Shown here piece by piece: positions 1-64,000 of a stretch of 64,000 nt of DNA (positions are counted from its first letter, which is position 1; the number at the start of each line of letters is the position of its first letter). The notes beneath the pieces are model-generated. The model was not told the DNA's origin and ran no database searches. It worked only from the letters and a program-made list of their open reading frames with translations. A program made the translations under genes and the position numbers. The stretch comes from an uncultured Gemmatimonadota bacterium. GTDB taxonomy: Bacteria > JAAXHH01. The DNA is taken from assembly GCA_951812955.1 (NCBI GenBank), contig OX638340.1, positions 544,001 to 608,000 on the forward strand, read 5' to 3'.

Positions 1-31
1 TACCGTTTCCCAAAGTCTGCAGGAGATCATC

Positions 32-1213
32 ATGAGTCAGCGGTTGTCATCTCAGGAACTCCTCGCCCAGGTCAAGGGCGAAGTGAAAGAGATGTCCATG
101 GAAGAACTCAAGGAGCGGCTTGACCGGAAGGACGACCTGGTCTTGATCGACGTACGAGAGCAGGACGAGGTCGACCAGGGCGTCATCGTTGGGGCCACCC
201 ATATTCCGCGAGGTTTTCTCGAACTCAGAATCGAAAACACCGAAAGCGACAGAGACCGGGAAATCGTGCTGTACTGCGCGGGCGGCAACCGCTCGGCGCT
301 GGCGGCGCAGTCCCTCGAGGCCATGGGGTACACCAATGTCATCTCCATGCGGGAGGGCTACACCGGTTGGAACGCTGCCGGTTTTCCCACGGTCCAGGAA
401 CGCGCTTTGAGCAAGGAAGAGCGCCTGAGGTACTCCCGCCACCTGATCGTGCCGGAGATCGGCGAGCCCGGTCAGGTAAAGATTCTCGAATCGAAGGTGC
501 TGCTGGTGGGCACGGGGGGACTGGGTTCTCCATCGGCCTACTATCTCGCGGCCGCCGGTGTGGGCACCATCGGACTCATCGACTTCGACGTCGTCGACGT
601 GACCAACCTGCAGCGGCAGATCATCCACGGCACCTCCGACATCGGCCGTCCCAAGGTGGTCTCGGCCCAGGAGACGATCAACGACCTGAACCCGGACTGC
701 AACGTGGTTCTCCATGAAACCCGGCTCATGGCCGAGAACATCATGGACATCATCAAGGACTACGACATCATCGTCGACGGGTGCGACAACTTCCCTACGC
801 GGTACCTGGTCAACGACGCATGCGTGCTGGCCGGCAAGCCGAACGTCCACGGCAGCATTTACCAGTTCGACGGCTACGCCACGGTATTTCATCCCGCGAA
901 GGGACCCTGCTACCGCTGTCTCTACCCCGAACCGCCGCCGCCCGGCGCCGTACCGAGCTGCGACGAAGCCGGGGTGCTCGGAGTCCTTCCCGGCACGGTG
1001 GGGCTTATTCAAGCCACCGAGACCCTCAAGCTCATACTCGACGAGGGCGATCCGCTCATCGGGCGGATCCTGATGTACGACGCATTGGACATGACCTTTC
1101 AGACCTTTAACGTTCAGAAGGATCCCTCCTGTCCCCTCTGCGGCGAGAACCCCACGGTTACCGAGTTAATCGACTACGAAGCCTTCTGCGGTTTCGCGCC
1201 GGCCGCCGGCTGA
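32..1213 (+). CDS. Rhodanese-domain / ThiF-MoeB (E1-like) adenylyltransferase-sulfurtransferase fusion
   Basis: 393-aa ORF. N-terminal rhodanese fold with active-site loop CAGGNRS. C-terminal E1 fold with nucleotide loop LLVGTGGLGS and paired CxxC zinc knuckles (CYRC ... CPLC). ATG preceded by GGAG. Confidence 0.85.
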   Translation: MSQRLSSQELLAQVKGEVKEMSMEELKERLDRKDDLVLIDVREQDEVDQGVIVGATHIPRGFLELRIENTESDRDREIVLYCAGGNRSALAAQSLEAMGYTNVISMREGYTGWNAAGFPTVQERALSKEERLRYSRHLIVPEIGEPGQVKILESKVLLVGTGGLGSPSAYYLAAAGVGTIGLIDFDVVDVTNLQRQIIHGTSDIGRPKVVSAQETINDLNPDCNVVLHETRLMAENIMDIIKDYDIIVDGCDNFPTRYLVNDACVLAGKPNVHGSIYQFDGYATVFHPAKGPCYRCLYPEPPPPGAVPSCDEAGVLGVLPGTVGLIQATETLKLILDEGDPLIGRILMYDALDMTFQTFNVQKDPSCPLCGENPTVTELIDYEAFCGFAPAAG

Positions 1214-1359
1214 CGGTGGTTCGGCGTGACCCATTGTGTTCGACCGCGCGAAAATCCGGACCAACTGGATTTATACTGGACGGCCGGGCGGTTATGGGAT
1301 TTTCATGTTCAATGAGTCAAGTGTCCATCCAATCCGTTAACCCATAAGGAATACTCACC

Positions 1360-2250
1360 ATGGCGGAAAGAATCGGTTTCATCGGCCTCGGCATCATGGG
1401 AGAGCCGATGTGCCGCAACCTGATGAAGGCGGGATATGCCTGCACCGTGAACACCCGGACGAAATCGCGGGCTGAAAAGCTCCTTTCCGAAGGCGCGGTC
1501 TGGAGCGATACCCCGAAGGAAACGGCAAGCAATTCGGACGTGATCATCACCATCGTGACCGACACGCCGGACGTGGAGAAGGTCATTCTAGGCGGGAACG
1601 GAGTCGTAGAAGGCATCCAGCCGGGTTCGGTCGTCATCGACATGAGTACCATTTCCCCTTCAGCCACCCGGGACATGGCCGCGGCGCTCAAGGAGCAGGG
1701 TGCCGATATGCTCGACGCGCCGGTCAGCGGCGGCGACACGGGGGCGATCGCGGGAACGCTCTCCATCATGGTGGGCGGCAAGCAGGACGTATTCGACCGG
1801 TGCCTGCCGGTCTTTGAGGCCATGGGCAAGAGCATCAATTTGATCGGCGATCACGGCGCCGGGCAGATGACGAAGCTCTGCAACCAGGTGGCGGTAAGCG
1901 TAGCGAACCTGGCCATGGCGGAAGCGCTCATCCTGGCCGCCAAGGCCGGGCTGGACATGGAGAAGATGCTCGCCGCGATCAGCGGAGGCGCCGCAGGCTC
2001 CTGGCAATTGTCCAACCTGGCGCCGCGCATCATCAAGCGGGACTTCGATCCGGGATTCATGGTGAAACTGCAACAGAAAGACCTGCGGCTTGTGATGGGC
2101 GCCGCTTCGGAACTCGGGCTGGGACTGCCCGGCGCGAGCCTGGCTCACCAGTTGTTCAACGCCATCGAAGCCGCCGGTGAGGGCGACGAGGGCACGCAGG
2201 CGCTGGTTAAATCCCTCGAACGCATGTCCGGGGTGGAAGTACACGGTTAG
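1360..2250 (+). CDS. NAD(P)-dependent beta-hydroxyacid dehydrogenase (3-hydroxyisobutyrate / tartronate-semialdehyde reductase family)
   Basis: 296 aa. N-terminal Rossmann motif GFIGLGIMG. Family-typical SGGDTGAIAGTLSIMVGG segment. AAGGA Shine-Dalgarno sequence before the ATG. Confidence 0.85.
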   Translation: MAERIGFIGLGIMGEPMCRNLMKAGYACTVNTRTKSRAEKLLSEGAVWSDTPKETASNSDVIITIVTDTPDVEKVILGGNGVVEGIQPGSVVIDMSTISPSATRDMAAALKEQGADMLDAPVSGGDTGAIAGTLSIMVGGKQDVFDRCLPVFEAMGKSINLIGDHGAGQMTKLCNQVAVSVANLAMAEALILAAKAGLDMEKMLAAISGGAAGSWQLSNLAPRIIKRDFDPGFMVKLQQKDLRLVMGAASELGLGLPGASLAHQLFNAIEAAGEGDEGTQALVKSLERMSGVEVHG

Positions 2251-2272
2251 CCGCGTTTCCTGAGGGAGATCG

Positions 2273-2746
2273 ATGCGTTTCAGCGTGCTGGTGACCCTCT
2301 TCGGCGTCGGCGCAATCCTGATGGCCGTTGCCGTTGTATTCATGTATGGCGTGGACGGAGCGGACGAACCCAGGACGCCGGAAGAGCACGGACGCCGGCT
2401 GTTTCGCCTGCAGGGATGCGCTACCTGTCACGCCATCGGCGGAGGCATTTCCCGCGGCCCGGACCTGGCCGGGTTAATCCCCAGGCTCGCCGCTCGCCTG
2501 ACTGACGACGTGTACCGGGCCCACCTGGACTCGCTTAATGTGGCAAGACCGGATGTATACGACTTTTTCGCTCCCCGGTACGAGGGGATCTTCAACGTAC
2601 AAGGCGATGAGCGGATCAAGGTATGGTTCGCCCAGCATTTGAAAAACCCCCGGTTCGATCATTTCACGGGACTGATGCCCAATTACAGTCATTTGACCGA
2701 GGACCAGGTCGATCGCTTGACCGCCTTTATCATGACCCTGAAGTAG
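2273..2746 (+). CDS. membrane-anchored mono-haem c-type cytochrome
   Basis: 157 aa. Hydrophobic N-terminal anchor VLVTLFGVGAILMAVAVVFM. Single CxxCH (CATCH). GAGGGAG Shine-Dalgarno sequence. Confidence 0.65.
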   Translation: MRFSVLVTLFGVGAILMAVAVVFMYGVDGADEPRTPEEHGRRLFRLQGCATCHAIGGGISRGPDLAGLIPRLAARLTDDVYRAHLDSLNVARPDVYDFFAPRYEGIFNVQGDERIKVWFAQHLKNPRFDHFTGLMPNYSHLTEDQVDRLTAFIMTLK

Positions 2747-2778
2747 CAATCCGATTAGTGAACACTCACGTTGTGGGA

Positions 2779-2876
2779 AGAACTGTCGTACGAACTTACG
2801 CGCACGAACTGTCGCACAACTATCGCATAAACTTACGCGCACGAACTGTCGCACAACTATCGAATGAACTGTCGCG
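2779..2876. repeat. tandem direct repeat in the ilvD leader (33-bp unit, 37-bp period, two full copies, core GAACTGTCG x4)
   Basis: AACTTACGCGCACGAACTGTCGCACAACTATCG occurs at about 2793-2825 and again at about 2830-2862. GAACTGTCG also occurs at about 2780 and 2866. Confidence 0.8.
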
Positions 2877-2909
2877 CGCAGTCTACTCAAGCAGAACGGA
2901 GACCGAAAA

Positions 2910-4586
2910 ATGAATGACGCAGGAAAAAGACACAGCAGGACCATAACGGATGGCCCCTCGAGGGCTCCGGCCCGGGCCATGCTCAAGGCCTCCGGGTTCA
3001 CCGATTCGGATCTCTCCCGGCCGATCATCGGGATCGCCAACACCTGGATCGAGATCGGTCCCTGCACTTATCACCTCCGCGATCTGGCGGAATACGTGAA
3101 GGAAGGCGTCCGCGAAGCCGGCGGCACGCCCATGGAATTCAACACCGTATCCATTTCGGACGGGATCACCATGGGCAGCCAGGGCATGAAGGCATCACTG
3201 GTCAGCCGAGAGGTGATCGCCGATTCCATCGAACTGGTCACGATCGGAAACATGTTCGACGGTCTGATCGCCCTATCGGGATGCGACAAGACTATTCCCG
3301 GTACGGTCATGGCACTCGGAAGGACCAACGTCCCCTCGCTCATGCTCTATGGCGGTTCGATCATGCCGGGCAGTTTCCAGCAGCACGACGTCACCATTCA
3401 GGACGTCTTCGAAGCGGTAGGCGCCCACGCCTCGGGCAGTATGAGCGACATCGAACTGAAGGACATGGAAGATCACGCCTGTCCCGGCGCCGGCGCGTGC
3501 GGCGGCCAGTTCACGGCCAATACCATGGCCATCGCCTTCGAGATGCTGGGTATCTCGCCCATCGGAAGCGCGAGCGTGCCAGCCATCCACCCGGACAAGC
3601 CGAAAGTAGCCCGCGAGTGCGGACGCCAGGTCATGGAGCTGGCACGAAGGAACATCTGCCCCCGCGACATCATGACGCGGAACGCCTTTGAAAACGCCAT
3701 CGCCGCCGTGCTCACCACGGGCGGATCGACCAACAGCGTGCTCCACCTCCTGGCCGTCGCCCAGGAATCGGGCGTAGATCTGCAGATCGAAGATTTCGAC
3801 CGCATCAGCGAAAAGACGCCGCTGCTCGCCGATCTGAAACCAGGCGGCCAGTTCGTCGCCAACGACCTGTTCGCCGCGGGAGGCAATCGGCTCGTGGCCA
3901 AGCGCATGCTGGAAGGCGGCATGCTCCACGAGGACGAGATTACCGTGTCGGGCCGGACCATCTCAGAAGAAGCGGCCGATGCCTTGGAGACTCCCGGACA
4001 GATTGTCGTCCGCGAACTCGAGGAACCGCTGAAACCCACAGGCGGTTACGTGATCTTGAAAGGCAACCTGGCCCCCGAAGGCTGCGTGCTAAAGGTCGCT
4101 GGGCACGAAAAGACCCATCACCGCGGACCCGCTCGGGTCTTCGACTCCGAGGAAAACGCGATGGAAGAGGTCATGAACGGGGGGATACAGCCCAATGACG
4201 TGGTGGTCATCCGTTACGAGGGTCCGAAGGGCGGACCGGGGATGCGGGAAATGCTGGCCGTCACCGGCGCCCTGGTCGGCCGGGGCCTTGGCGAATCGGT
4301 GGCGCTGATGACCGATGGCAGGTTCTCAGGCGCGACCCATGGTTTCATGGTAGGACACGTAGCGCCCGAAGCCGCGGTGCGTGGTCCCATCGCCGCGCTG
4401 CGCGACGGGGACACCGTGGTCTTCGACGTCGAGTCCCGCCGCCTCGACGTGGAGATATCCGACGAGGCCATCGCCGAACGCCTTGCCGAATGGAGCGAGC
4501 GGCCCTCCGTTTTCGGCGACGGCGTCATGACCAAGTACGCCCGGCTCGTATCTTCAGCGGCAAGAGGGGCGGTAACGCGGGCGTGA
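2910..4586 (+). CDS. ilvD: dihydroxy-acid dehydratase
   Basis: 558 aa. IlvD/EDD family hallmarks: IGIANTW near the N-terminus, CDKTIPG Fe-S ligand region, and SDGRFSG/THG near the C-terminus. GGAG 9 nt before the ATG. Confidence 0.95.
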
Positions 4587-4590
4587 CCAG

Positions 4591-5499
4591 TCACAGAATC
4601 CCGTGGCCGAGCGCCGAACGCAGGAGTTCCACACCCAGTTCGGCCGTGGCATTGCGCACGTCCAGGATCGGATTCAGTTCGACCAGGTCCAGGGCGCGCA
4701 GCAGTCCACTGTCGGCCACCGTTTCCATGAGCAGGTGGGCTTCGCGGTAACTCAGTCCGCCCTTGACCGGCGTGCCCACGCCGGGTGCGATGCCCGGATC
4801 GCACACATCGAGATCGAAGGACACGTGCACGCCCGCCGTGCCGTTGCCCGCCAGCTCCAGCGCTTTCTCTGCCACCCGGGCCATCCCCAGTTGATCCACG
4901 TCCTTCATCGTATAGACATGAATACCTGACTCGAGCACCTGGTTGCGCTCGGCGTCGTCCAGGTTGCGTACACCTACGAGGACGGTGTTTTCCGCTTCGA
5001 CGGCCGGATCGGTCGGCCCGAAACCCGTCAATTCGGCCGGTCCTCCTCCAAGCAGTGCGGAAAGCGCCATACCGTGGACGTTTCCGCTCGCACTGGTGTC
5101 GGGGGTGTTCATGTCGCCGTGGGCATCGACCCACAACAGGCCAATCCGCTCGCCCTCGTCACGGGCGCATGCGGCCGTGGCTACCACCGAACCGGCGGCC
5201 AGGCTGTGATCGCCGCCCAGAACCACGGGGATCGCTTCATCACGCTGCGACGCAAGCGCCGTGTCGAAAACGTCCCGGCAGACGTCGGCGATATCTTCGA
5301 TATACTTCTTCGAGGGAACACCTGGACGGCACGTTTCCCGTATGGGCGCCGGCAGGTCTCCCCGGTCAGTCAACTCACGGCCAAGCTCAGAAACCACGCC
5401 ACCTACGCCGGCGATGCGCATGGCTGATGGCCCCATGTCGACTCCTCGGCGTCCCGCGCCGAGGTCGAGGGGCACCCCGATGATATGGATGGGATTCAT
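4591..5499 (-). CDS. arginase-family ureohydrolase (arginase-like)
   Basis: Binuclear Mn motifs GGDHS, DAHGD and SFDLDVCDP. N-terminus IHIIGVPLDLGAGRRGVDMGP is typical of arginases. Start trimmed to the internal ATG (MNPIH). The longest ORF reaches 5727, but its N-terminal 76 aa are low-complexity. Confidence 0.85.
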   Translation of the reverse strand: MNPIHIIGVPLDLGAGRRGVDMGPSAMRIAGVGGVVSELGRELTDRGDLPAPIRETCRPGVPSKKYIEDIADVCRDVFDTALASQRDEAIPVVLGGDHSLAAGSVVATAACARDEGERIGLLWVDAHGDMNTPDTSASGNVHGMALSALLGGGPAELTGFGPTDPAVEAENTVLVGVRNLDDAERNQVLESGIHVYTMKDVDQLGMARVAEKALELAGNGTAGVHVSFDLDVCDPGIAPGVGTPVKGGLSYREAHLLMETVADSGLLRALDLVELNPILDVRNATAELGVELLRSALGHGIL

Positions 5500-5593
5500 C
5501 GATGGATTTCCCTGGCTAGAATTGACCTGGAGGTCCTGACTAAACGAACGCAACATCAACGGAAAGGTCGGTCGATCCGTAGGAATCGTTTGG

Positions 5594-6022
5594 TCAATCC
5601 CGTACGGGCAGTGCTCCCGGTGGCGCGATGCGACAACCTGGCAGGGTGCGGAGAAAGGCCTCGGGACCGGGTGGACAGTAGATGGCGATGATGCGCATAG
5701 GTTCCCAGCCGGTGTTGATCGTTTCATGGTACATGTCGGCGGGAATGTGGCACATCATGCCTGGCGTGACTTTCTTACGAATCTCCTCGCCGTCTTCCTC
5801 CACCATCTGTTCACCTTCGCCCGAAATGTAGTAGAGGATCTCCTCCACGCCGGGATGGTTATGCCGTTCGTGTCCCTTGCCCGGTTCGAGTACGACCAGC
5901 CCCATGCTGAAGCGCTCGGTTTCGGTCACCCGGGGTTCGCTGAACCACTTGATGTTCCCCCAGTCGAACATCATGGTTTCCACGTCGTCCGGCTCTACGA
6001 ATCGTAGGCCCGGTTCAGGCAT
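5594..6022 (-). CDS. cupin-domain protein
   Basis: Two His-containing cupin motifs (HERHNHPGVEE, PADMYHE). Start placed at MPEPGLRF. The longer ORF to 6145 would translate the upstream tandem repeat. Confidence 0.65.
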   Translation of the reverse strand: MPEPGLRFVEPDDVETMMFDWGNIKWFSEPRVTETERFSMGLVVLEPGKGHERHNHPGVEEILYYISGEGEQMVEEDGEEIRKKVTPGMMCHIPADMYHETINTGWEPMRIIAIYCPPGPEAFLRTLPGCRIAPPGALPVRD

Positions 6023-6033
6023 GTCCGCCTCCT

Positions 6034-6092
6034 GAGTCTGCGTTTGTGAGTCTGGTTTATACGAGTCTGGTTTATACGAGTTTGTGTTGGTG
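6034..6092. repeat. degenerate 15-bp tandem repeat (about 4 copies) upstream of the cupin gene
   Basis: GAGTCTGGTTTATAC occurs twice perfectly in tandem, flanked by GAGTCTGCGTTTGTG and GAGTTTGTGTTGG. Confidence 0.7.
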
Positions 6093-6204
6093 AATTTGTA
6101 CCGATTGAGCCAGTGTCGCGCTGGCTGTATGAATCCGCCGTTCATCCTGTGAACCCGTGTCGTGAAGGCTCTGCGAATCCGCGGATCACCGGCTCTATCT
6201 TTTC

Positions 6205-7062
6205 TTAAATGGCCAGTCCCTTGAAAAGACGGACCTGTTCCGTGAGCGCCCTTTCCACGGGCAGGCGCTCGATACTCGACGCCCCGAAGAAACCGACGAC
6301 CCCGGTTGTGTTGCTCAGCACGTACTCGGCGTCATCGGGTTCGGCAATAGGACCGCCGTGGCACAGCACCAGGATATCATTCCTAACACCGACTGCGGCA
6401 TCCCGGATGGCCTGCACCCTTTCTGCGGCCTCCTGTATCGTCATGGCCGTCCGGGCGCCGATCGTACCGCTCGTCGTCAGACCCATGTGGGGTACGAGCA
6501 CGTCTGCGCCGGCCTCGGCCATCTTCACGGCTTCTTCCTCGTTGAAGACGTAGGGACAGGTCATAAGCCCCGCCTGGTGGGCCTCGGCGATCATCTCGAC
6601 TTCCAGGTCGTAACCCATGTTCGTTTCTTCGAGATTCTGGCGGAACAGGCCGTCGATGAGTCCGACCGTGGGGAAGTTCTGGACCCCCGAGAATCCCTGG
6701 TCCTTCAACTGGCGAACGAACACGCTCATGATCCGGAAGGGATCCGTGCCGCAGACGCCTGCCAGCACGGGGGTGTCCTCCACGATGGTCAGGACCTCCT
6801 GGCCCATCTCCACGACCACCTGGTTGGCGTCGCCGTAGGGCATCATGCCCGATAGGGAACCCCGCCCGCCCATGCGGTACCGCCCGGAGTTGTAGATGAT
6901 GATAATGTCGGCGCCTCCCGCTTCCGCGCACTTGGCGGACAGACCGGTGCCGGCGCCTGTGCCGATGATGGGGCAGCCTTCGGATACCTGTGCCCGCAAT
7001 CGCCGCAGGCATTCGTCGTAGGGTATGGCCATTGATAACTCCGTAATCGGGTAGGAATTCAA
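6205..7062 (-). CDS. phosphoenolpyruvate-hydrolase-like TIM-barrel protein (TIM-barrel signal-transduction family)
   Basis: 285 aa. Strongly family-typical blocks GTGAGTGLSAK, IIIYNSGRYRMGGRGS, VQNFPTVGLIDG, HMGLTTSG, LCHGGPI, FFGASSIERLP. An alternative ATG lies 10 codons in (MAIPY). Confidence 0.7.
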   Translation of the reverse strand: MNSYPITELSMAIPYDECLRRLRAQVSEGCPIIGTGAGTGLSAKCAEAGGADIIIIYNSGRYRMGGRGSLSGMMPYGDANQVVVEMGQEVLTIVEDTPVLAGVCGTDPFRIMSVFVRQLKDQGFSGVQNFPTVGLIDGLFRQNLEETNMGYDLEVEMIAEAHQAGLMTCPYVFNEEEAVKMAEAGADVLVPHMGLTTSGTIGARTAMTIQEAAERVQAIRDAAVGVRNDILVLCHGGPIAEPDDAEYVLSNTTGVVGFFGASSIERLPVERALTEQVRLFKGLAI

Positions 7063-7304
7063 AGTTCATACGGGAATAACCGCGTCTTTTCAATCTTCAG
7101 CGGCATGATTCGAGTATAGGAACACGTTGCCCAAACGTCAACGAAATTGGCGGGATGTGAAGGTGAACCCGAAATAGGTTTGAATCGTATCTCACCACGC
7201 TGTAAAATGTCTGTAGAACGGATCAAAATGTCCAATGAACGAAATCTCGATCAGATCCGTGCAACAGATCCACACATGGCCTGGAAATCATCCGGAGACT
7301 ACCC

Positions 7305-9716
7305 ATGATCGGTAATGAGATGCTGCGCATTCAGCAGATGCGCCACGGGCATGCCCACATCCTCCGTTTTGAAGTCCTCGATCCGAATGCCGGGTGGCGT
7401 ACGGTATTGTCCCACCGGGCCGAAACCAAGCATCGGCCATGGGAAAAGGACGAAGGATCTTCGGTGGAAGATTTGGAGGTCGCAGGCGCGGACGGAGTAG
7501 CAGACGCGGATGGGAAGTCGACCGCTGTCTTCTCGCAGATCGACCTGCAGGATGCCGGGAGGCTGACCCGTCGAGGCGAGATACCTGGCCATCGCATCGA
7601 GGAGCGAATTACTGTCGCATCGGACAATCTGCTTCGCGTCGAGGTGCGCGATCGACTCACCCGGCCCGGCCTACAGCTTGCGCGCCTGATGAACCACTAC
7701 TATTTCATGCCCGACAACCGGGCGATGGGTTACGCGCTGCCTCTGGACTTCGCCTGGCTTCCGGGTCTGCACGAAAACGAGAAGCACGTGGCCGGGGACT
7801 GGTTCTTCCGGTCTCCCTGCGCCATCGTCCTGGCCCACGGTGTGTACGCGGCCATCGTGCCCGATCTGGACCGAATGAACGAACAGCCGACCCTGCCCCA
7901 TGCCCTCGACCTTCGAGCATGGCATCATCCGTGTAGCGGTGAGACCTATGGCCTCCCGAGACTATCCTACGGAATCTGCCGGTGGAGGCCTGACGGGCAC
8001 GTGATCACGGCGCTCGATGTAGCCGCACCGATCGAGGAGACGGAAATCACCTACGCTTTCGATCTGATCATCGGGACGGCTGGAGGTCCCGAATCGATCG
8101 TAGGGCAGGTCACGGAGCTGCTGTGGGATAAGTACGGGGCGCGATACCTGCAGGACATCCGGCCGCAGGTCATGCCCTACGAGGAATACGGAAAGCGGTA
8201 TACCTACAAACATGAACTGAAACTCTGGGCGAAACGCGTAACCCTCTCTGGTAAAGATGGTTACGGAATTGAGAACACGTGGCGACGGGGCGTCAACTAC
8301 CACGCCTGGGAGAACGACTTCCAGTCCGGCTTCGGCATGTTGCACTACGGGCGAAAATGGGCCGACCGGGACCTTATGGCCATTGCCGAGGGCATGGTCA
8401 TTCTGCGCCTTTCCTCTCCAAGACGGGACGGGGCCTTCCCTTGTATATACAATGTAGATACAGCATCCTGGGAAGGAGCCATGTACTGGACCTCATGGCC
8501 CGCTCACCCGATGGATGGCTACGATTTGCAGTCCATGGGCGTAACGGCCTGGTGGATGCTCTACTGGTACGAACAGTATCCCGATCTTGAACGCGGCCCC
8601 GATGTGCTGAACTGGATCATCGATTTCTGCCGGTTCCTGGTCGACGCCCAGCTTCCCTCCGGCGCCATTCCAACCTATTTCGACGGCCAACTCAACCCTT
8701 CGCCCCAATTGAAGGAAGCGGCGCCCACGGCTATTGGAGGTGCGGTGTTGGCGAAGACCGCTGGCCTCATCGGCGATCCGGAAATGGAACGTGCCGCCTT
8801 GAAAGCCGGCGAGTTCATGATGAGGGAAATCGTCCCGCGGACTATGTTCCAGGACTTCGAACTCTTCTATTCCTGCGCGCCGCGACCATTGCACTGGGTC
8901 GATCCGCTCAACGGCATTCCACCGGTCAATACCCTGGCCATACAATGGACCGCGGACCACTTCCTGGCCCTGTACAAACTCACAGAGGACGGGCAATGGT
9001 TTAGCCAGGGCGAGTACTGCATTGGGTTGCTATCCCTGTTCCAGCAGGTTTGGGCACCTAACCGATACGGGAAGGCCTACCTCTTCGGCGGTTTCGGCGT
9101 GATGAACTGCGACGGGGAATGGAACGACGGCAGACAGTCCCGCATGGTTCCGACCTACGCGGACTACTTCCTTTCAACAGGTAAAATTGAATACCTGGAG
9201 CGGGCCGTGGCCGCCAGCCGCGCCGCCTTCGCCGCCATGGACATGGAAGAAAACCATGCTAACGGCATAAATGATTACCGTGTTACGATGGCTGAGCAGT
9301 TGAAAGTGGAAGCCGGTATTGGTCTCTCGCCGGAGAGCATCATGCACGGCGATCCCCGGGTGCATTCGGGAGAGGGTGGCGGCTGGACGGGAATCAATTG
9401 GGGCCCCGGCGGCGGCCTGGCTGCGACGGCCTACCTGGAGAGGCATTTTGGTAATGTGTGGGTAGACGGCAGGACGAAAAAAGCGGTCGCCATCGACGGC
9501 GCCAGCGCGGAAGTGAAGGAATGGACACGCGGGCACATCGCATTGACCGTAACCAACGCGCTGCGAAATCTCGTTTCACCGTATACCGAACGACGAACGA
9601 TCCTGCTTAAATTCGGTTACCTGGATGATGACGCATACACAATCACGCTGAACGGGCGGGACCTGGGTGAACAGAAGCGTGCCACACTGGAGCAGGGGCT
9701 GGCAATCGAGATTTAA
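7305..9716 (+). CDS. hypothetical 803-aa cytoplasmic protein, possibly an (alpha/alpha)6-toroid enzyme
   Basis: Long ORF with GGAG Shine-Dalgarno sequence and no signal peptide. Trp/Tyr-rich repeats (WWMLYWYEQYPD, WTSWPAHPMDGY) are reminiscent of six-hairpin glycosidase-like folds. No catalytic motif recognised. Confidence 0.55.
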   Translation: MIGNEMLRIQQMRHGHAHILRFEVLDPNAGWRTVLSHRAETKHRPWEKDEGSSVEDLEVAGADGVADADGKSTAVFSQIDLQDAGRLTRRGEIPGHRIEERITVASDNLLRVEVRDRLTRPGLQLARLMNHYYFMPDNRAMGYALPLDFAWLPGLHENEKHVAGDWFFRSPCAIVLAHGVYAAIVPDLDRMNEQPTLPHALDLRAWHHPCSGETYGLPRLSYGICRWRPDGHVITALDVAAPIEETEITYAFDLIIGTAGGPESIVGQVTELLWDKYGARYLQDIRPQVMPYEEYGKRYTYKHELKLWAKRVTLSGKDGYGIENTWRRGVNYHAWENDFQSGFGMLHYGRKWADRDLMAIAEGMVILRLSSPRRDGAFPCIYNVDTASWEGAMYWTSWPAHPMDGYDLQSMGVTAWWMLYWYEQYPDLERGPDVLNWIIDFCRFLVDAQLPSGAIPTYFDGQLNPSPQLKEAAPTAIGGAVLAKTAGLIGDPEMERAALKAGEFMMREIVPRTMFQDFELFYSCAPRPLHWVDPLNGIPPVNTLAIQWTADHFLALYKLTEDGQWFSQGEYCIGLLSLFQQVWAPNRYGKAYLFGGFGVMNCDGEWNDGRQSRMVPTYADYFLSTGKIEYLERAVAASRAAFAAMDMEENHANGINDYRVTMAEQLKVEAGIGLSPESIMHGDPRVHSGEGGGWTGINWGPGGGLAATAYLERHFGNVWVDGRTKKAVAIDGASAEVKEWTRGHIALTVTNALRNLVSPYTERRTILLKFGYLDDDAYTITLNGRDLGEQKRATLEQGLAIEI

Positions 9717-9773
9717 AGGATAGCTGAATACCAGTTCCGTTGGCTGTAAGAGTCTATTGGACGGTGGTTCTCT

Positions 9774-10616
9774 GTGAAGTTGACCCCCACGCAACTCGAA
9801 GCGTATCGCCAGGATGGGTTTGTCATTGTTGATTGCCCCTTTCTTGCCGGCTACACGGAGGCTTGCCTACGGGCGGTAGATCGCGTGGCGGCCGATCCCG
9901 TATCAGACGATGTTGATACACGCCGAAACCATTTCCGGCTCGCTCCGCAGATGCCCGGATCATACTGGTGCGCCCTTGACCATTCCCAGCCATTTCTGCA
10001 GATCATTCTCCATCCGGAAATTCTCGAATTGGTTCGGCAACTGACCGGCGACGACGATGTCTTCCTTCGCAATGGCGGTATCAATGAACTGGCGCCTGGC
10101 AACTCGTTCTGGTGGCATCGCGACAGCGAGATGGTTTACACCGAGTACATGCACTACTTCTCTGGATCTTCCGTGGAACAGGGTTGCTTGAGGGTCATTC
10201 CCGGTAGTCATGTGGCCTCTGCGGATGAATTCAAGGAAGAAGCGGAACATCGTAGACGCGACCAGGGATATCCCGAGGAATACTGGGTCGATGGCCTTGC
10301 GGACGTGGAATTACCTGGAGAGGTCCCGCTCGAGGTCAGGCCGGATCAGCTCATCGTTCGCGATTCAAGGATCTACCACGCGACCGGGCTCAATACTACG
10401 AAGGATGCCCGACTGATGAGCCACTGGCTGTTTCGCGCCGGCGGCTGCGACGACCACCGGTTTCACTTCGAGGATGTGCTGACTAAAGAATTGATCGACG
10501 CGCTTTCACCCGAGCAGCAGGATGCGCTGTGGCTGGGCAGGGATTTCGAGATTGCCAAGGTGTACCGTGAAGAACGGGAAAGGGAGCGGGGGAAGGTGGC
10601 GTGGGGGGTGGTGTGA
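9774..10616 (+). CDS. phytanoyl-CoA dioxygenase (PhyH) family Fe(II)/2-oxoglutarate oxygenase
   Basis: N-terminus LTPTQLEAYRQDGFVIV is typical of PhyH. WHRDSE (HxD iron ligands) and distal H in RIYHATGLN. GTG start. Confidence 0.8.
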   Translation: MKLTPTQLEAYRQDGFVIVDCPFLAGYTEACLRAVDRVAADPVSDDVDTRRNHFRLAPQMPGSYWCALDHSQPFLQIILHPEILELVRQLTGDDDVFLRNGGINELAPGNSFWWHRDSEMVYTEYMHYFSGSSVEQGCLRVIPGSHVASADEFKEEAEHRRRDQGYPEEYWVDGLADVELPGEVPLEVRPDQLIVRDSRIYHATGLNTTKDARLMSHWLFRAGGCDDHRFHFEDVLTKELIDALSPEQQDALWLGRDFEIAKVYREERERERGKVAWGVV

Positions 10617-10745
10617 GTAAGTCCCCGGAGTACGGCTTCGGAAGCGTCTTCTTAGTCGGTGTCTTCGCTCGACCCAGGTGAGCAGATTTTGAATGCGTAT
10701 TCCTAGAAGGCAGTTTCACTCGACCTATGCAGGCCGGCGGCGAGA

Positions 10746-11618
10746 TTAGAACGCATAGCGCAACGATGCCCTGAATCCCTGCCCATTGAGCATTGCCCTG
10801 GTTTCGACGAGGTCTATCTTTAGCGGTTCGCGTCTACCGTCTTTCCAGACGACCTCACCTGTGGCTCGTCCGGTCTCCGCAATCCCCCAATCCACGTATC
10901 GCCAGGCAAGATCAAGCGTGATTTTGTCCGAAAGAGACGTAGCCACGCCAGACGTCAGCATCACGGCGAGATCAACGTTCCGGCCATCGGGAACGATGGT
11001 CTCCGTATTAGGAAACGTCATGCGGAAGTTACTGATATCGACATAGTGCAGCCCAGCGCCGCTTCCCGCGAACATGCGAAATGGACCGTATTCAGAAAGA
11101 TCCATGTACGCGGCGACCATGCCGGACATGGACCACAGGTCCGCCGATACGGGTTGGTCCGCGCTAGTCTGGACAAAATTAGCGCTACCTTCGAATGTAA
11201 AACGAGGGCGGTAGGCTATGGACGTTTCCAGTCGCAGTTTCGGCGTTACCAAGAAGCCAAGGCCGACTTCGACACCGGCTGTCGATCCGAAATCACCCTG
11301 CGTGCCCAGCGTGGTGCCGTTGTTCCCCTTGCCACAGCCGTAGAGCGCCGCAGGAGACTTGCTCAAGCAGTCCGCGTCCCCGAACCTGGTTTTCGAGGAC
11401 AGATCGAGGTTTACTCCGGCTCGAAGGTAGAAAGGATTTTGGGGTGGGGTGAGGCCGGATGCGGGCTGTGCAGAATCGATCTGGCCTGAACTGGCTCCTT
11501 CTGAGCCAGAGACCGCACTCGCTTGAACACCTGCCGGATTGAGATACATGGTGGCTATGATTGAAGCCAGGGTAATGGCCGTTCTGATCCCTATAACTGT
11601 CATGCGGTCGCTGGTCAT
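10746..11618 (-). CDS. outer-membrane beta-barrel protein (OmpA/OmpW-like porin fold)
   Basis: Signal peptide ending AGVQA. Alternating amphipathic strands. C-terminal aromatic terminus RYAF. Confidence 0.7.
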   Translation of the reverse strand: MTSDRMTVIGIRTAITLASIIATMYLNPAGVQASAVSGSEGASSGQIDSAQPASGLTPPQNPFYLRAGVNLDLSSKTRFGDADCLSKSPAALYGCGKGNNGTTLGTQGDFGSTAGVEVGLGFLVTPKLRLETSIAYRPRFTFEGSANFVQTSADQPVSADLWSMSGMVAAYMDLSEYGPFRMFAGSGAGLHYVDISNFRMTFPNTETIVPDGRNVDLAVMLTSGVATSLSDKITLDLAWRYVDWGIAETGRATGEVVWKDGRREPLKIDLVETRAMLNGQGFRASLRYAF

Positions 11619-11690
11619 GTTCGTCTCTCGTTACGGTTCGATGTGGAGTGCTTGATTCTCGTCCAGATGGTTCGACGATAAAACCTCCGT

Positions 11691-11741
11691 GCGAAAATAG
11701 ACAAACTCCAAGCGAAAGTAGACAACCTTCCAGCGCAATCG
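11691..11741. repeat. 21-bp tandem direct repeat (2 copies plus partial) in the OMP promoter region
   Basis: GCGAAAATAGACAAACTCCAA is followed by GCGAAAGTAGACAACCTTCCA, then GCGCAATCG. Confidence 0.6.
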
Positions 11742-11803
11742 TGGCTCGCCCACCGGATCGCGCTCACAATCCAACCAGATGTCACCCGTACTTAATCGTG
11801 AAT

Positions 11804-12649
11804 TCAATCGATTTCGATCAGAATCCGACAGTGATCGCTTGAACCCCACTCATCGGGTTCGTTCATCGCCTGAGTACGTACACTATGGTGGAATCCCCGT
11901 GAAGCGAATACGTAGTCGAGCTGATTTACGGCGTTTTCTGGCATTCTCGCACGTGGCGCGTAATATGTGGGTGTATTCTTCGTATCTTCAGGTAGTCCAT
12001 ACGGAATGGGATCGGTCCTTCTGCCATCCGGATATCGAGGTCCCACAAACTCTAGACCCAGGGCGTCCATTCGTTCGAAAACAGTACGGTCGCGATCAGG
12101 CAGCACCAGTTTCGTGTCTTTAGACCCGAAAACGGTGTTCAGGTCTCCTGCCGCCAGGATCCGATGGGTGCTTGAATCTAGATCTCCAATAAAAGCTGAG
12201 ATATCAGAGATGATCCGATGTGTCGACGCGTCTGAGTATCCGGCCCACCATTTCGAGTCAACCGAAGCGTGCGGTCTTAACCAACGCGCATACATGGATA
12301 CAGCGATAAAAGGCTCCTGATCGCGGGGAATCACCCGGGCGGCCGCGATGGTACCGATGTCGCTGACGACCATCTCGTCGGGGCCGGTTGCTTTGTATTG
12401 AGGGAGAACTCGCCTGAACCGCTCAACCATGACTCGGTCGGATAGCTTGACGATTATTGGCCAGCGATCGAAATCATCCAGGTCGCTCCACTGGTCGCCG
12501 GTTGTTTTGGTTCCGGTGTCGAGACGCGTGCGCAGATCTGGAGGCACTTTACCAGCCTCTTGAATCAGAGCGACGTCCGCGTTCATCTCAAGTAGTTCGT
12601 CCCACGGTGCTCTTCTCCTTGCGATATTCCAACTGACAACAGTTGTCAT
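11804..12649 (-). CDS. endonuclease/exonuclease/phosphatase (EEP) family protein
   Basis: N-terminus VVSWNIARRR and C-terminus SSDHCRILIEID are canonical EEP ends. GC is visibly lower (~50%) than the flanks. GAGGGGA Shine-Dalgarno sequence. Confidence 0.8.
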   Translation of the reverse strand: MTTVVSWNIARRRAPWDELLEMNADVALIQEAGKVPPDLRTRLDTGTKTTGDQWSDLDDFDRWPIIVKLSDRVMVERFRRVLPQYKATGPDEMVVSDIGTIAAARVIPRDQEPFIAVSMYARWLRPHASVDSKWWAGYSDASTHRIISDISAFIGDLDSSTHRILAAGDLNTVFGSKDTKLVLPDRDRTVFERMDALGLEFVGPRYPDGRRTDPIPYGLPEDTKNTPTYYAPRARMPENAVNQLDYVFASRGFHHSVRTQAMNEPDEWGSSDHCRILIEID

Positions 12650-12658
12650 CCAATCCCC

Positions 12659-13735
12659 TCATCCACCCACCTTCGCCTCGAACGCCGCGATCTCCTCCGC
12701 ACCCTCCAACACACCGATTTCCAGATGAAAATCGCGTACTTCGTCCGGTTCGATGTGCTGCAGGTAGCCGTTCTTGCGGTTCCAGGCTCGGCCGAGCATG
12801 CTGACGTTGCCGGGTTCGATGCCAGTGACGTAGGTTCCCCGGTGGAAGTGCTGCCAGTGGGTAACGATAGGGATTTCGGCCTTGGGGAAGGACCAGTAGA
12901 TTCCGAGGCCGAGGCGGTCGTTGATCAGACCCACGCGGCACAGGCCGGCGGCATCGGCCCGTGGATGAAGGATGTAGACGTCGTCATGCGCTTCGTCCCC
13001 GGGTGCGGAGACTGTAGCATAGGTTTCGGGGCCTACTTCACGGTCTTCGAGCCACTCGGTCGTTTTCTCGCTGTCAATGACGACGCGCGTGCCCTCGTCG
13101 AGGACGGGAAAACCGGGGTTGCAGTGATAGACGAACATCAGGGGTGAGCGATCGACCGATTGATTGTGTATCCGATCGTGAATATGCAGCGATTTTTCGC
13201 CCAGGACCGTCGAGATTTCCCGGGTGAGTTCCAGGTTGGTGCCGAAGACGACGGCCTCCCTGACCTTCCCTCGCACCTTGACGATGTAGTCGTCGCCGTC
13301 CCACTGGCCATCGGTATGTACCTGCCTGGCGGGGAGGAAGGACAGGCGGCCGTGGAGTCCGAGTTCTTCGTTTTCTTCTTCAGGATCGGTCTCCGGATGG
13401 CCTGTGAAGGTCATTCCGCAGCTAAGGACCAGGCCGCCAAAGAACCCGCGCATCCAGCCGTATCCCTGTGGCTCGTAGAAAGAAGGGCCCACGTCGCCCG
13501 TGCTTCCGCGAAAACAAAGCGACATGCCTTTGTAGTGGGCCGAGGCCACGTCGAGTGCACGTCCCGGCAGCAGGGAGAAGCATAGTCCCGATGCGTTGAA
13601 TACCTCGATGAGATCCGCGCCTCGATCGGTTCCCTCGCGCAATTCGCCTTGCCTGGCATGGGCTACCTGGCTCATGTCGCCCACGAGATCGAGCAGTTCC
13701 CTGCGGGTATATTCTTTTCCAAATAGACGCGCCAT
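12659..13735 (-). CDS. DUF4432 / aldose-1-epimerase-like (galactose-mutarotase fold) protein
   Basis: About 358 aa, resembling the mutarotase-like DUF4432 family. Start taken at the ATG (MARLF) with a GGGAG Shine-Dalgarno sequence. The longest ORF starts at the GTG at 13741. Confidence 0.55.
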   Translation of the reverse strand: MARLFGKEYTRRELLDLVGDMSQVAHARQGELREGTDRGADLIEVFNASGLCFSLLPGRALDVASAHYKGMSLCFRGSTGDVGPSFYEPQGYGWMRGFFGGLVLSCGMTFTGHPETDPEEENEELGLHGRLSFLPARQVHTDGQWDGDDYIVKVRGKVREAVVFGTNLELTREISTVLGEKSLHIHDRIHNQSVDRSPLMFVYHCNPGFPVLDEGTRVVIDSEKTTEWLEDREVGPETYATVSAPGDEAHDDVYILHPRADAAGLCRVGLINDRLGLGIYWSFPKAEIPIVTHWQHFHRGTYVTGIEPGNVSMLGRAWNRKNGYLQHIEPDEVRDFHLEIGVLEGAEEIAAFEAKVGG

Positions 13736-13752
13736 AGTCACTTTCTCCCTGT

Positions 13753-15480
13753 TTACTTCTTCTGGATCTTCGCCCAGGTATCGCGCAGGGCGATGGTGCG
13801 GTTGAATACTGGTCCGGTCTGGCCGGTCTGGCCGTACTCTGGCGCAGCCCGGTCGATTGCCGGTCCATCGGACTGCGTTTCGTCGGCATCGATGCAGAAG
13901 TACCCAAGTCGCTCGAACTGGTAATTCACACCGGGTACAGCTTCGGCCAGTCCGGGTTCGACCTTGCAGTCCGTGACGGTCTTGAGCGAGTCCGGATTGA
14001 GTAAGGATCGTTCATCGTCCACTTCACCCGGACGGGGATCCGGATCGCTGAAGAGCCGGTCATAGAGCCGCACGGTCGCGTTCAGGGCGTGGGCGGCCGA
14101 AACCCAGTGTATGGTGCCGCGTACCCGTCTCCCGTCGGGCGTGCTTCCACCTCTGGATTCCGGATCGTAAGTGCAGTGCAGCTCGACAATGTTTCCCTGG
14201 TCATCCTTAATCACGTCCGTACAGGTAATGTAGTACCCGTAACGCAGCCTGACTTCCCGTCCCGGACCGAGCCGGAAAAACTTCCGCGGCGGATCTTCCA
14301 TGAAGTCGTTCCGCTCGATGTAGATCTCGCGAGAAAACGGGACTTCCCGTGTCCCCATTCCCTCGTCTTCCGGGTTGTTCACGGCTTCCATGTGCTCGGT
14401 CTGGTCGGCGGGATAATTGGTGATCACGACCTTCAGGGGATCCAGCACGCCCATGACGCGTGGTGCGCGCTTGTTCAGGTCTTCCCGGATGATGAAATCC
14501 GACAGGGCCATGTCTATGAGATTGTGGTTCTTGGCCACGCCGACACGGTCGCAGAGGGTTCGTATCGAATCGGGCGTATATCCACGTCGCCGCAAGCCGG
14601 ACAGTGTGGGCATGCGGGGATCGTCCCACCCGGAAAGCACGCCTTCCTCGATCAGGGGCCGGTAGAAGCGCTTTGACAGCACGGTGTGCGCCAGTACCAG
14701 CGGCGCAAACTCGATCTGCTGGGGATGGTAGACATCCAGCCGGTCCAAAATCCAGTCGTAGAGCGGCCGGTTGTTTTCGAATTCCAGCGTGCAGAGCGAA
14801 TGGGTGATGCCCTCGATGGAATCCGACAGGCAGTGGGTGAAATCATACATGGGATATACACACCACTTGTCCCCGGTGCGGTAATGATGGGCGTGCCGTA
14901 TCCGGTACAGCACGGGGTCGCGCATCGTCAGGTTCGGATGGCCCATGTCAATCCGGGCCCTGAGGACATGGGTGCCGTCCGGAAACTCCCCGGCCTGCAT
15001 GCGCTGGAACAGTTCCCTGTTCTCATCTCCCGGCCGGTCGCGGTACGGACTGTCCCGGCCCGGTTCCGTGGGTGTGCCGCGATAGTCCCGCATCTCGTCC
15101 CAGGTCAGGCTGTCGACGTAGGCGTCACCCTGGTCGATGAGCTGAAGCGCGTAACCGTACAGCTGATCGTAGTAATCGGAGGCGAAGTATAGCCGGTCTT
15201 CCCAGTCGAACCCCAGCCACTTGATGTCCCGCTTGATCCCCTCGACATAATTCGCGTCTTCTTTCTCGGGATTCGAGTCGTCAAACCGGAGATTGCACAG
15301 GCCGCCGTACTCCTCGGCCACCCCGAAATTCAGGCAGATCGACTTCGCGTGACCGATATGGAGATAGCCGTTCGGTTCCGGGGGAAAACGGGTCATCACC
15401 TTGCCCCCGAACTTGCCGCTTTCCATGTCCGCGTCGATGATCTCGCGTATGAAGTCCCTATACTGCTTTTCTTCGCTCAT
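13753..15480 (-). CDS. glnS: glutaminyl-tRNA synthetase
   Basis: Class I aaRS motifs HIGH ([14 protein letters not shown]) and VLSKR. Overall GlnRS architecture. Start at MSEEKQY with an AGGAAGG Shine-Dalgarno sequence. The longest ORF reaches 15555. Confidence 0.93.
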
Positions 15481-15607
15481 AGCCTTCCTGTTCAGGTTAC
15501 TTTTTGGAGCAGAATAAAGACCGAATAATATAGATCGTCGAGGGGGAAAGGGCAAGGTTTAGAGCAGGGGAGAATGTCCATGCGTTGCCTTAAACAGTTT
15601 TTACGAT

Positions 15608-17014
15608 TTACTGCTTGATGAGTGGCTGATACAGTTCAATGAGTCCGGCTATGTGACTGATTGTGTTCCTTGAGATAGAATTATCCTCGTAGTGGTTGAC
15701 AAGTCGTAATATCTCTTCGATCCTTCTGTCGTCTGGTCTGCCCGTTCTGCTAGAGATGTTATCCAAAGGAGGACCAAGCGCCCCTTTTTCTTCGGACTCA
15801 AAATAACGACGCAGTTCGTATACAGAAACACTCATAGTACCTTTTACATCTGCGTTTTGCATCTTACGATCGGTTAAGTAAACAAATGTCTCTAACTCAT
15901 TAAGATTGTTATTTTGGGTGTCATTCAGATCAAAATTGGCAATTAATTCGTCAATGCGGTTCATTAACTCATACCCTTTTTTATCCCCTCGAACGAATGC
16001 GCGATAAAGCGATGGGTCATGTAACCGTAGCGTAACAAGCAAACTCAGTATAACTGCTCGAAGTGGTTCCCCCTCTTCTATGGATGCTCTTACAAAGGCG
16101 ATTGACCTAATGCATTGTTCGATATCACGAAGTGAAAAACCAAAACAACTGCAGAGAATTGGAAAAAACTCGCGGAACCAATCAGAATCCAATGAATGGT
16201 CTTTGAAAAACCTATCCAACAAATAACGATTAACTAAATGCCTACAATAGGCTTCCGGGTCGATTTCAGGTAAAGTAAACGTAAAATCAAAAAACCGTCT
16301 CAAGTAAACATCTGAATCGATTTTACCATAAACAGACTGGAATGATTTGCATAACTCATCTCGATTGATTCCAAAAATGAAAACCAAACCTGGTATCTCA
16401 AATATGTGTTTAACCCGTTCCAAGAGTTCTATCGCAAAAGTAGGTCTACAACGGTCAAGTTCATCAACAATAAAAACCAGAGGATGCTTGGTTTCTTCCC
16501 TTACTTGAGTAGCAAGTTTTTCGAGATGTTTTCTTAAATCATCACGTTTTTTAACAAGGCTTTCATATCTGCCAAGTACATTGGGGGAGAATAGCCTTCC
16601 CAAGTCCCATCCAGTCGTCCCCTTAACCACAGTGAGCAACCCTGATATCAATCGTCCCCCGTGTTTCTGAATCAGCTTAATTGCACAATTGTATTTACTA
16701 TCATTCACTTGATCTGTCAGTTGTCCAAGAATCGAAGCTAAGGGGTCATCGCCAAAGTCATCATTCCACGCGTTTATATAGACACTTTCAAATCCTCGGT
16801 TTTGAAGATCTTTCTGCCATCGCTTGAGAAAGAACGTCTTACCCGTTCCCCAATCTCCATGTAAACTTACGATAAGGGATGGTCTTTGGGCCTGAACAAG
16901 ATTCGTCAATGTATTCGCAACTTCGGCTCTGCTCATTACATCATCTATCCAGGGGTCCTGTACGTTAATCACAGGTTCTGGGACCTTTAGGATTTTTCTG
17001 TTATCTTCGTACAA
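15608..17014 (-). CDS. KAP-family P-loop NTPase
   Basis: Walker A GDWGTGKT and Walker B FIVDELDR in a KAP-type arrangement. Gene GC is about 40-45% by eye against about 65% in the flanks. TTG start, not well defined. Confidence 0.85.
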   Translation of the reverse strand: MYEDNRKILKVPEPVINVQDPWIDDVMSRAEVANTLTNLVQAQRPSLIVSLHGDWGTGKTFFLKRWQKDLQNRGFESVYINAWNDDFGDDPLASILGQLTDQVNDSKYNCAIKLIQKHGGRLISGLLTVVKGTTGWDLGRLFSPNVLGRYESLVKKRDDLRKHLEKLATQVREETKHPLVFIVDELDRCRPTFAIELLERVKHIFEIPGLVFIFGINRDELCKSFQSVYGKIDSDVYLRRFFDFTFTLPEIDPEAYCRHLVNRYLLDRFFKDHSLDSDWFREFFPILCSCFGFSLRDIEQCIRSIAFVRASIEEGEPLRAVILSLLVTLRLHDPSLYRAFVRGDKKGYELMNRIDELIANFDLNDTQNNNLNELETFVYLTDRKMQNADVKGTMSVSVYELRRYFESEEKGALGPPLDNISSRTGRPDDRRIEEILRLVNHYEDNSISRNTISHIAGLIELYQPLIKQ

Positions 17015-17236
17015 TGAGTCGACCTTTCATTCTGATGATCATGGGTATTGGTTATATCCGACGTTATCGTATTCCTTACTTAGAGGCTTCAAAATCAACA
17101 ACATAGCCTAGATTGAGGCATTCGTCTTGGAACGGATATTTGAGGATAAGTTCATGGATTTATACACTGAATCGGTATGCATACAAATCGCATTTGAAAC
17201 ATGCAAAGCTATCCTACACTAGTCACGTCCGTTTCA

Positions 17237-18397
17237 TCACAGCCCAACCGTACATGCGTGTTCAAGCCCAACCACTTCCACGCGGTCGTGAATCCGGAAT
17301 CGCGATTCGCCGGGGAAAACGACGACTAGCCGGTCTAGTTTCAGGTCGGACAACGCCGTGTGCATGGAACGCGTCATCGAAGGCGCGCTGGATCGCTTGA
17401 ACTCGAACCCGGTTCTTCGACCGCCTTCCATGATCAGAAGATCGAGTTCCGACCCGCGATGGGTAGCCCAGAAATAACAGTCCTCCCAGGAAGCGCCCGC
17501 AATTCGGACCACCTCCTGCATGGCGAAACCCTCCCACGAAGCACCGGATTTTGGATGCCCCATGAGATCTGCCTCGTCCTTCACACCCAACAGCGCGTGT
17601 AACAGCCCGGAGTCCGAAAGATACACCTTGGAGGCTTTGACCTGACGTTTCTTAAGATTCTCGTACCATGGTTGCATCCTGCGCGCTACCAATGCGTCGA
17701 CGAGGGTGTCGAGGTATGAATTTACCGTTGGTGCGGTGACGCCAAGTGCGCGGCCGAGTTCGGCTCCATTCCAGTGATTCCCGTGGTAGTGGGCCAACAT
17801 GGTCCAGAATCGACGCATGGATGCGGCGGGAACAGAAATACCGAGCTGCGGCAGATCTCTTTCGAGGAAAGATCGAATGAACGCCGTCCGCCAGGTAAGG
17901 CTGTTCTCGTCGTTCTGGGCAAGGAACGAAGGAGGGAATCCGCCGCGCAACCAGAGTCGGTCCGTTTCAGCCGTACCCGTTTCGTTGATCCGTAGCGGCG
18001 GTAGTTCATAGTATGCGATCCTCCCGGCGAGCGATTCTGAAGACTGGCGAAGTAGTACGGGTCCCGCACTGCCCAGGACCAGAAAACGGGCCGGTGTACC
18101 TGGACGGTCCGAGAGCACACGAAGCAGGCGGAAAAGTCCTTCGTTTCGTTGGATCTCATCGATTACGACCAACCCGCGCAGCGGTTCCAACGCGAGCTTG
18201 GGATCAGACAGTCGCGTCTCGTCGGTCGGGTCTTCAAGATCGAAGAAGGTGACGGGACGCGCTTCGCCCTCTATCAGTTGGCGCGCGAGCGTGGTCTTTC
18301 CAACCTGCCGTGCCCCGATAAGACAGACCACGGGAAACTGGTTTAACAGTTCGCGAATTGCGGTGAGATGTTGGGTCCGTGGGATCATACGGGACAA
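17237..18397 (-). CDS. AAA+ ATPase with DUF4143 (COG1373-type ATP-binding protein)
   Basis: N-terminus ...LIGARQVGKTTLARQL (P-loop). C-terminal DUF4143-like region. Start is TTG at 18397 or ATG at 18388. Confidence 0.85.
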   Translation of the reverse strand: MSRMIPRTQHLTAIRELLNQFPVVCLIGARQVGKTTLARQLIEGEARPVTFFDLEDPTDETRLSDPKLALEPLRGLVVIDEIQRNEGLFRLLRVLSDRPGTPARFLVLGSAGPVLLRQSSESLAGRIAYYELPPLRINETGTAETDRLWLRGGFPPSFLAQNDENSLTWRTAFIRSFLERDLPQLGISVPAASMRRFWTMLAHYHGNHWNGAELGRALGVTAPTVNSYLDTLVDALVARRMQPWYENLKKRQVKASKVYLSDSGLLHALLGVKDEADLMGHPKSGASWEGFAMQEVVRIAGASWEDCYFWATHRGSELDLLIMEGGRRTGFEFKRSSAPSMTRSMHTALSDLKLDRLVVVFPGESRFRIHDRVEVVGLEHACTVGL

Positions 18398-18421
18398 TAT
18401 ATGTGAAAATCGAAAGCGGCG

Positions 18422-19267
18422 CTATTGATTTTCTACATTAGTCCTCGCCCACGCGGCGAAATGTGGCGGAACGACCACGGGGCGCTTCGACGCTTCGATT
18501 TCCTCTCGAACGCGCTGTGGTATGGTATCTACGTCCACTTCTTCCGCGGTGGCAATTCCGTAATGCTCCAGGAGCGGAACAACGCTTCGGAAGGAATTCG
18601 CCACGTAGGAGTAACCCGGCCAGTCGGAGGCGGCGCCGACCAGCAGTCCGGCATCGAGCGTGGGTTCGGGCAGGCCGGCCTCGGTGAAAACCCGGTACAG
18701 TTCCAGCCCCATGGTGGCATTGGCACCGGACCGTTCGAATACCTCGACGATCCAGTCGCCGAGTTGTCCCATGAGCGGTGTGTCGGGGTGCTTATAGGTC
18801 TCTGTAATGGTGAAATCGATCTCCTGGAACATGACAATACCGCCGGGACGTACCTGGTTTAACAATTGCTTCAACGCCGTAACCGGATCGGGAAGGTACA
18901 TGAGCACCAGGCGGCCGACCAGGGCATCGAACCGGTCTCCAAGGTCCATGGTTTGTACGTCGCCGGCAAGGAACGCCACGTTTTCGTATCCCACCTCCTG
19001 GACGCGCGTCCGGGCGATCTCGAGTATATCGGGATTCATATCCACGCCCACCACTTGCCCTTCGGGCCCCACCAGTTCCGCCGCGATCAACGACACGTCG
19101 CCGGCGCCGCTACCGATGTCCAGTACTCGCATGCCTTCACTGATACCGGCCGATGTCAGAAACCGTCTCGTGATCGGCTCGAAAAGGCGTGACTGTTCGA
19201 TCAGGCGTTCCGTCTCTTCATCACTGCGTCCCATGGTATATTTCCGCTGGCTGTTTTGATCCGTCAT
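18422..19267 (-). CDS. class I SAM-dependent methyltransferase (small-molecule type)
   Basis: Motif I VLDIGSGAGDVSL. Acidic loop after beta2 (VGVDMNPD). Motif post-I LAGDVQ. No DNA-methyltransferase motifs. Confidence 0.85.
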   Translation of the reverse strand: MTDQNSQRKYTMGRSDEETERLIEQSRLFEPITRRFLTSAGISEGMRVLDIGSGAGDVSLIAAELVGPEGQVVGVDMNPDILEIARTRVQEVGYENVAFLAGDVQTMDLGDRFDALVGRLVLMYLPDPVTALKQLLNQVRPGGIVMFQEIDFTITETYKHPDTPLMGQLGDWIVEVFERSGANATMGLELYRVFTEAGLPEPTLDAGLLVGAASDWPGYSYVANSFRSVVPLLEHYGIATAEEVDVDTIPQRVREEIEASKRPVVVPPHFAAWARTNVENQ

Positions 19268-19440
19268 GTTCGGGATATCTCCTTTCGGGATATGCCGTTG
19301 GTGAGTCCTCGTGCGGACTTGTGGATGTCAGCTTTCGAACTGCCGAAGTTGGGTATCCGGGTCTGACGCGTCAACCCTAAAGTATATATCCTGCTGTCGT
19401 TTGATTTTGGTCAGGGACGATCCGTCACACGTCCTACTCC

Positions 19441-19600
19441 TTCACCGCCTCCTGCACGCTCACCACCCCTGCTCCCTTACCACCGTTGCTCTCCCGCTGC
19501 CCGTTGCTCTCCCGTTGCCCGTTGCTCTCTCACCGCCTCGCTATTCCCTCTCCGCGCCCCTGCCCCTTCACCGCCTCGCTATTCCTTCACTGCCCCGAGC
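19441..19600. repeat. CT-rich degenerate tandem repeats (CCGTTGCTCTC x3 and TTCACCGCCTC x3)
   Basis: Lies between the 3' end of the ABC permease gene and the start of the methyltransferase gene. Read directly from the sequence. Confidence 0.7.
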
Positions 19601-20403
19601 GTGATCCCCTGGACGAATTCCCGCTGCATCGCGAGGAACAGCACCATGATGGGCAGGATGGACAGCAGGGTGCCAGCCATGAGCATGCCGTATTCCTGGC
19701 GGTAGACGCCCACCAGGCTGGCCAGACCGAGGGGCAAGGTGTATTTGTCGGCGTCCCGCAGCACGATCATGGGCCAGAGAAACTCGTTCCAGGCACCGAG
19801 AAACCCAAAGATGCTCAGGGCCCCCATGGCCGGTTTTACGGCAGGAATGATGACGCGCCAATAGATACCGAATTCGGAGGATCCGTCTATCCGGGCCGCG
19901 TCGATGAGGTCCGTGGGCACGCCGAGGATGAACTGCCGCATGAGGAACACGCCGAATCCGCTGGACGCCAGGTAGGGCAGGATTACGCCCTGGTAGGTGT
20001 CCAGCCAGCCGAACTTGTACAGCAGGGTGAAGAGGGGGACCAGCACCAGGTGGAAAGGGATCATCATCGAGGCGAGGACGATGGCGAACAGGATGCCGCG
20101 TCCTTTAAAAGAATACTTGGCGAAGGCGAAGCCGCCCATGGTGGCGATGATCAGGAGCAATAGTGTATGGGAGGTGGCCAGGAAGGTGCTGTTGACTATG
20201 TACTGGATGATCGGCATCTCCTGGAACAGCCGGGTGAAGTTATCGAGCGTCGGATCCTGGGGAAGGAAAGTGGGCGGATAGGAGAAGATCTCGCCAGTCG
20301 GCTTGAACGAAGCGGATACCACCCAGAACAGCGGCGTGAGGACCATAACGGTCAGAAATACCAGGAGAACATAAGTGAGCGCGGTGCGCAGCGGGCTTCT
20401 CAT
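19579..20403 (-). CDS. carbohydrate ABC transporter permease (MalG/UgpE-like)
   Basis: 6-TM binding-protein-dependent permease with an EAA-like loop (DAARIDGSSEFGIYWRVIIPAVKP). Confidence 0.9.
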   Translation of the reverse strand: MRSPLRTALTYVLLVFLTVMVLTPLFWVVSASFKPTGEIFSYPPTFLPQDPTLDNFTRLFQEMPIIQYIVNSTFLATSHTLLLLIIATMGGFAFAKYSFKGRGILFAIVLASMMIPFHLVLVPLFTLLYKFGWLDTYQGVILPYLASSGFGVFLMRQFILGVPTDLIDAARIDGSSEFGIYWRVIIPAVKPAMGALSIFGFLGAWNEFLWPMIVLRDADKYTLPLGLASLVGVYRQEYGMLMAGTLLSILPIMVLFLAMQREFVQGITLGAVKE

Positions 20404-20407
20404 GTGG

Positions 20408-21259
20408 TCAGTTCTCCCTGAACACGCCGAAGAAGCGGACCTGTATGATAGAAATGACGCCGATAATCACAGCCAGGGCCCAGCCGATTGTGGCCGCGTA
20501 ACCGAGGTTAATGAACTCGAATCCGTGCTTGTACAGGTACATCACCATCGTCATGCTCGCGTTGCCCGGTCCCCCTTCCGTGAGTACGTAGGGCAGGTCG
20601 AAGAGCTGGAACGAACCGATCATGGAGGTGATCACCACGAAGGCGATTACGGGTCTTAGAGCGGGTATCGTCACGTGAATGAAGGTCTGCCAGGTTCCCG
20701 CTCCATCAACAGCGGCCGCTTCGTAGAGCTCACGACGGATGCTCTGCAGCCCAGCGAGGAAGTAGACCATGTTGAACCCGGCCCATCGCCACACACCGGC
20801 CAACACCAGGGCCGGCATGACCAGGTCCGGATCCTGGAGCCACGGGATTTCGAATCCGAGTACCTTGTTGACCAGGCCGTATCGACGATCGTAGAGCAAG
20901 TAGAAGATCACGGCGATGAACACGCCGGAAATCAGGACGGGCGAGAAGAAGGAAAGACGGAACAGGTTCCGGCCCTTCAGACGGGCGTTGCTAAGAAGCA
21001 GGGCAAGTCCCAGAGCCACGGGCAGTTGCAGCAGCAGGCTGCCGAGGGCGAAATAGGCCGTGTTCCAGAGGGCGGTCCAGAAAAGCGGATCGGCGAGCAG
21101 CCGTTCGATGTTCTCGAACCCCACGAAGGTTTGGTGCCGCATGCCCCGGACACTGTACGTACTGAGCCGGATCGAATCAAACAGGGGATAGACCATGAAA
21201 ACGCCGAAAAGCAGGAAGAAAGGCGCGAGGAAGAAGTAGGGTGCGTAACGGGGTTTCAT
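20408..21259 (-). CDS. carbohydrate ABC transporter permease (MalF/UgpA-like)
   Basis: EAA loop AAAVDGAGTWQTFIHVTIPALRP. 4-bp gap to the downstream permease gene. Overlaps the solute-binding-protein gene by 4 bp. Confidence 0.9.
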   Translation of the reverse strand: MKPRYAPYFFLAPFFLLFGVFMVYPLFDSIRLSTYSVRGMRHQTFVGFENIERLLADPLFWTALWNTAYFALGSLLLQLPVALGLALLLSNARLKGRNLFRLSFFSPVLISGVFIAVIFYLLYDRRYGLVNKVLGFEIPWLQDPDLVMPALVLAGVWRWAGFNMVYFLAGLQSIRRELYEAAAVDGAGTWQTFIHVTIPALRPVIAFVVITSMIGSFQLFDLPYVLTEGGPGNASMTMVMYLYKHGFEFINLGYAATIGWALAVIIGVISIIQVRFFGVFREN

Positions 21260-22620
21260 TCGGTCTCTGACGTTTCGATTTGTGGTGACGGCAGTCTCAA
21301 CGCTCCACCTTCCGTCATGGCGGGAGTATCCTTCATCAGCGCCCGTACCTGTTCCGCCAGGTTCGAAAGCGCTTCGGTGGGCGTCCGAATCCCATTGGCG
21401 GCTTCGTAAACGGCCTGACGCAGGAGGTCGTTTGCCTCGGCCCAGTACGGGTTCAGGTAGAATCCGGGGATGTCAGGCGCGAGTTCGGTCAGGTTTTTCC
21501 CCAGGAACTGGCCGCCGAGGTAGGGGTCAGGCTCGGAGAACACCGGGTTGGACCATGCCGAACGTATCGGCGGAATGATATAGGTCTTGCGGTACCGGTT
21601 GGCCAGCGCCTCGTCGTCCATGTAGGCGTACTTGACGAATTCCCAGGCCAGATCCGGATTCTCGGCCTGGTTCGTGACCGCGATCATCGTTCCGCCCCAG
21701 GTCGAGGTGCGGCGTTCGCCTTCCCGCCAGGCCGGCAGGGGCATAGCCCGCCATTTCCCGGCCAGTTCGGGGACAAATCTCCGTACGGCACCGATATACC
21801 AGTCAGGCGCAAGGACGCCCAGCACCACGCCTTCTTTCATGGCGGCGAAGCTTGCGGGGTCCTGGGAGAATTCCGGGATGGCCAGCCGTTCTTCGTTGAG
21901 GAGTCGGCAGTAGAATTCCAGGGTGGAAACGGCGATTTCGTTGTCGATGATGACTCCGCCGTGCTCGTCGAACATCCCTCCGCCGTTCTGCAAGAGTAAT
22001 AACCAGAAGTGGCCTGGCTTGTGTGCGCTCAGCAGGAGCGGGTACCGGTCCGGACGCCCGTCTCCGTCGCCGTCGCGGGCGAGGGGACGGGTCTCGCGAA
22101 CGAAATCGTCCCAGGTCACAATGGATTCCGGCTCGATTCGCGCTTCTTCGTATGCGTCGTGCCGGTAGAGCAGGACGACGGGATGGACGTCGTGGGGCAG
22201 GCCGTAGACCCGGCCGTCGAGGGACCAGGGCGCCAGCCGGGCCTGGACGAATTCATCCCTGAACCCGTCCACCTCGATGCGGTCCGTCACGTCCACGAAG
22301 CCGATTTCTTCTTTGCTACCTTTAAAGAAGCGCCCTACCGAGGAGATCTCCACTTCGGCGAGGTCGGGCGCGCCGACGCCGGAAAGGAAAGCGGCCAATA
22401 GCTTGTCGTGGCTCTTGGAAATAAGTCGAAGTTCGATTCTTACGCCCGGATTCGCGGCTTCGAAGGCGGGTATCCTCGCGCTGTATTCATCGTAATGGAT
22501 CTGGTGGAAGACCCAGAATTCCAGCGTGTTCGAGCGGTCGTCGCCGCGGAACACGATGACGGGGAAGGCCAGGAGGAAAAGCAGGCCGAAAATCAGCGGG
22601 GCCTTACCTAGATGGTTCAT
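21256..22620 (-). CDS. ABC transporter extracellular solute-binding protein (sugar family 1)
   Basis: Signal/anchor LIFGLLFLLAFPVIVF. Solute-binding-protein fold, upstream of two cognate permeases. No ATPase gene in the locus. Confidence 0.85.
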   Translation of the reverse strand: MNHLGKAPLIFGLLFLLAFPVIVFRGDDRSNTLEFWVFHQIHYDEYSARIPAFEAANPGVRIELRLISKSHDKLLAAFLSGVGAPDLAEVEISSVGRFFKGSKEEIGFVDVTDRIEVDGFRDEFVQARLAPWSLDGRVYGLPHDVHPVVLLYRHDAYEEARIEPESIVTWDDFVRETRPLARDGDGDGRPDRYPLLLSAHKPGHFWLLLLQNGGGMFDEHGGVIIDNEIAVSTLEFYCRLLNEERLAIPEFSQDPASFAAMKEGVVLGVLAPDWYIGAVRRFVPELAGKWRAMPLPAWREGERRTSTWGGTMIAVTNQAENPDLAWEFVKYAYMDDEALANRYRKTYIIPPIRSAWSNPVFSEPDPYLGGQFLGKNLTELAPDIPGFYLNPYWAEANDLLRQAVYEAANGIRTPTEALSNLAEQVRALMKDTPAMTEGGALRLPSPQIETSETE

Positions 22621-22686
22621 TTTCTATATTCGTTTCAGGTTTGAGGACTACATACGTGGCCACAATTTAGCCCCGGTTTCTAATCC

Positions 22687-22845
22687 TTAAAAACCGATAT
22701 GAACTCCTGGATACGGAGCTCAACGCGCTGTTTGGGCGTCATCGCGTTTTCAAGAATGTTGTTGGGGCGCTGCAGGTATGCATAGGTCATCAGAATCAGA
22801 CAGACCATAACCACTAACCGAAATAAGGTTTTCATTGTGTTCGCT
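22687..22845 (-). CDS. small hydrophobic protein (52 aa), absent from the ORF track because it is under 60 aa
   Basis: ATG preceded by AGGGAG with 8-nt spacing. MKTLFRLVVMVCLILMTYAYL is a TM or signal anchor. Lower-GC codons than the neighbours. Confidence 0.4.
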
Positions 22846-22931
22846 CCCTATCGCACCAAGTCCTCCTGTCACGGCCTGCCGCTCTAGGTGCCGGATAACG
22901 TGATTCACCTCCCCGAACAAACGCCGATGGA

Positions 22932-24401
22932 TCAACCGTCCCCCATGGCCCGTCGAATGGGCCTCATCACGGGTTCGGTGACCTCTTCCGGCGGCGGGGA
23001 CGTGAAACGCGACACCACGATACCCACCACGGAAGTGGCCATGAAACTCCATGCAACCGGTATGAGCCCTGGATTCGGAAGCCATTCGTAAAACATGGCA
23101 ACGAGCACGGCGTTGCCCACGATGATGGCCGAAATGGCCGCCGTGGCCGTAAAGCGTCGCCAGTGTAGGCCCAGCAGCCAGATTGGGGTCAGCGTGACAA
23201 ATCCCGAGAAGGACAACTGTGCCAGGGCGAATATGGATGCCGGCCTTAGGATCACGATATAGTAGGCGATCCCCCCGAGTATGACGAGGAACAACCGGCC
23301 GAGCACCACCTGTCTGCGCTGGGACAGGCCGTGCCACACGTCGCGGGTGAGCATGGACGACAGGGTGAGCATCTGGGCGTCCAGGGTGGACATGACCGCC
23401 GCCAGGATGCCGGCCAGCGCGAGTCCCTGGATCAAGGGACCGAAGTGGCTGCGGATCACCATGGGGAAGACCAGGTCGGAATCCCGGCCGACGAAATCCG
23501 GAAACTCGATGCGTCCCCACACGCCGTAGAGCGTGGCCACAAGCATCAACCCGATCATGATAATGGGGTAGTACCGAATGGAGTTCTTCAGCGATTTCAC
23601 GTCTTTCGCGGCGAATACGCGCACCAGCAGGTGGGGAAAGGCGAGTACGACCAGTCCCATGGCCATGCCCCAAACGAACCAGTTGCCCGTCGTGAATGGC
23701 GGCGTGTCTTTCGTGGCCGTGAGCTCCGGAAACCGCTGGGCGACTTCCTTCATGACGCCTGAGATGCCTCCGAAATCGGCCGCGACAACGAAGATGGACA
23801 CGTACAGGAAAACGCCGAACACGAGGCCCTGGAACACGTTGGTCCACATGGTCGCCCGCATACCGCCCGTGGTAGTGTAAATCAGCGTGATGATCAGGAT
23901 GCCGGCCGCCGCGACCTCAAAGGAGATCGCCTGTTGGGTGAATACGTCGACGGCCAGTCCCACGCCGGCGACGCCGGTGGACAGGTAGGGCAGCATGTAG
24001 ATGAAGTACACCAGGAAGAGCAGGCGGCCGAGGTTGGGGCTGTCCAGCCTGCGGGCGAGCAGTTCCGCCGGCGTTACGGCGTTCAGTTTCCGCGAGGCGA
24101 TCCAGGCCGGATACCCGATGACGTAGTAGGCCACCGGTATGATCAGGGCCGCCATGGCCGCCGTATAGCCGAACACCCCGTAGCCGTGATGGTACGACAG
24201 GCCCGATATGCCCATGATCAGGAAGGGCGTGATGTTCGTGCCGAAAAGGGCCATGAACATCACCAGCGACCGGGCGAGGCGTCCCCCGAGGAAATAGTCT
24301 TCGGCCGTCGGCTTGGATCGGCGGAACGCGGCGGCTCCGATGGCCAGCACCACGGCGAAGTACACCACGACGACGACGAATATGGTCGCTTCAGGACCCA
24401 T
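22932..24401 (-). CDS. sodium:solute symporter (SSS family)
   Basis: 489 aa, about 13 TM segments. SSS-family signature region GGMRATMWTNVFQG. Confidence 0.9.
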   Translation of the reverse strand: MGPEATIFVVVVVYFAVVLAIGAAAFRRSKPTAEDYFLGGRLARSLVMFMALFGTNITPFLIMGISGLSYHHGYGVFGYTAAMAALIIPVAYYVIGYPAWIASRKLNAVTPAELLARRLDSPNLGRLLFLVYFIYMLPYLSTGVAGVGLAVDVFTQQAISFEVAAAGILIITLIYTTTGGMRATMWTNVFQGLVFGVFLYVSIFVVAADFGGISGVMKEVAQRFPELTATKDTPPFTTGNWFVWGMAMGLVVLAFPHLLVRVFAAKDVKSLKNSIRYYPIIMIGLMLVATLYGVWGRIEFPDFVGRDSDLVFPMVIRSHFGPLIQGLALAGILAAVMSTLDAQMLTLSSMLTRDVWHGLSQRRQVVLGRLFLVILGGIAYYIVILRPASIFALAQLSFSGFVTLTPIWLLGLHWRRFTATAAISAIIVGNAVLVAMFYEWLPNPGLIPVAWSFMATSVVGIVVSRFTSPPPEEVTEPVMRPIRRAMGDG

Positions 24402-24618
24402 CGCTGTCCCGCCAGACGTATTGGGTGAAGTAGAGGACGAGCGCGGCTGCGGCGATGACCCAGACCATATGATAGGCCAGGTCGACGGGGAGCCAGCCGA
24501 AAATCGGTGGCGGGGATACTCCGTGGTTGAAGAAATCGACGTGGAGCGCGGCCAGCACGACCACGAGTACCCAGAATACTCTTCTATGGTGTCTTCGCGT
24601 CATGGCTGGCCTGTCCAT
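24391..24618 (-). CDS. DUF3311-like small membrane protein coupled to the SSS transporter
   Basis: 75 aa with two TM segments. Overlaps the SSS start by 11 bp. This is the usual arrangement for the small subunit that accompanies such SSS transporters. Confidence 0.55.
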   Translation of the reverse strand: MDRPAMTRRHHRRVFWVLVVVLAALHVDFFNHGVSPPPIFGWLPVDLAYHMVWVIAAAALVLYFTQYVWRDSDGS

Positions 24619-24679
24619 GCTGCCGGTCTATCTCGAAGGTTTCAATCCAGTGATCGCTGATGGCTTCGGGATGTGGCGA

Positions 24680-26047
24680 TCAAGACCCTTTTGATGCTGT
24701 TGCGCCTCGCAAACCGGCCGCGTACCTGCGAGTTTCCGCCGCAACGATGGGCGAAAGGAAAAGCAGGGCCACCAGGTTCGGGAAGGCCATGAGGCCGTTC
24801 ATGATATCGGATACTCCCCAGACCAGTTCCAGCTCTGATACGGCGCCGATTCCTACGAAGAGGCAGAACAGCGTGCGGTAAGGCAGCGCGGAACGCTCAC
24901 CGAGCAGGTACACGACGGATTTCTCGCCGTAGTAGCTCCAGCCCAGGATGGTGGAGTAGGCGAACAGCACCAGGCCAATGGCTACCAGGTGGCCACCGAA
25001 TCCTCCCGGCAGTCCCGCAGTAAATGCAGCGGCGGTGAGCGGCGCTCCGGTGTCGCCGGATAGCCATACCCCCGTGCCGATTATGGTGAAACCTGTGATC
25101 GTGCACACCACAAGCGTATCGATGAAGGTCTGCGTCATGGACACCAGGGCTTGCGTGACCGGATCCTTCGTTTGCGCGGCGGCGGCGGCGATACCCGCGC
25201 TCCCCAGCCCGGATTCGTTGGAGAAGATGCCTCTCGCCACGCCGAACTGGACCGCCTGGCGGACCATGGCCCCGGCGAAGCCCCCGGCAGCCGCGGTGGG
25301 TGTGAAGGCGTGCATGACGATGAGTTCGAAGATGCCCGGGATCGCGGATGCGTTAATGAGGATGGCCGTCAGTCCGCCCAGGATGTATAGCACGATCATC
25401 GTGGGGACGATCAGGCTGGCCGCGCGTCCGATGCTCTTGATCCCGCCTATCAGGACCAGTCCCGTGCCGGCCATGAGCACGATACCCGTAACCCAGGGCG
25501 AGACCCCGAAGGTACTCTGGATTACGTCGGCCATGGAGTTCGACTGCGTCATATTCCCGATGCCGAAGGCCGCGAGCGCGGCAAACAGGGCGTAAGCGGC
25601 GCCGAGCCACTTCCATCCCAGGGCATTGGAAATGTAATACATGGGACCGCCCCTCATGAGTCTCTTCGAATCGGTCTCGCGGTACTTGACGGCCAGGACG
25701 GCCTCGGAGTACTTGGTGGCCATGCCCACCAGGCCCGTCATCCACATCCAGAAAAGCGCGCCCGGTCCGCCGGCCGCGATGGCCGTGGCCACACCCGCGA
25801 TGTTTCCCGTACCGACGGTCGCTGCCAATGCCGTCATCAGGGCCTGGAAATGGCTGATATCGCCCTCCGCGTCCGCCTCGCGGCGGCGTACGAAGGCCAG
25901 ATACAGTGCGTGGCACAGGGAGCGGAATTGCACACCCTTCAGCAGGACCGTAAGGTAGAGACCCGTACCGCCCAGCAGCACCAGCATGGGTAGTCCCCAA
26001 ACGAGTGCCTGAACGTTGCCGACGTAATCAAGAAACGTGTTTTCCAT
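24680..26047 (-). CDS. alanine or glycine:cation symporter (AGCS family)
   Basis: 455 aa. AGCS signature blocks [22 protein letters not shown] and GPGALFWMW. Confidence 0.9.
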
Positions 26048-26215
26048 ATCGTTTTCCGTGTGAGGGTGAAGAGGAGAATAACGAAGGCCAACCTAAGAGC
26101 CCACTCGAATCGCTGTCAAGCACTTTCATTTTGTTGCTTGATCTTTAAACGCCCCGTTTTTATAGTGAACCATCGCCGGTGACGGTTGGAAGAGACCAGG
26201 CCGGTTTTCCGTCTT

Positions 26216-26281
26216 TCATGGCAGTACCAGCTTCTATGGCAGAACCTTTGTCGCAATACCAGTTTTATGTCAGAACCTTCG
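26216..26281 (+). promoter_or_regulatory. three direct copies of ATG[G/T]CAG[A/T]ACC, with an embedded sigma-54-like -24/-12 element (TGGCAGAACCTTTGTC)
   Basis: Copies lie at about 26218, 26235 and 26266. TGGCAG-N5-TTGT lies about 65 bp before the ATG at 26320. It differs from the TGGCAC-N5-TTGC consensus at two positions. Confidence 0.3.
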
Positions 26282-26319
26282 TGGATGAACCAGCATTCAC
26301 CAACTGAGGATCATGCTAC

Positions 26320-27309
26320 ATGTCAACACTACAGATCGGCATTGCCGGCGCCGGCGGCATGGGCGGCCACCACGCCCGGATGATTTCCGCCCGGGAGGAC
26401 GCCCGGGTCGTGTCCCTGTTCGATACAGACCCCGTGGCGATGAACCGTTTGGAGAAGAACCTGGGAACGGCGGCGCAGGGCCTGAACCACTATGGGTCGC
26501 TCGAAGCAATGATCGATTCAGAGGAACTGGACGGCATCGTCATCGCCACCCCTCATACCCGGCATGCGGACCAGGTTCGCGCCAGCCTGGAAGCGGGTCT
26601 GCACGTCCTCGTGGAAAAGCCCATGGCGACGACTACGCGGGACGCCAGAGACTTCATCGCGTATTCAGAACGGGCGGGCAAGGTGCTTGCCGTCGCCTAT
26701 CAGCGCCATGGCGAGGGCAAGTTCATAAAGGCTCGGCAGATGATCGCGGAAGGAGCCATCGGCGACGTACGGCTCGTCCACGTCATCATCGCCCAGGACT
26801 GCCTGGGGATCTTCAGTCCCGGCGCGTCCTGGCGCGCGGACCCCGAGTTATCCGGCGGCGGCCATTTCATGGATACGGGCAGCCATATCAACGACATCCT
26901 GTTGTGGACGACCGGACTGGAACCGAAGTCGGTCCACGCCTTTATCAACCCGGAAGGCACTCTGGTCGACGTGAATACAGCCATTTCGGTGGAGTTCACC
27001 AACGGCGCCGTCGGCAATCTTTCCTACACGTCCCTGTCGCCCGAATGGCGGGAAGAGTTTACCTTCTACGGTACGGAAGGCGTGATGCGCTTCGGCGCGT
27101 CGGAGCCGCTGTTCGTCCACCGCAAGGGCGAGGATATACGGTTGCCTCAGACCCCCGGCCGAGGAAAGCCGCCGGCGGACAATTTCATCGAAGCCATACA
27201 GGGCGAGGCGGACGTACAGGCGCCGCCCATCTGCGGATTGCGCGTGGTACAGCTGACCGAGGCGGCCTACAAATCGGCCGCGAGCGGTAAGCCCGAGGCA
27301 GTCGGTTGA
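26320..27309 (+). CDS. Gfo/Idh/MocA-family NAD(P)-dependent oxidoreductase
   Basis: N-terminal Rossmann motif IGIAGAGGMGGHH. EKP catalytic motif (HVLVEKPMA). Confidence 0.85.
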   Translation: MSTLQIGIAGAGGMGGHHARMISAREDARVVSLFDTDPVAMNRLEKNLGTAAQGLNHYGSLEAMIDSEELDGIVIATPHTRHADQVRASLEAGLHVLVEKPMATTTRDARDFIAYSERAGKVLAVAYQRHGEGKFIKARQMIAEGAIGDVRLVHVIIAQDCLGIFSPGASWRADPELSGGGHFMDTGSHINDILLWTTGLEPKSVHAFINPEGTLVDVNTAISVEFTNGAVGNLSYTSLSPEWREEFTFYGTEGVMRFGASEPLFVHRKGEDIRLPQTPGRGKPPADNFIEAIQGEADVQAPPICGLRVVQLTEAAYKSAASGKPEAVG

Positions 27310-27372
27310 TCCGGACTATCTCGGTCCAGTTAGATCGAGCACGGTCATGTACAACATCCTTTGAGGAGTAAG

Positions 27373-28839
27373 ATGAACGAAAATGGTATGAACACCTGTC
27401 CCCTGTTTATCGATGGCAGCTGGACCGACGCGGGCGACGTAGCGACGGAACCGGTATTTAACCCATCGGACGGCAGCGTCATCGCGAGAACGCCCATGTG
27501 CGGCGAAACCGAGGTCGATTCGGCGGTCCGGGCAGCCCGTGCGGCCTTGCCCGATTGGTCCGCGACCCCGGTCGTTGACCGTGCGCGGATTCTCTTCCGT
27601 TACGTGCATCTGCTAGAAGAGAACTTCGAAGCGCTGTCCCGCCTGGTAACGCGTGAGCATGGCAAGACCCTGGTAGAAGCCCGGGGTTCGGTGCGCCGCG
27701 GTATCGAAGTCGTGGAATTCGCCTGCGGTGCGCCTACCCTGCTGATGGGCGATTCGCTCGAGCAGATCGCCAGCGGGATCGATTGCGACACCATACGCCA
27801 GCCCGTGGGGGTCTGCGCGGGGATCACCCCTTTCAACTTCCCCGCCATGGTGCCCATGTGGATGTATCCCATCGCCATCGTCTGTGGGAACACCTTCGTA
27901 CTCAAGCCTTCCGAAAAAGTACCCCTCACCGCCATACGGCTCGTGGAACTGCTCCATGAAGCCGGCCTGCCGTCCGGGGTGATGAACCTGGTCCACGGCG
28001 GCGTGGACGTGGTAAACGCCCTGTGCACGCACCCGGATATCGACGCCGTCTCCTTCGTCGGTTCTTCCCCCGTGGCGAGGCACGTCTACCAGACCGCAAC
28101 CGCCCATGGCAAGCGCGTGCAGTCGGCCGGAGGCGCCAAGAACTACATGATTATCCTGCCCGACGCGGACCCTGCCTTCACGGTGGATGCCCTGATCGGC
28201 TCGGTATACGGTTGCGCCGGGGAGCGATGCATGGCCGGCAGTGTGGCCGTGGCCGTGGAGGAAGCGGCGCAGCGCGTGCTGCCTCCGCTGCGCGAAGCGC
28301 TGGATGAAATGAAGGTAGGACCGACGGACCGGGAACCGGCGGCGGACATGGGGCCGGTCGTCACCCGCCAGCACCTCGACAAGGTGCATGGTTATATCGC
28401 TTCGGGCCTGGCGGACGGCGCCTCGCTTTACCGGGACGGCCGCGGTGTTGAAGTACCGCAAACACCGGAAGGCTTCTACCTGGGTCCCACGATATTCGAT
28501 GATGCCGCCACCAGCATGAAAATCGTCCGGGAGGAGATTTTCGGTCCGGTGCTTTCCGTGATTCGCACCGACAGCCTTGACAAGGGCATCGAAGCCTGCA
28601 ATCAGAGCGGATTCGGCAATGCCGCGGTCCTTTTCACGGGCGACGGGAAGGCTGCCAGGACGTTCAGAAACCGGGTCAGCGCCGGGATGGTGGGCATTAA
28701 CGTCGGCGTCCCGGCGCCCATGGCGTTCTTCCCCTTCACGGGCTGGAACGGCTCGTTCTACGGCGACCTGCACATGCAGGGCAAGGAAGGTTTCGCTTTC
28801 TATACCCGTCAGAAAGTCACCATGAGCCGGTGGGCGTGA
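27373..28839 (+). CDS. mmsA: CoA-acylating methylmalonate/malonate-semialdehyde dehydrogenase (MmsA/IolA type)
   Basis: Aldehyde-dehydrogenase catalytic Cys in ERCMAGS and Glu in VLKPSE. MmsA-specific N-terminus and C-terminus (FTGWNGSFYGDLHMQGKEG). ATG with GGAG 5 nt upstream. The track ORF begins at the TTG at 27361. Confidence 0.9.
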   Translation: MNENGMNTCPLFIDGSWTDAGDVATEPVFNPSDGSVIARTPMCGETEVDSAVRAARAALPDWSATPVVDRARILFRYVHLLEENFEALSRLVTREHGKTLVEARGSVRRGIEVVEFACGAPTLLMGDSLEQIASGIDCDTIRQPVGVCAGITPFNFPAMVPMWMYPIAIVCGNTFVLKPSEKVPLTAIRLVELLHEAGLPSGVMNLVHGGVDVVNALCTHPDIDAVSFVGSSPVARHVYQTATAHGKRVQSAGGAKNYMIILPDADPAFTVDALIGSVYGCAGERCMAGSVAVAVEEAAQRVLPPLREALDEMKVGPTDREPAADMGPVVTRQHLDKVHGYIASGLADGASLYRDGRGVEVPQTPEGFYLGPTIFDDAATSMKIVREEIFGPVLSVIRTDSLDKGIEACNQSGFGNAAVLFTGDGKAARTFRNRVSAGMVGINVGVPAPMAFFPFTGWNGSFYGDLHMQGKEGFAFYTRQKVTMSRWA

Positions 28840-28873
28840 GCGCGGCCTAAAGCATTAACGCGGCCATAACCAA

Positions 28874-29971
28874 ATGAGGGATGAAAGCATGTCCAAACCC
28901 GATGTCTACATTTTGAAAACCCAATTGGACGGCGAAGATGCGTTGAACGACGCCGCCTTCGCCACCCCGGCCCGAGAGATGCTGCGCGCGCTGGACATCG
29001 ATCCCGGAAACCGCGCCGTGATGATGAAGCCCAATGTCACGGCGGGAGCGCCGCGCAACAGTGGAATCGTTACGCATCCGGCCTTCGTGGGCGGTATGGT
29101 CGACTACTTTGTCGAGGAAGCGGGTGTGCCGCACGAACGTCTCTACGTCGGCGAAGCGACAAGCCGGCTGACTTCGAAGACGCAACGCGACCTGAGTTGG
29201 GCCCGGAGCGGCTACACGGAGATGGCGCGCGAGAAGCGCGTGCGGCTGCTCGAACTGGCGGACTATGGCAACGTGCGCGTGATGCCGGGCGGCACGGTAC
29301 AGCTCCACAACATCGGGATCTCCCGTTGGGCGGCATCGGAAAACGTGTTCTACATCAACGTTCCCAAACTGAAGACCCACAACCTGGGCGTGGTCACCCT
29401 GTGCGGCAAGAACCAGCAGGGCATCATGATACCGGTCACGGAACGGCACCTGTGCTCGGATGCGTGGCGCGCCACATTCGGACGGGACGACAAGAGAAAG
29501 CAGGGACGGGAATGGATGCGCGAGGAGGACCACGAGGCGTGGCAGCGGACCATTGCGCACATGCACTGGGACGTCTTCCTGGCGTGCCGGCCCGATTTCA
29601 ACCTGGTGGAGGGCATCGTGGGACGAGACGGCAACGCCTTCTACCAGGGCCGCAACTTTCCCACAGGTCTCGCTGTCGCCGGTGAATCCATGGCCGCGGT
29701 GGATCTGGTGGCGGCCCATCTCATGGACTTCGAGCCGCCGAACCTGGTCTATCTTCAGGTCGGGATCGAACGGGGACTTTGTCCGCCCTCGATCGGCGAC
29801 GTGAATGTACATCTCGTCCGGAACGGCGAGGTGGCCGGATTGACCGATGCGGATCGATTCAAGGCCGATCCTCCCTTCGAAGTATACCGCGATATCCCAG
29901 CTGACTACGCCAAAAAAGACCTGTTCGACGAGTACGATCCGAACGCCGAGGACTTTCAGATCACGGCCTGA
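28874..29971 (+). CDS. DUF362-domain protein
   Basis: Family-typical KPNVTAG ... THP ... INVPKLKTH blocks. A second ATG at 28889 has a better Shine-Dalgarno sequence. Confidence 0.65.
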   Translation: MRDESMSKPDVYILKTQLDGEDALNDAAFATPAREMLRALDIDPGNRAVMMKPNVTAGAPRNSGIVTHPAFVGGMVDYFVEEAGVPHERLYVGEATSRLTSKTQRDLSWARSGYTEMAREKRVRLLELADYGNVRVMPGGTVQLHNIGISRWAASENVFYINVPKLKTHNLGVVTLCGKNQQGIMIPVTERHLCSDAWRATFGRDDKRKQGREWMREEDHEAWQRTIAHMHWDVFLACRPDFNLVEGIVGRDGNAFYQGRNFPTGLAVAGESMAAVDLVAAHLMDFEPPNLVYLQVGIERGLCPPSIGDVNVHLVRNGEVAGLTDADRFKADPPFEVYRDIPADYAKKDLFDEYDPNAEDFQITA

Positions 29972-30040
29972 CGGAGAGCCGGATCACGGCCTGACGAAGA
30001 GCCGGTTCTCTCGGCGTGAGGAATACCCGGAGGGTCTCCC

Positions 30041-31225
30041 ATGACACAGGAAGTGGTGGATCCCCTCTACGCCGCTTTGATGTCACCCGGAACGCGTGAC
30101 TATACCCACGGGTTCCTGCCCCCAGAGGATCCGCTTCCCCGCCTGCCCGAGCTTTTCGAGGAATGGGAACAGACCGGCGACGTGTTGCCCAAGCTGGCCC
30201 TGACGCGGCATATCCGCCCCGCGATAGAGGATCTGCCTTCATTCGCGGTCGACCGGCTGGATACCCTCGCAGAGCATGAACGGGCCATGAGTCTGCTGTC
30301 CTTCTTGGCCAACATGTACGTTTTCGCCCCAGATCATCCGGTGGCCACGGCGATCCCCCGGAACCTGGCTCTGGCCTGGCACGGCGTGGCCTGCCGCCTC
30401 GGACGTCCTCCCATGCTGACCTACGCCTCCCAGGTCATGTACAATTGGCGAAGGTTCGACAAGCAAGGCCCCGTCGAAGTCGGCAATCTGCGCATGTTGC
30501 TTAATTTCCTCGGCGGCATGGACGAAGAATGGTTCGTCACCATACACGTGCACATCGAGGCCGTCGCGGGCCGCGCGCTCTCCTTGCTGATCCCCGGCCA
30601 GGAAGCGGTGTTGCGGGGCGAATCGGAAACGATCGCACATTGCCTGGATGCCGTGGCCGAAACGCTACGCGAAATGCGGTCGATCCTGGAGCGGATGACG
30701 GAACGGTGTGATCCGAATACGTACTATCACCGGGTCAGGCCGTACATGTTCGGCTGGAAGAACAACCCTGAATTGCCCGAAGGCATGGTGTATTCGGGCG
30801 TGGAAGCCTACGGCGGCATGCCTCAACAGTTCCGCGGCGAAACCGGGGCGCAGAGCGCGGTCATTTACGCGGTGGACGGGTTTCTCGGTATAGACCACGG
30901 GTACGACGAAATGCGGGCGTACCTGATGGAAATGCGCGACTACATGCCCGTTCAGGACCGCCATTTCATCGAAACGGTGGAAGGCGGACCGTCCGCCAGG
31001 GCGCACGTCCTGGACCGGAAGTCCGACCTGCCGGGGCTGCGGAAATCCTACAACGAAGCCGTGGAAGCCCTTTACGAATTCCGCCGGCTGCACATCGAGT
31101 ACGCTGCGATGTACGTGCTCAAGCCGGGACAAAAGGAATCCAAGGGCCACGTCGGCACCGGCGGCACGCCATTCACGGTATATTTAAAGAAGCACATCGA
31201 CGAAACCCTGGCCCACCGTATCTAG
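30041..31225 (+). CDS. indoleamine 2,3-dioxygenase (IDO)-like haem dioxygenase family protein
   Basis: FRGETGAQSAVIYAVDGFLGI aligns with the IDO GGSAGQSS..F..D..LGI block. FRRLHIEYAAMYV aligns with the proximal-His helix (SYHLQIVTKYI in human IDO1). GGAGGG Shine-Dalgarno sequence. Confidence 0.7.
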   Translation: MTQEVVDPLYAALMSPGTRDYTHGFLPPEDPLPRLPELFEEWEQTGDVLPKLALTRHIRPAIEDLPSFAVDRLDTLAEHERAMSLLSFLANMYVFAPDHPVATAIPRNLALAWHGVACRLGRPPMLTYASQVMYNWRRFDKQGPVEVGNLRMLLNFLGGMDEEWFVTIHVHIEAVAGRALSLLIPGQEAVLRGESETIAHCLDAVAETLREMRSILERMTERCDPNTYYHRVRPYMFGWKNNPELPEGMVYSGVEAYGGMPQQFRGETGAQSAVIYAVDGFLGIDHGYDEMRAYLMEMRDYMPVQDRHFIETVEGGPSARAHVLDRKSDLPGLRKSYNEAVEALYEFRRLHIEYAAMYVLKPGQKESKGHVGTGGTPFTVYLKKHIDETLAHRI

Positions 31226-31312
31226 CCGCACTGTGGTCAAAACAGTTGCCCTTTCGTTCTCTCCGTGTTAAATTGTAGTACCGGTAAAGGCCATATCCAC
31301 AAGGGCTTAGAG

Positions 31313-32569
31313 ATGGCGCGCAAGTTCGATATCCCCAATTTCTACAAAAGCGAGATTACCGCCCGGATCAAGCAGGGCCGGAGACTGGTCGATCCCAAGA
31401 AAAAGGACCTGTCGCCCTCCATTCTGGATTTCGACAGCGTCCGGTTTGTCTTCGCCAGGCATTTCGGTTTCTGCTACGGCGTGGAAAACGCAATCGAAAT
31501 CGTATACAAGACTTTGGAGGAACACCCGGACAAGCGGATTTTCCTGCTCAGCGAGATGATCCACAATCCGAATGTCAACACGGATCTGCAGTCCCGGGGC
31601 ATCCGGTTCATTCATACCACCCTGGGCGAACAGCTTATTCCCTGGGACGAATTGACCCCCGATGACCTGGTCGTCGTTCCCGCGTTCGGCACTACGGTGG
31701 AAATCAAGGAGATGCTGACTCGCCGGGGGATCGATTTCTGCACCTACGATACGACCTGTCCCTTCGTCGAGAAGGTCTGGACCCGGGGCGGACAGATCGG
31801 CCAACAGGGATTTACGGTCGTCATTCACGGGAAACCCCGGCACGAAGAGACGCGCGCGACCTTCTCCCACAGTGTCCAGCAGGCCCCGACCGTCGTGGTG
31901 CGTAACCGGGAGGAGACCCGTCTCCTTGCCGATATCATCACGGGGAGATCAACCCGGGACCGGTTTTTCGAAGTATTCGGCGAAAACTGCTCGAAGGGAT
32001 TCGATCCTGATATTCATCTGAACCGGGTCGGCGTAATCAACCAGACTACCATGCTCGCCAGCGAGACGCATGAAATCGCGCGGTTAATCAGAGAAGCGCT
32101 GGAGGTACGGCATGGCACCGAACTTATATCCGATCATTTCGCCGATACCTCGGATACCCTGTGCTACGCCAGCAACGAAAATCAGAATGCCACATACGCC
32201 ATGATTGACAAGGGGGCTGACGTCGCCCTTGTCGTCGGGGGCTACAACTCGTCCAACACTTCTCATCTCGTAGAGCTTTGCGGGGAAACGATCAGCACCT
32301 TCTTCATCAACAGCAGCAAAGACATCCTCTCCGACAGGCAGATCCGCCACTTCGACCTGGAATCCAAGTCGATCCTCGCCACCATTGACTGGCTCCCGGC
32401 CGCCCGGCCCGTGGACATCATCCTGACCTGCGGCGCTTCGTGTCCCGATATCATGCTGGACAACGTGCTGCTGCGCATTCTTTCATTCTTTCCCAATGCA
32501 CCGCCGGTAGCGGAAGTCCTTGCCGATTACGAAAACACCGTACGGAAGCCGGTGGTTGCAGAATCGTGA
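31313..32569 (+). CDS. ispH: 4-hydroxy-3-methylbut-2-enyl diphosphate reductase, long form with insertions
   Basis: All three cluster Cys present (GFCYGV, DTTCPFV, LCYASNENQ). Also HGKPRHEETRAT, INQTT, VVGGYNSSNTSHL and TCGASCPD blocks. About 100 aa longer than E. coli IspH. Confidence 0.88.
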   Translation: MARKFDIPNFYKSEITARIKQGRRLVDPKKKDLSPSILDFDSVRFVFARHFGFCYGVENAIEIVYKTLEEHPDKRIFLLSEMIHNPNVNTDLQSRGIRFIHTTLGEQLIPWDELTPDDLVVVPAFGTTVEIKEMLTRRGIDFCTYDTTCPFVEKVWTRGGQIGQQGFTVVIHGKPRHEETRATFSHSVQQAPTVVVRNREETRLLADIITGRSTRDRFFEVFGENCSKGFDPDIHLNRVGVINQTTMLASETHEIARLIREALEVRHGTELISDHFADTSDTLCYASNENQNATYAMIDKGADVALVVGGYNSSNTSHLVELCGETISTFFINSSKDILSDRQIRHFDLESKSILATIDWLPAARPVDIILTCGASCPDIMLDNVLLRILSFFPNAPPVAEVLADYENTVRKPVVAES

Positions 32570-32675
32570 ACTGGCCGCCGTCCCTTGAACGGCGGCGTGG
32601 CGGAAGATCGCCTTGTGCCCGGTCGCCCGTACATTCGAGACACACTCGAGACACATTTCACTACAGGGGAGTTTC

Positions 32676-33542
32676 ATGCAGATCGGGGTGAGTTCATACA
32701 GTTACAGCAGATTGATCCGAAGCGGTGCGATGACGGAATTCGACGCGGTCCGCCAGACGGCGGAACTCGGATTCGACGTGATCGAATTCTCCTCACTGAA
32801 CCCGCCCGGGAACCAGTCATTCGAGGAGTATGCCCCTGAGATACGCGCGGCCTGCGACGAGGCGGGTCTGCCCATCGCCAACTACACGGTCGGAGCGGAT
32901 TTCATCAACGGAAGCGAAGGAAACCGGGACGTCGAGGTTGAACGGGTGAAGGACGAGGTGCGTATCGCCCACTTGCTCGGTGCACCCGGCATGCGCCACG
33001 ACGCCACCCGGGGGTTTCCTGGAAGCCGTCCCGGCGAACGATCATTCGACGACGCCCTTGCCATCCTCGTGCCGGCGATCCGGGCGGTCACGGAGTTTGC
33101 CGAGGACCTGGGTGTCCGTACCATGGTGGAGAATCACGGGTTGTTCTGCCAGGACAGCGATCGCGTGGAGAAACTGGTCAATGCGGTAAATCACGAGAAC
33201 TTCGGTGTGCTCATCGACATGGGCAATTTCCTGTGCGTGGATGAACAGCCTGACATCGCCGTGGGACGTTTGATTCCGTACGCTTTTCACGTCCACGCCA
33301 AGGACTTCCACACCAAGCCGGGCACGGCGCCCGATCCCGGCGAGGGATGGTTCCGAACGCGGGGGGGCAACTATCTGAAGGGTGCTGTCGTCGGCCACGG
33401 CGAAGTACCCCTGACTTCGTGTCTGCAGGTGCTATCGCGGCACGGGTACGATGGCGTGCTTTCCATCGAATTCGAAGGCATGGAATATCCCGTCGACGGC
33501 GTTCGCATCGGGCTCGAAAACCTCAAGCGCTATCTGGGCTGA
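32676..33542 (+). CDS. sugar phosphate isomerase/epimerase (xylose-isomerase-like TIM barrel)
   Basis: AP-endonuclease-2/XylA-like TIM barrel with metal ligands in VENHG, DMGNF and HAKD. Start at MQIGVS with an AGGGGAG Shine-Dalgarno sequence. The longest ORF begins at 32613. Confidence 0.8.
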   Translation: MQIGVSSYSYSRLIRSGAMTEFDAVRQTAELGFDVIEFSSLNPPGNQSFEEYAPEIRAACDEAGLPIANYTVGADFINGSEGNRDVEVERVKDEVRIAHLLGAPGMRHDATRGFPGSRPGERSFDDALAILVPAIRAVTEFAEDLGVRTMVENHGLFCQDSDRVEKLVNAVNHENFGVLIDMGNFLCVDEQPDIAVGRLIPYAFHVHAKDFHTKPGTAPDPGEGWFRTRGGNYLKGAVVGHGEVPLTSCLQVLSRHGYDGVLSIEFEGMEYPVDGVRIGLENLKRYLG

Positions 33543-33572
33543 GGATCAGACCGGACAGCTGCTCCGCGTTTC

Positions 33573-34538
33573 TTATCCGAGCCGGACGACCTCGCCCGTC
33601 TCCATGGATTCATTCGCTGCAAGCGTGACCGCCAGACTGTCGACCACGTCTCCGTAAGCCGACCGGATCAGAGACGGATTCTCTTCTTCGACGGCCTGCA
33701 GGAAGAGTTCGTTCTCGAGCTGGTAGGGGTTGTTCCGGCCCGGGTACCTTACCGTTTCATCTTCCCTTACGACCACGAGTTCTCCCCGCACGATCTCGAC
33801 CGTCAATCCGCGGGCGATGACCTGGAGTCCGGTGCCATACCCCTGTTCGGCGACACAGGACGAGAGAATCGTGGCCACGGCGCCGCTCGCGAAGGTAAGC
33901 GATACGGTGCTGGCATCCTCCACGTCGTAATTTTGCAGGTCTTCCATAAGGCCCTTCGTACCCGCGGCGTATACGCTGACCACGTCGCCCATGAGATACC
34001 GCGCGCAGTCGTACACGTGCGTGGTCTGTTCCACGATCTGTCCACCTGACTTGGATTTTACGCGCCACCAGGGTGAGCCGGGCGTGTTGCCGATCCAGTA
34101 TCCATAGGCCAGGGCCGGGCGAACGCCGGACAACAGCTCCCGTGCCTTCTGCGTTACGTCGAGGTACCGCCAGTTGTATCCGACGCAGGAGAGCACCCCG
34201 CTTTCCTCGACCTTCGCCGCGATAACCCGCGCGGTATCCATGTCCAGCGCCTGCGGTTTCTCGACGAACAGGTGGAGGTTGCGTTCCAGCACGGCCAACT
34301 CGGGCTCGCCATGGGCGAAGGGCGGGAGGCATACGTACACGGCATCCAGCTCTTCCCTGTCCAGCATCTCACGGTAGTCGCCGTATGCGCGACCGCCGCA
34401 CCGGTCAGCCGCCGCCTGCGCGCGATCGATAGAGATATCCGCGTACGCCACGAGTTCGGCCCGATCGATATCCGGCAAGAGCCCCAGATGCATGCCCGCT
34501 ATGCCGCCGGTTCCTATAAAACCAATACGAACGCCCAT
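33573..34538 (-). CDS. Gfo/Idh/MocA-family oxidoreductase
   Basis: Rossmann motif IGFIGTGGIAGMH. EKP motif (LFVEKPQA). Start at MGVRIGF with a GGAGG Shine-Dalgarno sequence. The longest ORF extends to 34637. Confidence 0.85.
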   Translation of the reverse strand: MGVRIGFIGTGGIAGMHLGLLPDIDRAELVAYADISIDRAQAAADRCGGRAYGDYREMLDREELDAVYVCLPPFAHGEPELAVLERNLHLFVEKPQALDMDTARVIAAKVEESGVLSCVGYNWRYLDVTQKARELLSGVRPALAYGYWIGNTPGSPWWRVKSKSGGQIVEQTTHVYDCARYLMGDVVSVYAAGTKGLMEDLQNYDVEDASTVSLTFASGAVATILSSCVAEQGYGTGLQVIARGLTVEIVRGELVVVREDETVRYPGRNNPYQLENELFLQAVEEENPSLIRSAYGDVVDSLAVTLAANESMETGEVVRLG

Positions 34539-34614
34539 GTGCAGTCCTCCGCTGTTTCTGGTACGTGAAACCCTGGATGACCGGTCATACCCACCGCCGT
34601 TCATCCTTAAAAAG

Positions 34615-36369
34615 TCACTGTTCCCTCTTTGCGACAATCATCGTCGTGTCGTCGTCCTGGCTGTCGCCACCCACGAAGGCGCGCCACACTTCGATCACGT
34701 GGTCCCGGATCTCCTCGACCGTGCATGAATGGCAGTCCTTGATCGCCTGCTCCAGCCGGTCGATTCCGAAGATCTCGTCCCTGTCGTTGGATTTCTCGAT
34801 GAGACCATCGGAATACAGGACCACGACATCGCCTTCGTCCAGGTACACGCGTCCGTCCTCGAAACTCGCGTAGTCGAAGGAACCCACGATCAGGCCCCCG
34901 GTGTAAAGGTTGACCGTTTCGCCGGATTTCCTGCACAGCAAGGGCGGCGGATGGCCGGCATTGCAGTAGACGAAGGTGTTTTCCTGCAGGTTCGCGATGC
35001 CGTAGAACAGGGTGGCGAACCGGTCCGCGGACGTGACCTCGTACAGGACCTCGTTGACGTGCCCGATTACGTAACTCGGCAGGTATACGTAGTAATTGGC
35101 AAATTCGTGGAATGACGTGTAGAGCGAAGCCATGGTCAGCGCGGCGGGAATGCCCTTGCCGACCACGTCGCCCACGGCTAGGCCCAGTTGCTTGTCCGAA
35201 AAGGGAATGAAATCGTAGAAGTCGCCCCCGACCTCCCTGCTGGGCTCGCTGAATACGGCCAGGGAAAGGCCGGGCACTTCAGGCACGGCGCGCGGCAAAA
35301 GGGCGCGCTGGATCTCACCGGCGACCTCCAGCTCCCTGTCCAGCAACCGGCTTCGGCGCGCGTCCTCGAACAGGCGCGCGTTCTGTATAGCGATACTTGC
35401 CTGGGAAGCGAAGGCTTCGAGCAGGAACTGGGCTTCCTCGTTGTAAGCGTTTGCCTCGTCGTTTTCGATGTTGAAGACCCCGATCACCTGATCTCCTGAA
35501 AGTATAGGCACGGCCATCTCCGATTTGGTGCCCGGCCGGTGTTGCACGTACCGGTCGTCCCGGGACACGTCCGACACGATGATCGCCCGGCCGGTCTCGG
35601 CCGCTGATCCGCTGATGCCTTCGCCCATTTTCAGGTTGATCGCGTCCAGATCCGGCGAATATCCCCTGATGGTCCGTTCGACCACCGCGTTCCGGTCTTT
35701 GTCGAGAAGAAAGATGGCCGCTGCGTCGTAGGGCACCACGGTCTGCAGCGCATCGATGATCAGGTTCAGCACCTCGCTCAGATCCAGCGAACTGCTAATC
35801 CGCTTTCCCACCTCGTACAGGGCGGTTCGGTGAATCATCTGCTGACGGGCCAGCTTGAAATGCAAAAGGCGCGTGACCGAGTAGCCCGCGTGGCGCGCCA
35901 GAGAAATGGTGACTTCAAGGCGTTCGGAATCAAATTCGGTCTCGCCGGAATCCATGACCGCCAGCAGTACGCAGTGAAACCGGACGTCGATCTGGTGATG
36001 AAACAACACGGCATGGCCGGAGAGGGCATTCCGGTCAGTCATGGCATGCAGGGGCCAGTCCAATTGCTGCACGTCCTCGATCAACCGGGTACTCGGCTGC
36101 GGTCGCAGCCAGGACAGCAATAATTCGACTTCCCGCTCCTCAATGGGTTGGAAAAACCCGCATCCTGCAGTTTCGAAGACGATCCGATTCGAGTCACAGT
36201 CCACCATGAAGAATCGGCAGACTTCCGCGCCGGACAGCTCCAGCGTGATTTCTTCGATGGCGGCGGACAGGTCGGCTTCGTCCGTTGCGGCCGTCATCCG
36301 GGTCAGGCCCTCGACCACGCGGTGCCACAGGATGTCCGATCGCGCTTCTACGATATTTGGTTCCAGCAT
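34615..36369 (-). CDS. GAF-GAF-PP2C serine phosphatase (SpoIIE/RsbU-like)
   Basis: Two GAF-like regions followed by a PP2C domain with metal-binding Asp residues (GGDFYDF, DGLIE, GDSQDDDTTMIV). Confidence 0.85.
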   Translation of the reverse strand: MLEPNIVEARSDILWHRVVEGLTRMTAATDEADLSAAIEEITLELSGAEVCRFFMVDCDSNRIVFETAGCGFFQPIEEREVELLLSWLRPQPSTRLIEDVQQLDWPLHAMTDRNALSGHAVLFHHQIDVRFHCVLLAVMDSGETEFDSERLEVTISLARHAGYSVTRLLHFKLARQQMIHRTALYEVGKRISSSLDLSEVLNLIIDALQTVVPYDAAAIFLLDKDRNAVVERTIRGYSPDLDAINLKMGEGISGSAAETGRAIIVSDVSRDDRYVQHRPGTKSEMAVPILSGDQVIGVFNIENDEANAYNEEAQFLLEAFASQASIAIQNARLFEDARRSRLLDRELEVAGEIQRALLPRAVPEVPGLSLAVFSEPSREVGGDFYDFIPFSDKQLGLAVGDVVGKGIPAALTMASLYTSFHEFANYYVYLPSYVIGHVNEVLYEVTSADRFATLFYGIANLQENTFVYCNAGHPPPLLCRKSGETVNLYTGGLIVGSFDYASFEDGRVYLDEGDVVVLYSDGLIEKSNDRDEIFGIDRLEQAIKDCHSCTVEEIRDHVIEVWRAFVGGDSQDDDTTMIVAKREQ

Positions 36370-36441
36370 GGGATGTAGGTGCTGTGTGCCCCGAGTCAGC
36401 GGGCGGTTTCCGGACCTTCTGGTTCGATCGGGGTCGATCGA

Positions 36442-37440
36442 TCAGATGCGGTCCGACAGTAAGGCGACAGCCTGTTGCATGTCGTCAGGCACAGGCGCGC
36501 TAAAGGTATGGGTCCGGCCCGAGTAGGGATGAATAAACTCCAGTTCGGATGCATGTAGCGCTTGCCGCTTCAGGATATCCAGCATCATGCGCAACCGGGG
36601 ACGGCGCCGTGGCGCAATACGGGCCAGCCGTTTGATCCTTCCCCCGTAGACAGGATCCCCGATGACGGGATGGCCCAGATGGGCAAGGTGGACCCTGATC
36701 TGGTGGGTACGGCCGGTTTCCAGCGCCAGGGCCAGCAACGTCCCGTCCTCCATGGAATCACGTACCCGGAAGTGGGTTACGGCCCGGCGGCCTCGGTCCT
36801 CTTCCACTACGGCCATCCGTTGTCTGTACCGTGGATGCCTGCCGATCGGCGCGTCTACCGTACCCGAAGACTCGGCGAACTGGCCCCACACCAGCCCGGT
36901 ATATCCGCGCTTGATGCGGCGCTCGGCCAGTTGGCGGGAAAGAAACGCATGGGCGTCTTCGCGTTTCGCTACGATCATCAGGCCGGACGTATCCTTGTCC
37001 AGACGATGCACGATTCCGGGCCGGACGGGATCGTCAAACCACTTCAGACTCTTGCAGTGGTGCAGCAACGCATTTACCAGCGTAGAACGCGAATGTCCAT
37101 ACGCGGGATGTACGACCATTCCCGCCGCCTTGTTCACAACCAGGAACGCTTCGTCTTCATAGACGATGTCCAGCGGGATGGACTCCGGTTCCACGGTAGA
37201 AGGAGGGGGATCTGGAACGGTCACGATGACGACGTCGCCTTCGCAAACACCGTGTCCACACTTCTCGACGACGATCGAGTTGACCGAAACCGCACCGGCC
37301 CGTATCCAGCGCTGAATCTTCGACCGGGTTACCGGCAGGTCCGTATCCGAAAGATACTGGTCCAGTCGCCTCTGGGACTGCGCGGCGGGCACCACGGTCT
37401 CAACGATGGATCCCTCGCTGTCATCCGGAAGGCGCTTCAT
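36442..37440 (-). CDS. rluD: 23S rRNA pseudouridine synthase, RluA family with N-terminal S4 domain (RluD-like)
   Basis: S4 domain RRLDQYL. Catalytic HRLDKDTSG motif. Confidence 0.9.
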   Translation of the reverse strand: MKRLPDDSEGSIVETVVPAAQSQRRLDQYLSDTDLPVTRSKIQRWIRAGAVSVNSIVVEKCGHGVCEGDVVIVTVPDPPPSTVEPESIPLDIVYEDEAFLVVNKAAGMVVHPAYGHSRSTLVNALLHHCKSLKWFDDPVRPGIVHRLDKDTSGLMIVAKREDAHAFLSRQLAERRIKRGYTGLVWGQFAESSGTVDAPIGRHPRYRQRMAVVEEDRGRRAVTHFRVRDSMEDGTLLALALETGRTHQIRVHLAHLGHPVIGDPVYGGRIKRLARIAPRRRPRLRMMLDILKRQALHASELEFIHPYSGRTHTFSAPVPDDMQQAVALLSDRI

Positions 37441-37897
37441 CGTTCAAGATCCGGTTGATCGCGGGCAGCCGGGTGAACAGCAGGATGATTCCGATGGTAA
37501 TGGCAGTGTCCGCCACGTTGAATACGGGCCATCGGTACGCTCCCATCCCGATATCTATGAAATCCGTGACCTCGCCATAGAGCGCGCGATCGATCAGGTT
37601 GCCAAAGGCGCCGCCCAGGATACCCATCATGGCATAACGGCCCCACCGCTCGGCGGATGGAAGCCTTATAAGGTAATAGAGCATGACCACACAGGCAATG
37701 ACCGACAGAACCAGGTAGATCCATCGGCCGCCCAGCGTGATTCCGAACGCGGCCCCGGGATTCCGTATGTAGGTTAACTGGACCATTTCCCCAAGGAGGG
37801 GATAGGACTGGTGCAGCGCCATCCCCTGCTGAACGGCGATCTTGGTAATCTGGTCCAGGATCAGGATGACGGCGCAGACGACGGCCGGCTTTGTCAA
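37421..37897 (-). CDS. lspA: lipoprotein signal peptidase II
   Basis: 158 aa with 4 TM segments. Conserved NxGAAFG and FNVAD motifs. 20-bp overlap with rluD. Confidence 0.9.
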   Translation of the reverse strand: MTKPAVVCAVILILDQITKIAVQQGMALHQSYPLLGEMVQLTYIRNPGAAFGITLGGRWIYLVLSVIACVVMLYYLIRLPSAERWGRYAMMGILGGAFGNLIDRALYGEVTDFIDIGMGAYRWPVFNVADTAITIGIILLFTRLPAINRILNDEAPSG

Positions 37898-37916
37898 TGC
37901 TTGCAGTCTGGAGATG

Positions 37917-38291
37917 TTAGATCAGACCTCGTTCTTCTTTGGATTTACACTCAATGCACATCCGGGCGTGGGGTACGGCCTCGAGCCGCGCCTTGCCGAT
38001 ATCACTGTTACACACGTAGCAAAGGCCGTAGGCGCCGTTCTTGATTCGCTCCAGGGCTTCGTCGATATGAAACAGGAATCTGCCCTCCCGGGAGGCGAGA
38101 TCATAGGCCTGTTCCTGCTCCATGGACTCGGTGCCCTGGTCTGCCGGGTGTTCCGAGAAAGGATAGCTGCCCGCGACATCGCGCGCAGCGGAATTAATCG
38201 TCTTGTCACCGAAATAGCCCAGCTCATGCAACAGGGTTTCACGTTTCTCGAGCAGGAGCTTTTCGAATCGTTTCAAATCTGCACCCGTCAT
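37917..38291 (-). CDS. DksA/TraR-family C4 zinc-finger regulator
   Basis: C-terminal CxxC-N17-CxxC (CYVCNSD...CIECK). Coiled-coil N-terminus. Start at MTGADLK with a GGAGG Shine-Dalgarno sequence. This start overlaps the upstream phosphorylase gene by about 53 nt. The longest ORF begins at 38411. Confidence 0.7.
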   Translation of the reverse strand: MTGADLKRFEKLLLEKRETLLHELGYFGDKTINSAARDVAGSYPFSEHPADQGTESMEQEQAYDLASREGRFLFHIDEALERIKNGAYGLCYVCNSDIGKARLEAVPHARMCIECKSKEERGLI

Positions 38292-39063
38292 CCATACCTC
38301 CACGACAAAGAAGACATTGATTGATGATTTCCGCCAGCCTTCCGTATACCTCACTTTGCGCGGGTATCGACGAAAATAAGGCATTTCCGTCGACCGGCCA
38401 ACACTTTTCAACGACCCCCACCGCGGCGACCGGCAAACCGCAATGCACGGCCGCGATCACTTCATCCAGCAATCCTTCGCCGACCACATCTATACCCGCA
38501 TCGATACCCGACTGCAACCACGTAGATGGATCGTCACCGGCCGTGGACCCGCCGATCCGGCCATACACAACGCTCCGCAAGTCAAGGCCCATCGATGCCG
38601 CACCGCGCTTCAGCCTGAACGACCAGAGCGCGTCATAAGGTTCGCTCATGTCGGGATAACGCGGACCCAGCCGTTCGTCGTTGGGGCCCCGCAGCGGGCT
38701 CTCACCTGTGCAGTTTACGTGATCGCCCACAAGCACGTAAGAACCGGCTTCGTATTCGTTATTCAGTGCGGTACAGCCTGCCGCGATTACCAGGCTCTCT
38801 GCGCGCAATATACGCAGGACCCGCACCGCATCGATTCTGCGTTCCGGTTCCACGTCGAATCCAAGGAAGGGAAGCACCACCGGTCCAGCCCGGTATACAG
38901 TCTCAAAGGGCGACCAGGATCCGGACGTCTTCATTTCCTTCCAGTTAAAGGCATGCGATGATTCACGGGGAAGCATCAGACCGACAATTCTGTTGCCCCG
39001 CAGTTGTTCTTCCATCCTGCCGGCCAGCATAGTAATTCGGTCGTAGGTCATCCTGCTGCGCAA
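38239..39063 (-). CDS. purine nucleoside phosphorylase (PNP/MTAP family 2, trimeric type)
   Basis: Family-typical block VLVGDHVNCTGESPLRGPNDERLGPRYPDMSEPYD. Confidence 0.8.
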   Translation of the reverse strand: MRSRMTYDRITMLAGRMEEQLRGNRIVGLMLPRESSHAFNWKEMKTSGSWSPFETVYRAGPVVLPFLGFDVEPERRIDAVRVLRILRAESLVIAAGCTALNNEYEAGSYVLVGDHVNCTGESPLRGPNDERLGPRYPDMSEPYDALWSFRLKRGAASMGLDLRSVVYGRIGGSTAGDDPSTWLQSGIDAGIDVVGEGLLDEVIAAVHCGLPVAAVGVVEKCWPVDGNALFSSIPAQSEVYGRLAEIINQCLLCRGGMDDGCRFETIRKAPARET

Positions 39064-39087
39064 GTCAGCCCCTGGATATCGAGTGAA

Positions 39088-39606
39088 TCACGGAACTCGG
39101 CCCGATTGGGACTGCGGACCGGGTTCCAGCGTCTGGTTCTCGCCGCTTTCTTTCTTCATGCTCAGCATGGTGTCGAGCTGTTCCTGGTGAGATTCGAGCA
39201 GAATCCGGAATTTAACCTCGTAGTCTTTTCTCAAGGAAGTGAGCTCACGGAGTTCCCGTTTGATTTCGGTGACCTGGTTATTCGCGTCGGATATCCAGCG
39301 GTCCGCCTGGTTTTCCGCTTCCTTCAACACGTTCTCCGCTTCCTTCATGGCATTGGCTTTCATGTCGTGAATGACCCGCTGCGCCGACACCAGGGCGTCT
39401 TCGAGCAGTTTCCGCCGCCTGCCGACATCGGATAGCTCGTGATCCATCTTCGCCACCTGGCCGCGCAACGTTTCATTGTCCCTGACCAGTATTTCGAGCG
39501 CGGCGGCGGTAGAATTCAGAAACGCCTCCACTTCATCCATATCATATCCACTGACCCAACGTGTCTTGAATTTCTGACTCCGTATTTCATCGGGATTGAT
39601 GTCCAT
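39088..39606 (-). CDS. divIVA: DivIVA-domain cell-division protein
   Basis: N-terminus DEIRSQKFKTRWVSGYDMDEVEAFL is the canonical DivIVA lipid-binding domain. Coiled-coil remainder. Confidence 0.85.
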   Translation of the reverse strand: MDINPDEIRSQKFKTRWVSGYDMDEVEAFLNSTAAALEILVRDNETLRGQVAKMDHELSDVGRRRKLLEDALVSAQRVIHDMKANAMKEAENVLKEAENQADRWISDANNQVTEIKRELRELTSLRKDYEVKFRILLESHQEQLDTMLSMKKESGENQTLEPGPQSQSGRVP

Positions 39607-39637
39607 GTATCACCTCTATTTCTAGTTCGCGCTCCGG

Positions 39638-40462
39638 TCAGATCCGAAGCAACAGGGGCAGGAGACTTACCTGGATAAACCTGAGGATCAGGATAGCGAT
39701 CAACGGCGAAAAATCGATGCCGTACGTCGTCGGAAGTAACCTGCGGATCGGTTCCAAAATGGGATCGCTGTACAGGATGAGCATTTGAAAGAGCGCGTTG
39801 CTCGTGTCCGGGTTGAAGAACGAGAGCACCGCGCGTACGAGTATCACGATAAAGAGCACGTCGAATATGAAGTCGACCAGGTAGACGATGCTTCCGAGGA
39901 TCATCCCCGCCGCCGAACCGGCCGCCTGTGCCGCCAGCACGCCGACCTGGTAAAACACCATACCGTGCAGAACACCCAGGAGCACGATGCCCAGCAGTGC
40001 GGAAACGTCCGCGCGACCGATACGGTAGCCGGTGAAGCGGCGGATTGGAGCAAGGAAGAAGTGGGCGATGTTGTGCATCATGTGCCCGGACTGGCTGAAT
40101 GCGAACGGAGACTCGATCGAGATGAAAAAGGCGCCTAGGAACAGGATGGCCAGCACCCGCACTGAAAAATCGAATACATCCAGCAATCCGGAAGTCATGG
40201 AGACGGTGAAGGGGACGCCCATGACGACTGTCGTGAGCATTCCCTGCACTACGACGAGCAAAAGAATGGCAAAGACGGGCGACCAGTCGAAACGGGGCTC
40301 GCCGCGCATGATGACCTGGCGAATCGGCCGCAGCACGGGTTCGGTCGCGGTGTACAGGCCCCTTTGGATCGGATTCTCGCTAAAGGGACTCGCAGCAGGC
40401 ATGAACAGGCGAATTCCGAAGGCCAGCATGTATATGTTGATGATTAACTCGATCAGTCCCAT
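39638..40462 (-). CDS. YggT-family membrane protein (duplicated YGGT repeat)
   Basis: Two YggT-like halves. Start at MGLIELIINIY. The longest ORF reaches 40531. Confidence 0.7.
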   Translation of the reverse strand: MGLIELIINIYMLAFGIRLFMPAASPFSENPIQRGLYTATEPVLRPIRQVIMRGEPRFDWSPVFAILLLVVVQGMLTTVVMGVPFTVSMTSGLLDVFDFSVRVLAILFLGAFFISIESPFAFSQSGHMMHNIAHFFLAPIRRFTGYRIGRADVSALLGIVLLGVLHGMVFYQVGVLAAQAAGSAAGMILGSIVYLVDFIFDVLFIVILVRAVLSFFNPDTSNALFQMLILYSDPILEPIRRLLPTTYGIDFSPLIAILILRFIQVSLLPLLLRI

Positions 40463-40496
40463 GTAGAGTCCCGTTCCATGCCAGGTCGGTGTCGCG

Positions 40497-41186
40497 TCAC
40501 GCCGGGCGTGCGCCGAAAATCGCCGTACCAACCCGGATCATATCCGCGCCTTCTTCAATGGCTACTTCAAAGTCATGGGACATGCCCATGGAGAGAACGT
40601 CCATGCCGATGCCCGTGACACCGGCGGAAGCAATGCGATCTCGCGTATCCCGGAGCATCCGGAAAGCAGGCCGGACATCTTCAGGATCGGGCGAGAAGGC
40701 GGGGATCGTCATCAGTCCCCTGACGGACAGCCCGGAGAGGACGGACAACTGCTCCGCGAGTTCCAGCGCGCGGTCAGGCTCCACACCTGCCTTCGTCTCC
40801 TCCGACGATGTGTTGACCTGGATCAGCACGGGCATGATCCTTCCCGCGGTCTGGAGACGCCGATCCAGTTCCTGTCCGAGCGAAAGGCGGTCGACTGAGT
40901 GGATCATGTCGAAAATCCGCACGGCAGACTTCGCCTTGTTACGCTGCAGCGGACCGATCATGTGCCACGTGGCGCCGTCTTCCGGACGGGCCTTCTCAAG
41001 CGCTTCCTGCACCCTGTTTTCACCGAAATCCGTGACACCGGCCCGCAAGGCTTCTTCGATCATCGCAAGGGGCTTGGTCTTCGATACCGCAATGAGGTGA
41101 ATGGACGAGGCCTCGCGGCCGGTTCGTTCGGCAGCCTTGGATATACGGTCGTACACCCGGACCAGATTGTCTTTGATCGTGGACAA
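40497..41186 (-). CDS. yggS: YggS-family pyridoxal-phosphate homeostasis protein
   Basis: AVSKTKP (PLP lysine), FGENRVQE and HMIGPLQRNK blocks. Start assigned to the TTG (LSTIKDNL) with a GAGG Shine-Dalgarno sequence, giving about 229 aa, typical for YggS. The longest ORF reaches 41246. Confidence 0.8.
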   Translation of the reverse strand: MSTIKDNLVRVYDRISKAAERTGREASSIHLIAVSKTKPLAMIEEALRAGVTDFGENRVQEALEKARPEDGATWHMIGPLQRNKAKSAVRIFDMIHSVDRLSLGQELDRRLQTAGRIMPVLIQVNTSSEETKAGVEPDRALELAEQLSVLSGLSVRGLMTIPAFSPDPEDVRPAFRMLRDTRDRIASAGVTGIGMDVLSMGMSHDFEVAIEEGADMIRVGTAIFGARPA

Positions 41187-41396
41187 AGGATCAGCCTCAT
41201 CGAAAAACAAGTCTGATAATATATGCGACCCGGGACTACGTCGCAATAGAAATCAGAAATTGTCGAGATTGCATCGGTGAACGAGATTCTGCCCGGCTTC
41301 TCCGACTGTAACAAAAGTGCAAACGGCTGCGATGCCGCGTTTCCGGACCGGCCGGCCGGCATGAGTGACGCAGCCTGAAATCGGAAAGGGAACATC

Positions 41397-42938
41397 TTGC
41401 TATCGCGAGTCTCAAGTGGCGCCGTGCAGGGCATCGACGCTATTCACGTAGCCGTGGAAACCCATATCACCAACGGCCTCCCTCATTTTTCCACCGTTGG
41501 GCTTCCGGACAGCGCCGTACGGGAGAGCAAGGATCGCGTGATGGCCGCAATCAAGCAGTCCGGTTTTAACTATCCGTACCGCCGGATCACCATCAACCTT
41601 GCGCCCGCGGACGTGCGGAAGGCGGGTACCTCCTTCGATCTCCCCATCGCCGTCGGCATTCTCGCCGCGTCGGCGCAGTTGCCGGCCCAGTCCCTTGAAG
41701 ATACGGTTCTGCTGGGCGAACTGTCATTGGACGGCGCCCTCCGGCCGGTCAGAGGCGCGCTATCCGTCGCGCTTGCGGCGCGGCGTCTGGGCGCGCGCAG
41801 GGTGATTGTTCCGCGCGAGAATGCCGATGAGGCCGCAATGGCCCGCGACATCGACGTTTACGGCGTACCGACTCTGGAATCCGCGGCCCGCTTCCTCCAG
41901 GGACGAACCGGTTTTGTCCGGTCCCGCCGCGATGCCTGTCAACTCCTCTCGTCCAACGGGGAGTATCCCTTCGATTTCGCCGAAGTAAAAGGACAGGATC
42001 ACGCGAAACGCGCCATAGAAGTAGCTGCCGCGGGATCACACAATCTGCTGCTCATCGGCCCACCGGGTTCGGGCAAAACGATGCTTGCCCGCTGCTTGCC
42101 GTCCATACTTCCCGATTTCACCCTGTCGGAGGCGTTGGAGACTACCCGGATTCATAGTGTGGCGGGCAAGATACCTGCGTTCTCTTCCCTGGTGACCTCA
42201 CGGCCCTTCCGTGCGCCTCACCACACCATTACCGAGGCGGGACTGATCGGCGGCGGGAGGAATCCTAAGCCCGGAGAGGTGTCCCTGGCTCACAACGGCG
42301 TGCTTTTTCTGGATGAACTGCCCGAATTCCGAAAGCACGTGCTGGAAATGCTCCGGCAACCCCTCGAAGACGGAAAAGTCAATCTTTCACGCGCTTCGAG
42401 GTCGCTGGCCTATCCAGCTCGATTTACCCTGGTCGCCGCCATGAATCCCTGTCCATGCGGATACTTCGGCGATCCGGCCCACGAATGCATCTGCCCGCCC
42501 AACCGGATTCATCAATACATGTCCCGGATTTCCGGACCGCTGCTCGACCGGATCGATTTGCACGTCGAGGTACCCCCGGTACCGTACGGGCTCCTCAGCG
42601 GCCGTTCCGGCGGCGAACCGTCCGATCGAATCAGAGATCGGGTCAACCGCTCCAGGGAACGCCAGTTGCCGCGTTTTTCCAACCATCCCGGCTCCTTTGG
42701 CAACGCGCACATGACGCCCCGCGATCTTCACCGCTATTGCAGTATGGACGGAAGCGCCCACGACCTGTTGCGGAGCGCCATCGCCCGTCTGGGTCTCTCC
42801 GCCAGGGCCTACGATCGTATTCTGAAAGTCGCCAGAACCATCGGCGACCTGGCCGGTGCGGAAGAGATCAACGCGGAACACGTGGGCGAAGCTATACAGT
42901 ACCGGTCACTCGACCGCGGCAAATGGATGGACTTCTGA
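41397..42938 (+). CDS. comM: YifB/ComM-family Mg-chelatase-like AAA ATPase
   Basis: N-terminal Lon-like domain. Walker A GPPGSGKTMLA. C-terminal MCM/chelatase-like region with a 4-Cys cluster (CPCGYFGDPAHECICP). Confidence 0.9.
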   Translation: MLSRVSSGAVQGIDAIHVAVETHITNGLPHFSTVGLPDSAVRESKDRVMAAIKQSGFNYPYRRITINLAPADVRKAGTSFDLPIAVGILAASAQLPAQSLEDTVLLGELSLDGALRPVRGALSVALAARRLGARRVIVPRENADEAAMARDIDVYGVPTLESAARFLQGRTGFVRSRRDACQLLSSNGEYPFDFAEVKGQDHAKRAIEVAAAGSHNLLLIGPPGSGKTMLARCLPSILPDFTLSEALETTRIHSVAGKIPAFSSLVTSRPFRAPHHTITEAGLIGGGRNPKPGEVSLAHNGVLFLDELPEFRKHVLEMLRQPLEDGKVNLSRASRSLAYPARFTLVAAMNPCPCGYFGDPAHECICPPNRIHQYMSRISGPLLDRIDLHVEVPPVPYGLLSGRSGGEPSDRIRDRVNRSRERQLPRFSNHPGSFGNAHMTPRDLHRYCSMDGSAHDLLRSAIARLGLSARAYDRILKVARTIGDLAGAEEINAEHVGEAIQYRSLDRGKWMDF

Positions 42939-43056
42939 GCGGGGTACGCGTTCCATAAACAGCTTTGAATCCACCTTGACCCGTGCTATAGTTAACAGGA
43001 TGGAAGAGGGGGGCGCACCGAGCAGACCAATCACCGCAGGCGCGGAGTCCGAATCC

Positions 43057-44187
43057 ATGTCCAGAACTGGAACGAAGTTTATCGGTCTTTCCGTCGTGTT
43101 CCTGCTGATTGCGGGATGTGGATTTCCCGGGCAGGCGGATCCGGCCGTCTCATTTTCCCCGGAACGCTACGCGGCCCTGGTGGACAGCCTTTCCGAGCAG
43201 GGCGGCTTTTTCGACAGCGACAACCTCGTATCGAACGAGGCCGGTTATCTGCACGTTAAGCATGCGCTTAAGCGGATCGGCGTCGAAGGCGGGGTCTACA
43301 TCGGCGTGGGTCCTGATCAAAATTTCACCTACATTGCGCAGATCCGGCCCCGGTACGCTTTCATACTCGATATTCGCCGGGACAACCTCATCGAGCACCT
43401 GCTGTACAAGGCCATCTTCGCCCTGGCGGAATCGCGTACCGAATTTCTTTCCATCCTCTTCAGCAAACCCGTTTCGAACGCCCGATTCACCGGCGGTACG
43501 CCCACAATTGAAGAACTGGTTACGTATTTCGATCGTACCGAAGGGGACGCAGGTCTGTTCCGCCGCAATCAGGAACGCGTTCTGGCGCGCTTAGGTGCTT
43601 TCAAGGTCCTGTCGAGTGAAGCGGAGATGCAGCGGGTGTCCGAACTGTACCGCGCTTTTTTCGAGCGGCATCTGAACCTGAGGTGGGAGTACCGGTCGGA
43701 CGGAGACCGGGGTATCTCCTTTATTTCCTACAAATCGTTCCTGCTGGGCCAGGACCTCGATGGCGTCCACGGGAATTTCCTGGCATCGGACGAAGACTAC
43801 CAGTTCATCCGGGATATGCAGGAGCGAAACGCCATCATACCCGTAACGGGAGACTTTGCAGGCAGCCATGCCCTCAGGGCCATCGGGGATTTCGTTCGGG
43901 AAAGGGGAGATAGAGTATCTGCGTTCTATCTTTCGAATGTCGAGTACTACCTATATCCCGACGGACGTCTTGACGAATTCGCGGATAACGTCCGGTATCT
44001 GCCGACGGACGGCGGGAGCGTACTGATTCGCGCCTTCGTGAATCTGAGACAGCAGGCCCATCCGTTGCGGGTGGAACGGCACCTGATGACCACCGTACTC
44101 CAGTACACGCGATCCTTCAGCCAACTGTACGCCGACGGGGCCTACTCTTCCTACCTGGACCTGGGCGTGAAAAACTACATGCAGTAG
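43057..44187 (+). CDS. hypothetical lipoprotein
   Basis: Lipobox LLIAGC after a hydrophobic signal. GGAG Shine-Dalgarno sequence. The upstream part of the 42856 ORF overlaps comM and is rejected. Function unknown. Confidence 0.55.
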   Translation: MSRTGTKFIGLSVVFLLIAGCGFPGQADPAVSFSPERYAALVDSLSEQGGFFDSDNLVSNEAGYLHVKHALKRIGVEGGVYIGVGPDQNFTYIAQIRPRYAFILDIRRDNLIEHLLYKAIFALAESRTEFLSILFSKPVSNARFTGGTPTIEELVTYFDRTEGDAGLFRRNQERVLARLGAFKVLSSEAEMQRVSELYRAFFERHLNLRWEYRSDGDRGISFISYKSFLLGQDLDGVHGNFLASDEDYQFIRDMQERNAIIPVTGDFAGSHALRAIGDFVRERGDRVSAFYLSNVEYYLYPDGRLDEFADNVRYLPTDGGSVLIRAFVNLRQQAHPLRVERHLMTTVLQYTRSFSQLYADGAYSSYLDLGVKNYMQ

Positions 44188-44189
44188 GT

Positions 44190-45482
44190 TCAGAGCGTCC
44201 GCTCCACCGCTTCCACCGCTTCCCCGAGCACCGTGGCTATTCGTACAATCTCATCCTCGGTGACGGTGTAGGGCGGACTGATCGCGACGTGATCGCCGTT
44301 CACTCCATCCAGGGGACCAGGTGCGCCCGGCATGATCAACACGCCCCGTTCAAAGGCTTCCCGCACCACCCGGCCCGTCACGCCGAGCGACGGATCGAAG
44401 GTTGTGCCCCGCTCAGCGTCCGCCGCGAACTCGACTCCGCAGAGCAGGCCCTTACCACGCACTGTCCGCACCATGGACAGTCCGGTCAGCGCCTGCAGCT
44501 GGTCAAGCAGCGCTTCTCCCATTTCCGCGCACCGTGCAACGAGGTCATGGTTTTCGACATACTCCTGCACCGCCAGCGCGGTGGCGCAGGACAGGGGATT
44601 GCCGCCGTAAGTATGGCCATGCGCGAAGGCCGGCGCGGTTTCGTAGATGGTATCGTAAATCTCGTCCCTTGCGAGGGTCGCGGCGATCGGCGTGTATCCG
44701 CTGCTGAGTCCCTTCCCGGTGGCCATCAGGTCCGGGACGACCCCCCAGTGATCGATCCCGAAATTTACCCCGGTCCTTCCGTACCCGGTGACGACTTCAT
44801 CGACGATCAGGAGAATCCCGTAGTGATCGCAGATGTCCCTGACTGTGCGGAAGTAGTCGTCCGGCGGCGCCAGTCCGGCGGAGGAAGTCCCCAGGATGGG
44901 TTCGACGATAAAGGCGGATATGTATTCCGCGCCGACCTGAAGGATCTCGCGCTCCAGTTCGTCGGTGCTGTGTTGCGATATGTGGGGGAAATCCAGCAGG
45001 TACGGCGTGTAGTCCTTCCTCCAGGCCGATCGGCCCGACATGGACAGGGCGCCGATCGTGTTTCCGTGCCAGCTCTGCCAGCAGGAAATGACCTTGTATT
45101 TAGACGGGTTGCCGGATTCCACGTGGTATTTCCGCGCGATCTTCATCGCCGCTTCCGTGGCCTCCGACCCGCCGGATACGAAAAACACCCGGCTCATCCC
45201 TTCCGGCGCCAGATCGGTGATCTTCCGCGCCAGGTCGATCTGCGGCTGGCTGATGAACTGTCCATAGGCAAAGGTGATCTTCCGGGCCTGTTCGGACATG
45301 GCCTCGGCGATTTCCTCTACGCCGTGGCCGATGCTGACGACGTGCACCCCCGCGCAGGCATCCAGGTAGGCCATGCCTTCCGTATCATAAAGGTAGCACC
45401 CCCTTCCGTGTGATATCCGCGGCCAACGGTCCCTGCGCGCACGGTGGAAGATGCGCTCTCCCGGTTCGCCTCGATGTACCAT
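44190..45482 (-). CDS. class III (omega) aminotransferase, PLP-dependent
   Basis: GxGxYLxDxEGxAYLD N-terminus. VDEVVTGYGRTG (PLP-Lys region). Start at MVH with a TGGAG Shine-Dalgarno sequence. An alternative ATG lies at 45524. Confidence 0.85.
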   Translation of the reverse strand: MVHRGEPGERIFHRARRDRWPRISHGRGCYLYDTEGMAYLDACAGVHVVSIGHGVEEIAEAMSEQARKITFAYGQFISQPQIDLARKITDLAPEGMSRVFFVSGGSEATEAAMKIARKYHVESGNPSKYKVISCWQSWHGNTIGALSMSGRSAWRKDYTPYLLDFPHISQHSTDELEREILQVGAEYISAFIVEPILGTSSAGLAPPDDYFRTVRDICDHYGILLIVDEVVTGYGRTGVNFGIDHWGVVPDLMATGKGLSSGYTPIAATLARDEIYDTIYETAPAFAHGHTYGGNPLSCATALAVQEYVENHDLVARCAEMGEALLDQLQALTGLSMVRTVRGKGLLCGVEFAADAERGTTFDPSLGVTGRVVREAFERGVLIMPGAPGPLDGVNGDHVAISPPYTVTEDEIVRIATVLGEAVEAVERTL

Positions 45483-45529
45483 GTATACTCCAGGATTCGA
45501 TTGCCCACTTCGGAAGTGGTACATCCCAT

Positions 45530-46417
45530 CTACTTCAAAATGCGCTGGTCGCTCAGGTCCTTGCCCCCGACGGTTTCCACGATATTCGCGCCCCGGAAGG
45601 CGACCTGCTCCAGTTCCGAAAAAGCGTTTACTATATGATACTGCGTAGGAAGGTCCTGCCATTCCGCCCGGTGGAACCGCACGCTTCCCCGGCCTGTCTG
45701 CTGCGCCGTCACCCGGCGGTTCGGAGTATGGGAAGGGGTTAAAACGGCATAGGCAGCGTCGGCCCTGCCCCATTCCCCGGTACGTGGTATGTACTTGTAG
45801 TGAAGCGTTCCCGTCAAAGGCTCCTGGCCAGTCTCGGCCGCGACGTCTTCGTCTACGCCGTCCGGCGCAACTTCCACCGCCGCTTCACCTTCTGTCTCCG
45901 ATGCGGGGACTCCTGTCATCTCCGCCAGGCACATGTCCATGAAGACGAAACCGAGCCAGTCAGCCGTGCAGCGTGTGTGCCCGTTCAGGACAACCGGTGG
46001 CTGGATCGCGCAGTAGATCTTCGAGAACCCCAGTTGTTCCCTGCCGGTGAGAATGGGATCGGCAAGGTTTTCCCACAACACCGCAAGGAAGGATCCCCGG
46101 GCACGGTCCCGTTCCCCCGTGTATTCCGCAGGGAAACTCACTCCGAGGGTGTTGTATCCCCTGCCGGCCAGCCATTCGATTTCGGTGATGTAGGAAACCG
46201 TCACGGTAATCACGGGCTCTCCGGCCAGACTGAATCCCTGGGGAAGCAGCGCGTCCAGCTGATCCGCCCTGGTCAGGAAGCTCACGGAATACGAAGTGGT
46301 CCTCGGCGAATCCTTGCAGTCGAATCCGCGCCCGTCGGGTCCCTGCCGGGGTCCCGCCCCAGGCCCGAAATGAGTCGGCATCATATACATACGTCCGGGC
46401 TGAAGCTTATAGGGCAT
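45530..46417 (-). CDS. acetoacetate-decarboxylase (ADC)-like family protein
   Basis: N-terminus MPYKLQPGRMYMMPTHFGP resembles the conserved ADC-family start. Function inferred only at family level. Confidence 0.5.
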   Translation of the reverse strand: MPYKLQPGRMYMMPTHFGPGAGPRQGPDGRGFDCKDSPRTTSYSVSFLTRADQLDALLPQGFSLAGEPVITVTVSYITEIEWLAGRGYNTLGVSFPAEYTGERDRARGSFLAVLWENLADPILTGREQLGFSKIYCAIQPPVVLNGHTRCTADWLGFVFMDMCLAEMTGVPASETEGEAAVEVAPDGVDEDVAAETGQEPLTGTLHYKYIPRTGEWGRADAAYAVLTPSHTPNRRVTAQQTGRGSVRFHRAEWQDLPTQYHIVNAFSELEQVAFRGANIVETVGGKDLSDQRILK

Positions 46418-46442
46418 GGCGCACGCTCACACGAAAATCCGG

Positions 46443-46480
46443 CGGACCGCCTGGGTCGCACTCTGTCGGACCGCCTGGGT
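46443..46480. promoter_or_regulatory. 14-bp direct repeat CGGACCGCCTGGGT x2 (24-bp period) in a divergent promoter
   Basis: Between the ADC-like gene (minus) and the aldo/keto reductase gene (plus). Confidence 0.3.
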
Positions 46481-46618
46481 TTCCATCGGGTTCCGTTTCG
46501 TACCGAATTGCGCTAAAACAGTCCGAACATCCAGTTTTGTCTGGCATTGCATTGGTCCGACTATATACAATTCCTACAGTTCATGTCAAGTTCAGGGTAT
46601 ACCTCCGGCGGGACAATC

Positions 46619-47605
46619 ATGCGGCACAGAATCCTCGGCAGGACAGGTATTCGGGTAAGTGAAATCGGAATGGGCGGGCTGTTCGTTTCAAAGCACGGTT
46701 CGGAACGAGCCGGCGGGATTCGGGCGGTTCGGCGAGGACTGGAACTCGGCATTAACTACGTTGATACGGCCCCGTCATACATGGACTCCGAGGAAGTGAT
46801 GGGTCAGGCCCTGGACGGGGTTGCGCAGAATTACATCCTTTCTACCAAGCTGGGAGGGCGCCCAGATCCCTTCGATCCCCGGGACCGGAAACAGTTGCGG
46901 CAGTCGGTGGAAACCAGCCTGGAGCTGTTGAAGCGAGATAAAATCGATATTCTTATGATCCATGAACCGGATCGTCCCGGCCAGTACGACTGGTTTAACG
47001 ACTGGGAACGGTTTCATGGCCCGGTCTGCGATCTACTGACGGAATTGAAATCCGAAGGCGTAATCCGTTACACCGGCCTGGGAGGCACCACGGCGTATAC
47101 GCTGCCCGATATCATGGCGACCGGCGCGTACGATGTCGTGCTCACGGCTTTCAATTATAGTCTGCTCTGGCAGGAAGCGCTTCACGTGGTACTCCCTGAA
47201 GCGGTGAAACAGAACATGGGGATCGTCGTGGGATCCCCCCTGCAGCAAGGCGCGCTCTCCGCCTGTTTCACCGAGGAGGTGGAGCACGGAGCGCCGTGGC
47301 TGTCCCCACCACGGCGCGAGCAGTTCAGACAGCTTTACGACCTGGTGGCGGAACTGGATATGCCCCTTCCGGAACTGGCGATCCGCTGGGTGATCTCCAA
47401 TCCCATCGTCTCCACGGTCCTGTCGGGTTCGCGGTCGGTCGAGGAGGTAGAACAGAACGTTGGATACGTGGATTCGGGGCCCCTGCCGGACGCAGTCATG
47501 GAACGGGTGCAGGAGATCGCCGACCTGGTGCCTTTTCGGCCCTTCGAGGAGCCCTTTGGCCTGCCCTTCACGCGCGCTTACCGGGGGCCCGGAATGGCGC
47601 GTTAG
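46619..47605 (+). CDS. aldo/keto reductase
   Basis: N-terminus RILGRTGIRVSEIGMG. Catalytic-tetrad context (D...Y...K...H) with IDTAPSY. The longest ORF starts at the TTG at 46547. Confidence 0.85.
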   Translation: MRHRILGRTGIRVSEIGMGGLFVSKHGSERAGGIRAVRRGLELGINYVDTAPSYMDSEEVMGQALDGVAQNYILSTKLGGRPDPFDPRDRKQLRQSVETSLELLKRDKIDILMIHEPDRPGQYDWFNDWERFHGPVCDLLTELKSEGVIRYTGLGGTTAYTLPDIMATGAYDVVLTAFNYSLLWQEALHVVLPEAVKQNMGIVVGSPLQQGALSACFTEEVEHGAPWLSPPRREQFRQLYDLVAELDMPLPELAIRWVISNPIVSTVLSGSRSVEEVEQNVGYVDSGPLPDAVMERVQEIADLVPFRPFEEPFGLPFTRAYRGPGMAR

Positions 47606-47622
47606 ACCGAATCAGGAACAAT

Positions 47623-48975
47623 TTACCGATTATCGGGGCGAACATCCGTCATGCCCAGCACGTTCCTGAGCTTTGCGGCGGCCGTGGCGAGATCATATTC
47701 CGCCGTTACGTGATCGGTCTCGGCCTGTTTCAGGATGAGCTGGGCATCGATGAGTTCGAGCTGCGTGCTGACTCCGCCTTCGAACTGAACCTGGGCGATG
47801 GTCAGGCCTCGGCTGGCCAGTTCAACGGCCTCCGCGCCTGCCAAAACGCGTTCCGATGCTTCCACCAGGTTGAGCAGGGCCTCGGTGACGTCGACTTCGA
47901 TCTGCTTCCGAAGCTGGCGCTCGAAGTATCGTGACAGCTCATAGTCCGCCTGGGCCTGCATGATCCGGCCCGAATTCTCCCTACCGTCAAAGACCGGAAA
48001 CGACACGTTGATCAGCGTGTTCCAGCTCCGGGAGAAATCGTTGAATCCGAGTGACTTGAAACCCGGGTCGTTCACCTGGGCCTGCATGAGGTAGCCGGCG
48101 GAAAGCGATACGTCGGGACGGTTTTCGCCCCTGGCGAGCCGGATGGACGCATCGTTCATCGCCGCCTGCAGTTGGGCGGCTTTAAGGTCCGAACGGTTCG
48201 ACAGCGCCACGGCCACGGCCGATTCGATGTCGCCCGGCAAACCGGACACATCCACATCGAGACTGCCGGTACATCGAATCGGTACCTGCCGCGGCAACCC
48301 AATCAGGCGCTTGAGGTCCGCTTTTGCAATGGCGAGTCGGTTTTTGGCCTGGGTGACCGGCGGGTGGGCGTTGGTCACCTCCACCTTCGACCTGAGCACG
48401 TCGTATTCGGACACCGTTCCGGCCTCATAGAACCGCTGTATGCCTTCGTACTGGGCTACGGCGCGGTCATAGGCCGCCGTGGCGACCTCTACGATGGCTT
48501 CGGCCAGCAGGACGTCGTAGAACCCGTTACGTACCTGGTGCAAGGTGTTTTCGCGCATCTGGTCCGTGTTGGATTCGGAGATCTGTTGATAGAAACGCGC
48601 CATCTTCAGGCCGGCGCCAACCTGTCCCCCCCGGTAGATGGTCTGGGAAAGATCGAGCCCGAAGTTGATCACGTTGTCGGTGCCCACCTTGAAAGTCTGG
48701 CCGCCGAAATTGAACTCCGGCAGAGACCAGTTACGCGTGACCGTACTGCTGAAATCCAACTTGGGCAGCGCTTCGGAGTAGGCTTCCCGCACGCGCGCAC
48801 GCGCCCGGTCTTCTTCAAGCCTGGTGCTCAACAGGGATTCGTTATTCTTCAGCGCGAGTTCGAACGCCCGGTCGAGCGTAAGCACGATCTCATCGCCCTG
48901 CTGGGCGGAAGACGGGAATGCGATGCTTGTCGCGCATGCGACGGACACCAGTGTTTTCAGCATGGCGCGAATCAT
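47623..48975 (-). CDS. TolC-family outer-membrane efflux protein
   Basis: Signal peptide, then two OEP repeats. GGAGG Shine-Dalgarno sequence before the ATG (MIRAMLK). The longest ORF reaches 49104. Confidence 0.85.
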   Translation of the reverse strand: MIRAMLKTLVSVACATSIAFPSSAQQGDEIVLTLDRAFELALKNNESLLSTRLEEDRARARVREAYSEALPKLDFSSTVTRNWSLPEFNFGGQTFKVGTDNVINFGLDLSQTIYRGGQVGAGLKMARFYQQISESNTDQMRENTLHQVRNGFYDVLLAEAIVEVATAAYDRAVAQYEGIQRFYEAGTVSEYDVLRSKVEVTNAHPPVTQAKNRLAIAKADLKRLIGLPRQVPIRCTGSLDVDVSGLPGDIESAVAVALSNRSDLKAAQLQAAMNDASIRLARGENRPDVSLSAGYLMQAQVNDPGFKSLGFNDFSRSWNTLINVSFPVFDGRENSGRIMQAQADYELSRYFERQLRKQIEVDVTEALLNLVEASERVLAGAEAVELASRGLTIAQVQFEGGVSTQLELIDAQLILKQAETDHVTAEYDLATAAAKLRNVLGMTDVRPDNR

Positions 48976-49007
48976 GTTATCCTCCGGATTCACTCTCTGG
49001 CTTCCGG

Positions 49008-52000
49008 TTACACCGCAGCCACGGGTTGTTCCACGGCGGTCCCGGTATCCGGGCCGCGCTCTTCCTCTGCCTCTCCGCCACCTCCACCACCCCGTTCCGC
49101 CCATCCCGATATGAAGTCATACATCACGGGAACCACGATCAGCGTCAGTACCGTGGCAATGGCCAGGCCGAAGATCACGGCCACCCCCATGGGCCCCCAC
49201 CACTGCGAGCTTTCTCCGCCGATTTCCAGGGTCAAAGTCCAGAAATTGAAACTCAACCCCGTGGTCAGGGGTATGAGCCCGAGAATCGTGGTAATTGCAG
49301 TCAACAAGACGGGGCGCAGACGGGTAACGCCTCCCTGGACGATCGCTTCCCGTTTGCGGAGTCCCCGGTTGCGCAGCTTTCGGATATAGTCGATCAGCAC
49401 GATAGCGTTGTTCACTACCACGCCCGCCAGGCTGATCACTCCGATGCCGGTCATGATGATTCCGAAAGGGGTCGCGGTAACAATCAATCCGAATAGGACG
49501 CCGATCAGCGAGAGCACCACGGACATCATGATGATGAGGGGCATGGTGACGGAATTGAACTGTGTGACGAGCACGAGCGTAATCAGGATCAGGGCGATGA
49601 GAAAGGCCTTGGATAAAAAGTCGGTGGCTTCGTCCTGCTCCACGTTTTCCCCGGTGTACCGCAGGCTGTATCCTTCTGGTAGCGACAGATCCGCGAGGGT
49701 AGTTTGCACGTCCTCGAGCACGTCGTTCGCCAGCCGGCCTTCCACGTCGCCCGCGATGGTCAGCACGCGTTCCTGGTCCTTCCGCTTGATGGATCCTACC
49801 CCGCCGGTCACGCGGGTCTGCGCCAGGGAACTGAGCGAGACCAGTTCGTCATCATGGATGATGTGGATTCTCTCCAGATCGGCGAATGTGGATCGCTCGG
49901 GTTCCGCGAACCGTACTATGATATCGTATTCTTCCTCCCCCACTCTGTATTTGGAGGCTTCCGTGCCATTGATGGCCGTACGCACCGCGCGGGCGATCTT
50001 GGCCGTGTTCAATTCAAGTAGCGCGGCCTGTTCTCTATCGATTTCCACCGTGAGTTCGGGCTTGCCCGAATCGTAATCGTCCTTGAGATCCACCAGGCCG
50101 GGTATATTCTCGATCATCAGCATGGCCTCGTCGGCAAGCCGGCCGAGCACGGAGAAATCCTCCCCGACGAATTCGATGTTTACGGGCGCCGCGGTGGGCG
50201 GTCCGGCCTGAGGCGTAATGATCTCCACGTCGGCGCCGATGAGACGTTCCATCCTTTGCCTGATCATTTCCACGGTCAGGAAAGAGGATTGCGTGCGGTC
50301 TTGCCGTTCGAAGAAGTCCACGATGATCCTGGACTTGTGCGGCGTACCGCCGCCTGCTGCGCTGAAGTCCTGTGGATTCGGCGATGCGCCTACGCTGGCG
50401 ACGTATTGTTTCATGTCCGGTACGTCCCGGATGTAATCCTCCGCCTGGCGTACGATATCATTTGATACGTCCAGCTTGGTGCCGATCGCAGAATTCACGT
50501 CGATATACGCCTGGTTGGGTTCGGTCTCGGGAAAGAACTCCACGCCCTTGCCGATCGCGGCGTAGAGTACGATCATTCCGAAGAGCGAGGCGCAGGTGAC
50601 CAGCATGACCACGGCCCTGTGCGCAAGCGCCCACATGAGAAACCGGCTGTAGCGGCGCCGCAGAACCATCAGCCAGCGTTGGTCCTCGCGTTTGCGGGTC
50701 ACACTGAGCAAAACCGAACAGACGGTAGGATTGATAATGAGACCGACGAACAGGGAAGCAGAGAGCGTGATGATCAGCGTGGCGGGCAGGTAGCTCATGA
50801 AATCACCGATTATGCCGGGCCAGAATAGCATGGGGGCGAAGGCGCACAACGTGGTCAGCGTGGAAGTGCACACCGGCACTGCCACCTCTCCCACGCCCTC
50901 TCGCGCGGCACGAACCAGGGGAGTTCCTTCCTCGCGGTGGCGATAAATGTTCTCGACTATGACGATGGCGTTATCCACGAGCATGCCCAGCGCCAGGATG
51001 AGGCTGAACAACACGACCATGTTCAGGGTGTAGCCGAGGATATCGAGTACGATGAAGGAGATCAGCATGGACAGCGGAATCGCAATAGCCACGAATAGTG
51101 CGTTGCGCACGCCCATGAACATGAACAGTACGCAGACCACCAGGATCAGCCCCGAGATGATGTTGTTCTCGAGGTCGCTGATCATGGACCTGATGTCCTT
51201 AGACTGGTCGGCCAGGACGGCCAGGTTGATGGTCTTCGGCAACCGTTCCCGTTCTTCGTCCAGCAATTCCTTCACGGCGTCGGCAATCTGTATCAGGTTC
51301 TCTCCGCTGCGTTTCTGCACATTCAGCGATACACACGGCAGTCCGTCCAGCCGCGCGTAGGTGGATACTTCCTTGAACCCGAACCGCACCTCCGCCACGT
51401 CCCCGATGGCGATAGGCTGACGATTGAAGGTCTTGATGACAAGCGCTCCGATCTCTTCCGGTGTCGTAAATTCGCCCGGCACCCTGACCGCGTATCTCAG
51501 CGTTCCGGTCTTGATCGAACCGCCGGGCATGTTGAGATTTTCCTGCCGGATCGTTTCGATGATATCCTCGAGTTCCAGCCCGTAATACACCATCCGATCC
51601 GGATCCACGTTGACCTGGACTTCCCTTTCCAACCCGCCCGCGACCGTAACGTCCAGTACGCCCGCGATCTGTTCGATCCGCTGTTCCAGGTCTTCCGCGA
51701 TATCCTTCAGCGTCACGAGGCTGTGCGTGCCGGCGACGTTGATCACCAGAATGGGGATATCGTCGAAGTTGATCTCCCGGATGGTTGATTCTTCCGCGTC
51801 GTCCGGGATCTCGGATCGCGCGAGGTCGACCTCTTCCCGCACCTTCTGGAGCGCGTTGTTGATGTCCACGTCGGTCTCGAATTCGATCACGACCGTCGAG
51901 ATGCCTTCACTGGAGGTCGAGGAGATCTCCTTCACGTTGGCAAGTTCTTCGAGGTGTTTCTCGAGCGGCTGGGTAACCAGGTTCTCTATGTCCGCTGGAG

Positions 52001-52163
52001 ACACCCCGAAATAGGGGGTGGCGACGAACACGATCGGTATGGTGATTGAAGGAGTGGATTCGCGCGGCAGCGAAAGGTAGGACATGAAACCGAGGAAGAT
52101 GACGGCCCCGGTCATGACGAAGATGCTGATTTTGTTTTTTATGGCGAGGTCAGAAACTCTCAA
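49008..52163 (-). CDS. RND (HAE1/AcrB-type) efflux transporter permease
   Basis: 1051 aa with 12 TM segments and two large periplasmic loops. Typical AcrB blocks. Confidence 0.95.
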   Translation of the reverse strand: MRVSDLAIKNKISIFVMTGAVIFLGFMSYLSLPRESTPSITIPIVFVATPYFGVSPADIENLVTQPLEKHLEELANVKEISSTSSEGISTVVIEFETDVDINNALQKVREEVDLARSEIPDDAEESTIREINFDDIPILVINVAGTHSLVTLKDIAEDLEQRIEQIAGVLDVTVAGGLEREVQVNVDPDRMVYYGLELEDIIETIRQENLNMPGGSIKTGTLRYAVRVPGEFTTPEEIGALVIKTFNRQPIAIGDVAEVRFGFKEVSTYARLDGLPCVSLNVQKRSGENLIQIADAVKELLDEERERLPKTINLAVLADQSKDIRSMISDLENNIISGLILVVCVLFMFMGVRNALFVAIAIPLSMLISFIVLDILGYTLNMVVLFSLILALGMLVDNAIVIVENIYRHREEGTPLVRAAREGVGEVAVPVCTSTLTTLCAFAPMLFWPGIIGDFMSYLPATLIITLSASLFVGLIINPTVCSVLLSVTRKREDQRWLMVLRRRYSRFLMWALAHRAVVMLVTCASLFGMIVLYAAIGKGVEFFPETEPNQAYIDVNSAIGTKLDVSNDIVRQAEDYIRDVPDMKQYVASVGASPNPQDFSAAGGGTPHKSRIIVDFFERQDRTQSSFLTVEMIRQRMERLIGADVEIITPQAGPPTAAPVNIEFVGEDFSVLGRLADEAMLMIENIPGLVDLKDDYDSGKPELTVEIDREQAALLELNTAKIARAVRTAINGTEASKYRVGEEEYDIIVRFAEPERSTFADLERIHIIHDDELVSLSSLAQTRVTGGVGSIKRKDQERVLTIAGDVEGRLANDVLEDVQTTLADLSLPEGYSLRYTGENVEQDEATDFLSKAFLIALILITLVLVTQFNSVTMPLIIMMSVVLSLIGVLFGLIVTATPFGIIMTGIGVISLAGVVVNNAIVLIDYIRKLRNRGLRKREAIVQGGVTRLRPVLLTAITTILGLIPLTTGLSFNFWTLTLEIGGESSQWWGPMGVAVIFGLAIATVLTLIVVPVMYDFISGWAERGGGGGGEAEEERGPDTGTAVEQPVAAV

Positions 52164-52208
52164 AGAATGACACTCCAGTGGATGCCGGTGGTGAATGCCG
52201 CCATCGCT

Positions 52209-53276
52209 TTACATTCTATCGTCTCTGACCTGAATGGACTCGCCGTTCACCAGGTTACGGTGGCCGACGACAATCAGGGTGTCACCGGCGGCCAGTCCAT
52301 CCGTTACAAGCACCTGGTCTCCCGAAATCGACCCCAGCGAAATCGGGACGGAACGTGCGACGCTTCCGTCCGCGACGAACACAATCCGGCCCTGATCGGT
52401 ATCGATCACCGCGTCCTGTGGAATGACGATCGCTTCCGGGATATAATCTTTGACGACGCGAATCGTTACGGCCATTTCAGGTTTCAGCAGGTGATCGGGG
52501 TTATCGAGCGTGATCTCAACCGGTACGGTGCGGCTGTCCGGATCCAGGGTCGTTCCGACGTAGGTTACGTCCGCCTCCACGCTGACGTCCGGATAGGCCG
52601 GAAACGCCAGTGCGGCGCGCGTGCCCACCGAGACGTGCTTCAGGTGGCGTTCAGGGACACCGGCCACGACTTTGACCCGGTCGATATCGACCACCTCCAC
52701 GAACTCCCGCCCTGGCGTGGCCAATTCACCCACCTCCATCATACGGCTGTCCACCACGCCGGAGATCGGCGACCGGATCACCGTTTTTCCCAGGTATGTC
52801 AGTGCCTGCTGGTGCCGCGCCCGGTCCATGTCGTTCCTGTACTGGGTGTCCAGGTACACGGATTCCGCAAGCGCCTTTTGTTCAAACAGTCTTTTCTGAT
52901 TGCGCAGGGCCAGGTCGCTGGCGTTAACCGCCGCTTCGGCTTCGTCCACCGCGGCTCTGAGCAACTCGTCGTCCAACCGCGCCAGTATGGTGTTCCGCGT
53001 AACCGATTCGCCTTTTTCAATCTCGATTTCCGTAATCAATCCGGTCGCTTCGATACTCACCACGACGCGCCGGGCCGGCTTGATCTCGCCCACGAGCCGG
53101 AGGTGATTGATGAATTCCCGAGGCTGGACGACCCGGGTCACCACATTCACGGCCCGCGTCTCCTTCACGGCGCCCGTATCGTTGGCGGCGCTGCCACTTT
53201 CACTGCAGCCCGCGGCCATCAGTACGCCTGCCAGGCATGCGGCCGAACCGAACCATTGCCAAACGCGGGTGATCAT
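52209..53276 (-). CDS. RND efflux periplasmic adaptor (membrane-fusion protein, lipoprotein)
   Basis: Lipobox MAAGCS. Biotinyl/lipoyl-like and beta-barrel domains of HlyD/AcrA. Confidence 0.9.
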   Translation of the reverse strand: MITRVWQWFGSAACLAGVLMAAGCSESGSAANDTGAVKETRAVNVVTRVVQPREFINHLRLVGEIKPARRVVVSIEATGLITEIEIEKGESVTRNTILARLDDELLRAAVDEAEAAVNASDLALRNQKRLFEQKALAESVYLDTQYRNDMDRARHQQALTYLGKTVIRSPISGVVDSRMMEVGELATPGREFVEVVDIDRVKVVAGVPERHLKHVSVGTRAALAFPAYPDVSVEADVTYVGTTLDPDSRTVPVEITLDNPDHLLKPEMAVTIRVVKDYIPEAIVIPQDAVIDTDQGRIVFVADGSVARSVPISLGSISGDQVLVTDGLAAGDTLIVVGHRNLVNGESIQVRDDRM

Positions 53277-53335
53277 CGATGACTGCTCCTCGTGTTCCTG
53301 CCATGTACCGTGTCAGCCCGTCAATACCGACTTGT

Positions 53336-53347
53336 GGGGCCGGCCCC
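53336..53347. promoter_or_regulatory. perfect 12-bp palindrome GGGGCCGGCCCC in a divergent intergenic region
   Basis: Between the adaptor gene (minus) and the GT9 gene (plus). Read directly from the sequence. Confidence 0.3.
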
Positions 53348-53481
53348 AATAACGTAATATCAGGTAATCCTGTCAAGTACATCTATACAAGCGGGGAAGG
53401 CCCTTCATTCAATAAAACCGCGGTCCGTGCCGAAGCAGATTCTATCGGCCGGCGGCACGACGGGCCCGGCCTCGAATAGCC

Positions 53482-54699
53482 ATGTGGAAACAGTTCAACA
53501 ACCTAGCCTACCGGATCTTCTTCGCATACCGAAACCGGAAATCGCGCAGCAGGAGCCGGGGATGGGCGGTCCGGGCTCCACTCGCGGCCGAGGCGGGACC
53601 CAGGCCCGTGCTGTATGTGGCGTGGGGCCGCGTCGGGGACGTGGTTCTGAGCACGGGGCATCTGAAATGGTTGCGCCGGTGGTTTCACCCCAGTCCGGTC
53701 TGGTTCCTCGGAAGGTCGAGCGTGAAACCGATCGTCGAACCCCATGTCGACGTCTTCCTGCCGTTCCCGGTACCGTTTGAGCGGAATACCGGCTTCGGCA
53801 ACGTCCCCGCCGCGTCGCTCGGCCGCATGGCGAACCGATCGTTCCAATACCTCATTACGGACATCCACACGTTTTACGGCGGCCTGTTCACTCTGGATGG
53901 CCTGCTGGCCTCCGTGCGGGCGGAACGGAAGTTCGTCTACGAAGGATACCACCTGGGAAAAGACCTGGCTCCGGAGCGGCCTTATCCGGACGATTACGAG
54001 ATCGTGCCGAAGTACGGGGACCGGGATGACCGGGATACGGATTTCGCTGGTGGCCATATGTTGACACACAACGGCCATTACATCCGCCACGTGTTGGACC
54101 GCTGCGGTGTCGAGCCGGATGACGGGGCGCAGTGGCGTCCGGACCTTGGCCATGTCGGAGAGGGGACGGAGGAATGCCGCCGGTTGGGGATCGAACCGGG
54201 TGAATTCGTGGCCTGGCAGCCCACCAGCGCAAACAGGAGGAAAGACTACCCGTTGTCATGCTGGGCGGAGACGATCCGCGCATTTCCGGATCAGCAGTTT
54301 GTCGCGCTGGTCGAGCCGGGCGCCGCCGCCGGTCTGGACCAGGCCGCCTTGCCGGGCGTGCGCGTCGTCGAATCGGGTTTAGCCGTGGCGATGAAGCTGA
54401 TCAGGGAGGCGCGCCTGTTTGTCGGACTGGATTCCGGGCTGAGCCATATCTCGACGGTGCTGGGAACACCGACGGTGTGTGTCTGTCCGGACAGCCATCT
54501 CGGATACTTCTTTCCCTATCCCGACGGCTACGGCTTCACGAACCTGCGCACCGTCGCCCATCCGGACTACCTGTCGTGCCGGGGATGTTTCATGACTTGC
54601 GAACACGAACCCCTCATGTCGACGATCAGCCGGGGCGCGCTTTGCCTGCGCACATTGCCTCCCCGCCAGGTCATCGATGCGATAAAAGCCGCATTATAG
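53482..54699 (+). CDS. glycosyltransferase family 9 (heptosyltransferase-like)
   Basis: C-terminal block FVGLDSGLSHISTVLGTPTVCV matches GT9 GNDSGPMHLAAALGxPxVAL. Confidence 0.7.
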   Translation: MWKQFNNLAYRIFFAYRNRKSRSRSRGWAVRAPLAAEAGPRPVLYVAWGRVGDVVLSTGHLKWLRRWFHPSPVWFLGRSSVKPIVEPHVDVFLPFPVPFERNTGFGNVPAASLGRMANRSFQYLITDIHTFYGGLFTLDGLLASVRAERKFVYEGYHLGKDLAPERPYPDDYEIVPKYGDRDDRDTDFAGGHMLTHNGHYIRHVLDRCGVEPDDGAQWRPDLGHVGEGTEECRRLGIEPGEFVAWQPTSANRRKDYPLSCWAETIRAFPDQQFVALVEPGAAAGLDQAALPGVRVVESGLAVAMKLIREARLFVGLDSGLSHISTVLGTPTVCVCPDSHLGYFFPYPDGYGFTNLRTVAHPDYLSCRGCFMTCEHEPLMSTISRGALCLRTLPPRQVIDAIKAAL

Positions 54700-54767
54700 T
54701 TCGAATGTCGCCTCCCGCGTCCGCCTTTCCTGTTGTTCGCCTCCCGCGTCCGCCTTACCCGTCCGGC

Positions 54768-56711
54768 TCACGCGTCCGCGTCCGTTCTCAGATCGACCCG
54801 GACCGGGTGGGCCAGCGCGATGAGATCTTCGATATCGAACGAGGCGAGCAGGCCGAAACAGAAGAGCGGCGACAGCGTTTCATACCGTCCCGGTTCATCG
54901 ATCAGCCGTTGAAGGCTTGCAAGTCCCCGGCGCAGCTCGATTTCTTCCACCGCGTGACTGCTCAGGGACGATGCCATGAGCGCGACTACAGAAGAAGCGG
55001 GACCCACGGCCGTCAAGCCGGACAGGGCTGCTGCCTCGTGATCCAAGACCGCCGCGAGCTGCGCGACCTGCAGCCCCAGCATCCTTTCGCCGCCCGATGA
55101 GAGCATCATCGTCCACTGATGCGGCGCCTTGCCCAGTTCACACGCGCCCTGCATGACCACTTCCACCACCATGGCCGCGTTCCCTTCCCGCAGGGCTTCC
55201 GCTACCGGGGCCGACGCGCCCCGGCTTCCGGCGTCCGTCAGGATCAGTCGCTTTTTCGCGTATTCCCGCGTCGATGGAACGGTGGTACGGACAGGAAGCA
55301 CCCAGCCGTCCCGCAAATGGCAATGGCTGTAAGTCGTTTGGCGGCCGTCGCCGGATTCCGATGCCTGCTTGATCATTTCTTCAACCGGGAAGGGCCGGTA
55401 ACGTAGAATGGATCTGAGCCGGTCCCGTCCCGCCTTCTGCCATCGGCGCATCGCGGCCGGTTCCCCTGGTGGCTTTACGCGTTTCAGCCCAAGCGCCTCG
55501 GACCGGGCCAGGGTAACGAAATCGGCGTTTCCAATCGGCGTTCCTACGGTCAGTTCTTCTTCGGAACGCACCTCGTCGGCCGAGGGGATCTCCTCGTCGC
55601 GGCCGCACGCGCCCGGCAGAAAATGCCGGTTCAGGAACCGGTAGAAACTCTCCCTGTGCTCCCGTTCGTAGTTGTGGGTGCCCGGGTCGATGTTGTTGTG
55701 GAATTCAAAGGCATCCTGCCTTCCGTACGACGCGTAAAGCGGCCGGACCGGTTCGTAGACGGATGGTCTGGCCCTGGCGGTCTGGAAGCAGCAGTCGTCA
55801 TATTCGTTATACAGCAGCAGGGCCGGGCGCGGCGCAAGCATGGCCGTGAGTACAGGATAATCGGCCGTGGAGGCGAGATCCGCGGCATTCTGTTCGATGT
55901 CGCCGCGGTCGGCCGGGTGTTTGATCCGGCTGTCCAGGCCGATGTAACCGGCATTGGGCGCGGCGAGACGCACCCGCGTGTCCAGGGCGGCCAGGATAAT
56001 CGTCTGCCATCCGCCGCCGGACAGTCCGGTCACGGCTATACGCTCCGGATCGACATGTTCCTGATTCAGCAGCACGTCCAGCGCTCGGCTCATGGCGAGG
56101 TAGAAAACGGCGATACCGGCAACTCCGCACAGGTCCAGGTAAGCTGCGTTGTTGTGCTGGTAGCCCGGTCCCTGCAACTCGCCGAACCCCAGCCACTCGG
56201 GGTTCAGCGCTACCATGCCCCGCTTGGCCAGGTTGATGCATCGTTCCTGCTTGTAGTCCACCGCTTTGCCCGGGGGACCGACATGCCCGTTCAGGTTCAG
56301 CACCCCCGGCGTTGTATCTCCTAAATCATCCGGTTCATAAAGCAGCGCCGGGATGACGAGACCGGGCTGACCGGGCCAACCGGGCCGACCAGTACTGGCA
56401 GGACTACCGGGCAACGCGTGGTAGGTCAGCTTGCGGATCCGGTATCCTTTGCCGGTCTCGATCACGTCTTTCCACTCGACACGGAGCGCTCCCTCTCGCC
56501 ATTCGTCGGGAACGCCCTTGAAAATAACCTCCTCCAGCATGGTCCGACGCATCTTCGCGGCTTCTGCGTCCCAGGTATTCGCATCTGGAAGCCTGAAACC
56601 GGGAATACGGCCCAGCATATAAGTTCGGAGGGTCTCCATGGCATCGGGTTCACTGCGTGACGGCGATGGCCGCATTACCGCCCTGTCGTCATCCCGATCC
56701 GTTTCATTCAT
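54768..56711 (-). CDS. alpha/beta-hydrolase fold protein (esterase/peptidase-like, 647 aa)
   Basis: Nucleophile elbow GLSGGG. 8-bp overlap with the upstream transglutaminase-like gene. Collagen-like PGWPGQPGL tract. Confidence 0.55.
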   Translation of the reverse strand: MNETDRDDDRAVMRPSPSRSEPDAMETLRTYMLGRIPGFRLPDANTWDAEAAKMRRTMLEEVIFKGVPDEWREGALRVEWKDVIETGKGYRIRKLTYHALPGSPASTGRPGWPGQPGLVIPALLYEPDDLGDTTPGVLNLNGHVGPPGKAVDYKQERCINLAKRGMVALNPEWLGFGELQGPGYQHNNAAYLDLCGVAGIAVFYLAMSRALDVLLNQEHVDPERIAVTGLSGGGWQTIILAALDTRVRLAAPNAGYIGLDSRIKHPADRGDIEQNAADLASTADYPVLTAMLAPRPALLLYNEYDDCCFQTARARPSVYEPVRPLYASYGRQDAFEFHNNIDPGTHNYEREHRESFYRFLNRHFLPGACGRDEEIPSADEVRSEEELTVGTPIGNADFVTLARSEALGLKRVKPPGEPAAMRRWQKAGRDRLRSILRYRPFPVEEMIKQASESGDGRQTTYSHCHLRDGWVLPVRTTVPSTREYAKKRLILTDAGSRGASAPVAEALREGNAAMVVEVVMQGACELGKAPHQWTMMLSSGGERMLGLQVAQLAAVLDHEAAALSGLTAVGPASSVVALMASSLSSHAVEEIELRRGLASLQRLIDEPGRYETLSPLFCFGLLASFDIEDLIALAHPVRVDLRTDADA

Positions 56712-57621
56712 CGGCGCGTCTCCTCTCGACCGGATTGCGCCGTATCGGGTTATTTTCCGAAAGAGGCCGCATGGTCACAGCTACTTCGATCTCGATCTCA
56801 CCACCGCCCTGCAACACGCCGTGCGTGGGAGAAACGTCCCTGTAATCTCTACCCACGGCCACGCGCACATACCGCTCATCGACCAGGGTTGCATTCGTGG
56901 GATCGAATGCGGTCCAGCCGAGTTCGGGCAACTGGCACTCCACCCAGGCGTGCGTGGTCGTCATTCCATCTCCGCTGACTTCCGCTGCAACGTCATGGAG
57001 ATAGCCGGATACGTACCGGGCGGGTATGCCCCAGGTACGCGCGATGGCGATCATGACGTGGGCGTAATCCTGGCAGACGCCGCGTCCGCTATCCAGTATA
57101 TGTTCAATTGTCGAGGAAAACGTAGTGGTTCCAGGATCATAGTGGAAGCGATCGTACAGCGTGGCCGAAAGCCGCCCCAACGCGTTCAGCGGGTCGTCCG
57201 TGGGCTTGATCCCGTTCTCTCGAACGAAGCGTTCAAGGACTGATGAAGGCCTGGCCAGGGCGCTATGGTCCAGAAAAACCCGATGATGAAACGAGTTGCG
57301 CCAACCCCTGATGGTCGCCCATGCCTCGTCTTCTATACGCTCCGAAGATGATTCGCAAGGAGTCACATCGACCGTGGATCGTGCCGTGATTACCAGTGAC
57401 CGGTGTTCGCGGTACAGGTGAAACTGGTGCCTGGTATTTCCGAAACTGTCCTCGACTTGAAAGAGCGATCCGGTCGGCTCCGTATCGATCCGGAAACCAG
57501 ATACGCGCTGTCTGCGGTCTTCCGTCGGTTTCAAAGCCAGCGACATCGCGCAGTTGCGCACGGGAATGCCGTAGCGGTATTTCGTGACGTGTTCGAGTTC
57601 GTAACGTACGTTTCCGACCAT
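56704..57621 (-). CDS. transglutaminase-like cysteine protease superfamily protein (N-terminal bacterial TG domain plus TGc core)
   Basis: TGc core GVCQDYAHVMIAIARTWGIPARYVSGY with catalytic Cys. Downstream His and Asp. Confidence 0.85.
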   Translation of the reverse strand: MVGNVRYELEHVTKYRYGIPVRNCAMSLALKPTEDRRQRVSGFRIDTEPTGSLFQVEDSFGNTRHQFHLYREHRSLVITARSTVDVTPCESSSERIEDEAWATIRGWRNSFHHRVFLDHSALARPSSVLERFVRENGIKPTDDPLNALGRLSATLYDRFHYDPGTTTFSSTIEHILDSGRGVCQDYAHVMIAIARTWGIPARYVSGYLHDVAAEVSGDGMTTTHAWVECQLPELGWTAFDPTNATLVDERYVRVAVGRDYRDVSPTHGVLQGGGEIEIEVAVTMRPLSENNPIRRNPVERRRADE

Positions 57622-57625
57622 GGCG

Positions 57626-58594
57626 TCAGTGAGCCGGTAGAATCTCCAGCGGGTAGTCTATGTATGCGTCTATGACAAGGTGATGGAGTTTTTTGCTGTC
57701 GGCATGTACCCGGTCGAGTACCGGTTGCCATACCGCTACGTCGTTCCGGCGTGCCGTTACGCATTTGCACAGCGTGTCGCCCAGTCCAAGCGCTTCCCGG
57801 CTCGAATTCGGCGCCGGACCGTGGCCTATGGCGCGCAAAACTTCGGCGGCCGAATCGACGGAACGGCGGATCGAAGCAGGAAGCAGGCCATCTGTTACGA
57901 GCAGATCCAGCACCTGGCCGGGCTGGACCACCACGCTGTAGGTATGCACGTAGGCGTCGAATGCGTGAAACGCGTGCAGCAGGTTCGCCCAGTCCGCGTC
58001 GAAGGATTCGTCCTGCCGGCCGTGATCGGCGATCTGCGCGAGCATGACCGCGGCGGAGAGCTGCACCCTTTCGATATATCTACCCAGCTGAATGAAATGC
58101 CAGCCTTCGTCGCGGTACATGGTGGCGTCGGTCACGCCGGCAAACGTGTTGATTTCCACTGAAGTGCCGGCGTAAAACGACTCGGGGGTCGTCTTCCAGA
58201 TTTCCTGGATGTTCAGCTTCTGCAGGTGCAGATAGGCCGTGTTTAATGAAAGCCACATCTCCGCGCTGATGTAGTTGCGGACCTGCCTGGCGTTTTCCCT
58301 TGCGTACACGAAACAATTCCAGATGGAATCCGGATTCGTGGGCTCGAAGGTAAGATGGTCGGCAAGGGTGTACGAATCAGCGAGTGTGTAGTCATCACTG
58401 CGGAAGGCTTCAAGTGTGCCCGCGGGCGGCGCCTGGTTCATGCTGCGGTAAACCCGGTTCCAGCCGAAGTGGATTTCCCTCAGCGGACGATCCACGAGCG
58501 TTTCCACCTGCAGTTGCATCAAACGACACAGGTGCGCCGCACGTTCCAGGTATCTCCCCATCCAATAAAGACCTTGAGCGCTTCTGGACAGCAT
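57626..58594 (-). CDS. alpha-E domain protein (DUF403)
   Basis: N-terminus LSRSAQGLYWMGRYLERAAHLCRL is the canonical alpha-E start. Confidence 0.85.
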   Translation of the reverse strand: MLSRSAQGLYWMGRYLERAAHLCRLMQLQVETLVDRPLREIHFGWNRVYRSMNQAPPAGTLEAFRSDDYTLADSYTLADHLTFEPTNPDSIWNCFVYARENARQVRNYISAEMWLSLNTAYLHLQKLNIQEIWKTTPESFYAGTSVEINTFAGVTDATMYRDEGWHFIQLGRYIERVQLSAAVMLAQIADHGRQDESFDADWANLLHAFHAFDAYVHTYSVVVQPGQVLDLLVTDGLLPASIRRSVDSAAEVLRAIGHGPAPNSSREALGLGDTLCKCVTARRNDVAVWQPVLDRVHADSKKLHHLVIDAYIDYPLEILPAH

Positions 58595-60028
58595 TTAATC
58601 TCCCAGGACCCAGATGTCTTTGCCTCCCCCGCCCTGGCTGGAGTTCACGACGAGACTTCCCTCACGCAGCGCCACACGGCAGAATGCCCCCGGGACGATG
58701 CGCGTCTCGCGTCCGTGCAGGACAAAAGGGCGCAGGTCCACGTGTCGCGCCGCGGCGCGGCCCTCGATCATGCAGGGAGCGCGTGAAAGGTCGAGCACGG
58801 GTTGCGCAATGAAATCGGCCGGATTTTCCAGGATCTCGCGGATGTAGGCATCCCGCACCGCAGAGGTCGATCGGGGACCGACCAGCATGCCATAGCCCCC
58901 GGACTCGCCCACCCTTTTAACGATGAGATCCTCCAGATTGTCCAGCGTGTATTCCAGGTCTTCCTCCCTCCGGCAGATGTAGGTTTTTACGTTCATAAGC
59001 AGCGGTTCTTCGCCCAGATAGTAACGTATCATGTCCGGAACGTAGGCGTACACGCTCTTGTCGTCTGCAACCCCCGTGCCCGGTGCATTCGCCAGGGTAA
59101 CGTTTCCGGCCCGATAGACTCCCATCAGCCCGGGAAGTCCCAGCAGAGAGTCCGGACGGAAAACCAAAGGGTCAAGGAAGTCGTCGTCCACCCGCCGGTA
59201 TATGACGTCCACCTTGCGCAGGCCCGACGTGGTGCGCATGTACACGTAACCCCCGTTGACAAGCAGGTCCCGGCCTTCTACCAGGGTCGCACCGATCTCT
59301 TCGGCCAGGTAAATATGTTCGTAGAACGCCGAATTGTATACGCCAGGCGTCAGCAAAACCACGCACGGATCGGGATCTTCCCGGGGTGCGAGTTCCTTCA
59401 GGATTTCACGAAGCAGGCGGCCGTAGTGCTCGACCTCCTGTACCCGGCAACTGCGATAAAGCCTTCGAAGATTGGCCTTCACCGCCTTCCGGTTGGCGAC
59501 CATGTAGGACACGCCGGAGGGCACACGGAGGTTGTCCTCGAGGACGTGGAACCCCTCGTTCGTGCGCACCAGATCCGTTCCACAGACGGCGACATACGTG
59601 CCGTGGGGGACGTTTATGCCCCGCATTTCCACGCGATACTGGGGACAACCGTGCACCATGTCGACGGGAATGACCCCGTCCTCGACGATACGGGCTGATC
59701 CGTAGATGTCGGCCAGGAAAAGGTTCAGGGCTTTCAGGCGCTGGGTAAGTCCGGCTTCGAGTTGCCGCCATTCCCCGGCTGTGATAAGACGGGGTAGACA
59801 GTCGACCGGCATAATTCGTTCATTGGCCTCATCGCCGCCGTAGACTGTAAACGTGATGCCTTCGCTGGAAAAGGAATGGGTGACCCTTTCCTGCATGCGA
59901 ACGAGTTCTTCAACAGGAAGCCTGAGCAGGGAATCGTAGAGCGTACGGCAGTGATCACGGGGGTTGCCGTCGGGCTGGAACATCTCGTCGTAGAAAGCGC
60001 TGTCGATTTCGTAATCTTCAAAGTCCAT
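58595..60028 (-). CDS. circularly permuted type-2 ATP-grasp protein
   Basis: 477 aa, CP_ATPgrasp_2 architecture. AGGAG Shine-Dalgarno sequence. Its stop abuts the alpha-E start. Confidence 0.85.
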   Translation of the reverse strand: MDFEDYEIDSAFYDEMFQPDGNPRDHCRTLYDSLLRLPVEELVRMQERVTHSFSSEGITFTVYGGDEANERIMPVDCLPRLITAGEWRQLEAGLTQRLKALNLFLADIYGSARIVEDGVIPVDMVHGCPQYRVEMRGINVPHGTYVAVCGTDLVRTNEGFHVLEDNLRVPSGVSYMVANRKAVKANLRRLYRSCRVQEVEHYGRLLREILKELAPREDPDPCVVLLTPGVYNSAFYEHIYLAEEIGATLVEGRDLLVNGGYVYMRTTSGLRKVDVIYRRVDDDFLDPLVFRPDSLLGLPGLMGVYRAGNVTLANAPGTGVADDKSVYAYVPDMIRYYLGEEPLLMNVKTYICRREEDLEYTLDNLEDLIVKRVGESGGYGMLVGPRSTSAVRDAYIREILENPADFIAQPVLDLSRAPCMIEGRAAARHVDLRPFVLHGRETRIVPGAFCRVALREGSLVVNSSQGGGGKDIWVLGD

Positions 60029-60099
60029 AACGAGGGTCTCCTATCTTTGGACCAGCGAGATCCTTGTCCTGGAACGGCAGGATATTTCGGGCTCAAAGG

Positions 60100-60451
60100 C
60101 GCCCTTCATACCTTGCTCATGCATTTATCACATCTTTCTCATGCTTTCTACTGCATAAGCATGTTATATGTGGTCATGCAATAGATCAAGCGAAGTTCTG
60201 AATCATCGCGATGCCGGCCAGACACGCAGAATTGATCCTGCACATTTGGAGAATTTCCAAACATTTTCAATACTGAAGTAAATTGAAACATTTTCATTGC
60301 GCTTTCCCTGTGCAGGGGTATTTTGCGTTTTAGTTCGAGTTAGCCAGCCGGTTTTCGTCACAGAATAGACAATTCAACAACCTCAAATTGCTACGCTTTA
60401 ATGTAATATGTTGATAACCGCGGGTTTATCCATCGTGCGGGAGGCGGACGA
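60100..60451. promoter_or_regulatory. AT-rich divergent control region with recurring TCATGC / ATGCA(T) elements
   Basis: CTCATGCATTT, CTCATGCTTTC, CTGCATAAGCATG and GTCATGCAAT lie within about 60115-60180. Strongly AT-rich against 65%-GC surroundings. Confidence 0.35.
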
Positions 60452-62788
60452 ATGGTAATGGAGTTTGGCAATATCCTTACCGCTTACTTCGATTTCATCT
60501 GGATGTCGTTCCTGCTTCTGGGTCCGATGTTGATGCTGGGTCTGCTGCTTTCGGGCCTGATCCACGTTTTCATCTCCCGGGAAGCGATACTCAGATGGCT
60601 TCAGGACGACAGCCTTCGCTCGGTCTCAATCAGTTCCGCCGTAGGCGTTCCGGTACCGCTCTGCAGCTGTTCCGTCGTTCCCGTAGTTGCCGAAATGCGA
60701 CGAAAGGGGGCTTCCCGCTCATCCTGCATGGCCTTCCTGATTACGGCGCCTGAAACCGGGGCCGACTCCATCCTCGTCACGAACGCTTTTTTCGGCTTCA
60801 TCGCCGCCGTTGTGCGACCTGTCATCAGTTTTATCACAGCCGTCGTGGCGGGTATTTTCTGCATCGGCCTGATCCGGGACGATAGTGGCGAGGCCAAGCC
60901 GGAGGAGGAAGACCACGGACACGCCCACCACGACCATGACCACGGTCACGACCATGGACATGACCACGATCATGACCACGATCACTCGGTCCACGATCCG
61001 CTGCTGTCGGACAAGGATGACTGCTATGTAAGCCCCTCCGCCATGAAGATCCTCATGACGAAGTGGATCAAGGGGTTGACTACCGTGGCGTCCACCTGGA
61101 GGTTCGGATCGTGGATCAAACCGGAATTCTACCGGGAGATCATCGGAGAGCAACCGGCGAAATCCGCGAATCGGACCGAACTGGATGAGGTGGAAGAAAA
61201 ATACCCCGGGCTCGATTTCAAGAAGATCGTCAAGCATATCTTCCACTACGGCTTTGTCGAGATCGCCGATGATATACTCTTCGCGCTGCTCGTCGGTATC
61301 GCGCTGGGCGGCGTGCTGTTCCTGGTCATACCGGCCGACCTGATGTCCAACGAATACGCACGCTGGCTTTCCTACCCCGTAATGATCATCGTCGGCGTGC
61401 CCCTTTACATCTGCGCCTCCGCCAGCACGCCGATTGCCGCCGCGCTGGTCGCCCGGGGCGTCAGTCCAGGGGCCGCCCTGATATTCCTGATGACAGGCCC
61501 CGCGACCAACACAAGCACCATCGCCATCATCATGAGTCAGTTCGGCGCGCGTTTCGCGGCCGTATACGTCACGTCAGTCATCGCGGTCACCGCGGTGATC
61601 GGCATAGCCATCGATTTCATACTGGTGGCCACCGGGTTTGCCATTTCCGTCAACCTGTTGCCTTCCGATTCCCCCACGCTTCAAATTCTGCAGTGGGGCG
61701 GCGCGCTCGGGCTGATCGCGCTTATCGTCTGGAGGTACCGCGCCGGCGCCATGCGCAGCGGTTACGAAGACCTCATGCTCAACATCCGACCCTTCTCCCG
61801 GCCATGGCGGAACACGTGGAAGCGGCTGACCCGTGACCGGTCGTTCCGGGGTACGATTTCACCCACCACACCCATGGGCATGATGCTGTGGGGCTTGCTG
61901 CTGGTCCTCTTTCTTGGCAGCGGGTTCACGGCCGTGCCGCCGGGTCACGTCGGATACGGCCGGTTGTTCGGCGAGGTATACTGGAAAGACCTTCAGCCCG
62001 GGCTTCATTACCTGGCGCCGCGCCCCCTCGTCCAGGTCGACAAGTGGCCAGTCAGGGAAGTAAAATCAATTATGTCCGAGACACCGTACGAGTACGTGTC
62101 GGGCGACCTGAACATGCTCACGCTCACCCTGGACGTCCAGTACCGGGTAAACGACCCGTACACGTATCACTACCGTACGGTCGATCCGGAAGAGATCATC
62201 GAAGACGCGGTGCGCGAGCACGTTCGTACTTTTGTCAACGCACGTGACCTGGATCGGCTCCTCACTGCATACCGGGCGGAACTGGAAGATGAGCTGACGA
62301 ATCTCTTCGTGACGGATGCCCGGATGCACGGCGACAAGTCGGTGCTTGGCACCGTCGACCTCGTGAAGGTCAGCCTGCTGAACGTCACCCCGGCGGCGGA
62401 AGCCCTGAGTTCCTTCCGGGAGATTTCAAGCGCCCAGGAAGACAGGGAAAGAATCATCGTCAACGCGCAACGGTTCATGGTGTCCCTGGTGCCGCGCGCT
62501 CACGGCAATGCCGAGTATGAGAAAGAACAGGCCGATGGAGAGGCATTTCGCAAGGTGGCGACCTCCGCGGCGGAAGCGGATGCCATTATGGTCATTTCTT
62601 CTGCCATGCAGACGGCGCCGGAAGTCCTGCGGAACATGCTGTGGCGGGAAAAGTTGGAATCCGCTCTCGCCGGCAATCCCAAGATTATCGTGCCCAACAG
62701 ACAGAGTTTCAACAAGGTCGCGATCTGGAAAAAGAGGCCGGCGGAAGCCGCCGCCCCATCCGCCAAGACAGGAGGTAAAGGCAAATGA
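60452..62788 (+). CDS. fusion protein: ArsP/DUF318-family CxC permease with His/Asp-rich loop, fused in frame to an HflK-like SPFH (band-7) domain
   Basis: N-terminal half has about 8 TM segments, the PLCSCSVVP motif and the loop HGHAHHDHDHGHDHGHDHDHDHDH. After a linker, TM MGMMLWGLLLVLFLGSGF is followed by the HflK-type block VPPGHVGYGRLFGE...PGLHYLAPRP. There is no stop codon or Shine-Dalgarno sequence between the halves. Confidence 0.75.
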   Translation: MVMEFGNILTAYFDFIWMSFLLLGPMLMLGLLLSGLIHVFISREAILRWLQDDSLRSVSISSAVGVPVPLCSCSVVPVVAEMRRKGASRSSCMAFLITAPETGADSILVTNAFFGFIAAVVRPVISFITAVVAGIFCIGLIRDDSGEAKPEEEDHGHAHHDHDHGHDHGHDHDHDHDHSVHDPLLSDKDDCYVSPSAMKILMTKWIKGLTTVASTWRFGSWIKPEFYREIIGEQPAKSANRTELDEVEEKYPGLDFKKIVKHIFHYGFVEIADDILFALLVGIALGGVLFLVIPADLMSNEYARWLSYPVMIIVGVPLYICASASTPIAAALVARGVSPGAALIFLMTGPATNTSTIAIIMSQFGARFAAVYVTSVIAVTAVIGIAIDFILVATGFAISVNLLPSDSPTLQILQWGGALGLIALIVWRYRAGAMRSGYEDLMLNIRPFSRPWRNTWKRLTRDRSFRGTISPTTPMGMMLWGLLLVLFLGSGFTAVPPGHVGYGRLFGEVYWKDLQPGLHYLAPRPLVQVDKWPVREVKSIMSETPYEYVSGDLNMLTLTLDVQYRVNDPYTYHYRTVDPEEIIEDAVREHVRTFVNARDLDRLLTAYRAELEDELTNLFVTDARMHGDKSVLGTVDLVKVSLLNVTPAAEALSSFREISSAQEDRERIIVNAQRFMVSLVPRAHGNAEYEKEQADGEAFRKVATSAAEADAIMVISSAMQTAPEVLRNMLWREKLESALAGNPKIIVPNRQSFNKVAIWKKRPAEAAAPSAKTGGKGK
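60911..60998 (+). repeat. codon-level GACCAC/GACCAT repeat encoding a (H-D/H-G)n tract
   Basis: gaccacggacacgcccaccacgaccatgaccacggtcacgaccatggacatgaccacgatcatgaccacgatcac. Confidence 0.85.
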
Positions 62789-63678
62789 CCGGTAAGGGAC
62801 GTGGCATCCGAACGGCCATCGTCGCGCTCGTGCTGGCGGCGATCGTTTACGACTGTTTCTATGTGATCAACGAAACCCAGCAGGGGGTCCTGACGAACTT
62901 CGGCCGGATTTCGCCTCCGGTGAAGCAGCCCGGACTACATGTCAAGTGGCCCCGACCGATTTCAAGAGTCTACAAGGTGGACCGGAGGCTGCAGACACTC
63001 ACCGACGTGTCCCATGAGTTGATTACCGAAGATCAGAAGAACATCCTGATCAGCGGCTACCTGCTCTGGCGCATCGTAGACCCAATCCTGTATGTCGAGG
63101 CGATACGCACGGGCGCCAATGCAGCCGAACGTCTGCGGGATCTCTACCTTTCGAGCAGTGGGATCGTGATCAGTAACAAGGCCCGTGATGCATTCATCAG
63201 CCTTGGGCTGGAACACGAAGACCTGCACGAAGCGGCCCGTGACATCCTGAGCAGTGTCGCCCCGATTGCCAGTACCAACTATGGTATCGAGGTGCTGAAA
63301 GCCGGTATCATCGAATACACGCTGCCCATGGAAAACCGCCCGGCCGTGATCCAGCGTATGATATCGGAGCGCGCGCGCATCGCGGCCCGGTACCGCAGCG
63401 AGGGCGAGGAGATGGCCATCCGCATCGAAGCGCTGGCAATAAACGAACATGAGAAGCTTATGGCGGAGGCGCACGCGGAAGCCACGGCCATACTCGGTGA
63501 GGCCGAAGCGGAAGCGATGGCTTTGCTGGGCAGGGCTTACCGGAGGGACCCGGCGTTCTACCGGTTCATCCGGGCCCTTGACAGTTATGATCTGATTATC
63601 GACAAAAACACGACCCTTATGTTGCCGGCCGACAACGAACTGTTCAGATACCTGGACAGCAGAACGGTTCCCAGGTAG
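62785..63678 (+). CDS. HflC-like SPFH/band-7 protein
   Basis: N-terminal TM, then QQGVLTNFGRISPPVKQPGLHVKWPRPISRVYKVDRRLQTL (HflC-type block). GGAGG Shine-Dalgarno sequence. ATGA overlap with the upstream gene. Confidence 0.85.
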   Translation: MTGKGRGIRTAIVALVLAAIVYDCFYVINETQQGVLTNFGRISPPVKQPGLHVKWPRPISRVYKVDRRLQTLTDVSHELITEDQKNILISGYLLWRIVDPILYVEAIRTGANAAERLRDLYLSSSGIVISNKARDAFISLGLEHEDLHEAARDILSSVAPIASTNYGIEVLKAGIIEYTLPMENRPAVIQRMISERARIAARYRSEGEEMAIRIEALAINEHEKLMAEAHAEATAILGEAEAEAMALLGRAYRRDPAFYRFIRALDSYDLIIDKNTTLMLPADNELFRYLDSRTVPR

Positions 63679-63695
63679 AGCGAGATCTCAAACCC

Positions 63696-64000
63696 ATGAC
63701 GAACGAAAAGCGACCTTTACCTTACAGCACGCGCGTAATCTATGCCATGTTCGATTGGGCGCGCACCTACGGCTGGAACCGGCTGTTCTGGAGCGTGATC
63801 GCCTTTTCCATCGTGGCCGTGCTGGCCAGCGGGTTTTATATCATAAAGAAAGAAGAGCAGGGCGTCCTCGTTCGTTTCGGCAAGGTGGTGGACGAGAACC
63901 TTGGTCCGGGCATTCATTACTGCGTTCCGTTCATATACGAAACCCACATACGCAAGGTGAAGCGCATCGTCCGTGTCTCTATCGTCAGCGAAGGGACGGC
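63696..64000 (+). CDS. second HflK-like SPFH protein (5' part only, runs off the window)
   Basis: Cytoplasmic N-terminus, TM FWSVIAFSIVAVLASGFYII, then EEQGVLVRFGKVVDENLGPGIHYCVPFIYETH. Confidence 0.7.
   Translation, partial: MTNEKRPLPYSTRVIYAMFDWARTYGWNRLFWSVIAFSIVAVLASGFYIIKKEEQGVLVRFGKVVDENLGPGIHYCVPFIYETHIRKVKRIVRVSIVSEGT

Follow-up and report, generated by a model that had tools for sequence, protein, structure and literature searches.

Directly upstream of the glutaminyl-tRNA synthetase gene glnS, a gene encoding a KAP-family P-loop NTPase is found in a segment that is much poorer in GC than its surroundings. The question that this locus raises is whether the segment represents a single foreign gene that was acquired recently, as the initial annotation proposed, or an older constituent of the genome, and what the encoded protein may do. 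Within the 64-kb window (the whole stretch of DNA that was analysed) and in comparison with related loci, the initial interpretation turned out to be supported in part, but not in its claim of a recent and lone acquisition.

Composition and layout of the AT-rich segment

The segment from 15559 to 17236 has a GC content of 39-41% compared to a background mean of 59.6% in the 64-kb window (593 windows of 1400 nt; sd 2.2, minimum 52.4). For the KAP open reading frame (GC 40.8%) this corresponds to z = -8.4, the tetranucleotide distance of the segment from the background amounts to z = 17.6, and the GC3 of the gene is 0.380 vs 0.64-0.76 in the adjoining genes. The profile is thus not flat, and the GC dip that had been noticed earlier is confirmed as genuine and well outside the window's own spread, although the surroundings, for which about 65% GC had been given, are actually at about 57-63%. 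A composition unlike that of the host is one mark of a recently acquired islet. Marks of mobility (an integrase, a tRNA target or flanking direct repeats) are absent from the islet: scans around it found no tRNA and no meaningful flanking repeats, in line with what had been read from the sequence before, and the ends of the cassette have no motif in common.

All genes discussed here are on the reverse strand. The core flank on the right is glnS itself (13753..15480, with its true ATG at 15480), identified by the Pfam tRNA-synt_1c domain and both C-terminal domains and 88-96% identical across the lineage. It is preceded by a conserved promoter found by a promoter scan (15527..15555, reverse strand; TTGCCC, a 17-nt spacer and TATATT), which forms the fixed right edge of the variable region. 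Flank homology with the loci L005, L004 and L007 starts at 15558/15559, the glnS-side breakpoint, which is essentially where the islet had been said to begin. At this breakpoint the KAP cassette ends with its 3' untranslated tail (15559..15607, reverse strand); the sequences between the KAP stop codon and the -35 element of glnS differ among allele classes and lack a common motif, and a terminator scan 3' of the KAP gene detected none. On its other side the KAP gene (15608..17014) is preceded by an AT-rich leader of 222 nt (17015..17236, reverse strand; GC 0.39), which presumably holds its own ribosome-binding site and a promoter that we infer, since a consensus scan detected only the glnS promoter. 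Conservation of the leader extends to L001, whose allele is of class A1; with L003 it is limited to the last ~50 nt, and with L004 there is none. Folding of the leader RNA gave no stable structure beyond shuffled controls (z = +1.15) and an Rfam scan around the islet, including the leader, gave no match.

The next gene (17237..18397, probable ATG at 18388) has a host-like GC content of 0.58 and encodes the DUF4143 ATPase that had been recognized earlier, an identification borne out by Pfam (AAA_14 and DUF4143) and by PADLOC (PDC-S01, E = 1.8e-78). It is followed by the core left flank, a SAM-dependent methyltransferase gene (18422..19267; Pfam Methyltransf_31/25/11) that is syntenic in all 12 loci of the lineage. 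Past the KAP gene, homology resumes only at 18401-18405, the methyltransferase-side breakpoint (not assigned to a strand; by blastn the homology ends at 18405 for L005 and at 18401 for L007), and therefore the variable segment takes in the DUF4143 gene as well. What had been described as a single-gene islet belongs, as one cassette among several, to a hotspot.

The same locus in related genomes

A low-GC KAP gene is present at the same site, between the methyltransferase gene and the glnS promoter, in 10 of the 12 lineage loci and missing from L006 and L007, which does not fit the strain-specific presence expected of a recently acquired islet. This frequency is an overstatement, since KAP homology was the route to nine of the 12 loci; in the unbiased set (the window and three glnS hits) KAP is present in two of four. 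The DUF4143 cassette occurs in seven of the 12 loci, with or without KAP: six loci contain both genes, four KAP alone, one DUF4143 alone and one neither. As the two genes occur independently, a functional pairing between them was rejected and the DUF4143 gene is regarded as a separate cassette of this hotspot. The slot contains SoFic, HigBA (HigB/HTH), DUF4143 or nothing in the various relatives, and these varying combinations identify it as a small defence hotspot; the segment 15559-18405 can be annotated as such, with KAP in the position nearest to glnS. The fixed core flanks, the sharp breakpoints (15559 and 18401-18405) and the variable contents (SoFic, HigBA, PDC-S01, PDC-S20 or nothing) resemble those of defence-island hotspots in general. 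In the usual hotspots, however, unrelated systems are swapped, whereas here one slot nearly always contains divergent alleles of the same family. In L090, fragments of hsdM were observed 2 kb downstream.

The KAP alleles of the lineage fall into at least six classes that are mutually 41-58% identical, next to flanking genes that are 88-98% identical. For instance, L005 is the closest relative by its flanks (glnS 96%), yet its KAP is only 41-43% identical to that of the window. In a neighbour-joining tree restricted to the top hits, 16 lineage alleles form one clade against 36 other family members (bootstrap 98/100), and all ten of these 16 for which the context was checked (those of the window and L005, P0002-5, P0008, P0010, P0059 and P0065) are found at this locus. 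Host subgroups I and II both contain alleles of class A as well as of class B. Within a class the synonymous divergence of KAP (pS 0.31-0.45) is similar to that of the flanks (0.37-0.45), e.g. 0.41 for the window and L001 alleles and 0.45 for their flanks, while between classes it is saturated (0.75-0.86) and the amino-acid identity drops to 42-58%, compared to 90-97% for glnS. Third-position changes from AT to GC and from GC to AT are balanced (91:83 and 65:64; approximate numbers, as substitutions were polarised by parsimony at pS 0.4-0.6), whereas under host pressure about 86% would be expected to go from AT to GC (p = 6e-26). The KAP gene is therefore not drifting towards host composition, and its alleles hold a GC3 of about 0.37-0.45 within a genome GC3 of about 0.75-0.85. 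The AT-richness of KAP is a stable equilibrium and not a trace of recent transfer.

These observations bear directly on the original proposal that one strain recently received a single KAP gene from a low-GC donor, with insertion beside glnS. The strong compositional anomaly, the divergent KAP of L005 and the lack of KAP in L006 and L007 agree with it. On the other hand, low-GC orthologues are found at the identical position through the clade, which is the very observation that the initial annotation had named as speaking against it; the lineage alleles are monophyletic, the window allele has diverged from that of L001 as far as the flanks have, there is no excess of AT to GC changes, and neither an integrase nor a tRNA or repeat was found. 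We consider such a transfer highly improbable.

Repeated independent imports of differing KAP genes from outside into a recombination hotspot would account for the fact that the classes are as distant from each other (41-50% identity) as they are from members of the family that occur in other taxa (40-47%). Mobility is evident for other cassettes of the slot (between L004 and L090, pS is 0.05 for the DUF4143 genes compared to 0.30 for glnS) and KAP relatives are found on 269 IMG/VR contigs. That the 16 alleles form one clade with 98% bootstrap, that its checked members all sit at one locus while none of 160 loci outside the lineage has a KAP relative adjacent to glnS, and that within-class divergence follows flank divergence across host subgroups make repeated imports improbable as well. 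Most probably KAP was acquired once, by the ancestor of the lineage. It has since been kept as at least six deeply diverged classes, which have been exchanged among species, probably through homologous recombination within the conserved flanking sequences.

The fixed location just upstream of the glnS promoter in this lineage, with no terminator detected in between, the purifying selection on the gene (see below) and its long residence could also be explained by a lineage-specific cellular NTPase outside defence, possibly linked to glnS or translation, the AT-richness of which tunes expression. Nevertheless, a conserved promoter of its own precedes glnS whether or not KAP is there: of the seven loci compared, every one has the TATATT(A) element upstream of glnS, and six, the KAP-free L007 among them but not L006, also have the TTGCC element. 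Co-transcription or functional coupling with glnS is unsupported, since the KAP-free genomes keep the glnS promoter. Moreover, KAP is absent from two loci of the lineage, an allele identity of 41-58% beside flanks of 88-98% is unlike that of housekeeping genes, the remaining genes of the slot are defence or toxin-antitoxin genes, and the adjacency to glnS is not found in the 160 other loci. A cellular role is accordingly judged very unlikely.

The KAP protein and its relation to known systems

The KAP gene encodes a soluble protein of 468 aa (allele class A1). Its TTG start at 17014 is backed by orthologues, which have an ATG at the corresponding place, and the public gene call (P0001, 454 aa) begins 14 codons too late. 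The identification as a KAP NTPase was upheld: the protein, the sequence of which includes HGDWGTGKTF and VFIVDELDRCRP, matches KAP_NTPase (PF07693) over residues 29-379 with 134.7 bits (E = 5e-39; Pfam gathering threshold 20 bits). The PADLOC model of the candidate family PDC-S20 (PDLC04959) is matched over its full length (positions 4-460 of 464; 324.8 bits, E = 3.6e-97). The Walker A motif GDWGTGKT (residues 52-59, G52-T59), the Walker B motif FIVDELDR (residues 180-187, D183-R187) and the motifs DELDRCRP, ELLERVKH and GINRDEL are invariant among 51 homologues. The gene is under purifying selection (dN/dS 0.14-0.15), which together with these motifs speaks for a functional gene.

No transmembrane segment was found in the protein, the top 19-residue Kyte-Doolittle average being 1.14. 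Aravind et al. (2004) reportedly described transmembrane helices in the P-loop domain as typical of many KAP members and not as obligatory in prokaryotic ones. The AlphaFold2 model (pLDDT 85, pTM 0.81) has an amphipathic helical hairpin that separates Walker A from Walker B (residues 101-175) and a helical, variable C-terminal half (about 260-467), and the variability among alleles is concentrated in residues 101-175 and 260-467. There is no recognisable effector domain. A profile search of PDB sequences with the protein gave nothing at E <= 1, and the PDB matches came from fold comparison only.

The earlier statement that KAP NTPases have no experimentally assigned function is outdated. PifA, Tmn, QatA and RdrA are defence ATPases of the KAP type, and phages are blocked by single KAP proteins (EF_KAP and three metagenomic ones) in a way that requires Walker B and the C-terminal region (PLoS Biol 2026, PMC13552941). 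By description, the window protein shares with EF_KAP and the metagenomic proteins the KAP P-loop, Walker B and a domainless C-terminal region, and there a single gene is sufficient. EF_KAP, however, has two transmembrane helices and a C-terminal region of 322 aa (PMC13552941), whereas the window protein is soluble and has only a helical C-terminal half. More generally it differs from the validated EF_KAP, Tmn and PifA in having neither an effector domain nor a transmembrane helix.

None of the named systems could be assigned to the window protein. Tmn, with two transmembrane helices after Walker A, was rejected as the window protein has no hydrophobic segment. PifA (F plasmid, T7 exclusion) and QatA (QatABCD) have the KAP NTPase core in common with it, as reflected by matches to the PADLOC models of PifA (E = 2.7e-17, residues 32-338) and QatA (E = 1.8e-11). 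Nevertheless, only the NTPase domain aligns to PifA (model positions 24-344 of 720, compared to a protein of 468 aa), and for QatA the NCBIfam model NF041923 gave 48.7 bits vs a cut-off of 600, the neighbours being DUF4143 and glnS instead of qatBCD. RdrA of RADAR (PDB 8fnt, 8fnu, 8hr8) is an ATPase of about 800 aa with 11% sequence identity to the window protein and with the adenosine deaminase RdrB as a partner; an RdrB-like gene was not found beside KAP in any locus and this identity was rejected too.

The closest resemblance is to PDC-S20. PDC families are defined by their embedding in BREX, DISARM or type I restriction-modification systems and by definition occur outside such systems too, while PrrC is cited as an example of a system found almost solely in a type I restriction-modification position (Payne et al., bioRxiv 10.1101/2024.01.29.577857). 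Like PDC-S20, the window KAP is a single gene of about 470 aa with a full-length match to the model and with relatives inside type I restriction-modification operons; it differs in being located, unembedded, beside a core aminoacyl-tRNA synthetase gene at a locus that is polymorphic throughout the lineage, and PDC-S20 is itself a prediction. The PDC-S20-like family is large, with 2,559 cluster representatives (50% identity) at E <= 1e-30. At all 28 metagenome loci and 73 of the 75 viral ones that were compared (101/103), the KAP relative has a lower GC content than the flanking sequence. The literature search yielded no publication on PDC-S20 and nothing on the KAP family with hsdS. The idea that the protein is a single-protein defence module is credible in view of the PDC-S20 match and the restriction-modification context of its relatives, and was already catalogued with PDC-S20 (bioRxiv 10.1101/2024.01.29.577857). 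Judged by its sequence, the KAP protein is a PDC-S20-type candidate defence NTPase with a putative anti-phage activity and mechanism. PDC status does not prove function, as is seen from the sister candidate PDC-S01, which did not protect E. coli B.

The three non-lineage homologues for which the context was examined (P0045, P0055 and P0046) are all located between hsdM and hsdS with 4-nt overlaps of stop and start codons, and of the 34 metagenome loci with a length of at least 6 kb, eight have hsdM within 6 kb of the KAP relative. This arrangement, translationally coupled as in PrrC/EcoprrI, and the hsdM fragments in L090 would suit a protein that assists or guards a type I restriction-modification complex, similar to PrrC, with Hsd encoded elsewhere in the genome. 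Unlike PrrC, the KAP protein has no anticodon-nuclease domain; a search of the 64-kb window for hsd, Fic or other partner genes gave none, the ten lineage loci lack hsd genes beside KAP, about three quarters of the metagenome loci are without a nearby hsdM, and PDC families occur by definition outside such systems as well. A role as an Hsd guard is therefore considered unlikely, although the embedding of its relatives may mean that the KAP protein needs a restriction-modification partner.

A possible role in phage defence and its implications

We give a probability of roughly 0.55 to the reading that KAP is a functional, soluble candidate NTPase of the PDC-S20 type in a defence hotspot, that it derives from one ancestral acquisition and persists as old, shuffled classes with a stable AT-richness, and that it senses phages. 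The protein would then work alone as a sensor NTPase. Its variable hairpin (about 101-175) and C-terminal half (about 260-467) might recognise a phage-derived trigger, upon which the protein would assemble into an RdrA- or ORC-like oligomer and its invariant core would hydrolyse NTP. Infection could be halted by draining of nucleotides, or by remodelling or sequestering of a phage replication or packaging complex; since the protein lacks an effector domain and a transmembrane helix, this final inhibitory step is a guess. Different KAP classes may recognise different phages and be kept by frequency-dependent selection.

A related and more tentative proposal is that the locus represents a trans-species balanced polymorphism, in which classes that predate speciation are maintained by phage-driven, frequency-dependent selection and the AT-richness is not inherited from a donor, being actively maintained instead (e.g. 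for the sake of silencer binding or throttled expression). The occurrence of classes across host clades, with a divergence that is similar to that of the hosts within classes and far larger between them, corresponds to a long-lived trans-specific polymorphism, be it provisionally because of the small sampling and the simple methods. We regard this proposal as possible, but doubtful.

For the annotation of these genomes, the gene, with its TTG start at 17014, is best described as a candidate defence KAP NTPase of the PDC-S20 type. The locus connects a striking GC anomaly to a gene without recent transfer, which implies that scans that date acquisitions by composition would misread the KAP gene; if the reading as a balanced polymorphism were true, low GC in defence genes would be an unreliable sign of recent transfer. 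The PDC-S20-like family is without an effector domain and has a candidate function only, and the at least six KAP classes in an identical genomic setting constitute a natural panel for the proposed role of the hairpin and the C-terminal region in phage specificity.

Identity and predicted fold of the KAP protein

The low-GC open reading frame beside glnS (15608-17014, minus strand) encodes a protein of 468 amino acids that includes HGDWGTGKTF and VFIVDELDRCRP, and its initial annotation as a KAP-family NTPase was confirmed by Pfam (KAP_NTPase, 134.7 bits). The TTG at 17014 is the correct start, since the orthologues at two related loci (L001 and L003) carry an ATG at the corresponding codon and share the N-terminal motif ILKVPEP; the start chosen in the public annotation (P0001, 454 amino acids) is a GTG at 16972, 14 codons downstream of the alignment-supported TTG. 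In PADLOC-DB the protein matched the candidate model PDC-S20 (PDLC04959) from end to end (E = 3.6e-97) and the models of PifA and QatA more weakly, the latter matches being restricted to the NTPase domain that these known defence proteins have in common with it. The gene belongs to Pfam family KAP_NTPase and to PADLOC candidate family PDC-S20, a known kind that is still unvalidated; a literature search found no paper naming PDC-S20. Identity with QatA (NCBIfam model, 48.7 bits against a cut-off of 600), PifA, RdrA and Tmn (a transmembrane KAP NTPase) was rejected because the defining features of each, when tested, did not hold. The protein has no transmembrane segment. A word-indexed search gave 2,302 family matches and an exhaustive search 16,936, 8,603 and 2,559 cluster representatives at E <= 1e-3, 1e-10 and 1e-30, respectively, most of them of 460-500 amino acids.

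An AlphaFold2 model built from 51 homologues was confident (pLDDT 85, pTM 0.81). Its P-loop core has a long hairpin of two helices (105-132 and 143-174) inserted between Walker A and Walker B, and its C-terminal half is all-helical except for one small beta-hairpin. The family profile had no match among PDB sequences; the predicted model is related in fold to RdrA and BrxC, defence ATPases that form rings. Conservation is focused on the NTPase core (residues 21-100 and 175-240), and the hairpin (101-175) and residues 260-467 are variable, both among the alleles of the lineage and across the family.

The interval between the methyltransferase gene and glnS

The neighbours of the KAP gene in the window are glnS (true ATG at 15480), a DUF4432 gene and, upstream on the same strand, a gene for an AAA_14 + DUF4143 ATPase that matches PADLOC PDC-S01, a family of which one member failed to protect E. 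coli B from T4, T5 or T7. We collected 11 further loci of the same lineage by looking up exact proteins and by scanning GTDB species representatives with glnS. All 12 have the order SBP/permease, methyltransferase, variable segment, glnS and DUF4432, with a glnS 88-96% identical to the window copy (the next-best glnS reaches only 66%). Homology of the flanks breaks sharply at 18401-18405, just past the methyltransferase stop, and at 15558/15559, just upstream of the -35 of glnS, whose promoter has a TATATT(A) element in 7/7 loci compared and a TTGCC element in 6/7 (not L006). The initial annotation saw no tRNA or obvious flanking repeats, which agrees with our tRNA scan and repeat search around the islet; an Rfam scan there found no family.

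Between these edges we found KAP alone (L003 and L088), DUF4143 and KAP (the window, L091 and L255), HTH, DUF4143 and KAP (L001), DUF4143, SoFic and KAP (L004), HTH, SoFic and KAP (L005), DUF4143, Fic and KAP (L090), HTH, a Fic remnant and KAP (L253), HigB, HTH and DUF4143 (L006) or HTH only (L007). Given this varying content, the interval (15559-18405 in the window) is a small defence hotspot in which several slots are filled by cassettes independently, and the earlier description of a lone islet has to be dropped. Where present, KAP always occupies the glnS-adjacent slot, and its presence is independent of that of DUF4143. KAP itself led to nine of the 12 loci (eight by homologue look-ups, and the window); among those collected without its help, namely the window and three glnS hits, 2/4 have KAP.

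Fic genes fill another slot (L004 2752-3975, L005 7041-8279, L090 4737-5906, L253 4453-4908): those of L005 and L004 match the PADLOC SoFic model over its full length (E = 3.5e-118 and 1.4e-117), that of L090 has Pfam Fic_N/Fic matches only and that of L253 is a C-terminal remnant of 151 amino acids. Directly upstream of DUF4143, L006 (8529-8645) and L001 (about 1650-1770) have a remnant second copy of the methyltransferase 3' end, about 110 nt long, behind an inserted HigB/HTH or HTH cassette, respectively; the methyltransferase gene itself is intact, and the remnant looks like an insertion scar with target duplication. The DUF4143 genes of L004 (1376-2527) and L090 (3306-4457) have only 5% synonymous differences against 30% for glnS, and their KAP alleles have about 50% of residues in common, which suggests that the cassette was transferred recently, with a breakpoint ahead of KAP.

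Beyond DUF4432, on its downstream side, is a second variable spot, with a low-GC Trypsin_2 protein matching PDC-S45 in L003 (6109-6909), a low-GC unknown gene in L004 (8631-9884), hsdM fragments in L090 (11368-12858) and Peptidase_M78 and DUF4411 in L091 (11919-13482). Also downstream of DUF4432, the window has an Exo_endo_phos family gene (11804-12649, minus strand), of which L001 has two diverged copies (7540-8382 and 9553-10395; 78% and 61% identity to the window copy). An 803-amino-acid ORF at 7305-9716 (plus strand) is without Pfam match at E <= 1e-5 and has a homologous domain-less gene of 797 amino acids in L001.

Base composition and age of the KAP gene

A sliding profile with 300-nt windows gave a GC content of 0.36-0.46 at about 15.5-17.2 kb against 0.57-0.63 outside, with no other drop of comparable size anywhere in the 64 kb. 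The KAP ORF has a GC content of 0.408, against a background of 593 windows of 1400 nt with mean 0.596, sd 0.022 and minimum 0.524. The islet is compositionally foreign, as annotated initially (GC z = -8.4, tetranucleotide distance z = 17.6), and its GC3 is 0.38, with 0.64-0.76 in neighbouring genes; the surroundings, put at about 65% GC, were overestimated, the computed value being about 59-60%. The sole other mild dip (59700-61000, 0.51-0.53 in windows of 1-1.4 kb) covers the gap between the divergent genes for a circularly permuted ATP-grasp protein (58595-60028) and ArsP/Band_7 (60452-62788).

This composition had been taken as the mark of a recent single acquisition, a reading that is now highly improbable, since low-GC KAP occurs at the same site across the lineage (GC 0.40-0.45 and GC3 0.36-0.45 at every KAP locus; GC3 of the adjoining glnS 0.76-0.86) and the proportion of synonymous differences (pS) between the window and L001 is about that of the flanks. 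The identity of KAP does not track that of the flanks: compared with the window, glnS and KAP are 96% and 41% identical in L005, 95% and 45% in L253, 93% and 58% in L004, 92% and 41% in L090 and 88.5% and 82% in L001. By pairwise synonymous differences in glnS the hosts form subgroup I (the window, L005, L004 and L090) and subgroup II (L001, L003, L088, L091 and L007), with a pS of 0.39-0.49 between them, and KAP falls into classes A (the window, L001 and L003), A' (L004), B (L005, L090 and L091), C (L088), D (L253) and E (L255). Classes A and B are each found in both subgroups. Within a class and between subgroups, the KAP pS (window-L001 0.41, L005-L091 0.45, L090-L091 0.31) about equals that of the flanks (0.37-0.45); between classes it is saturated (0.75-0.86), at 42-58% amino-acid identity. 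Such deep differences at one site could also come from repeated outside imports into the hotspot, which we regard as unlikely; the 16 alleles of the lineage group, 10 of them confirmed at the glnS locus, form one clade when 52 members of the family are placed in a neighbour-joining tree (98/100 bootstrap). The simplest reading is one ancient acquisition, with deep allele classes long maintained and exchanged between species via recombination in the conserved flanks. The gene is under purifying selection (dN/dS 0.14-0.15, against 0.07 for glnS).

Third-position changes, polarised by parsimony on three-allele trees, which is approximate at such divergence, numbered 91 AT->GC against 83 GC->AT in class A and 65 against 64 in class B. 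Host pressure (equilibrium GC3 about 0.78) predicts about 86% AT->GC and was rejected (p = 6e-26); a 50:50 ratio fits. Parsimony bias inflates AT->GC counts in AT-rich genes, so the test should be conservative. Family members elsewhere lie about 7-14 GC points under their hsdM and hsdS neighbours. Together with the balanced substitutions, this deficit means that AT-richness is a stable property of the KAP gene family and not an acquisition clock. Among L093-L252, more distant KAP relatives are lower in GC than their flanks at 28/28 metagenome loci (mean -0.08) and 73/75 IMG/VR loci (mean -0.11). On the branch of the window, third-position changes in glnS (13753-15480) and DUF4432 (12659-13741) run 69:24 and 47:17 in favour of GC->AT, and these genes have a GC3 of 0.76, compared with 0.82 in relatives; the host genome itself may thus be drifting to lower GC.

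Links to defence and possible mode of action

Outside the lineage, each of the three homologues examined (43-44% identity) is flanked by the hsdM and hsdS genes of a type I operon, and hsdM occurs within 6 kb of a KAP relative at 8/34 metagenome loci that span 6 kb or more and at 0/79 viral loci. KAP relatives are encoded on 269 IMG/VR stretches. Overlaps of 4 nt with the hsdS start or hsdM stop (L085 7458-7461, L086 7464-7467, L087 6001-6004) suggest translational coupling inside these restriction-modification operons. That KAP depends on a type I restriction-modification partner, as the operons would allow, seems rather unlikely. The definition of PDC families rests on "guilt by embedding", the systems in which they are embedded being BREX, DISARM and type I restriction-modification (bioRxiv 10.1101/2024.01.29.577857). 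Plaquing fell by up to six logs with EF_KAP and with three KAP proteins from metagenomes, all of which depend on Walker B and on their C-terminal region, and EF_KAP acts by other means than abortive infection (PMC13552941).

KAP is an intact, conserved and selected NTPase in a defence-type genomic context, with its variability mostly in two surface regions. Selection of this kind would also suit a cellular role outside defence, which is very unlikely in our estimate; we favour an old, polymorphic, stand-alone defence NTPase, at a probability of roughly 0.55. The hairpin and C-terminal half would sense a phage component, sensing would lead to oligomerisation and NTP hydrolysis, and infection might be halted via nucleotide drain or remodelling of a phage complex; different allele classes may recognise different phages. 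Any particular downstream step is doubtful, because the protein has no recognisable effector domain.

A KAP defence candidate is in itself unsurprising. The evolutionary pattern is what the catalogue does not contain: a single slot filled across the lineage by at least six allele classes, at a base composition in equilibrium yet far from that of the host. Both the AT-richness, which persists without recent transfer, and the naturally available series of alleles are useful and can be put to the test.

Follow-up and report, generated by a model that had tools for sequence, protein, structure and literature searches.

The six-gene array at positions 26,320 to 33,542 of the window (the whole 64,000-nt stretch of DNA that was analysed) is probably, at roughly 70%, a composite of three differently aged layers rather than a single pathway. 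The array is found in a single lineage of uncultured bacteria from marine and sponge sources, and the only part retained across all orthologous lineages where it is visible is the leading trio, encoding a Gfo/Idh/MocA oxidoreductase (GFO1), a (methyl)malonate-semialdehyde dehydrogenase (MMSDH) and a DUF362 protein.

Organization of the array

All six of the array open reading frames are on the plus strand, and their Pfam matches are, in order, Gfo/Idh/MocA, Aldedh, DUF362, IDO, LYTB and AP_endonuc_2. The same-strand array of these families with short gaps described in the sequence-only reading is thus borne out, as is a second Gfo/Idh/MocA reading frame (33573-34637, minus strand; GFO2) that converges on the array across a 30 bp spacer. 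Gene calls in L092, a 99%-identical genome, together with L008 for the IspH and TIM-barrel genes, shift four starts downstream (ALDH to 27373, DUF362 to 28889, IspH to 31313 and the TIM barrel to 32676), giving gaps of 63, 49, 69, 87 and 106 bp; GFO2 is 321 aa in the L092 gene call. The features are as follows.

22932..24401, minus strand: SSF sodium:solute symporter gene (PF00474, 159 bits)
24680..26047, minus strand: AGCS (alanine/glycine:cation symporter family) gene (TIGR00835, 509 bits against a cutoff of 273)
26138..26166, plus strand: sigma-70-like promoter, TTGATC-17-TATAGT, in the AGCS-GFO1 spacer (consensus scan)
26320..27309, plus strand: GFO1, Gfo/Idh/MocA NAD(P)-dependent oxidoreductase (PF01408, PF22725, PF02894)
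27373..28839 (ORF from 27361), plus strand: MMSDH, CoA-acylating (methyl)malonate-semialdehyde dehydrogenase of the MmsA/IolA type (TIGR01722)
28889..29971 (ORF from 28874), plus strand: DUF362 protein with a predicted LarA-like fold, the pivot of the trio
30041..31225, plus strand: bacterial indoleamine 2,3-dioxygenase family haem protein, IDO (PF01231, 322.6 bits, full-length match)
31246..31274, plus strand: candidate internal promoter, TTGCCC-17-TAAATT, in the IDO-IspH spacer, conserved across sponge-clade loci
31313..32569 (ORF from 31265), plus strand: IspH (HMBPP reductase), long cyanobacterial/plant-type form (NF009911, TIGR00216)
32676..33542 (ORF from 32613), plus strand: xylose-isomerase-like TIM-barrel protein (PF01261, 121 bits)
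33573..34538 (ORF to 34637), minus strand: GFO2, second Gfo/Idh/MocA oxidoreductase (PF01408, PF22725)

Six genes in one direction are unremarkable (about 3% under random orientation, and ordinary for bacterial directons), and terminator and promoter scans of the array revealed no enrichment, with no terminator-like site in any of its spacers. Upstream, the SSF gene is kept at the same position in the sponge clade and L086 (orthologues 79-99% identical), and the AGCS gene, divergent from GFO1, lies upstream of the trio in the sponge clade, L086/L094, L097 and L098; GFO2 is kept only in the sponge clade and L086. Within the AGCS-GFO1 spacer a block, CTTGATCTT...TATAGTG, is kept together with a TGTCAAG upstream of it in the sponge clade, L086 and L098, with the rest of the spacer scrambled, and the predicted promoter at 26138..26166 is the probable driver of the GFO1-led unit. 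The candidate at 31246..31274 agrees with the consensus at 8 of 12 positions, under the scan threshold, and is a possible internal promoter.

Synteny and the conserved trio

We compared about 170 related loci. The full six-gene (and even ten-gene) order occurs only in L001-L007, L016, L092 and L093, in which IDO is 83-99% identical; these ten loci represent one close clade, in which the flanking symporters, SpoIIE/GAF, pseudouridine synthase, LspA and DksA genes are collinear too. The exact gene order is thus found beyond the source genome, but in its six-gene form it is limited to this clade. Loci L086, L087 and L094 share the ten-gene neighbourhood (proteins 63-83% identical) but lack IDO, such that DUF362 is followed directly by IspH; the gap of 33 bp in L086 suggests that IspH could be co-transcribed with the unit. 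The order in L008, L096 and L097 is GFO1-(WG-repeat remnant)-ALDH-DUF362-IDO-ADH, and in L098/L100 it is WG-repeat-ALDH-DUF362-IDO, with IspH not found within 7 kb.

The trio holds while both flanks are exchanged, with AGCS or PhyH upstream, and IDO, IspH, DASS or a 318-aa protein downstream. GFO1, its leading gene, has orthologues (71-80% identical) upstream of ALDH-DUF362 in L084, L088, L086 and L008, and MMSDH orthologues are present in all orthologue lineages at 76-83% identity. The MMSDH assignment is secure by profile (628 bits on TIGR01722, cutoff 448.5); among solved structures its nearest relatives are likewise MMSDHs (E = 8e-156), with which its GERCMA active-site motif (Arg-Cys) lines up. 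Loci L084/L085/L099 and L088/L089 (orthologues 67-80% identical) have the order PhyH-GFO1-WG repeat-ALDH-DUF362-DASS transporter with overlaps or gaps of 4 bp, both of which are seen in L084. L083 has ALDH-DUF362 and then different downstream genes, L082 has the same DUF362 protein as L083 without the upstream ALDH, and in L081 a DUF362 gene (55% identity) stands alone after Lon.

The DUF362 orthologue group comprises 23 clusters and every orthologous locus is from one uncultured lineage, so the retention of the trio could partly be phylogenetic inertia. At the 71 loci of DUF362 paralogues (L101-L171) no ALDH, IDO or IspH orthologue is nearby, the sole ALDH-family match being a weak one (25%) in L108, and clustering the neighbours of these loci plus L090 yielded no recurrent partner. 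In several lineages the trio unit is interrupted by the gene of a secreted WG-repeat protein without evident metabolic function. Gfo/Idh/MocA genes are numerous in these genomes, with two in the window and further copies in L088.

The IDO-family gene

The closest solved relatives of the window IDO are human IDO2 (E = 1e-56) and IDO1 (6e-49). It shares with known IDOs the proximal His (H351), the tryptophan-carboxylate-binding Arg (R233), the aromatic pocket (Y128, W164/F165) and the GTGGT loop, as aligned with human IDO. At the distal position human IDO1 has Ser167, whereas each of the 42 bacterial sequences examined, the window IDO (H169) among them, carries a His, which resembles tryptophan 2,3-dioxygenase. 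As the haem ligand and all alignable tryptophan-binding residues are kept, the most likely substrate for oxygenation by IDO is tryptophan or a related indole. According to PMC4217691, which summarises Yuasa, Ushigoe & Ball 2011, several of the bacterial IDOs characterised so far turn over tryptophan very slowly. No gene for kynurenine formamidase or kynureninase is present in the window or neighbourhood.

Most bacterial IDOs are encoded by stand-alone genes, whereas this one is embedded behind DUF362. It remains 20-70 bp after DUF362 in three sublineages (the sponge clade, L008/L096/L097 and L098/L100) with different downstream genes in each, and this retention through downstream rearrangements raises a possible functional tie between IDO and the trio. 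IDO is missing from the otherwise identical ten-gene neighbourhood of L086/L094, as well as from the outgroups, and because one sublineage has lost it, IDO is dispensable for the trio unit. In neighbour-joining trees (midpoint-rooted, without support values) the cluster-linked IDOs are monophyletic, their sister group being IDOs of Gemmatimonadota, Latescibacterota and Binatia MAGs in other contexts, and the IDO and ALDH+DUF362 trees have identical topology. IDO and its neighbours have the same GC3 (0.77), indicating that IDO is not a recent foreign insertion. At a further 71 IDO loci, neither DUF362 nor IspH nor the TIM barrel turned up inside 10 kb, a result that held with the threshold at E = 1e-3.

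IspH and the TIM barrel

The IspH protein scores 466 bits on NF009911 (cutoff 440) and 195.8 on TIGR00216 (cutoff 187.85), covers positions 25-400 of 405 in the NF009911/PRK13371 model of long-form cyanobacterial and plant IspH without material difference, and aligns with E. coli IspH at all three cluster cysteines and at the motifs HN, HxE, NSSN and GAS(C)P; by these matches we regard it as a canonical housekeeping-type enzyme and not an unusual paralogue. Plant IspH is known to be extended at the N-terminus compared with the E. coli enzyme (PMC4393896). With the revised start, 16 residues of the 'long' N-terminus are an ORF-calling artefact arising from an upstream GTG.

The closest solved relative of the TIM-barrel protein is Art22 (E = 3e-16). 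Its gene accompanies IspH rather than the trio, adjoining IspH in L086 and lying ~1 kb after it in L008, where the two are 7 kb away from DUF362-IDO; both are absent from the trio locus in L084, L088 and L098.

A LarA-like fold for the DUF362 protein

The DUF362 protein models confidently as the fold of the nickel-pincer racemase LarA, and this structure prediction is the single new item here. DUF362 and the LarA N-terminal domain DUF2088 are both in Pfam clan CL0471 (PMC11770544). However, sequence identity with LarA is just 10-12%, no sequence or profile match to any solved LarA was obtained, and the protein is 360 aa, with LarA longer at 400-450. His and Lys residues at three positions (H169, K179, H192) are invariant in the family. 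No LarB/C/E cofactor genes are among the ~40 window proteins scanned, and a literature search found no described activity for any DUF362 protein.

Comparison with known catabolic systems

Like the iol operon of Bacillus subtilis, the array has a Gfo/Idh/MocA dehydrogenase, an MmsA/IolA-type CoA-acylating dehydrogenase and a xylose-isomerase-like TIM barrel. However, on the IolG equivalog model GFO1 and GFO2 reach only 111 and 127 bits where 355 is required, the IolE model gives the TIM barrel 32 bits (cutoff 290), and no iolB, iolC or iolD was found within 10 kb on either side or among the ~40 window proteins scanned; moreover, the TIM barrel is part of the iol operon but here lies outside the conserved unit. 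We therefore reject an inositol pathway, in agreement with the earlier view that the definitive iol genes are lacking. MmsA/DddC-type clusters (valine, beta-alanine, 3-hydroxypropionate/DMSP-acrylate) likewise have a bona fide MMSDH, here in a marine bacterium beside solute symporters, but their usual partners do not adjoin it: a 3-hydroxyisobutyrate-dehydrogenase-like gene lies upstream at a distance of 25 kb, and a class-III aminotransferase gene downstream at 15 kb. To our knowledge, Gfo/Idh/MocA and DUF362 proteins belong to none of the described MmsA/DddC-type routes.

Alternative explanations

It is very improbable that all six genes, with or without GFO2, constitute a single undescribed pathway of oxidative catabolism or biosynthesis in which the IDO-like and IspH-like proteins act unusually on a sugar- or cyclitol-derived intermediate. 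The common strand, gaps of no more than 106 bp, spacers free of terminator-like sites, identical order in ten related genomes or contigs, and the proximity of IspH to DUF362 in L086 would all fit, but unrelated flanks in those ten loci are equally collinear, and the pathway is largely refuted by the presence/absence pattern: L086/L094 lack IDO, L008 has IspH and the TIM barrel at a distance, L084, L088 and L098 have neither of these two, and the partners do not recur near other IDO loci (0/71). An IspH above its canonical equivalog cutoff with every catalytic residue intact also argues against it. Between the mosaic and the undescribed module that the sequence-only reading left as options, the mosaic thus holds for the six-gene set, and the module survives in reduced form as the trio, with IDO joined in one clade.

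A four-gene tryptophan or indole-derivative module of this clade, (GFO1-)MMSDH-DUF362-IDO, is unlikely. Here IDO would open the indole ring, the LarA-like enzyme, dehydrogenase and MMSDH would handle the side-chain products, and AGCS would transport alanine or a similar amino acid, consistent with the constant position of IDO behind DUF362, the congruent trees, the intact haem-ligand and tryptophan-binding residues, and an AGCS gene kept upstream in the same clade. However, L086/L094 lost IDO and retained everything else, the outgroup trio has a DASS transporter in its place, kynurenine formamidase and kynureninase genes were not found in the window or neighbourhood, IDO loci of other phyla have no such partners, and the slow tryptophan turnover summarised in PMC4217691 for several bacterial IDOs also counts against it. 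We know of no route from tryptophan cleavage products to (methyl)malonate semialdehyde, which further weakens this explanation. At the other extreme, there may be no functional linkage at all, every adjacency, including the trio, being inherited order in a narrow lineage and MMSDH serving general valine, beta-alanine or propionate metabolism, with the remaining genes unrelated to it. The origin of every informative locus in one lineage, MMSDH conservation as expected of a general housekeeping catabolic enzyme, DUF362 without ALDH in L081 and L082, the abundance of Gfo/Idh/MocA genes and the interrupting WG-repeat protein favour this, but it is improbable given that the trio endures while flanks on both sides change, that genes in L084 overlap or are 4 bp apart, and that the promoter block is kept where the remaining spacer diverged.

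A probable composite of three layers

In the preferred reading of a layered composite, the first layer would be the old operon-like trio, read from a conserved sigma-70-type promoter in a spacer common to the divergent amino-acid/solute symporter pair. The second layer is IDO, presumably placed behind DUF362 a single time, in the common ancestor of a marine clade, then inherited vertically and probably co-transcribed with the trio since its arrival. As the third layer, housekeeping IspH and the TIM barrel would have come to adjoin the unit nowhere but in the sponge-associated sublineage and in its sister lineage; in the latter a block of ~7 kb, with genes for ADH, two ABC exporters, one membrane protein and PhyH, still intervenes, pointing to a deletion of this block.

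The predicted LarA fold points to DUF362 as a hydroxy-acid isomerase that partners the dehydrogenase and MMSDH. The trio would most likely serve to degrade a small hydroxy or sugar acid taken up from outside, which the DUF362 protein may isomerise or epimerise and GFO1 may oxidise at a hydroxyl group; the (methyl)malonate semialdehyde formed in this way would be turned into acetyl- or propionyl-CoA by MMSDH.

Organization of the gene row

Six plus-strand open reading frames lie between coordinates 26320 and 33542, and in order their products match the Pfam families Gfo/Idh/MocA, Aldedh, DUF362, IDO (322.6 bits), LYTB and AP_endonuc_2, exactly as the sequence-only reading had named them; the second Gfo/Idh/MocA gene that it had converging on the array is also present. 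Start sites were corrected from the gene calls of a 99%-identical genome (L092), and for the IspH and TIM barrel genes also from those of L008, a more distant relative.

22932-24401 (-), SSF symporter gene
24680-26047 (-), AGCS symporter gene, divergent from GFO1
26320-27309 (+), GFO1, Gfo/Idh/MocA family
27373-28839 (+), ALDH, the MMSDH gene; start moved downstream to 27373
28889-29971 (+), DUF362; start moved downstream to 28889
30041-31225 (+), IDO
31313-32569 (+), IspH; start moved downstream to 31313
32676-33542 (+), TIM barrel; start moved downstream to 32676
33573-34637 (-), GFO2, Gfo/Idh/MocA family, converging on the array

After correction the gaps along the row are 63, 49, 69, 87 and 106 bp, short as had been claimed, with a range of 49-106 bp replacing the earlier 23-100 bp. 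The row has features expected of a single transcription unit, lying on one strand with gaps of this size and with spacers free of terminator-like sites; six co-directional genes with short gaps are ordinary in a bacterial genome. Its immediate surroundings are transporter genes on one side and housekeeping genes (pseudouridine synthase, LspA, DksA, DivIVA) on the other.

Two other segments of the window were noted in passing. An AT-rich islet at 15608-18397 (GC 0.47 vs ~0.60) adjoins the glutaminyl-tRNA synthetase gene. Its products are a KAP-family P-loop NTPase and an AAA_14/DUF4143 ATPase, and it has the look of a small inserted mobile or defence element. At 56704-60028 on the minus strand, a circularly permuted ATP-grasp gene is in a row with genes for an Alpha-E domain protein and for a protein of transglutaminase type; the three are already known as a conserved association with no assigned function.

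Gene order at related loci

The nearest genome records are MAGs labelled Gemmatimonadetes or Candidatus Latescibacterota, several of which appear, from isolate names such as APA_bin_41, SB0665_bin_8 and Plut_88884, to come from sponge or coral holobionts; several complete chromosomes are also among the nearest records. The window's IDO protein itself had no exact match on record, and homologues took its place. Scanning one genome per species with an alignment of IDO homologues gave 80 loci with 10 kb flanks, against which ten window proteins were run by tblastn. The whole ten-gene neighbourhood (two symporters, the six array genes, GFO2 and a SpoIIE/GAF phosphatase) is present in only 8 of the 80, with IDOs 84-94% identical to that of the window, and L092 and L093 joined this set later; gene order is thus conserved beyond the window genome. 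At the other 71 IDO loci outside the cluster (IDO at most 65% identical, many phyla), DUF362, IspH and a related TIM barrel were found at none within 10 kb, even at E = 1e-3. A second survey was anchored on DUF362, using exact-protein look-up and a metagenome scan to recover orthologue neighbourhoods.

Arrangements at loci related to the array (identities are to the window)
L001-L007, L016, L092, L093 (sponge clade): full six-gene order
L008 (IDO 69%): GFO1, ALDH, DUF362 and IDO together; IspH and TIM barrel 7 kb further on
L096, L097: as L008
L098, L100: AGCS, GFO1 fragment, WG repeat, ALDH, DUF362, IDO (65%); IspH absent within 7 kb
L086, L087, L094 (Tara Oceans contigs, 0.6-1.6 Mb): the ten-gene neighbourhood at 63-83% protein identity, without IDO
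L084, L085, L099 and L088, L089: PhyH, GFO1, secreted WG-repeat protein, ALDH, DUF362, DASS transporter
L083: ALDH-DUF362, then unrelated genes
L082: same DUF362 protein as L083, without ALDH
L081: DUF362 (55%) alone

In the Tara Oceans contigs DUF362 is followed after 33 bp by IspH. In L084/L085/L099 and L088/L089 the genes are joined by 4 bp overlaps or gaps and the orthologues are 67-80% identical to the window's; the DUF362 protein of the first three is labelled Zixibacteria and the last two are unlabelled. The 7 kb block separating IDO from IspH in L008 carries a zinc alcohol dehydrogenase, two ABC exporters, a membrane protein and a PhyH-family gene, and a search of the rest of the window turned up no homologue of this block, of the L084 PhyH or of the DASS transporter. 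The six-gene order is therefore not conserved across divergent genomes: the exact order is absent outside the sponge clade, the core of GFO1, ALDH and DUF362 alone is kept, and IDO, IspH and the TIM barrel come and go. GFO1, MMSDH and DUF362 (the trio) form the only unit for which there is evidence of selection for linkage.

Several relatives have a gene for a secreted WG-repeat protein (PF14903, nine repeats) between GFO1 and ALDH (L084 5269-6402; L088 5344-6498; L098 5348-6487; L008 2280-2600). In L008/L097 decay has left a remnant of 106 residues with two repeats, and in the window nothing of the gene is left between GFO1 and ALDH, which are 63 bp apart; the protein in this position is thus not a missing enzyme. 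L082 and L083 share an identical DUF362 protein and downstream genes and differ upstream (TonB_C and a sigma-54 activator vs ALDH), reflecting either a strain-level rearrangement or a chimeric contig.

Inositol-type genes and the semialdehyde dehydrogenase

The array had been suggested to hold inositol-type parts, and of these the MmsA/IolA-type dehydrogenase stands. With 628 bits vs a cutoff of 448.5, the ALDH clears TIGR01722, the model for CoA-acylating methylmalonate-semialdehyde dehydrogenase; solved MMSDHs are close relatives (E = 8e-156), and the Arg-Cys motif of the active site is present. An enzyme of this type is shared with iol operons, whereas the IolG-type dehydrogenase, IolE, iolB, iolC and iolD are missing from the array. 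GFO1 and GFO2 score 111 and 126.8 bits against the IolG equivalog TIGR04380 (cutoff 355), the TIM barrel scores 32 bits against the IolE model TIGR04379 (cutoff 290), and iolB, iolC and iolD families are absent within 10 kb on either side in L092 and from the other window proteins scanned. The suggested IolG-like and IolE-like identities thus fall away, and an inositol-like pathway is ruled out. Neither GFO1 nor the TIM barrel has a close characterized relative. MMSDH is usually accompanied, in the breakdown of valine and beta-alanine, by 3-hydroxyisobutyrate dehydrogenase and a class-III aminotransferase; the window has a 3-hydroxyisobutyrate-dehydrogenase-like gene (1360-2250) 25 kb upstream of the MMSDH gene and a 527-residue class-III aminotransferase (44190-45773) 15 kb downstream, neither adjoining it.

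IspH

The sequence-only reading listed IspH among proteins of potentially unusual chemistry, which is not borne out. Alignment with E. coli IspH places the three [4Fe-4S] cysteines (GFCYGV, TCPFV and DTLCYA vs GFCAGV, TCPLV and DDICYA), the catalytic His, Glu, Ser and Asn motifs are kept (IHN, HEE, NSSN, GASCP), and the protein passes both the long cyanobacterial/plant-type equivalog NF009911 (466.1 vs a cutoff of 440) and TIGR00216 (195.8 vs 187.85). Because these residues align and the equivalog score passes, the protein is assigned as a canonical HMBPP reductase, and the candidacy of IspH as an exotic enzyme was dropped. Its description as long-form holds, and part of the 'extended' N-terminus is an ORF-calling artefact; plant IspH proteins are known to carry an extended N-terminus (PMC4393896). 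No other MEP genes were found among the ~40 window proteins scanned.

The DUF362 protein

Sequence and profile searches with the DUF362 protein against all PDB chains found no relative, and solved LarA was unmatched by either up to E = 10, leaving fold comparison as the sole informative route. A confident AlphaFold2 model built from 37 sequences (pLDDT 90.5, pTM 0.92) predicts a LarA-type fold, in agreement with the common Pfam clan of DUF362 and the LarA domain DUF2088, a kinship at clan level only (PMC11770544). The protein matches PF04015 only and not the LarA N-terminal domain model DUF2088. Family-wide, H169, K179 and H192 are invariant, with spacings of 10 and 13 residues. This spacing recalls that of His174, Lys184 and His200 in LarA, whose cofactor site has a Lys tethering the nickel-pincer cofactor along with Ni-binding and catalytic His residues; the three DUF362 residues may correspond to these. 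No larB, larC or larE was found among the ~40 window proteins scanned, and a literature search for DUF362 gave only its use as a LarA outgroup.

DUF362 homologues divide sharply: 23 clusters make up the orthologues (55-92% identity), and the numerous paralogues reach 43% at most. ALDH, IDO and IspH orthologues are near none of 71 paralogue loci (L101-L171), where the sole ALDH-family match, at L108, is weak (25%). Neighbour clustering of 72 loci (the same 71 plus L090) gave partners that are all of low frequency: a SelA-like aminotransferase, an amidohydrolase, an enolase-superfamily protein, Gfo/Idh/MocA and SDR. The two largest neighbour 'families' in this clustering were antisense ORF artefacts and were discarded.

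The IDO protein

The IDO is a full-length match to PF01231 (322.6 bits, profile positions 10-410 of 412), and its best solved relatives are human IDO2 (E = 1e-56) and IDO1 (E = 6e-49). Its proximal haem ligand is the invariant H351, the counterpart in the alignment of His346 in human IDO1. Y128, W164/F165, R233 (the carboxylate-binding Arg position) and the GTGGT loop G372-T376 are invariant in alignments of 17 and of 42 sequences, and the tryptophan-binding Y126, F163/F164, R231 and T379 loop of human IDO1 thus have counterparts; the HMMER alignment stops at residue 370, so that the loop was matched by eye. The position of human IDO1 Ser167 is His in 42/42 bacterial IDOs aligned, including the window's (H169, codon 30545-30547), a TDO-like distal His; the best-scoring human IDO1 PDB entry, 6cxu, also has His there in the alignment. 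Characterized bacterial IDOs range in activity from efficient to nearly nil (PMC4217691), so activity of the window protein is not to be assumed. Kynurenine formamidase and kynureninase were not found within 10 kb on either side in L092 or among the ~40 window proteins scanned, and a literature search for IDO in sponge symbionts gave host IDO only.

A recent foreign origin of the gene was considered and rejected, as GC, GC3 (0.77, equal to its neighbours) and codon-position composition carry no foreign signature. Neighbour clustering at the 71 loci outside the clade found no conserved partner of bacterial IDO; the commonest neighbours are ABC ATPases (13) and generic ALDHs (11), the latter mostly in Acidobacteriota- and Actinomycetota-labelled MAGs. 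IDO adjoins an MMSDH-like gene at one of these 71 loci alone, L060 (10001-12660) from a freshwater MAG; the two genes are directly convergent, and the MMSDH-like one is 47% identical to that of the window. The record is labelled Bifidobacterium breve, apparently a mislabel, and its IDO groups in identity with Actinomycetota-labelled MAGs.

Signals in the spacers

The only promoter-like match upstream of the array in a consensus scan is TTGATC-17-TATAGT at 26138-26166. Together with TGTCAAG upstream of it, it falls in a stretch (~26100-26180) shared by the sponge clade, L086 and L098, although protein identity among these sublineages is only ~70-80%. Elsewhere the spacer cannot be aligned, which speaks for the match being a real promoter of the GFO1-led unit. 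A weaker match in the IDO-IspH spacer (TTGCCC-17-TAAATT, 31246-31274) is kept in the sponge clade only. By number, consensus scans for promoters and terminators over the array gave nothing beyond chance, with 3 terminator-like sites vs 7.4 expected and none in spacers, and folding of the six spacers gave z-scores of -0.97 to +1.03 against shuffles, arguing that a structured element is absent.

An 8 bp perfect GC hairpin (GCCGCCGT...ACGGCGGC) lies at 32573-32595, a few bases after the IspH stop codon, and a 9 bp hairpin follows the DUF362 stop at 29974-30010; both lack a T-tract and neither is more stable than shuffled controls. Just upstream of GFO1, at 26213-26293, are three direct copies of a ~16 nt unit (CTTtcATGGCAGnACC) spaced by 18 and 31 nt. 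They are present only in the window and its closest relative, L016, and therefore are not a conserved element or a candidate operator.

History of the cluster

Neighbour-joining trees of ALDH plus DUF362 and of DUF362 alone have one topology: ((sponge clade, L086), (L008 group, L098)), (L084, L088), L083, L081. In the IDO tree all cluster-linked IDOs form one clade with the same internal topology, and its sister group is made up of IDOs that have unrelated neighbourhoods in Binatia, Gemmatimonadota and Latescibacterota MAGs. Most simply this reads as a history in three steps, which we infer since the trees are distance-based and without support values. IDO would have been placed behind DUF362 once, in the ancestor of the four sublineages, and then inherited vertically and lost in L086; IspH and the TIM barrel would already have been in the wider neighbourhood beforehand; and their adjacency would have arisen in the ancestor of the sponge clade and L086 by removal of the ~7 kb block still present in L008.

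Interpretation

We regard the six-gene array as a composite and not one pathway, with a probability of about 0.7. The earlier reading had offered either a mosaic or an undescribed module: the mosaic holds for the six genes, and a module survives only as the three-gene core. IspH and the TIM barrel adjoin the unit through rearrangement, and IDO is a clade-specific passenger or accessory of it. A single pathway of all six genes would sit well with their shared strand and short gaps and is largely refuted by the variable order, leaving it hardly any probability. Nor do we think that pure phylogenetic inertia accounts for everything; against it stands the evidence of selection for linkage within the trio, and it is very improbable. 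A functional tie between IDO and the trio, which their stable adjacency in three sublineages might suggest, is unlikely; with L086 managing without IDO, the data do not call for one.

Within this composite the trio most likely serves to break down a small hydroxy or sugar acid that the cell imports. The LarA-fold DUF362 protein would isomerize the substrate, the Gfo/Idh/MocA enzyme would oxidize it, and MMSDH would carry out CoA-dependent oxidative decarboxylation of (methyl)malonate semialdehyde. Family and fold assignments underlie this scheme; the order of steps and the substrate are what we infer from them, and the specific chemistry is proposed with low confidence. A bolder joint reading, to which we give only a slim chance, combines a new cofactor-dependent (possibly nickel-pincer) branch of hydroxy-acid isomerases in DUF362, an undescribed trio route and a co-transcribed IDO with possible effects on the host. 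If true, DUF362, Gfo/Idh/MocA and MMSDH would turn a hydroxy or sugar acid from the sea into acetyl- or propionyl-CoA, and in the sponge- and coral-associated sublineage IDO would contribute chemistry of the tryptophan/kynurenine type, to which the host might be exposed.

All of the genes are new members of known families. A tempting false lead is removed, since IspH is ordinary and the six genes do not make up a pathway of inositol-like or other exotic kind, and the remainder is a modest, lineage-restricted, undescribed gene cluster of uncultured marine and sponge-associated bacteria. The trio gives one DUF362 branch its first genomic context and a fold-based hypothesis, that of a LarA-like isomerase. 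A bacterial IDO inherited vertically inside the trio unit is documented in lineages that include animal symbionts, and this stable operonic context offers an experimental handle on the function of bacterial IDO.

Follow-up and report, generated by a model that had tools for sequence, protein, structure and literature searches.

A CE19-like esterase gene co-located with a CP-ATP-grasp/Alpha-E/transglutaminase operon in one sponge-associated bacterial clade

The window analysed here is a stretch of 64,000 nucleotides from an uncultured Gemmatimonadota bacterium (GCA_951812955.1, OX638340.1:544001-608000), and all positions are counted from its first letter. A first-pass annotation had described four closely packed genes on the minus strand at 54768-60028, and an ORF listing of the window confirmed that these are four real ORFs with the coordinates, organisation and junction spacing described. 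In gene order they encode an ATP-grasp protein (58595-60028, 477 aa), an Alpha-E protein (57626-58594, 322 aa), a transglutaminase-like (TGc) protein (56704-57621, 305 aa) and an alpha/beta hydrolase of 647 aa (54768-56711), referred to below as the esterase. The Alpha-E gene starts directly after the ATP-grasp stop codon (0 bp gap), a 4 bp gap separates Alpha-E from TGc, and the esterase gene overlaps the TGc stop by 8 bp (ATGAATGA).

Upstream of the first gene lies a divergent intergenic region (60029-60451), which is likely to hold the promoter and 5′ leader of the operon and also serves a divergent Cu/Zn-efflux permease gene. It had been noted as AT-rich, and its GC content is indeed 0.43-0.46 compared to approximately 0.60 in the genes. 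Alignment of 10 syntenic loci revealed conserved leader blocks, CTTGATCT-N13-ATATAACATG, together with a duplicated GCATGAG(N)AAG, and a GGAG ribosome-binding site precedes the ATP-grasp ATG, 3′ of these blocks. The leader motif GGAAAGCATGAG occurs at one site in the window, with no further copy. A scan for the sigma-70 consensus returned 0 sites versus 3.0 expected, terminator-like sites were at chance level with none between the four genes or directly 3′ of the esterase stop, and an Rfam scan of 54500-60600 at E ≤ 1 found no riboswitch or leader family. The sole Rfam match in that interval, to CRISPR-DR20 inside the esterase gene (E 0.27), was dismissed as chance. We infer that all four genes are transcribed from a putative promoter in 60029-60451.

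The first three genes form a canonical triad operon, with full-length proteins, intact catalytic motifs and conserved order. The family assignments proposed for them were upheld by HMM searches, as all the Pfam matches lie above the curated cut-offs, though no NCBIfam model matched any of the three proteins. The ATP-grasp protein matches CP_ATPgrasp_2 over the full length of the model (515 bits, 1.3e-154, model positions 1-374 of 374). Its solved orthologue is PDB 3N6X, annotated as a 'putative glutathionylspermidine synthase' (5.9e-161), and its counterparts in clade relatives are 87-97 % identical to it. The second protein matches Alpha-E (214 bits, 5.9e-63, model positions 1-293 of 294), and a search by sequence for a solved structure of it found none. 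The TGc protein matches Bact_transglu_N (71 bits, 1.1e-19) and Transglut_core (82 bits, 4e-23), and its C183, H224 and D240 are unchanged across 18 homologues.

This module has been described before (Valas & Bourne 2008, PMC3235984; Piasecka et al. 2017, PMC6376114; Fuchs et al. 2017, PMC5666114; also Iyer et al. 2009, as quoted in papers citing it) and, with Anbu, makes up the Anbu operon, which is induced by nitrogen limitation (PMC6376114, PMC5666114). The Yersinia ATP-grasp protein frees orthophosphate from ATP, and in the canonical operon the fourth gene is usually that of another hydrolase, Anbu (PMC6376114, PMC5666114). The three families, their order, their shared strand and their near-zero spacing are the same in the window, where the ATP-grasp protein is orthologous to 3N6X and the TGc protein has a Cys-His-Asp catalytic triad. 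However, the fourth gene at this locus encodes a CE19-like esterase, found beside the operon in this clade only, rather than the proteasome-like Anbu. Anbu, a proteasome beta-like Ntn hydrolase, defines the full Anbu operon and not the triad, and the genes 3′ of the metagenome triad loci sampled are variable, with no Anbu among those annotated. The triad in the window is an ordinary member of the known module, an 'Anbu operon' without Anbu. An ammonium-transporter insertion was considered as a general feature of triads and rejected, as it occurs in L085-L087 only.

As proposed for the family, the ATP-grasp protein would activate a carboxylate to an acyl-phosphate and ligate it to an amine, on a peptide or amino-group substrate, with Alpha-E as a non-catalytic partner, and the TGc protein would use its Cys-His-Asp residues to cleave or transfer the amide bond so made. 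Nitrogen limitation would be the likely physiological setting. Our literature search found no experimentally defined substrate for any member of the triad, in agreement with what had been stated earlier.

The fourth protein has two domains, an N-terminal catalytic alpha/beta hydrolase (residues ~25-410) and a C-terminal alpha/beta domain (~440-645) from which catalytic motifs are absent. The GLSGGG nucleophile motif noted earlier is present at residues 229-234 (codons at 56010-56027, minus strand, G229-L-S231-G-G-G234) and is invariant in 51 homologues. S231, D305 and H346 are likewise invariant in the 51, and the catalytic assignment of D305 and H346 is from position and invariance rather than from residue-level structural superposition. 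The best match is to the methylesterase BT1017, followed by acetyl-xylan, feruloyl and glucuronoyl esterases, and the catalytic module is also structurally closest to BT1017, the RG-II pectin methylesterase of Bacteroides thetaiotaomicron and founding member of CAZy family CE19 (Duan et al. 2021, PMC7939467). The profile match to its structure (PDB 6GOC) has an E value of 1e-14 and covers residues 59-255 only, at 20 % identity. The nucleophile motif resembles that of BT1017, and the spacing of the catalytic residues is comparable, at 70 and 36 residues in BT1017 (S282-D352-H388) and 74 and 41 in the esterase (S231-D305-H346). Unlike BT1017, the esterase has neither a signal peptide nor a DUF3826 domain and instead carries the C-terminal alpha/beta domain of approximately 210 aa.

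A counterpart in overall architecture, by description only, is TBR22_41900 from Luteitalea sp. TBR-22, which belongs to CE19 and has an additional alpha/beta domain (cazy_webscraper preprint, bioRxiv 10.1101/2022.12.02.518825). At 634 aa compared to 647 aa, it combines an N-terminal CE19 domain of ~380 aa with an alpha/beta/alpha sandwich described as having no Pfam or PDB sequence match, which holds for the second domain of the window esterase too. Both proteins have the database name 'acetylxylan esterase', but a triad operon context is not reported for TBR22_41900.

Pfam matches to the esterase are confined to the nucleophile-elbow region (residues 204-257), at 26.6 bits for AXE1 and 27.1 bits for GCE_fung. 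Membership of CE7/AXE1 was rejected, as the AXE1 match covers model positions 157-210, 54 of 321. The name that NCBI gives to close homologues, CE7 acetyl xylan esterase/cephalosporin C deacetylase, reflects naming by weak similarity and not membership. Weak matches to S9 peptidases and to lasso-peptide isopeptidase might suggest a serine peptidase or isopeptidase that trims a peptide product of the triad. However, the lasso isopeptidase hit, like one to PHB depolymerase, is below the NCBIfam threshold and was set aside as generic nucleophile-elbow similarity, and we regard this reading as highly improbable. We therefore classify the fourth protein as a CE19-like serine esterase of cytoplasmic type and two-domain build, with Ser231-Asp305-His346 as its assigned catalytic residues, an enzyme of carbohydrate-esterase type rather than a peptidase. 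It lacks a signal peptide, which many of its distant homologues have, and its substrate is therefore probably intracellular; it need not be a polysaccharide.

The PGWPGQPGL tract that had been called collagen-like is present at esterase residues 110-118, but a collagen-like function for it was rejected. It lies inside a Pro/Gly-rich insertion (approximately residues 103-117; codons at 56361-56405, minus strand, SPASTGRPGWPGQPG). In a 14-sequence alignment, this insertion is confined to the window protein and its close relatives P0008 and P0024, with a gap at that place in the remaining 11. The insertion is modelled with low confidence (pLDDT < 50 at residues 106-110), and we consider it a clade-specific disordered loop.

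The first-pass annotation had further proposed that the hydrolase is a fourth member of the module, adding a hydrolytic or processing step, and that conservation of its gene neighbourhood should be examined. The linkage proved to be confined to one clade. The triad adjoins the hydrolase only in the window's own clade, whose hydrolases are at least 69 % identical and which accounts for 9 of 80 species-level hydrolase loci, eight of the nine keeping at least remnants of the triad. This clade is sponge-associated, and its records are labelled Gemmatimonadota or Latescibacterota. Among the 71 hydrolase loci that are more distant (38-54 % identity), no triad is adjacent, including at the 53 with at least 4 kb of upstream sequence. 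Outside the clade, the genes that recur beside the esterase family encode GFO/IDH/MocA oxidoreductases and sulfatases. Conversely, this hydrolase is downstream of the triad at none of the 55 metagenome TGc loci with at least 2 kb of downstream sequence. ATP-grasp and Alpha-E are present at all 45 metagenome TGc loci whose upstream sequence extends to 2.5 kb or more.

The same syntenic slot (order permease/.../GT9/MFP/RND) can be followed from genome to genome, and triad and hydrolase occur together in it in eight genomes. At L004, the triad is pseudogenised by frameshifts and deletions, with the loss of ~48 aa of ATP-grasp and of a block comprising Alpha-E residues 200-322 and TGc residues 1-44, and the hydrolase is intact. 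Sequencing error was rejected as the cause, as these blocks are missing besides the frameshifts and the genes to either side on that contig are undamaged. At L010, the whole triad has been deleted and the hydrolase retained on the same promoter, the deletion joining the hydrolase ATG to the conserved promoter and leader such that the first GCATGAG copy abuts the start codon. The reverse arrangement is found at L083, in a neighbouring lineage, where an intact triad without the hydrolase ends 8 bp from GT9. In the tree, L004 pairs with L010 as its sister inside the clade, and L083 branches as the outgroup. The hydrolases of L004 and L010 retain all catalytic residues, and dN/dS between them is 0.20. 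Thus, in one and the same slot, either part can be dispensed with while the other stays, and independent loss or absence at these three loci speaks against the proposed functional tie between the hydrolase and the triad. Taken with the 0/71 and 0/55 counts, this means that the claim of an added processing step largely fails.

What does stand from the description of a translationally overlapped fourth member is the predicted co-transcription and translational coupling, which are conserved in the clade. The 3′ end of the TGc gene holds the Shine-Dalgarno sequence of the esterase gene, GAGGAG, and the two genes meet in an ATGA-type start/stop overlap. Wherever the triad is intact in the clade, both the GAGGAG and the overlap (8 bp here, 4 bp elsewhere) are present, and dS between clade members is ~0.7-0.9. 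From these sequence features, the esterase is predicted to be translationally coupled to the TGc gene, and the retention of this arrangement across the clade is consistent with an advantage in expressing the esterase together with the triad.

Such coupling, in a position where the canonical operon holds a hydrolase, would fit if the esterase were a true fourth pathway component in this clade, standing in for Anbu and hydrolysing the product of the ATP-grasp protein or a tagged substrate, possibly at an ester rather than an amide. The absence of a signal peptide from the clade esterases would place them in the same compartment as the triad, and formation of an ester bond by an ATP-grasp enzyme has been reported for Rv1722. 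However, in the one test reported, the CP-ATP-grasp protein Rv2411c was negative for synthesis of GABA-trehalose, the ester made by Rv1722, and the nearest structural relatives of the esterase are carbohydrate esterases. Moreover, purifying selection keeps the esterase intact both at L004, with its pseudogenised triad, and at L010, from which the triad has been deleted, the intact L083 triad in the same slot has no esterase, and co-occurrence outside the clade is absent in both directions. We consider a true fourth component unlikely, and the more specific proposal, that in this sponge-associated clade the triad recruited a cytoplasmic CE19-like esterase to fill the hydrolytic fourth role otherwise held by Anbu, quite unlikely. 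Were that recruitment true, the CP-ATP-grasp/Alpha-E product would carry an ester or an esterase-labile bond, and the specificity of the esterase could be used to identify the substrate of the triad.

The gene on the other side of the esterase offers a different potential partner. On the plus strand, a GT9-like glycosyltransferase gene (53482-54699) terminates 68 bp away from the stop codon of the esterase, and the clade keeps the two genes in synteny. A carbohydrate esterase and a glycosyltransferase could plausibly have a common glycan substrate, in which case the esterase would act on an envelope glycan or lipopolysaccharide core and not with the triad. However, the two genes are convergent and so not co-transcribed, and each is found without the other: L083 has GT9 and no esterase, and at L010 the esterase is present but GT9 is reduced to frameshifted fragments (residues 82-233). 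Nor does GT9 recur beside members of the esterase family elsewhere than in the clade, making this pairing very unlikely.

The explanation that we favour, with a probability of roughly 0.75, is that the locus is a triad operon to which an unrelated esterase was appended in the ancestor of one clade, the esterase being co-transcribed but functionally separable. The operon would then be a mere source of transcription and translation for the esterase, which would act separately to de-esterify a sugar carrying methyl or acetyl esters, or some comparable small ester. Against this, the fourth position being usually that of a hydrolase, Anbu, makes a non-homologous replacement by the esterase conceivable.

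The triad is among the most widespread bacterial operons with no known substrate, and any additional partner that is conserved could give access to its chemistry. On the present evidence, the esterase does not offer such access. It joined once, in one clade, persists when the triad decays and is absent from the intact triad of L083. The L083, window, L004 and L010 loci together constitute a natural 'deletion series' for the separability of triad and esterase, and the locus is a worked example of how a common pathway does not follow from translational coupling by itself.

Four ORFs on the minus strand at 54768–60028 are arranged as the first-pass annotation had described, and encode, in order, an ATP-grasp protein (58595–60028, 477 aa), an Alpha-E protein (57626–58594, 322 aa), a transglutaminase-like (TGc) protein (56704–57621, 305 aa) and a hydrolase (54768–56711, 647 aa), with gaps of 0 bp and 4 bp at the first two junctions and an overlap of 8 bp at the third. 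The AT-rich 423 bp spacer 5' of the operon (GC 0.43–0.46 versus about 0.60) is shared with a divergent gene (60452–62788, plus strand, 778 aa) in which an SO_0444-type Cu/Zn efflux permease (ArsP_1) is fused to an HflK-like SPFH domain; an HflC-like gene (62785–63678, plus strand) overlaps its 3' end. Downstream, a convergent gene for a GT9-like glycosyltransferase ends 68 bp from the hydrolase stop codon. The surroundings include metal-homeostasis genes: a CzcB/CusB-like membrane fusion protein (MFP) and an RND pump are encoded on one side (49008–53276, minus strand) and, farther out than the permease on the opposite side, the relatives' loci L001 and L083 carry ZIP and heavy-metal P-type ATPase genes. 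As only the permease part was matched by tblastn, or the called gene was only about 460 aa, in L004, L005, L007, L009 and L083, the fusion appears to be variable within the clade of sponge-associated relatives.

The first three genes (the triad) belong to a module known since 2008–2009 and are a typical example of it. A Pfam search bore out all three proposed family assignments, and the scores clear the curated cut-offs by a wide margin: CP_ATPgrasp_2 (1.3e-154, whole model matched), Alpha-E (5.9e-63) and, in the TGc protein, both Bact_transglu_N and Transglut_core. The TGc protein retains C183, H224 and D240, three residues that do not vary among 18 homologues, and the structural-genomics entry 3N6X is an orthologue of the ATP-grasp protein (5.9e-161). 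We adopt the published prediction that the ATP-grasp protein would make an acyl-phosphate and join a carboxylate to an amine, with Alpha-E as a partner without catalysis, and that the Cys-His-Asp TGc protein would cut or transfer the bond made. Nitrogen limitation induces the operon in other bacteria, and the Yersinia ATP-grasp protein releases orthophosphate from ATP (PMC6376114, PMC5666114). Apart from this and a test in which Rv2411c did not make GABA-trehalose, a literature search found no triad biochemistry. In one further lineage, from samples of the same type, the ATP-grasp and Alpha-E genes are separated by an ammonium transporter gene (Pfam Ammonium_transp; L085, 3632–5023; L086, 3716–5023; L087, 3602–5003, where it and the ATP-grasp gene are each split into two ORFs); this arrangement was restricted to these three loci and fits the link to nitrogen limitation.

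The fourth gene product aligns with BT1017, the founding member of esterase family CE19, with S231, D305 and H346 in identical order and at similar spacing to its catalytic residues, and shares the two-domain layout already described for TBR22_41900 (CE19, 634 aa). It is, therefore, a carbohydrate-esterase-type serine esterase and not a peptidase, and lies inside, or close to, the two-domain CE19 branch already noted in the literature. The second alpha/beta domain in the structure model (residues about 440–645) includes no nucleophile motif and has no Pfam match. The PGWPGQPGL tract previously read as collagen-like is present; that reading was rejected, as the tract lies in an insertion limited to the window and close relatives and modelled as a low-confidence loop. 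The clade esterases and their nearest relatives (52–57 % identity) lack a hydrophobic N-terminus that 39 of the 66 more distant homologues have, and hence the enzyme is probably cytoplasmic, like the triad proteins. A weak, single-copy Rfam CRISPR-DR20 match within the gene (55437–55473, plus strand; 22.9 bits versus a gathering score of 42, E 0.27) was taken as chance.

The first-pass annotation had suggested that this enzyme adds a processing step to the triad, and gene neighbourhoods largely failed to bear this out. Among 80 species-level loci encoding esterase relatives, with flanks of up to 10 kb either way, queried with the three triad proteins, the triad adjoins the esterase only in the closest clade (at least 69 % identity, L003–L011). 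No triad was found at the 71 loci whose esterases are 38–54 % identical, 53 of these loci having at least 4 kb upstream. Oxidoreductases of the GFO/IDH/MocA type and sulfatases recur beside these distant esterases, and no conserved partner gene was found among their neighbours. In the reverse search of 80 metagenome loci encoding TGc relatives (31–51 % identity), ATP-grasp and Alpha-E accompany TGc at every one of the 45 loci whose upstream sequence was long enough, showing tight conservation of the triad itself, and no window-type esterase was found at the 55 loci extending 2 kb or more downstream. The genes 3' of TGc vary and are often on the opposite strand; the Abhydrolase_1 protein following TGc in L156 is unrelated to the window esterase. 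In several soil or peat loci (L112, L119, L126, L127 and L132–L135), an ORF of about 1,230–1,310 aa with an N-terminal signal recurs 110–410 bp after the triad and resembles, from its sequence, an outer-membrane protein of the TonB-dependent-receptor or carboxypeptidase-regulatory-like kind.

Within the syntenic slot of the clade (permease, triad, esterase, GT9, MFP, RND), all triad/esterase combinations occur. Both are intact in the window and seven other genomes (L003, L005–L009 and L011). In L004, which is the same locus as L001, the triad has decayed, with the esterase and every flanking gene left intact: ATP-grasp has frameshifts and lacks about 48 aa, Alpha-E is truncated past residue 199 and TGc lacks its first 44 residues. 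The triad is wholly absent from L010, where the operon's conserved promoter/leader block is immediately followed by the start codon of the esterase. In L083, whose TGc is the next-closest relative (63 % identity), the triad is intact and the esterase absent; the TGc gene ends 8 bp from the GT9 gene. The GT9-like gene of L010 (11925–12376) is also reduced to frameshifted fragments (residues 82–233 of 405), leaving an intact esterase between two decayed neighbours. In neighbour-joining trees, L004 and L010 are sisters nested in the clade (RND, MFP and esterase proteins) and L083 is the outgroup (RND and ATP-grasp proteins). The simplest history would be a single esterase insertion downstream of TGc, or a loss in the L083 lineage, followed by triad decay and deletion in one sub-lineage. 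The esterase dN/dS for L004 versus L010 is 0.20 (other pairs 0.21–0.32) and both retain all catalytic residues; the gene remained under purifying selection after the triad decayed.

Every clade member with an intact triad carries GAGGAG in the 3' end of TGc, 7–9 nt before the esterase ATG, and a TGc stop that overlaps or abuts the esterase start (ATGA or ATGAATGA), and co-transcription and translational coupling thus appear conserved; the L010 deletion seemingly kept esterase expression from the operon's promoter. The 5' region of the operon (60030–60200, minus strand) and the L003–L010 intergenic regions contain conserved blocks: a promoter-like one (CTTGATCT-N13-ATATAACATG), two copies of GCATGAG(N)AAG spaced by about 25 nt and, ahead of the GGAG ribosome-binding site, TTCCAGGACAAGGATCTCGC. 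The second repeat and TTCCAGGACAAGGATCTCGC are missing from L007 and L009, and L010 has its first repeat joined directly to the start of the esterase. These blocks may form an operator or leader element, and a 27-codon ORF (MHEQGMKG...) crosses the region in the window.

Conserved coupling and a probable cytoplasmic location shared with the triad are what would be cited if the esterase replaced Anbu, the proteasome-like product of the canonical operon's fourth gene, as a true fourth component. We consider this very unlikely, because esterase and triad are independent both at the distant loci and in the slot states of L004, L010 and L083, and the coupling and compartment do not outweigh this reciprocal independence. 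Together with the shared promoter, they are consistent with a gene that borrows the expression signals of the operon. Our preferred reading, to which we assign a probability of roughly 0.75, is that the esterase would act on a small intracellular substrate, of sugar type or similar, and strip it of a methyl or acetyl ester, independently of the triad. The juxtaposition of triad and esterase is previously undescribed, and the evidence points to lineage-specific operon accretion.
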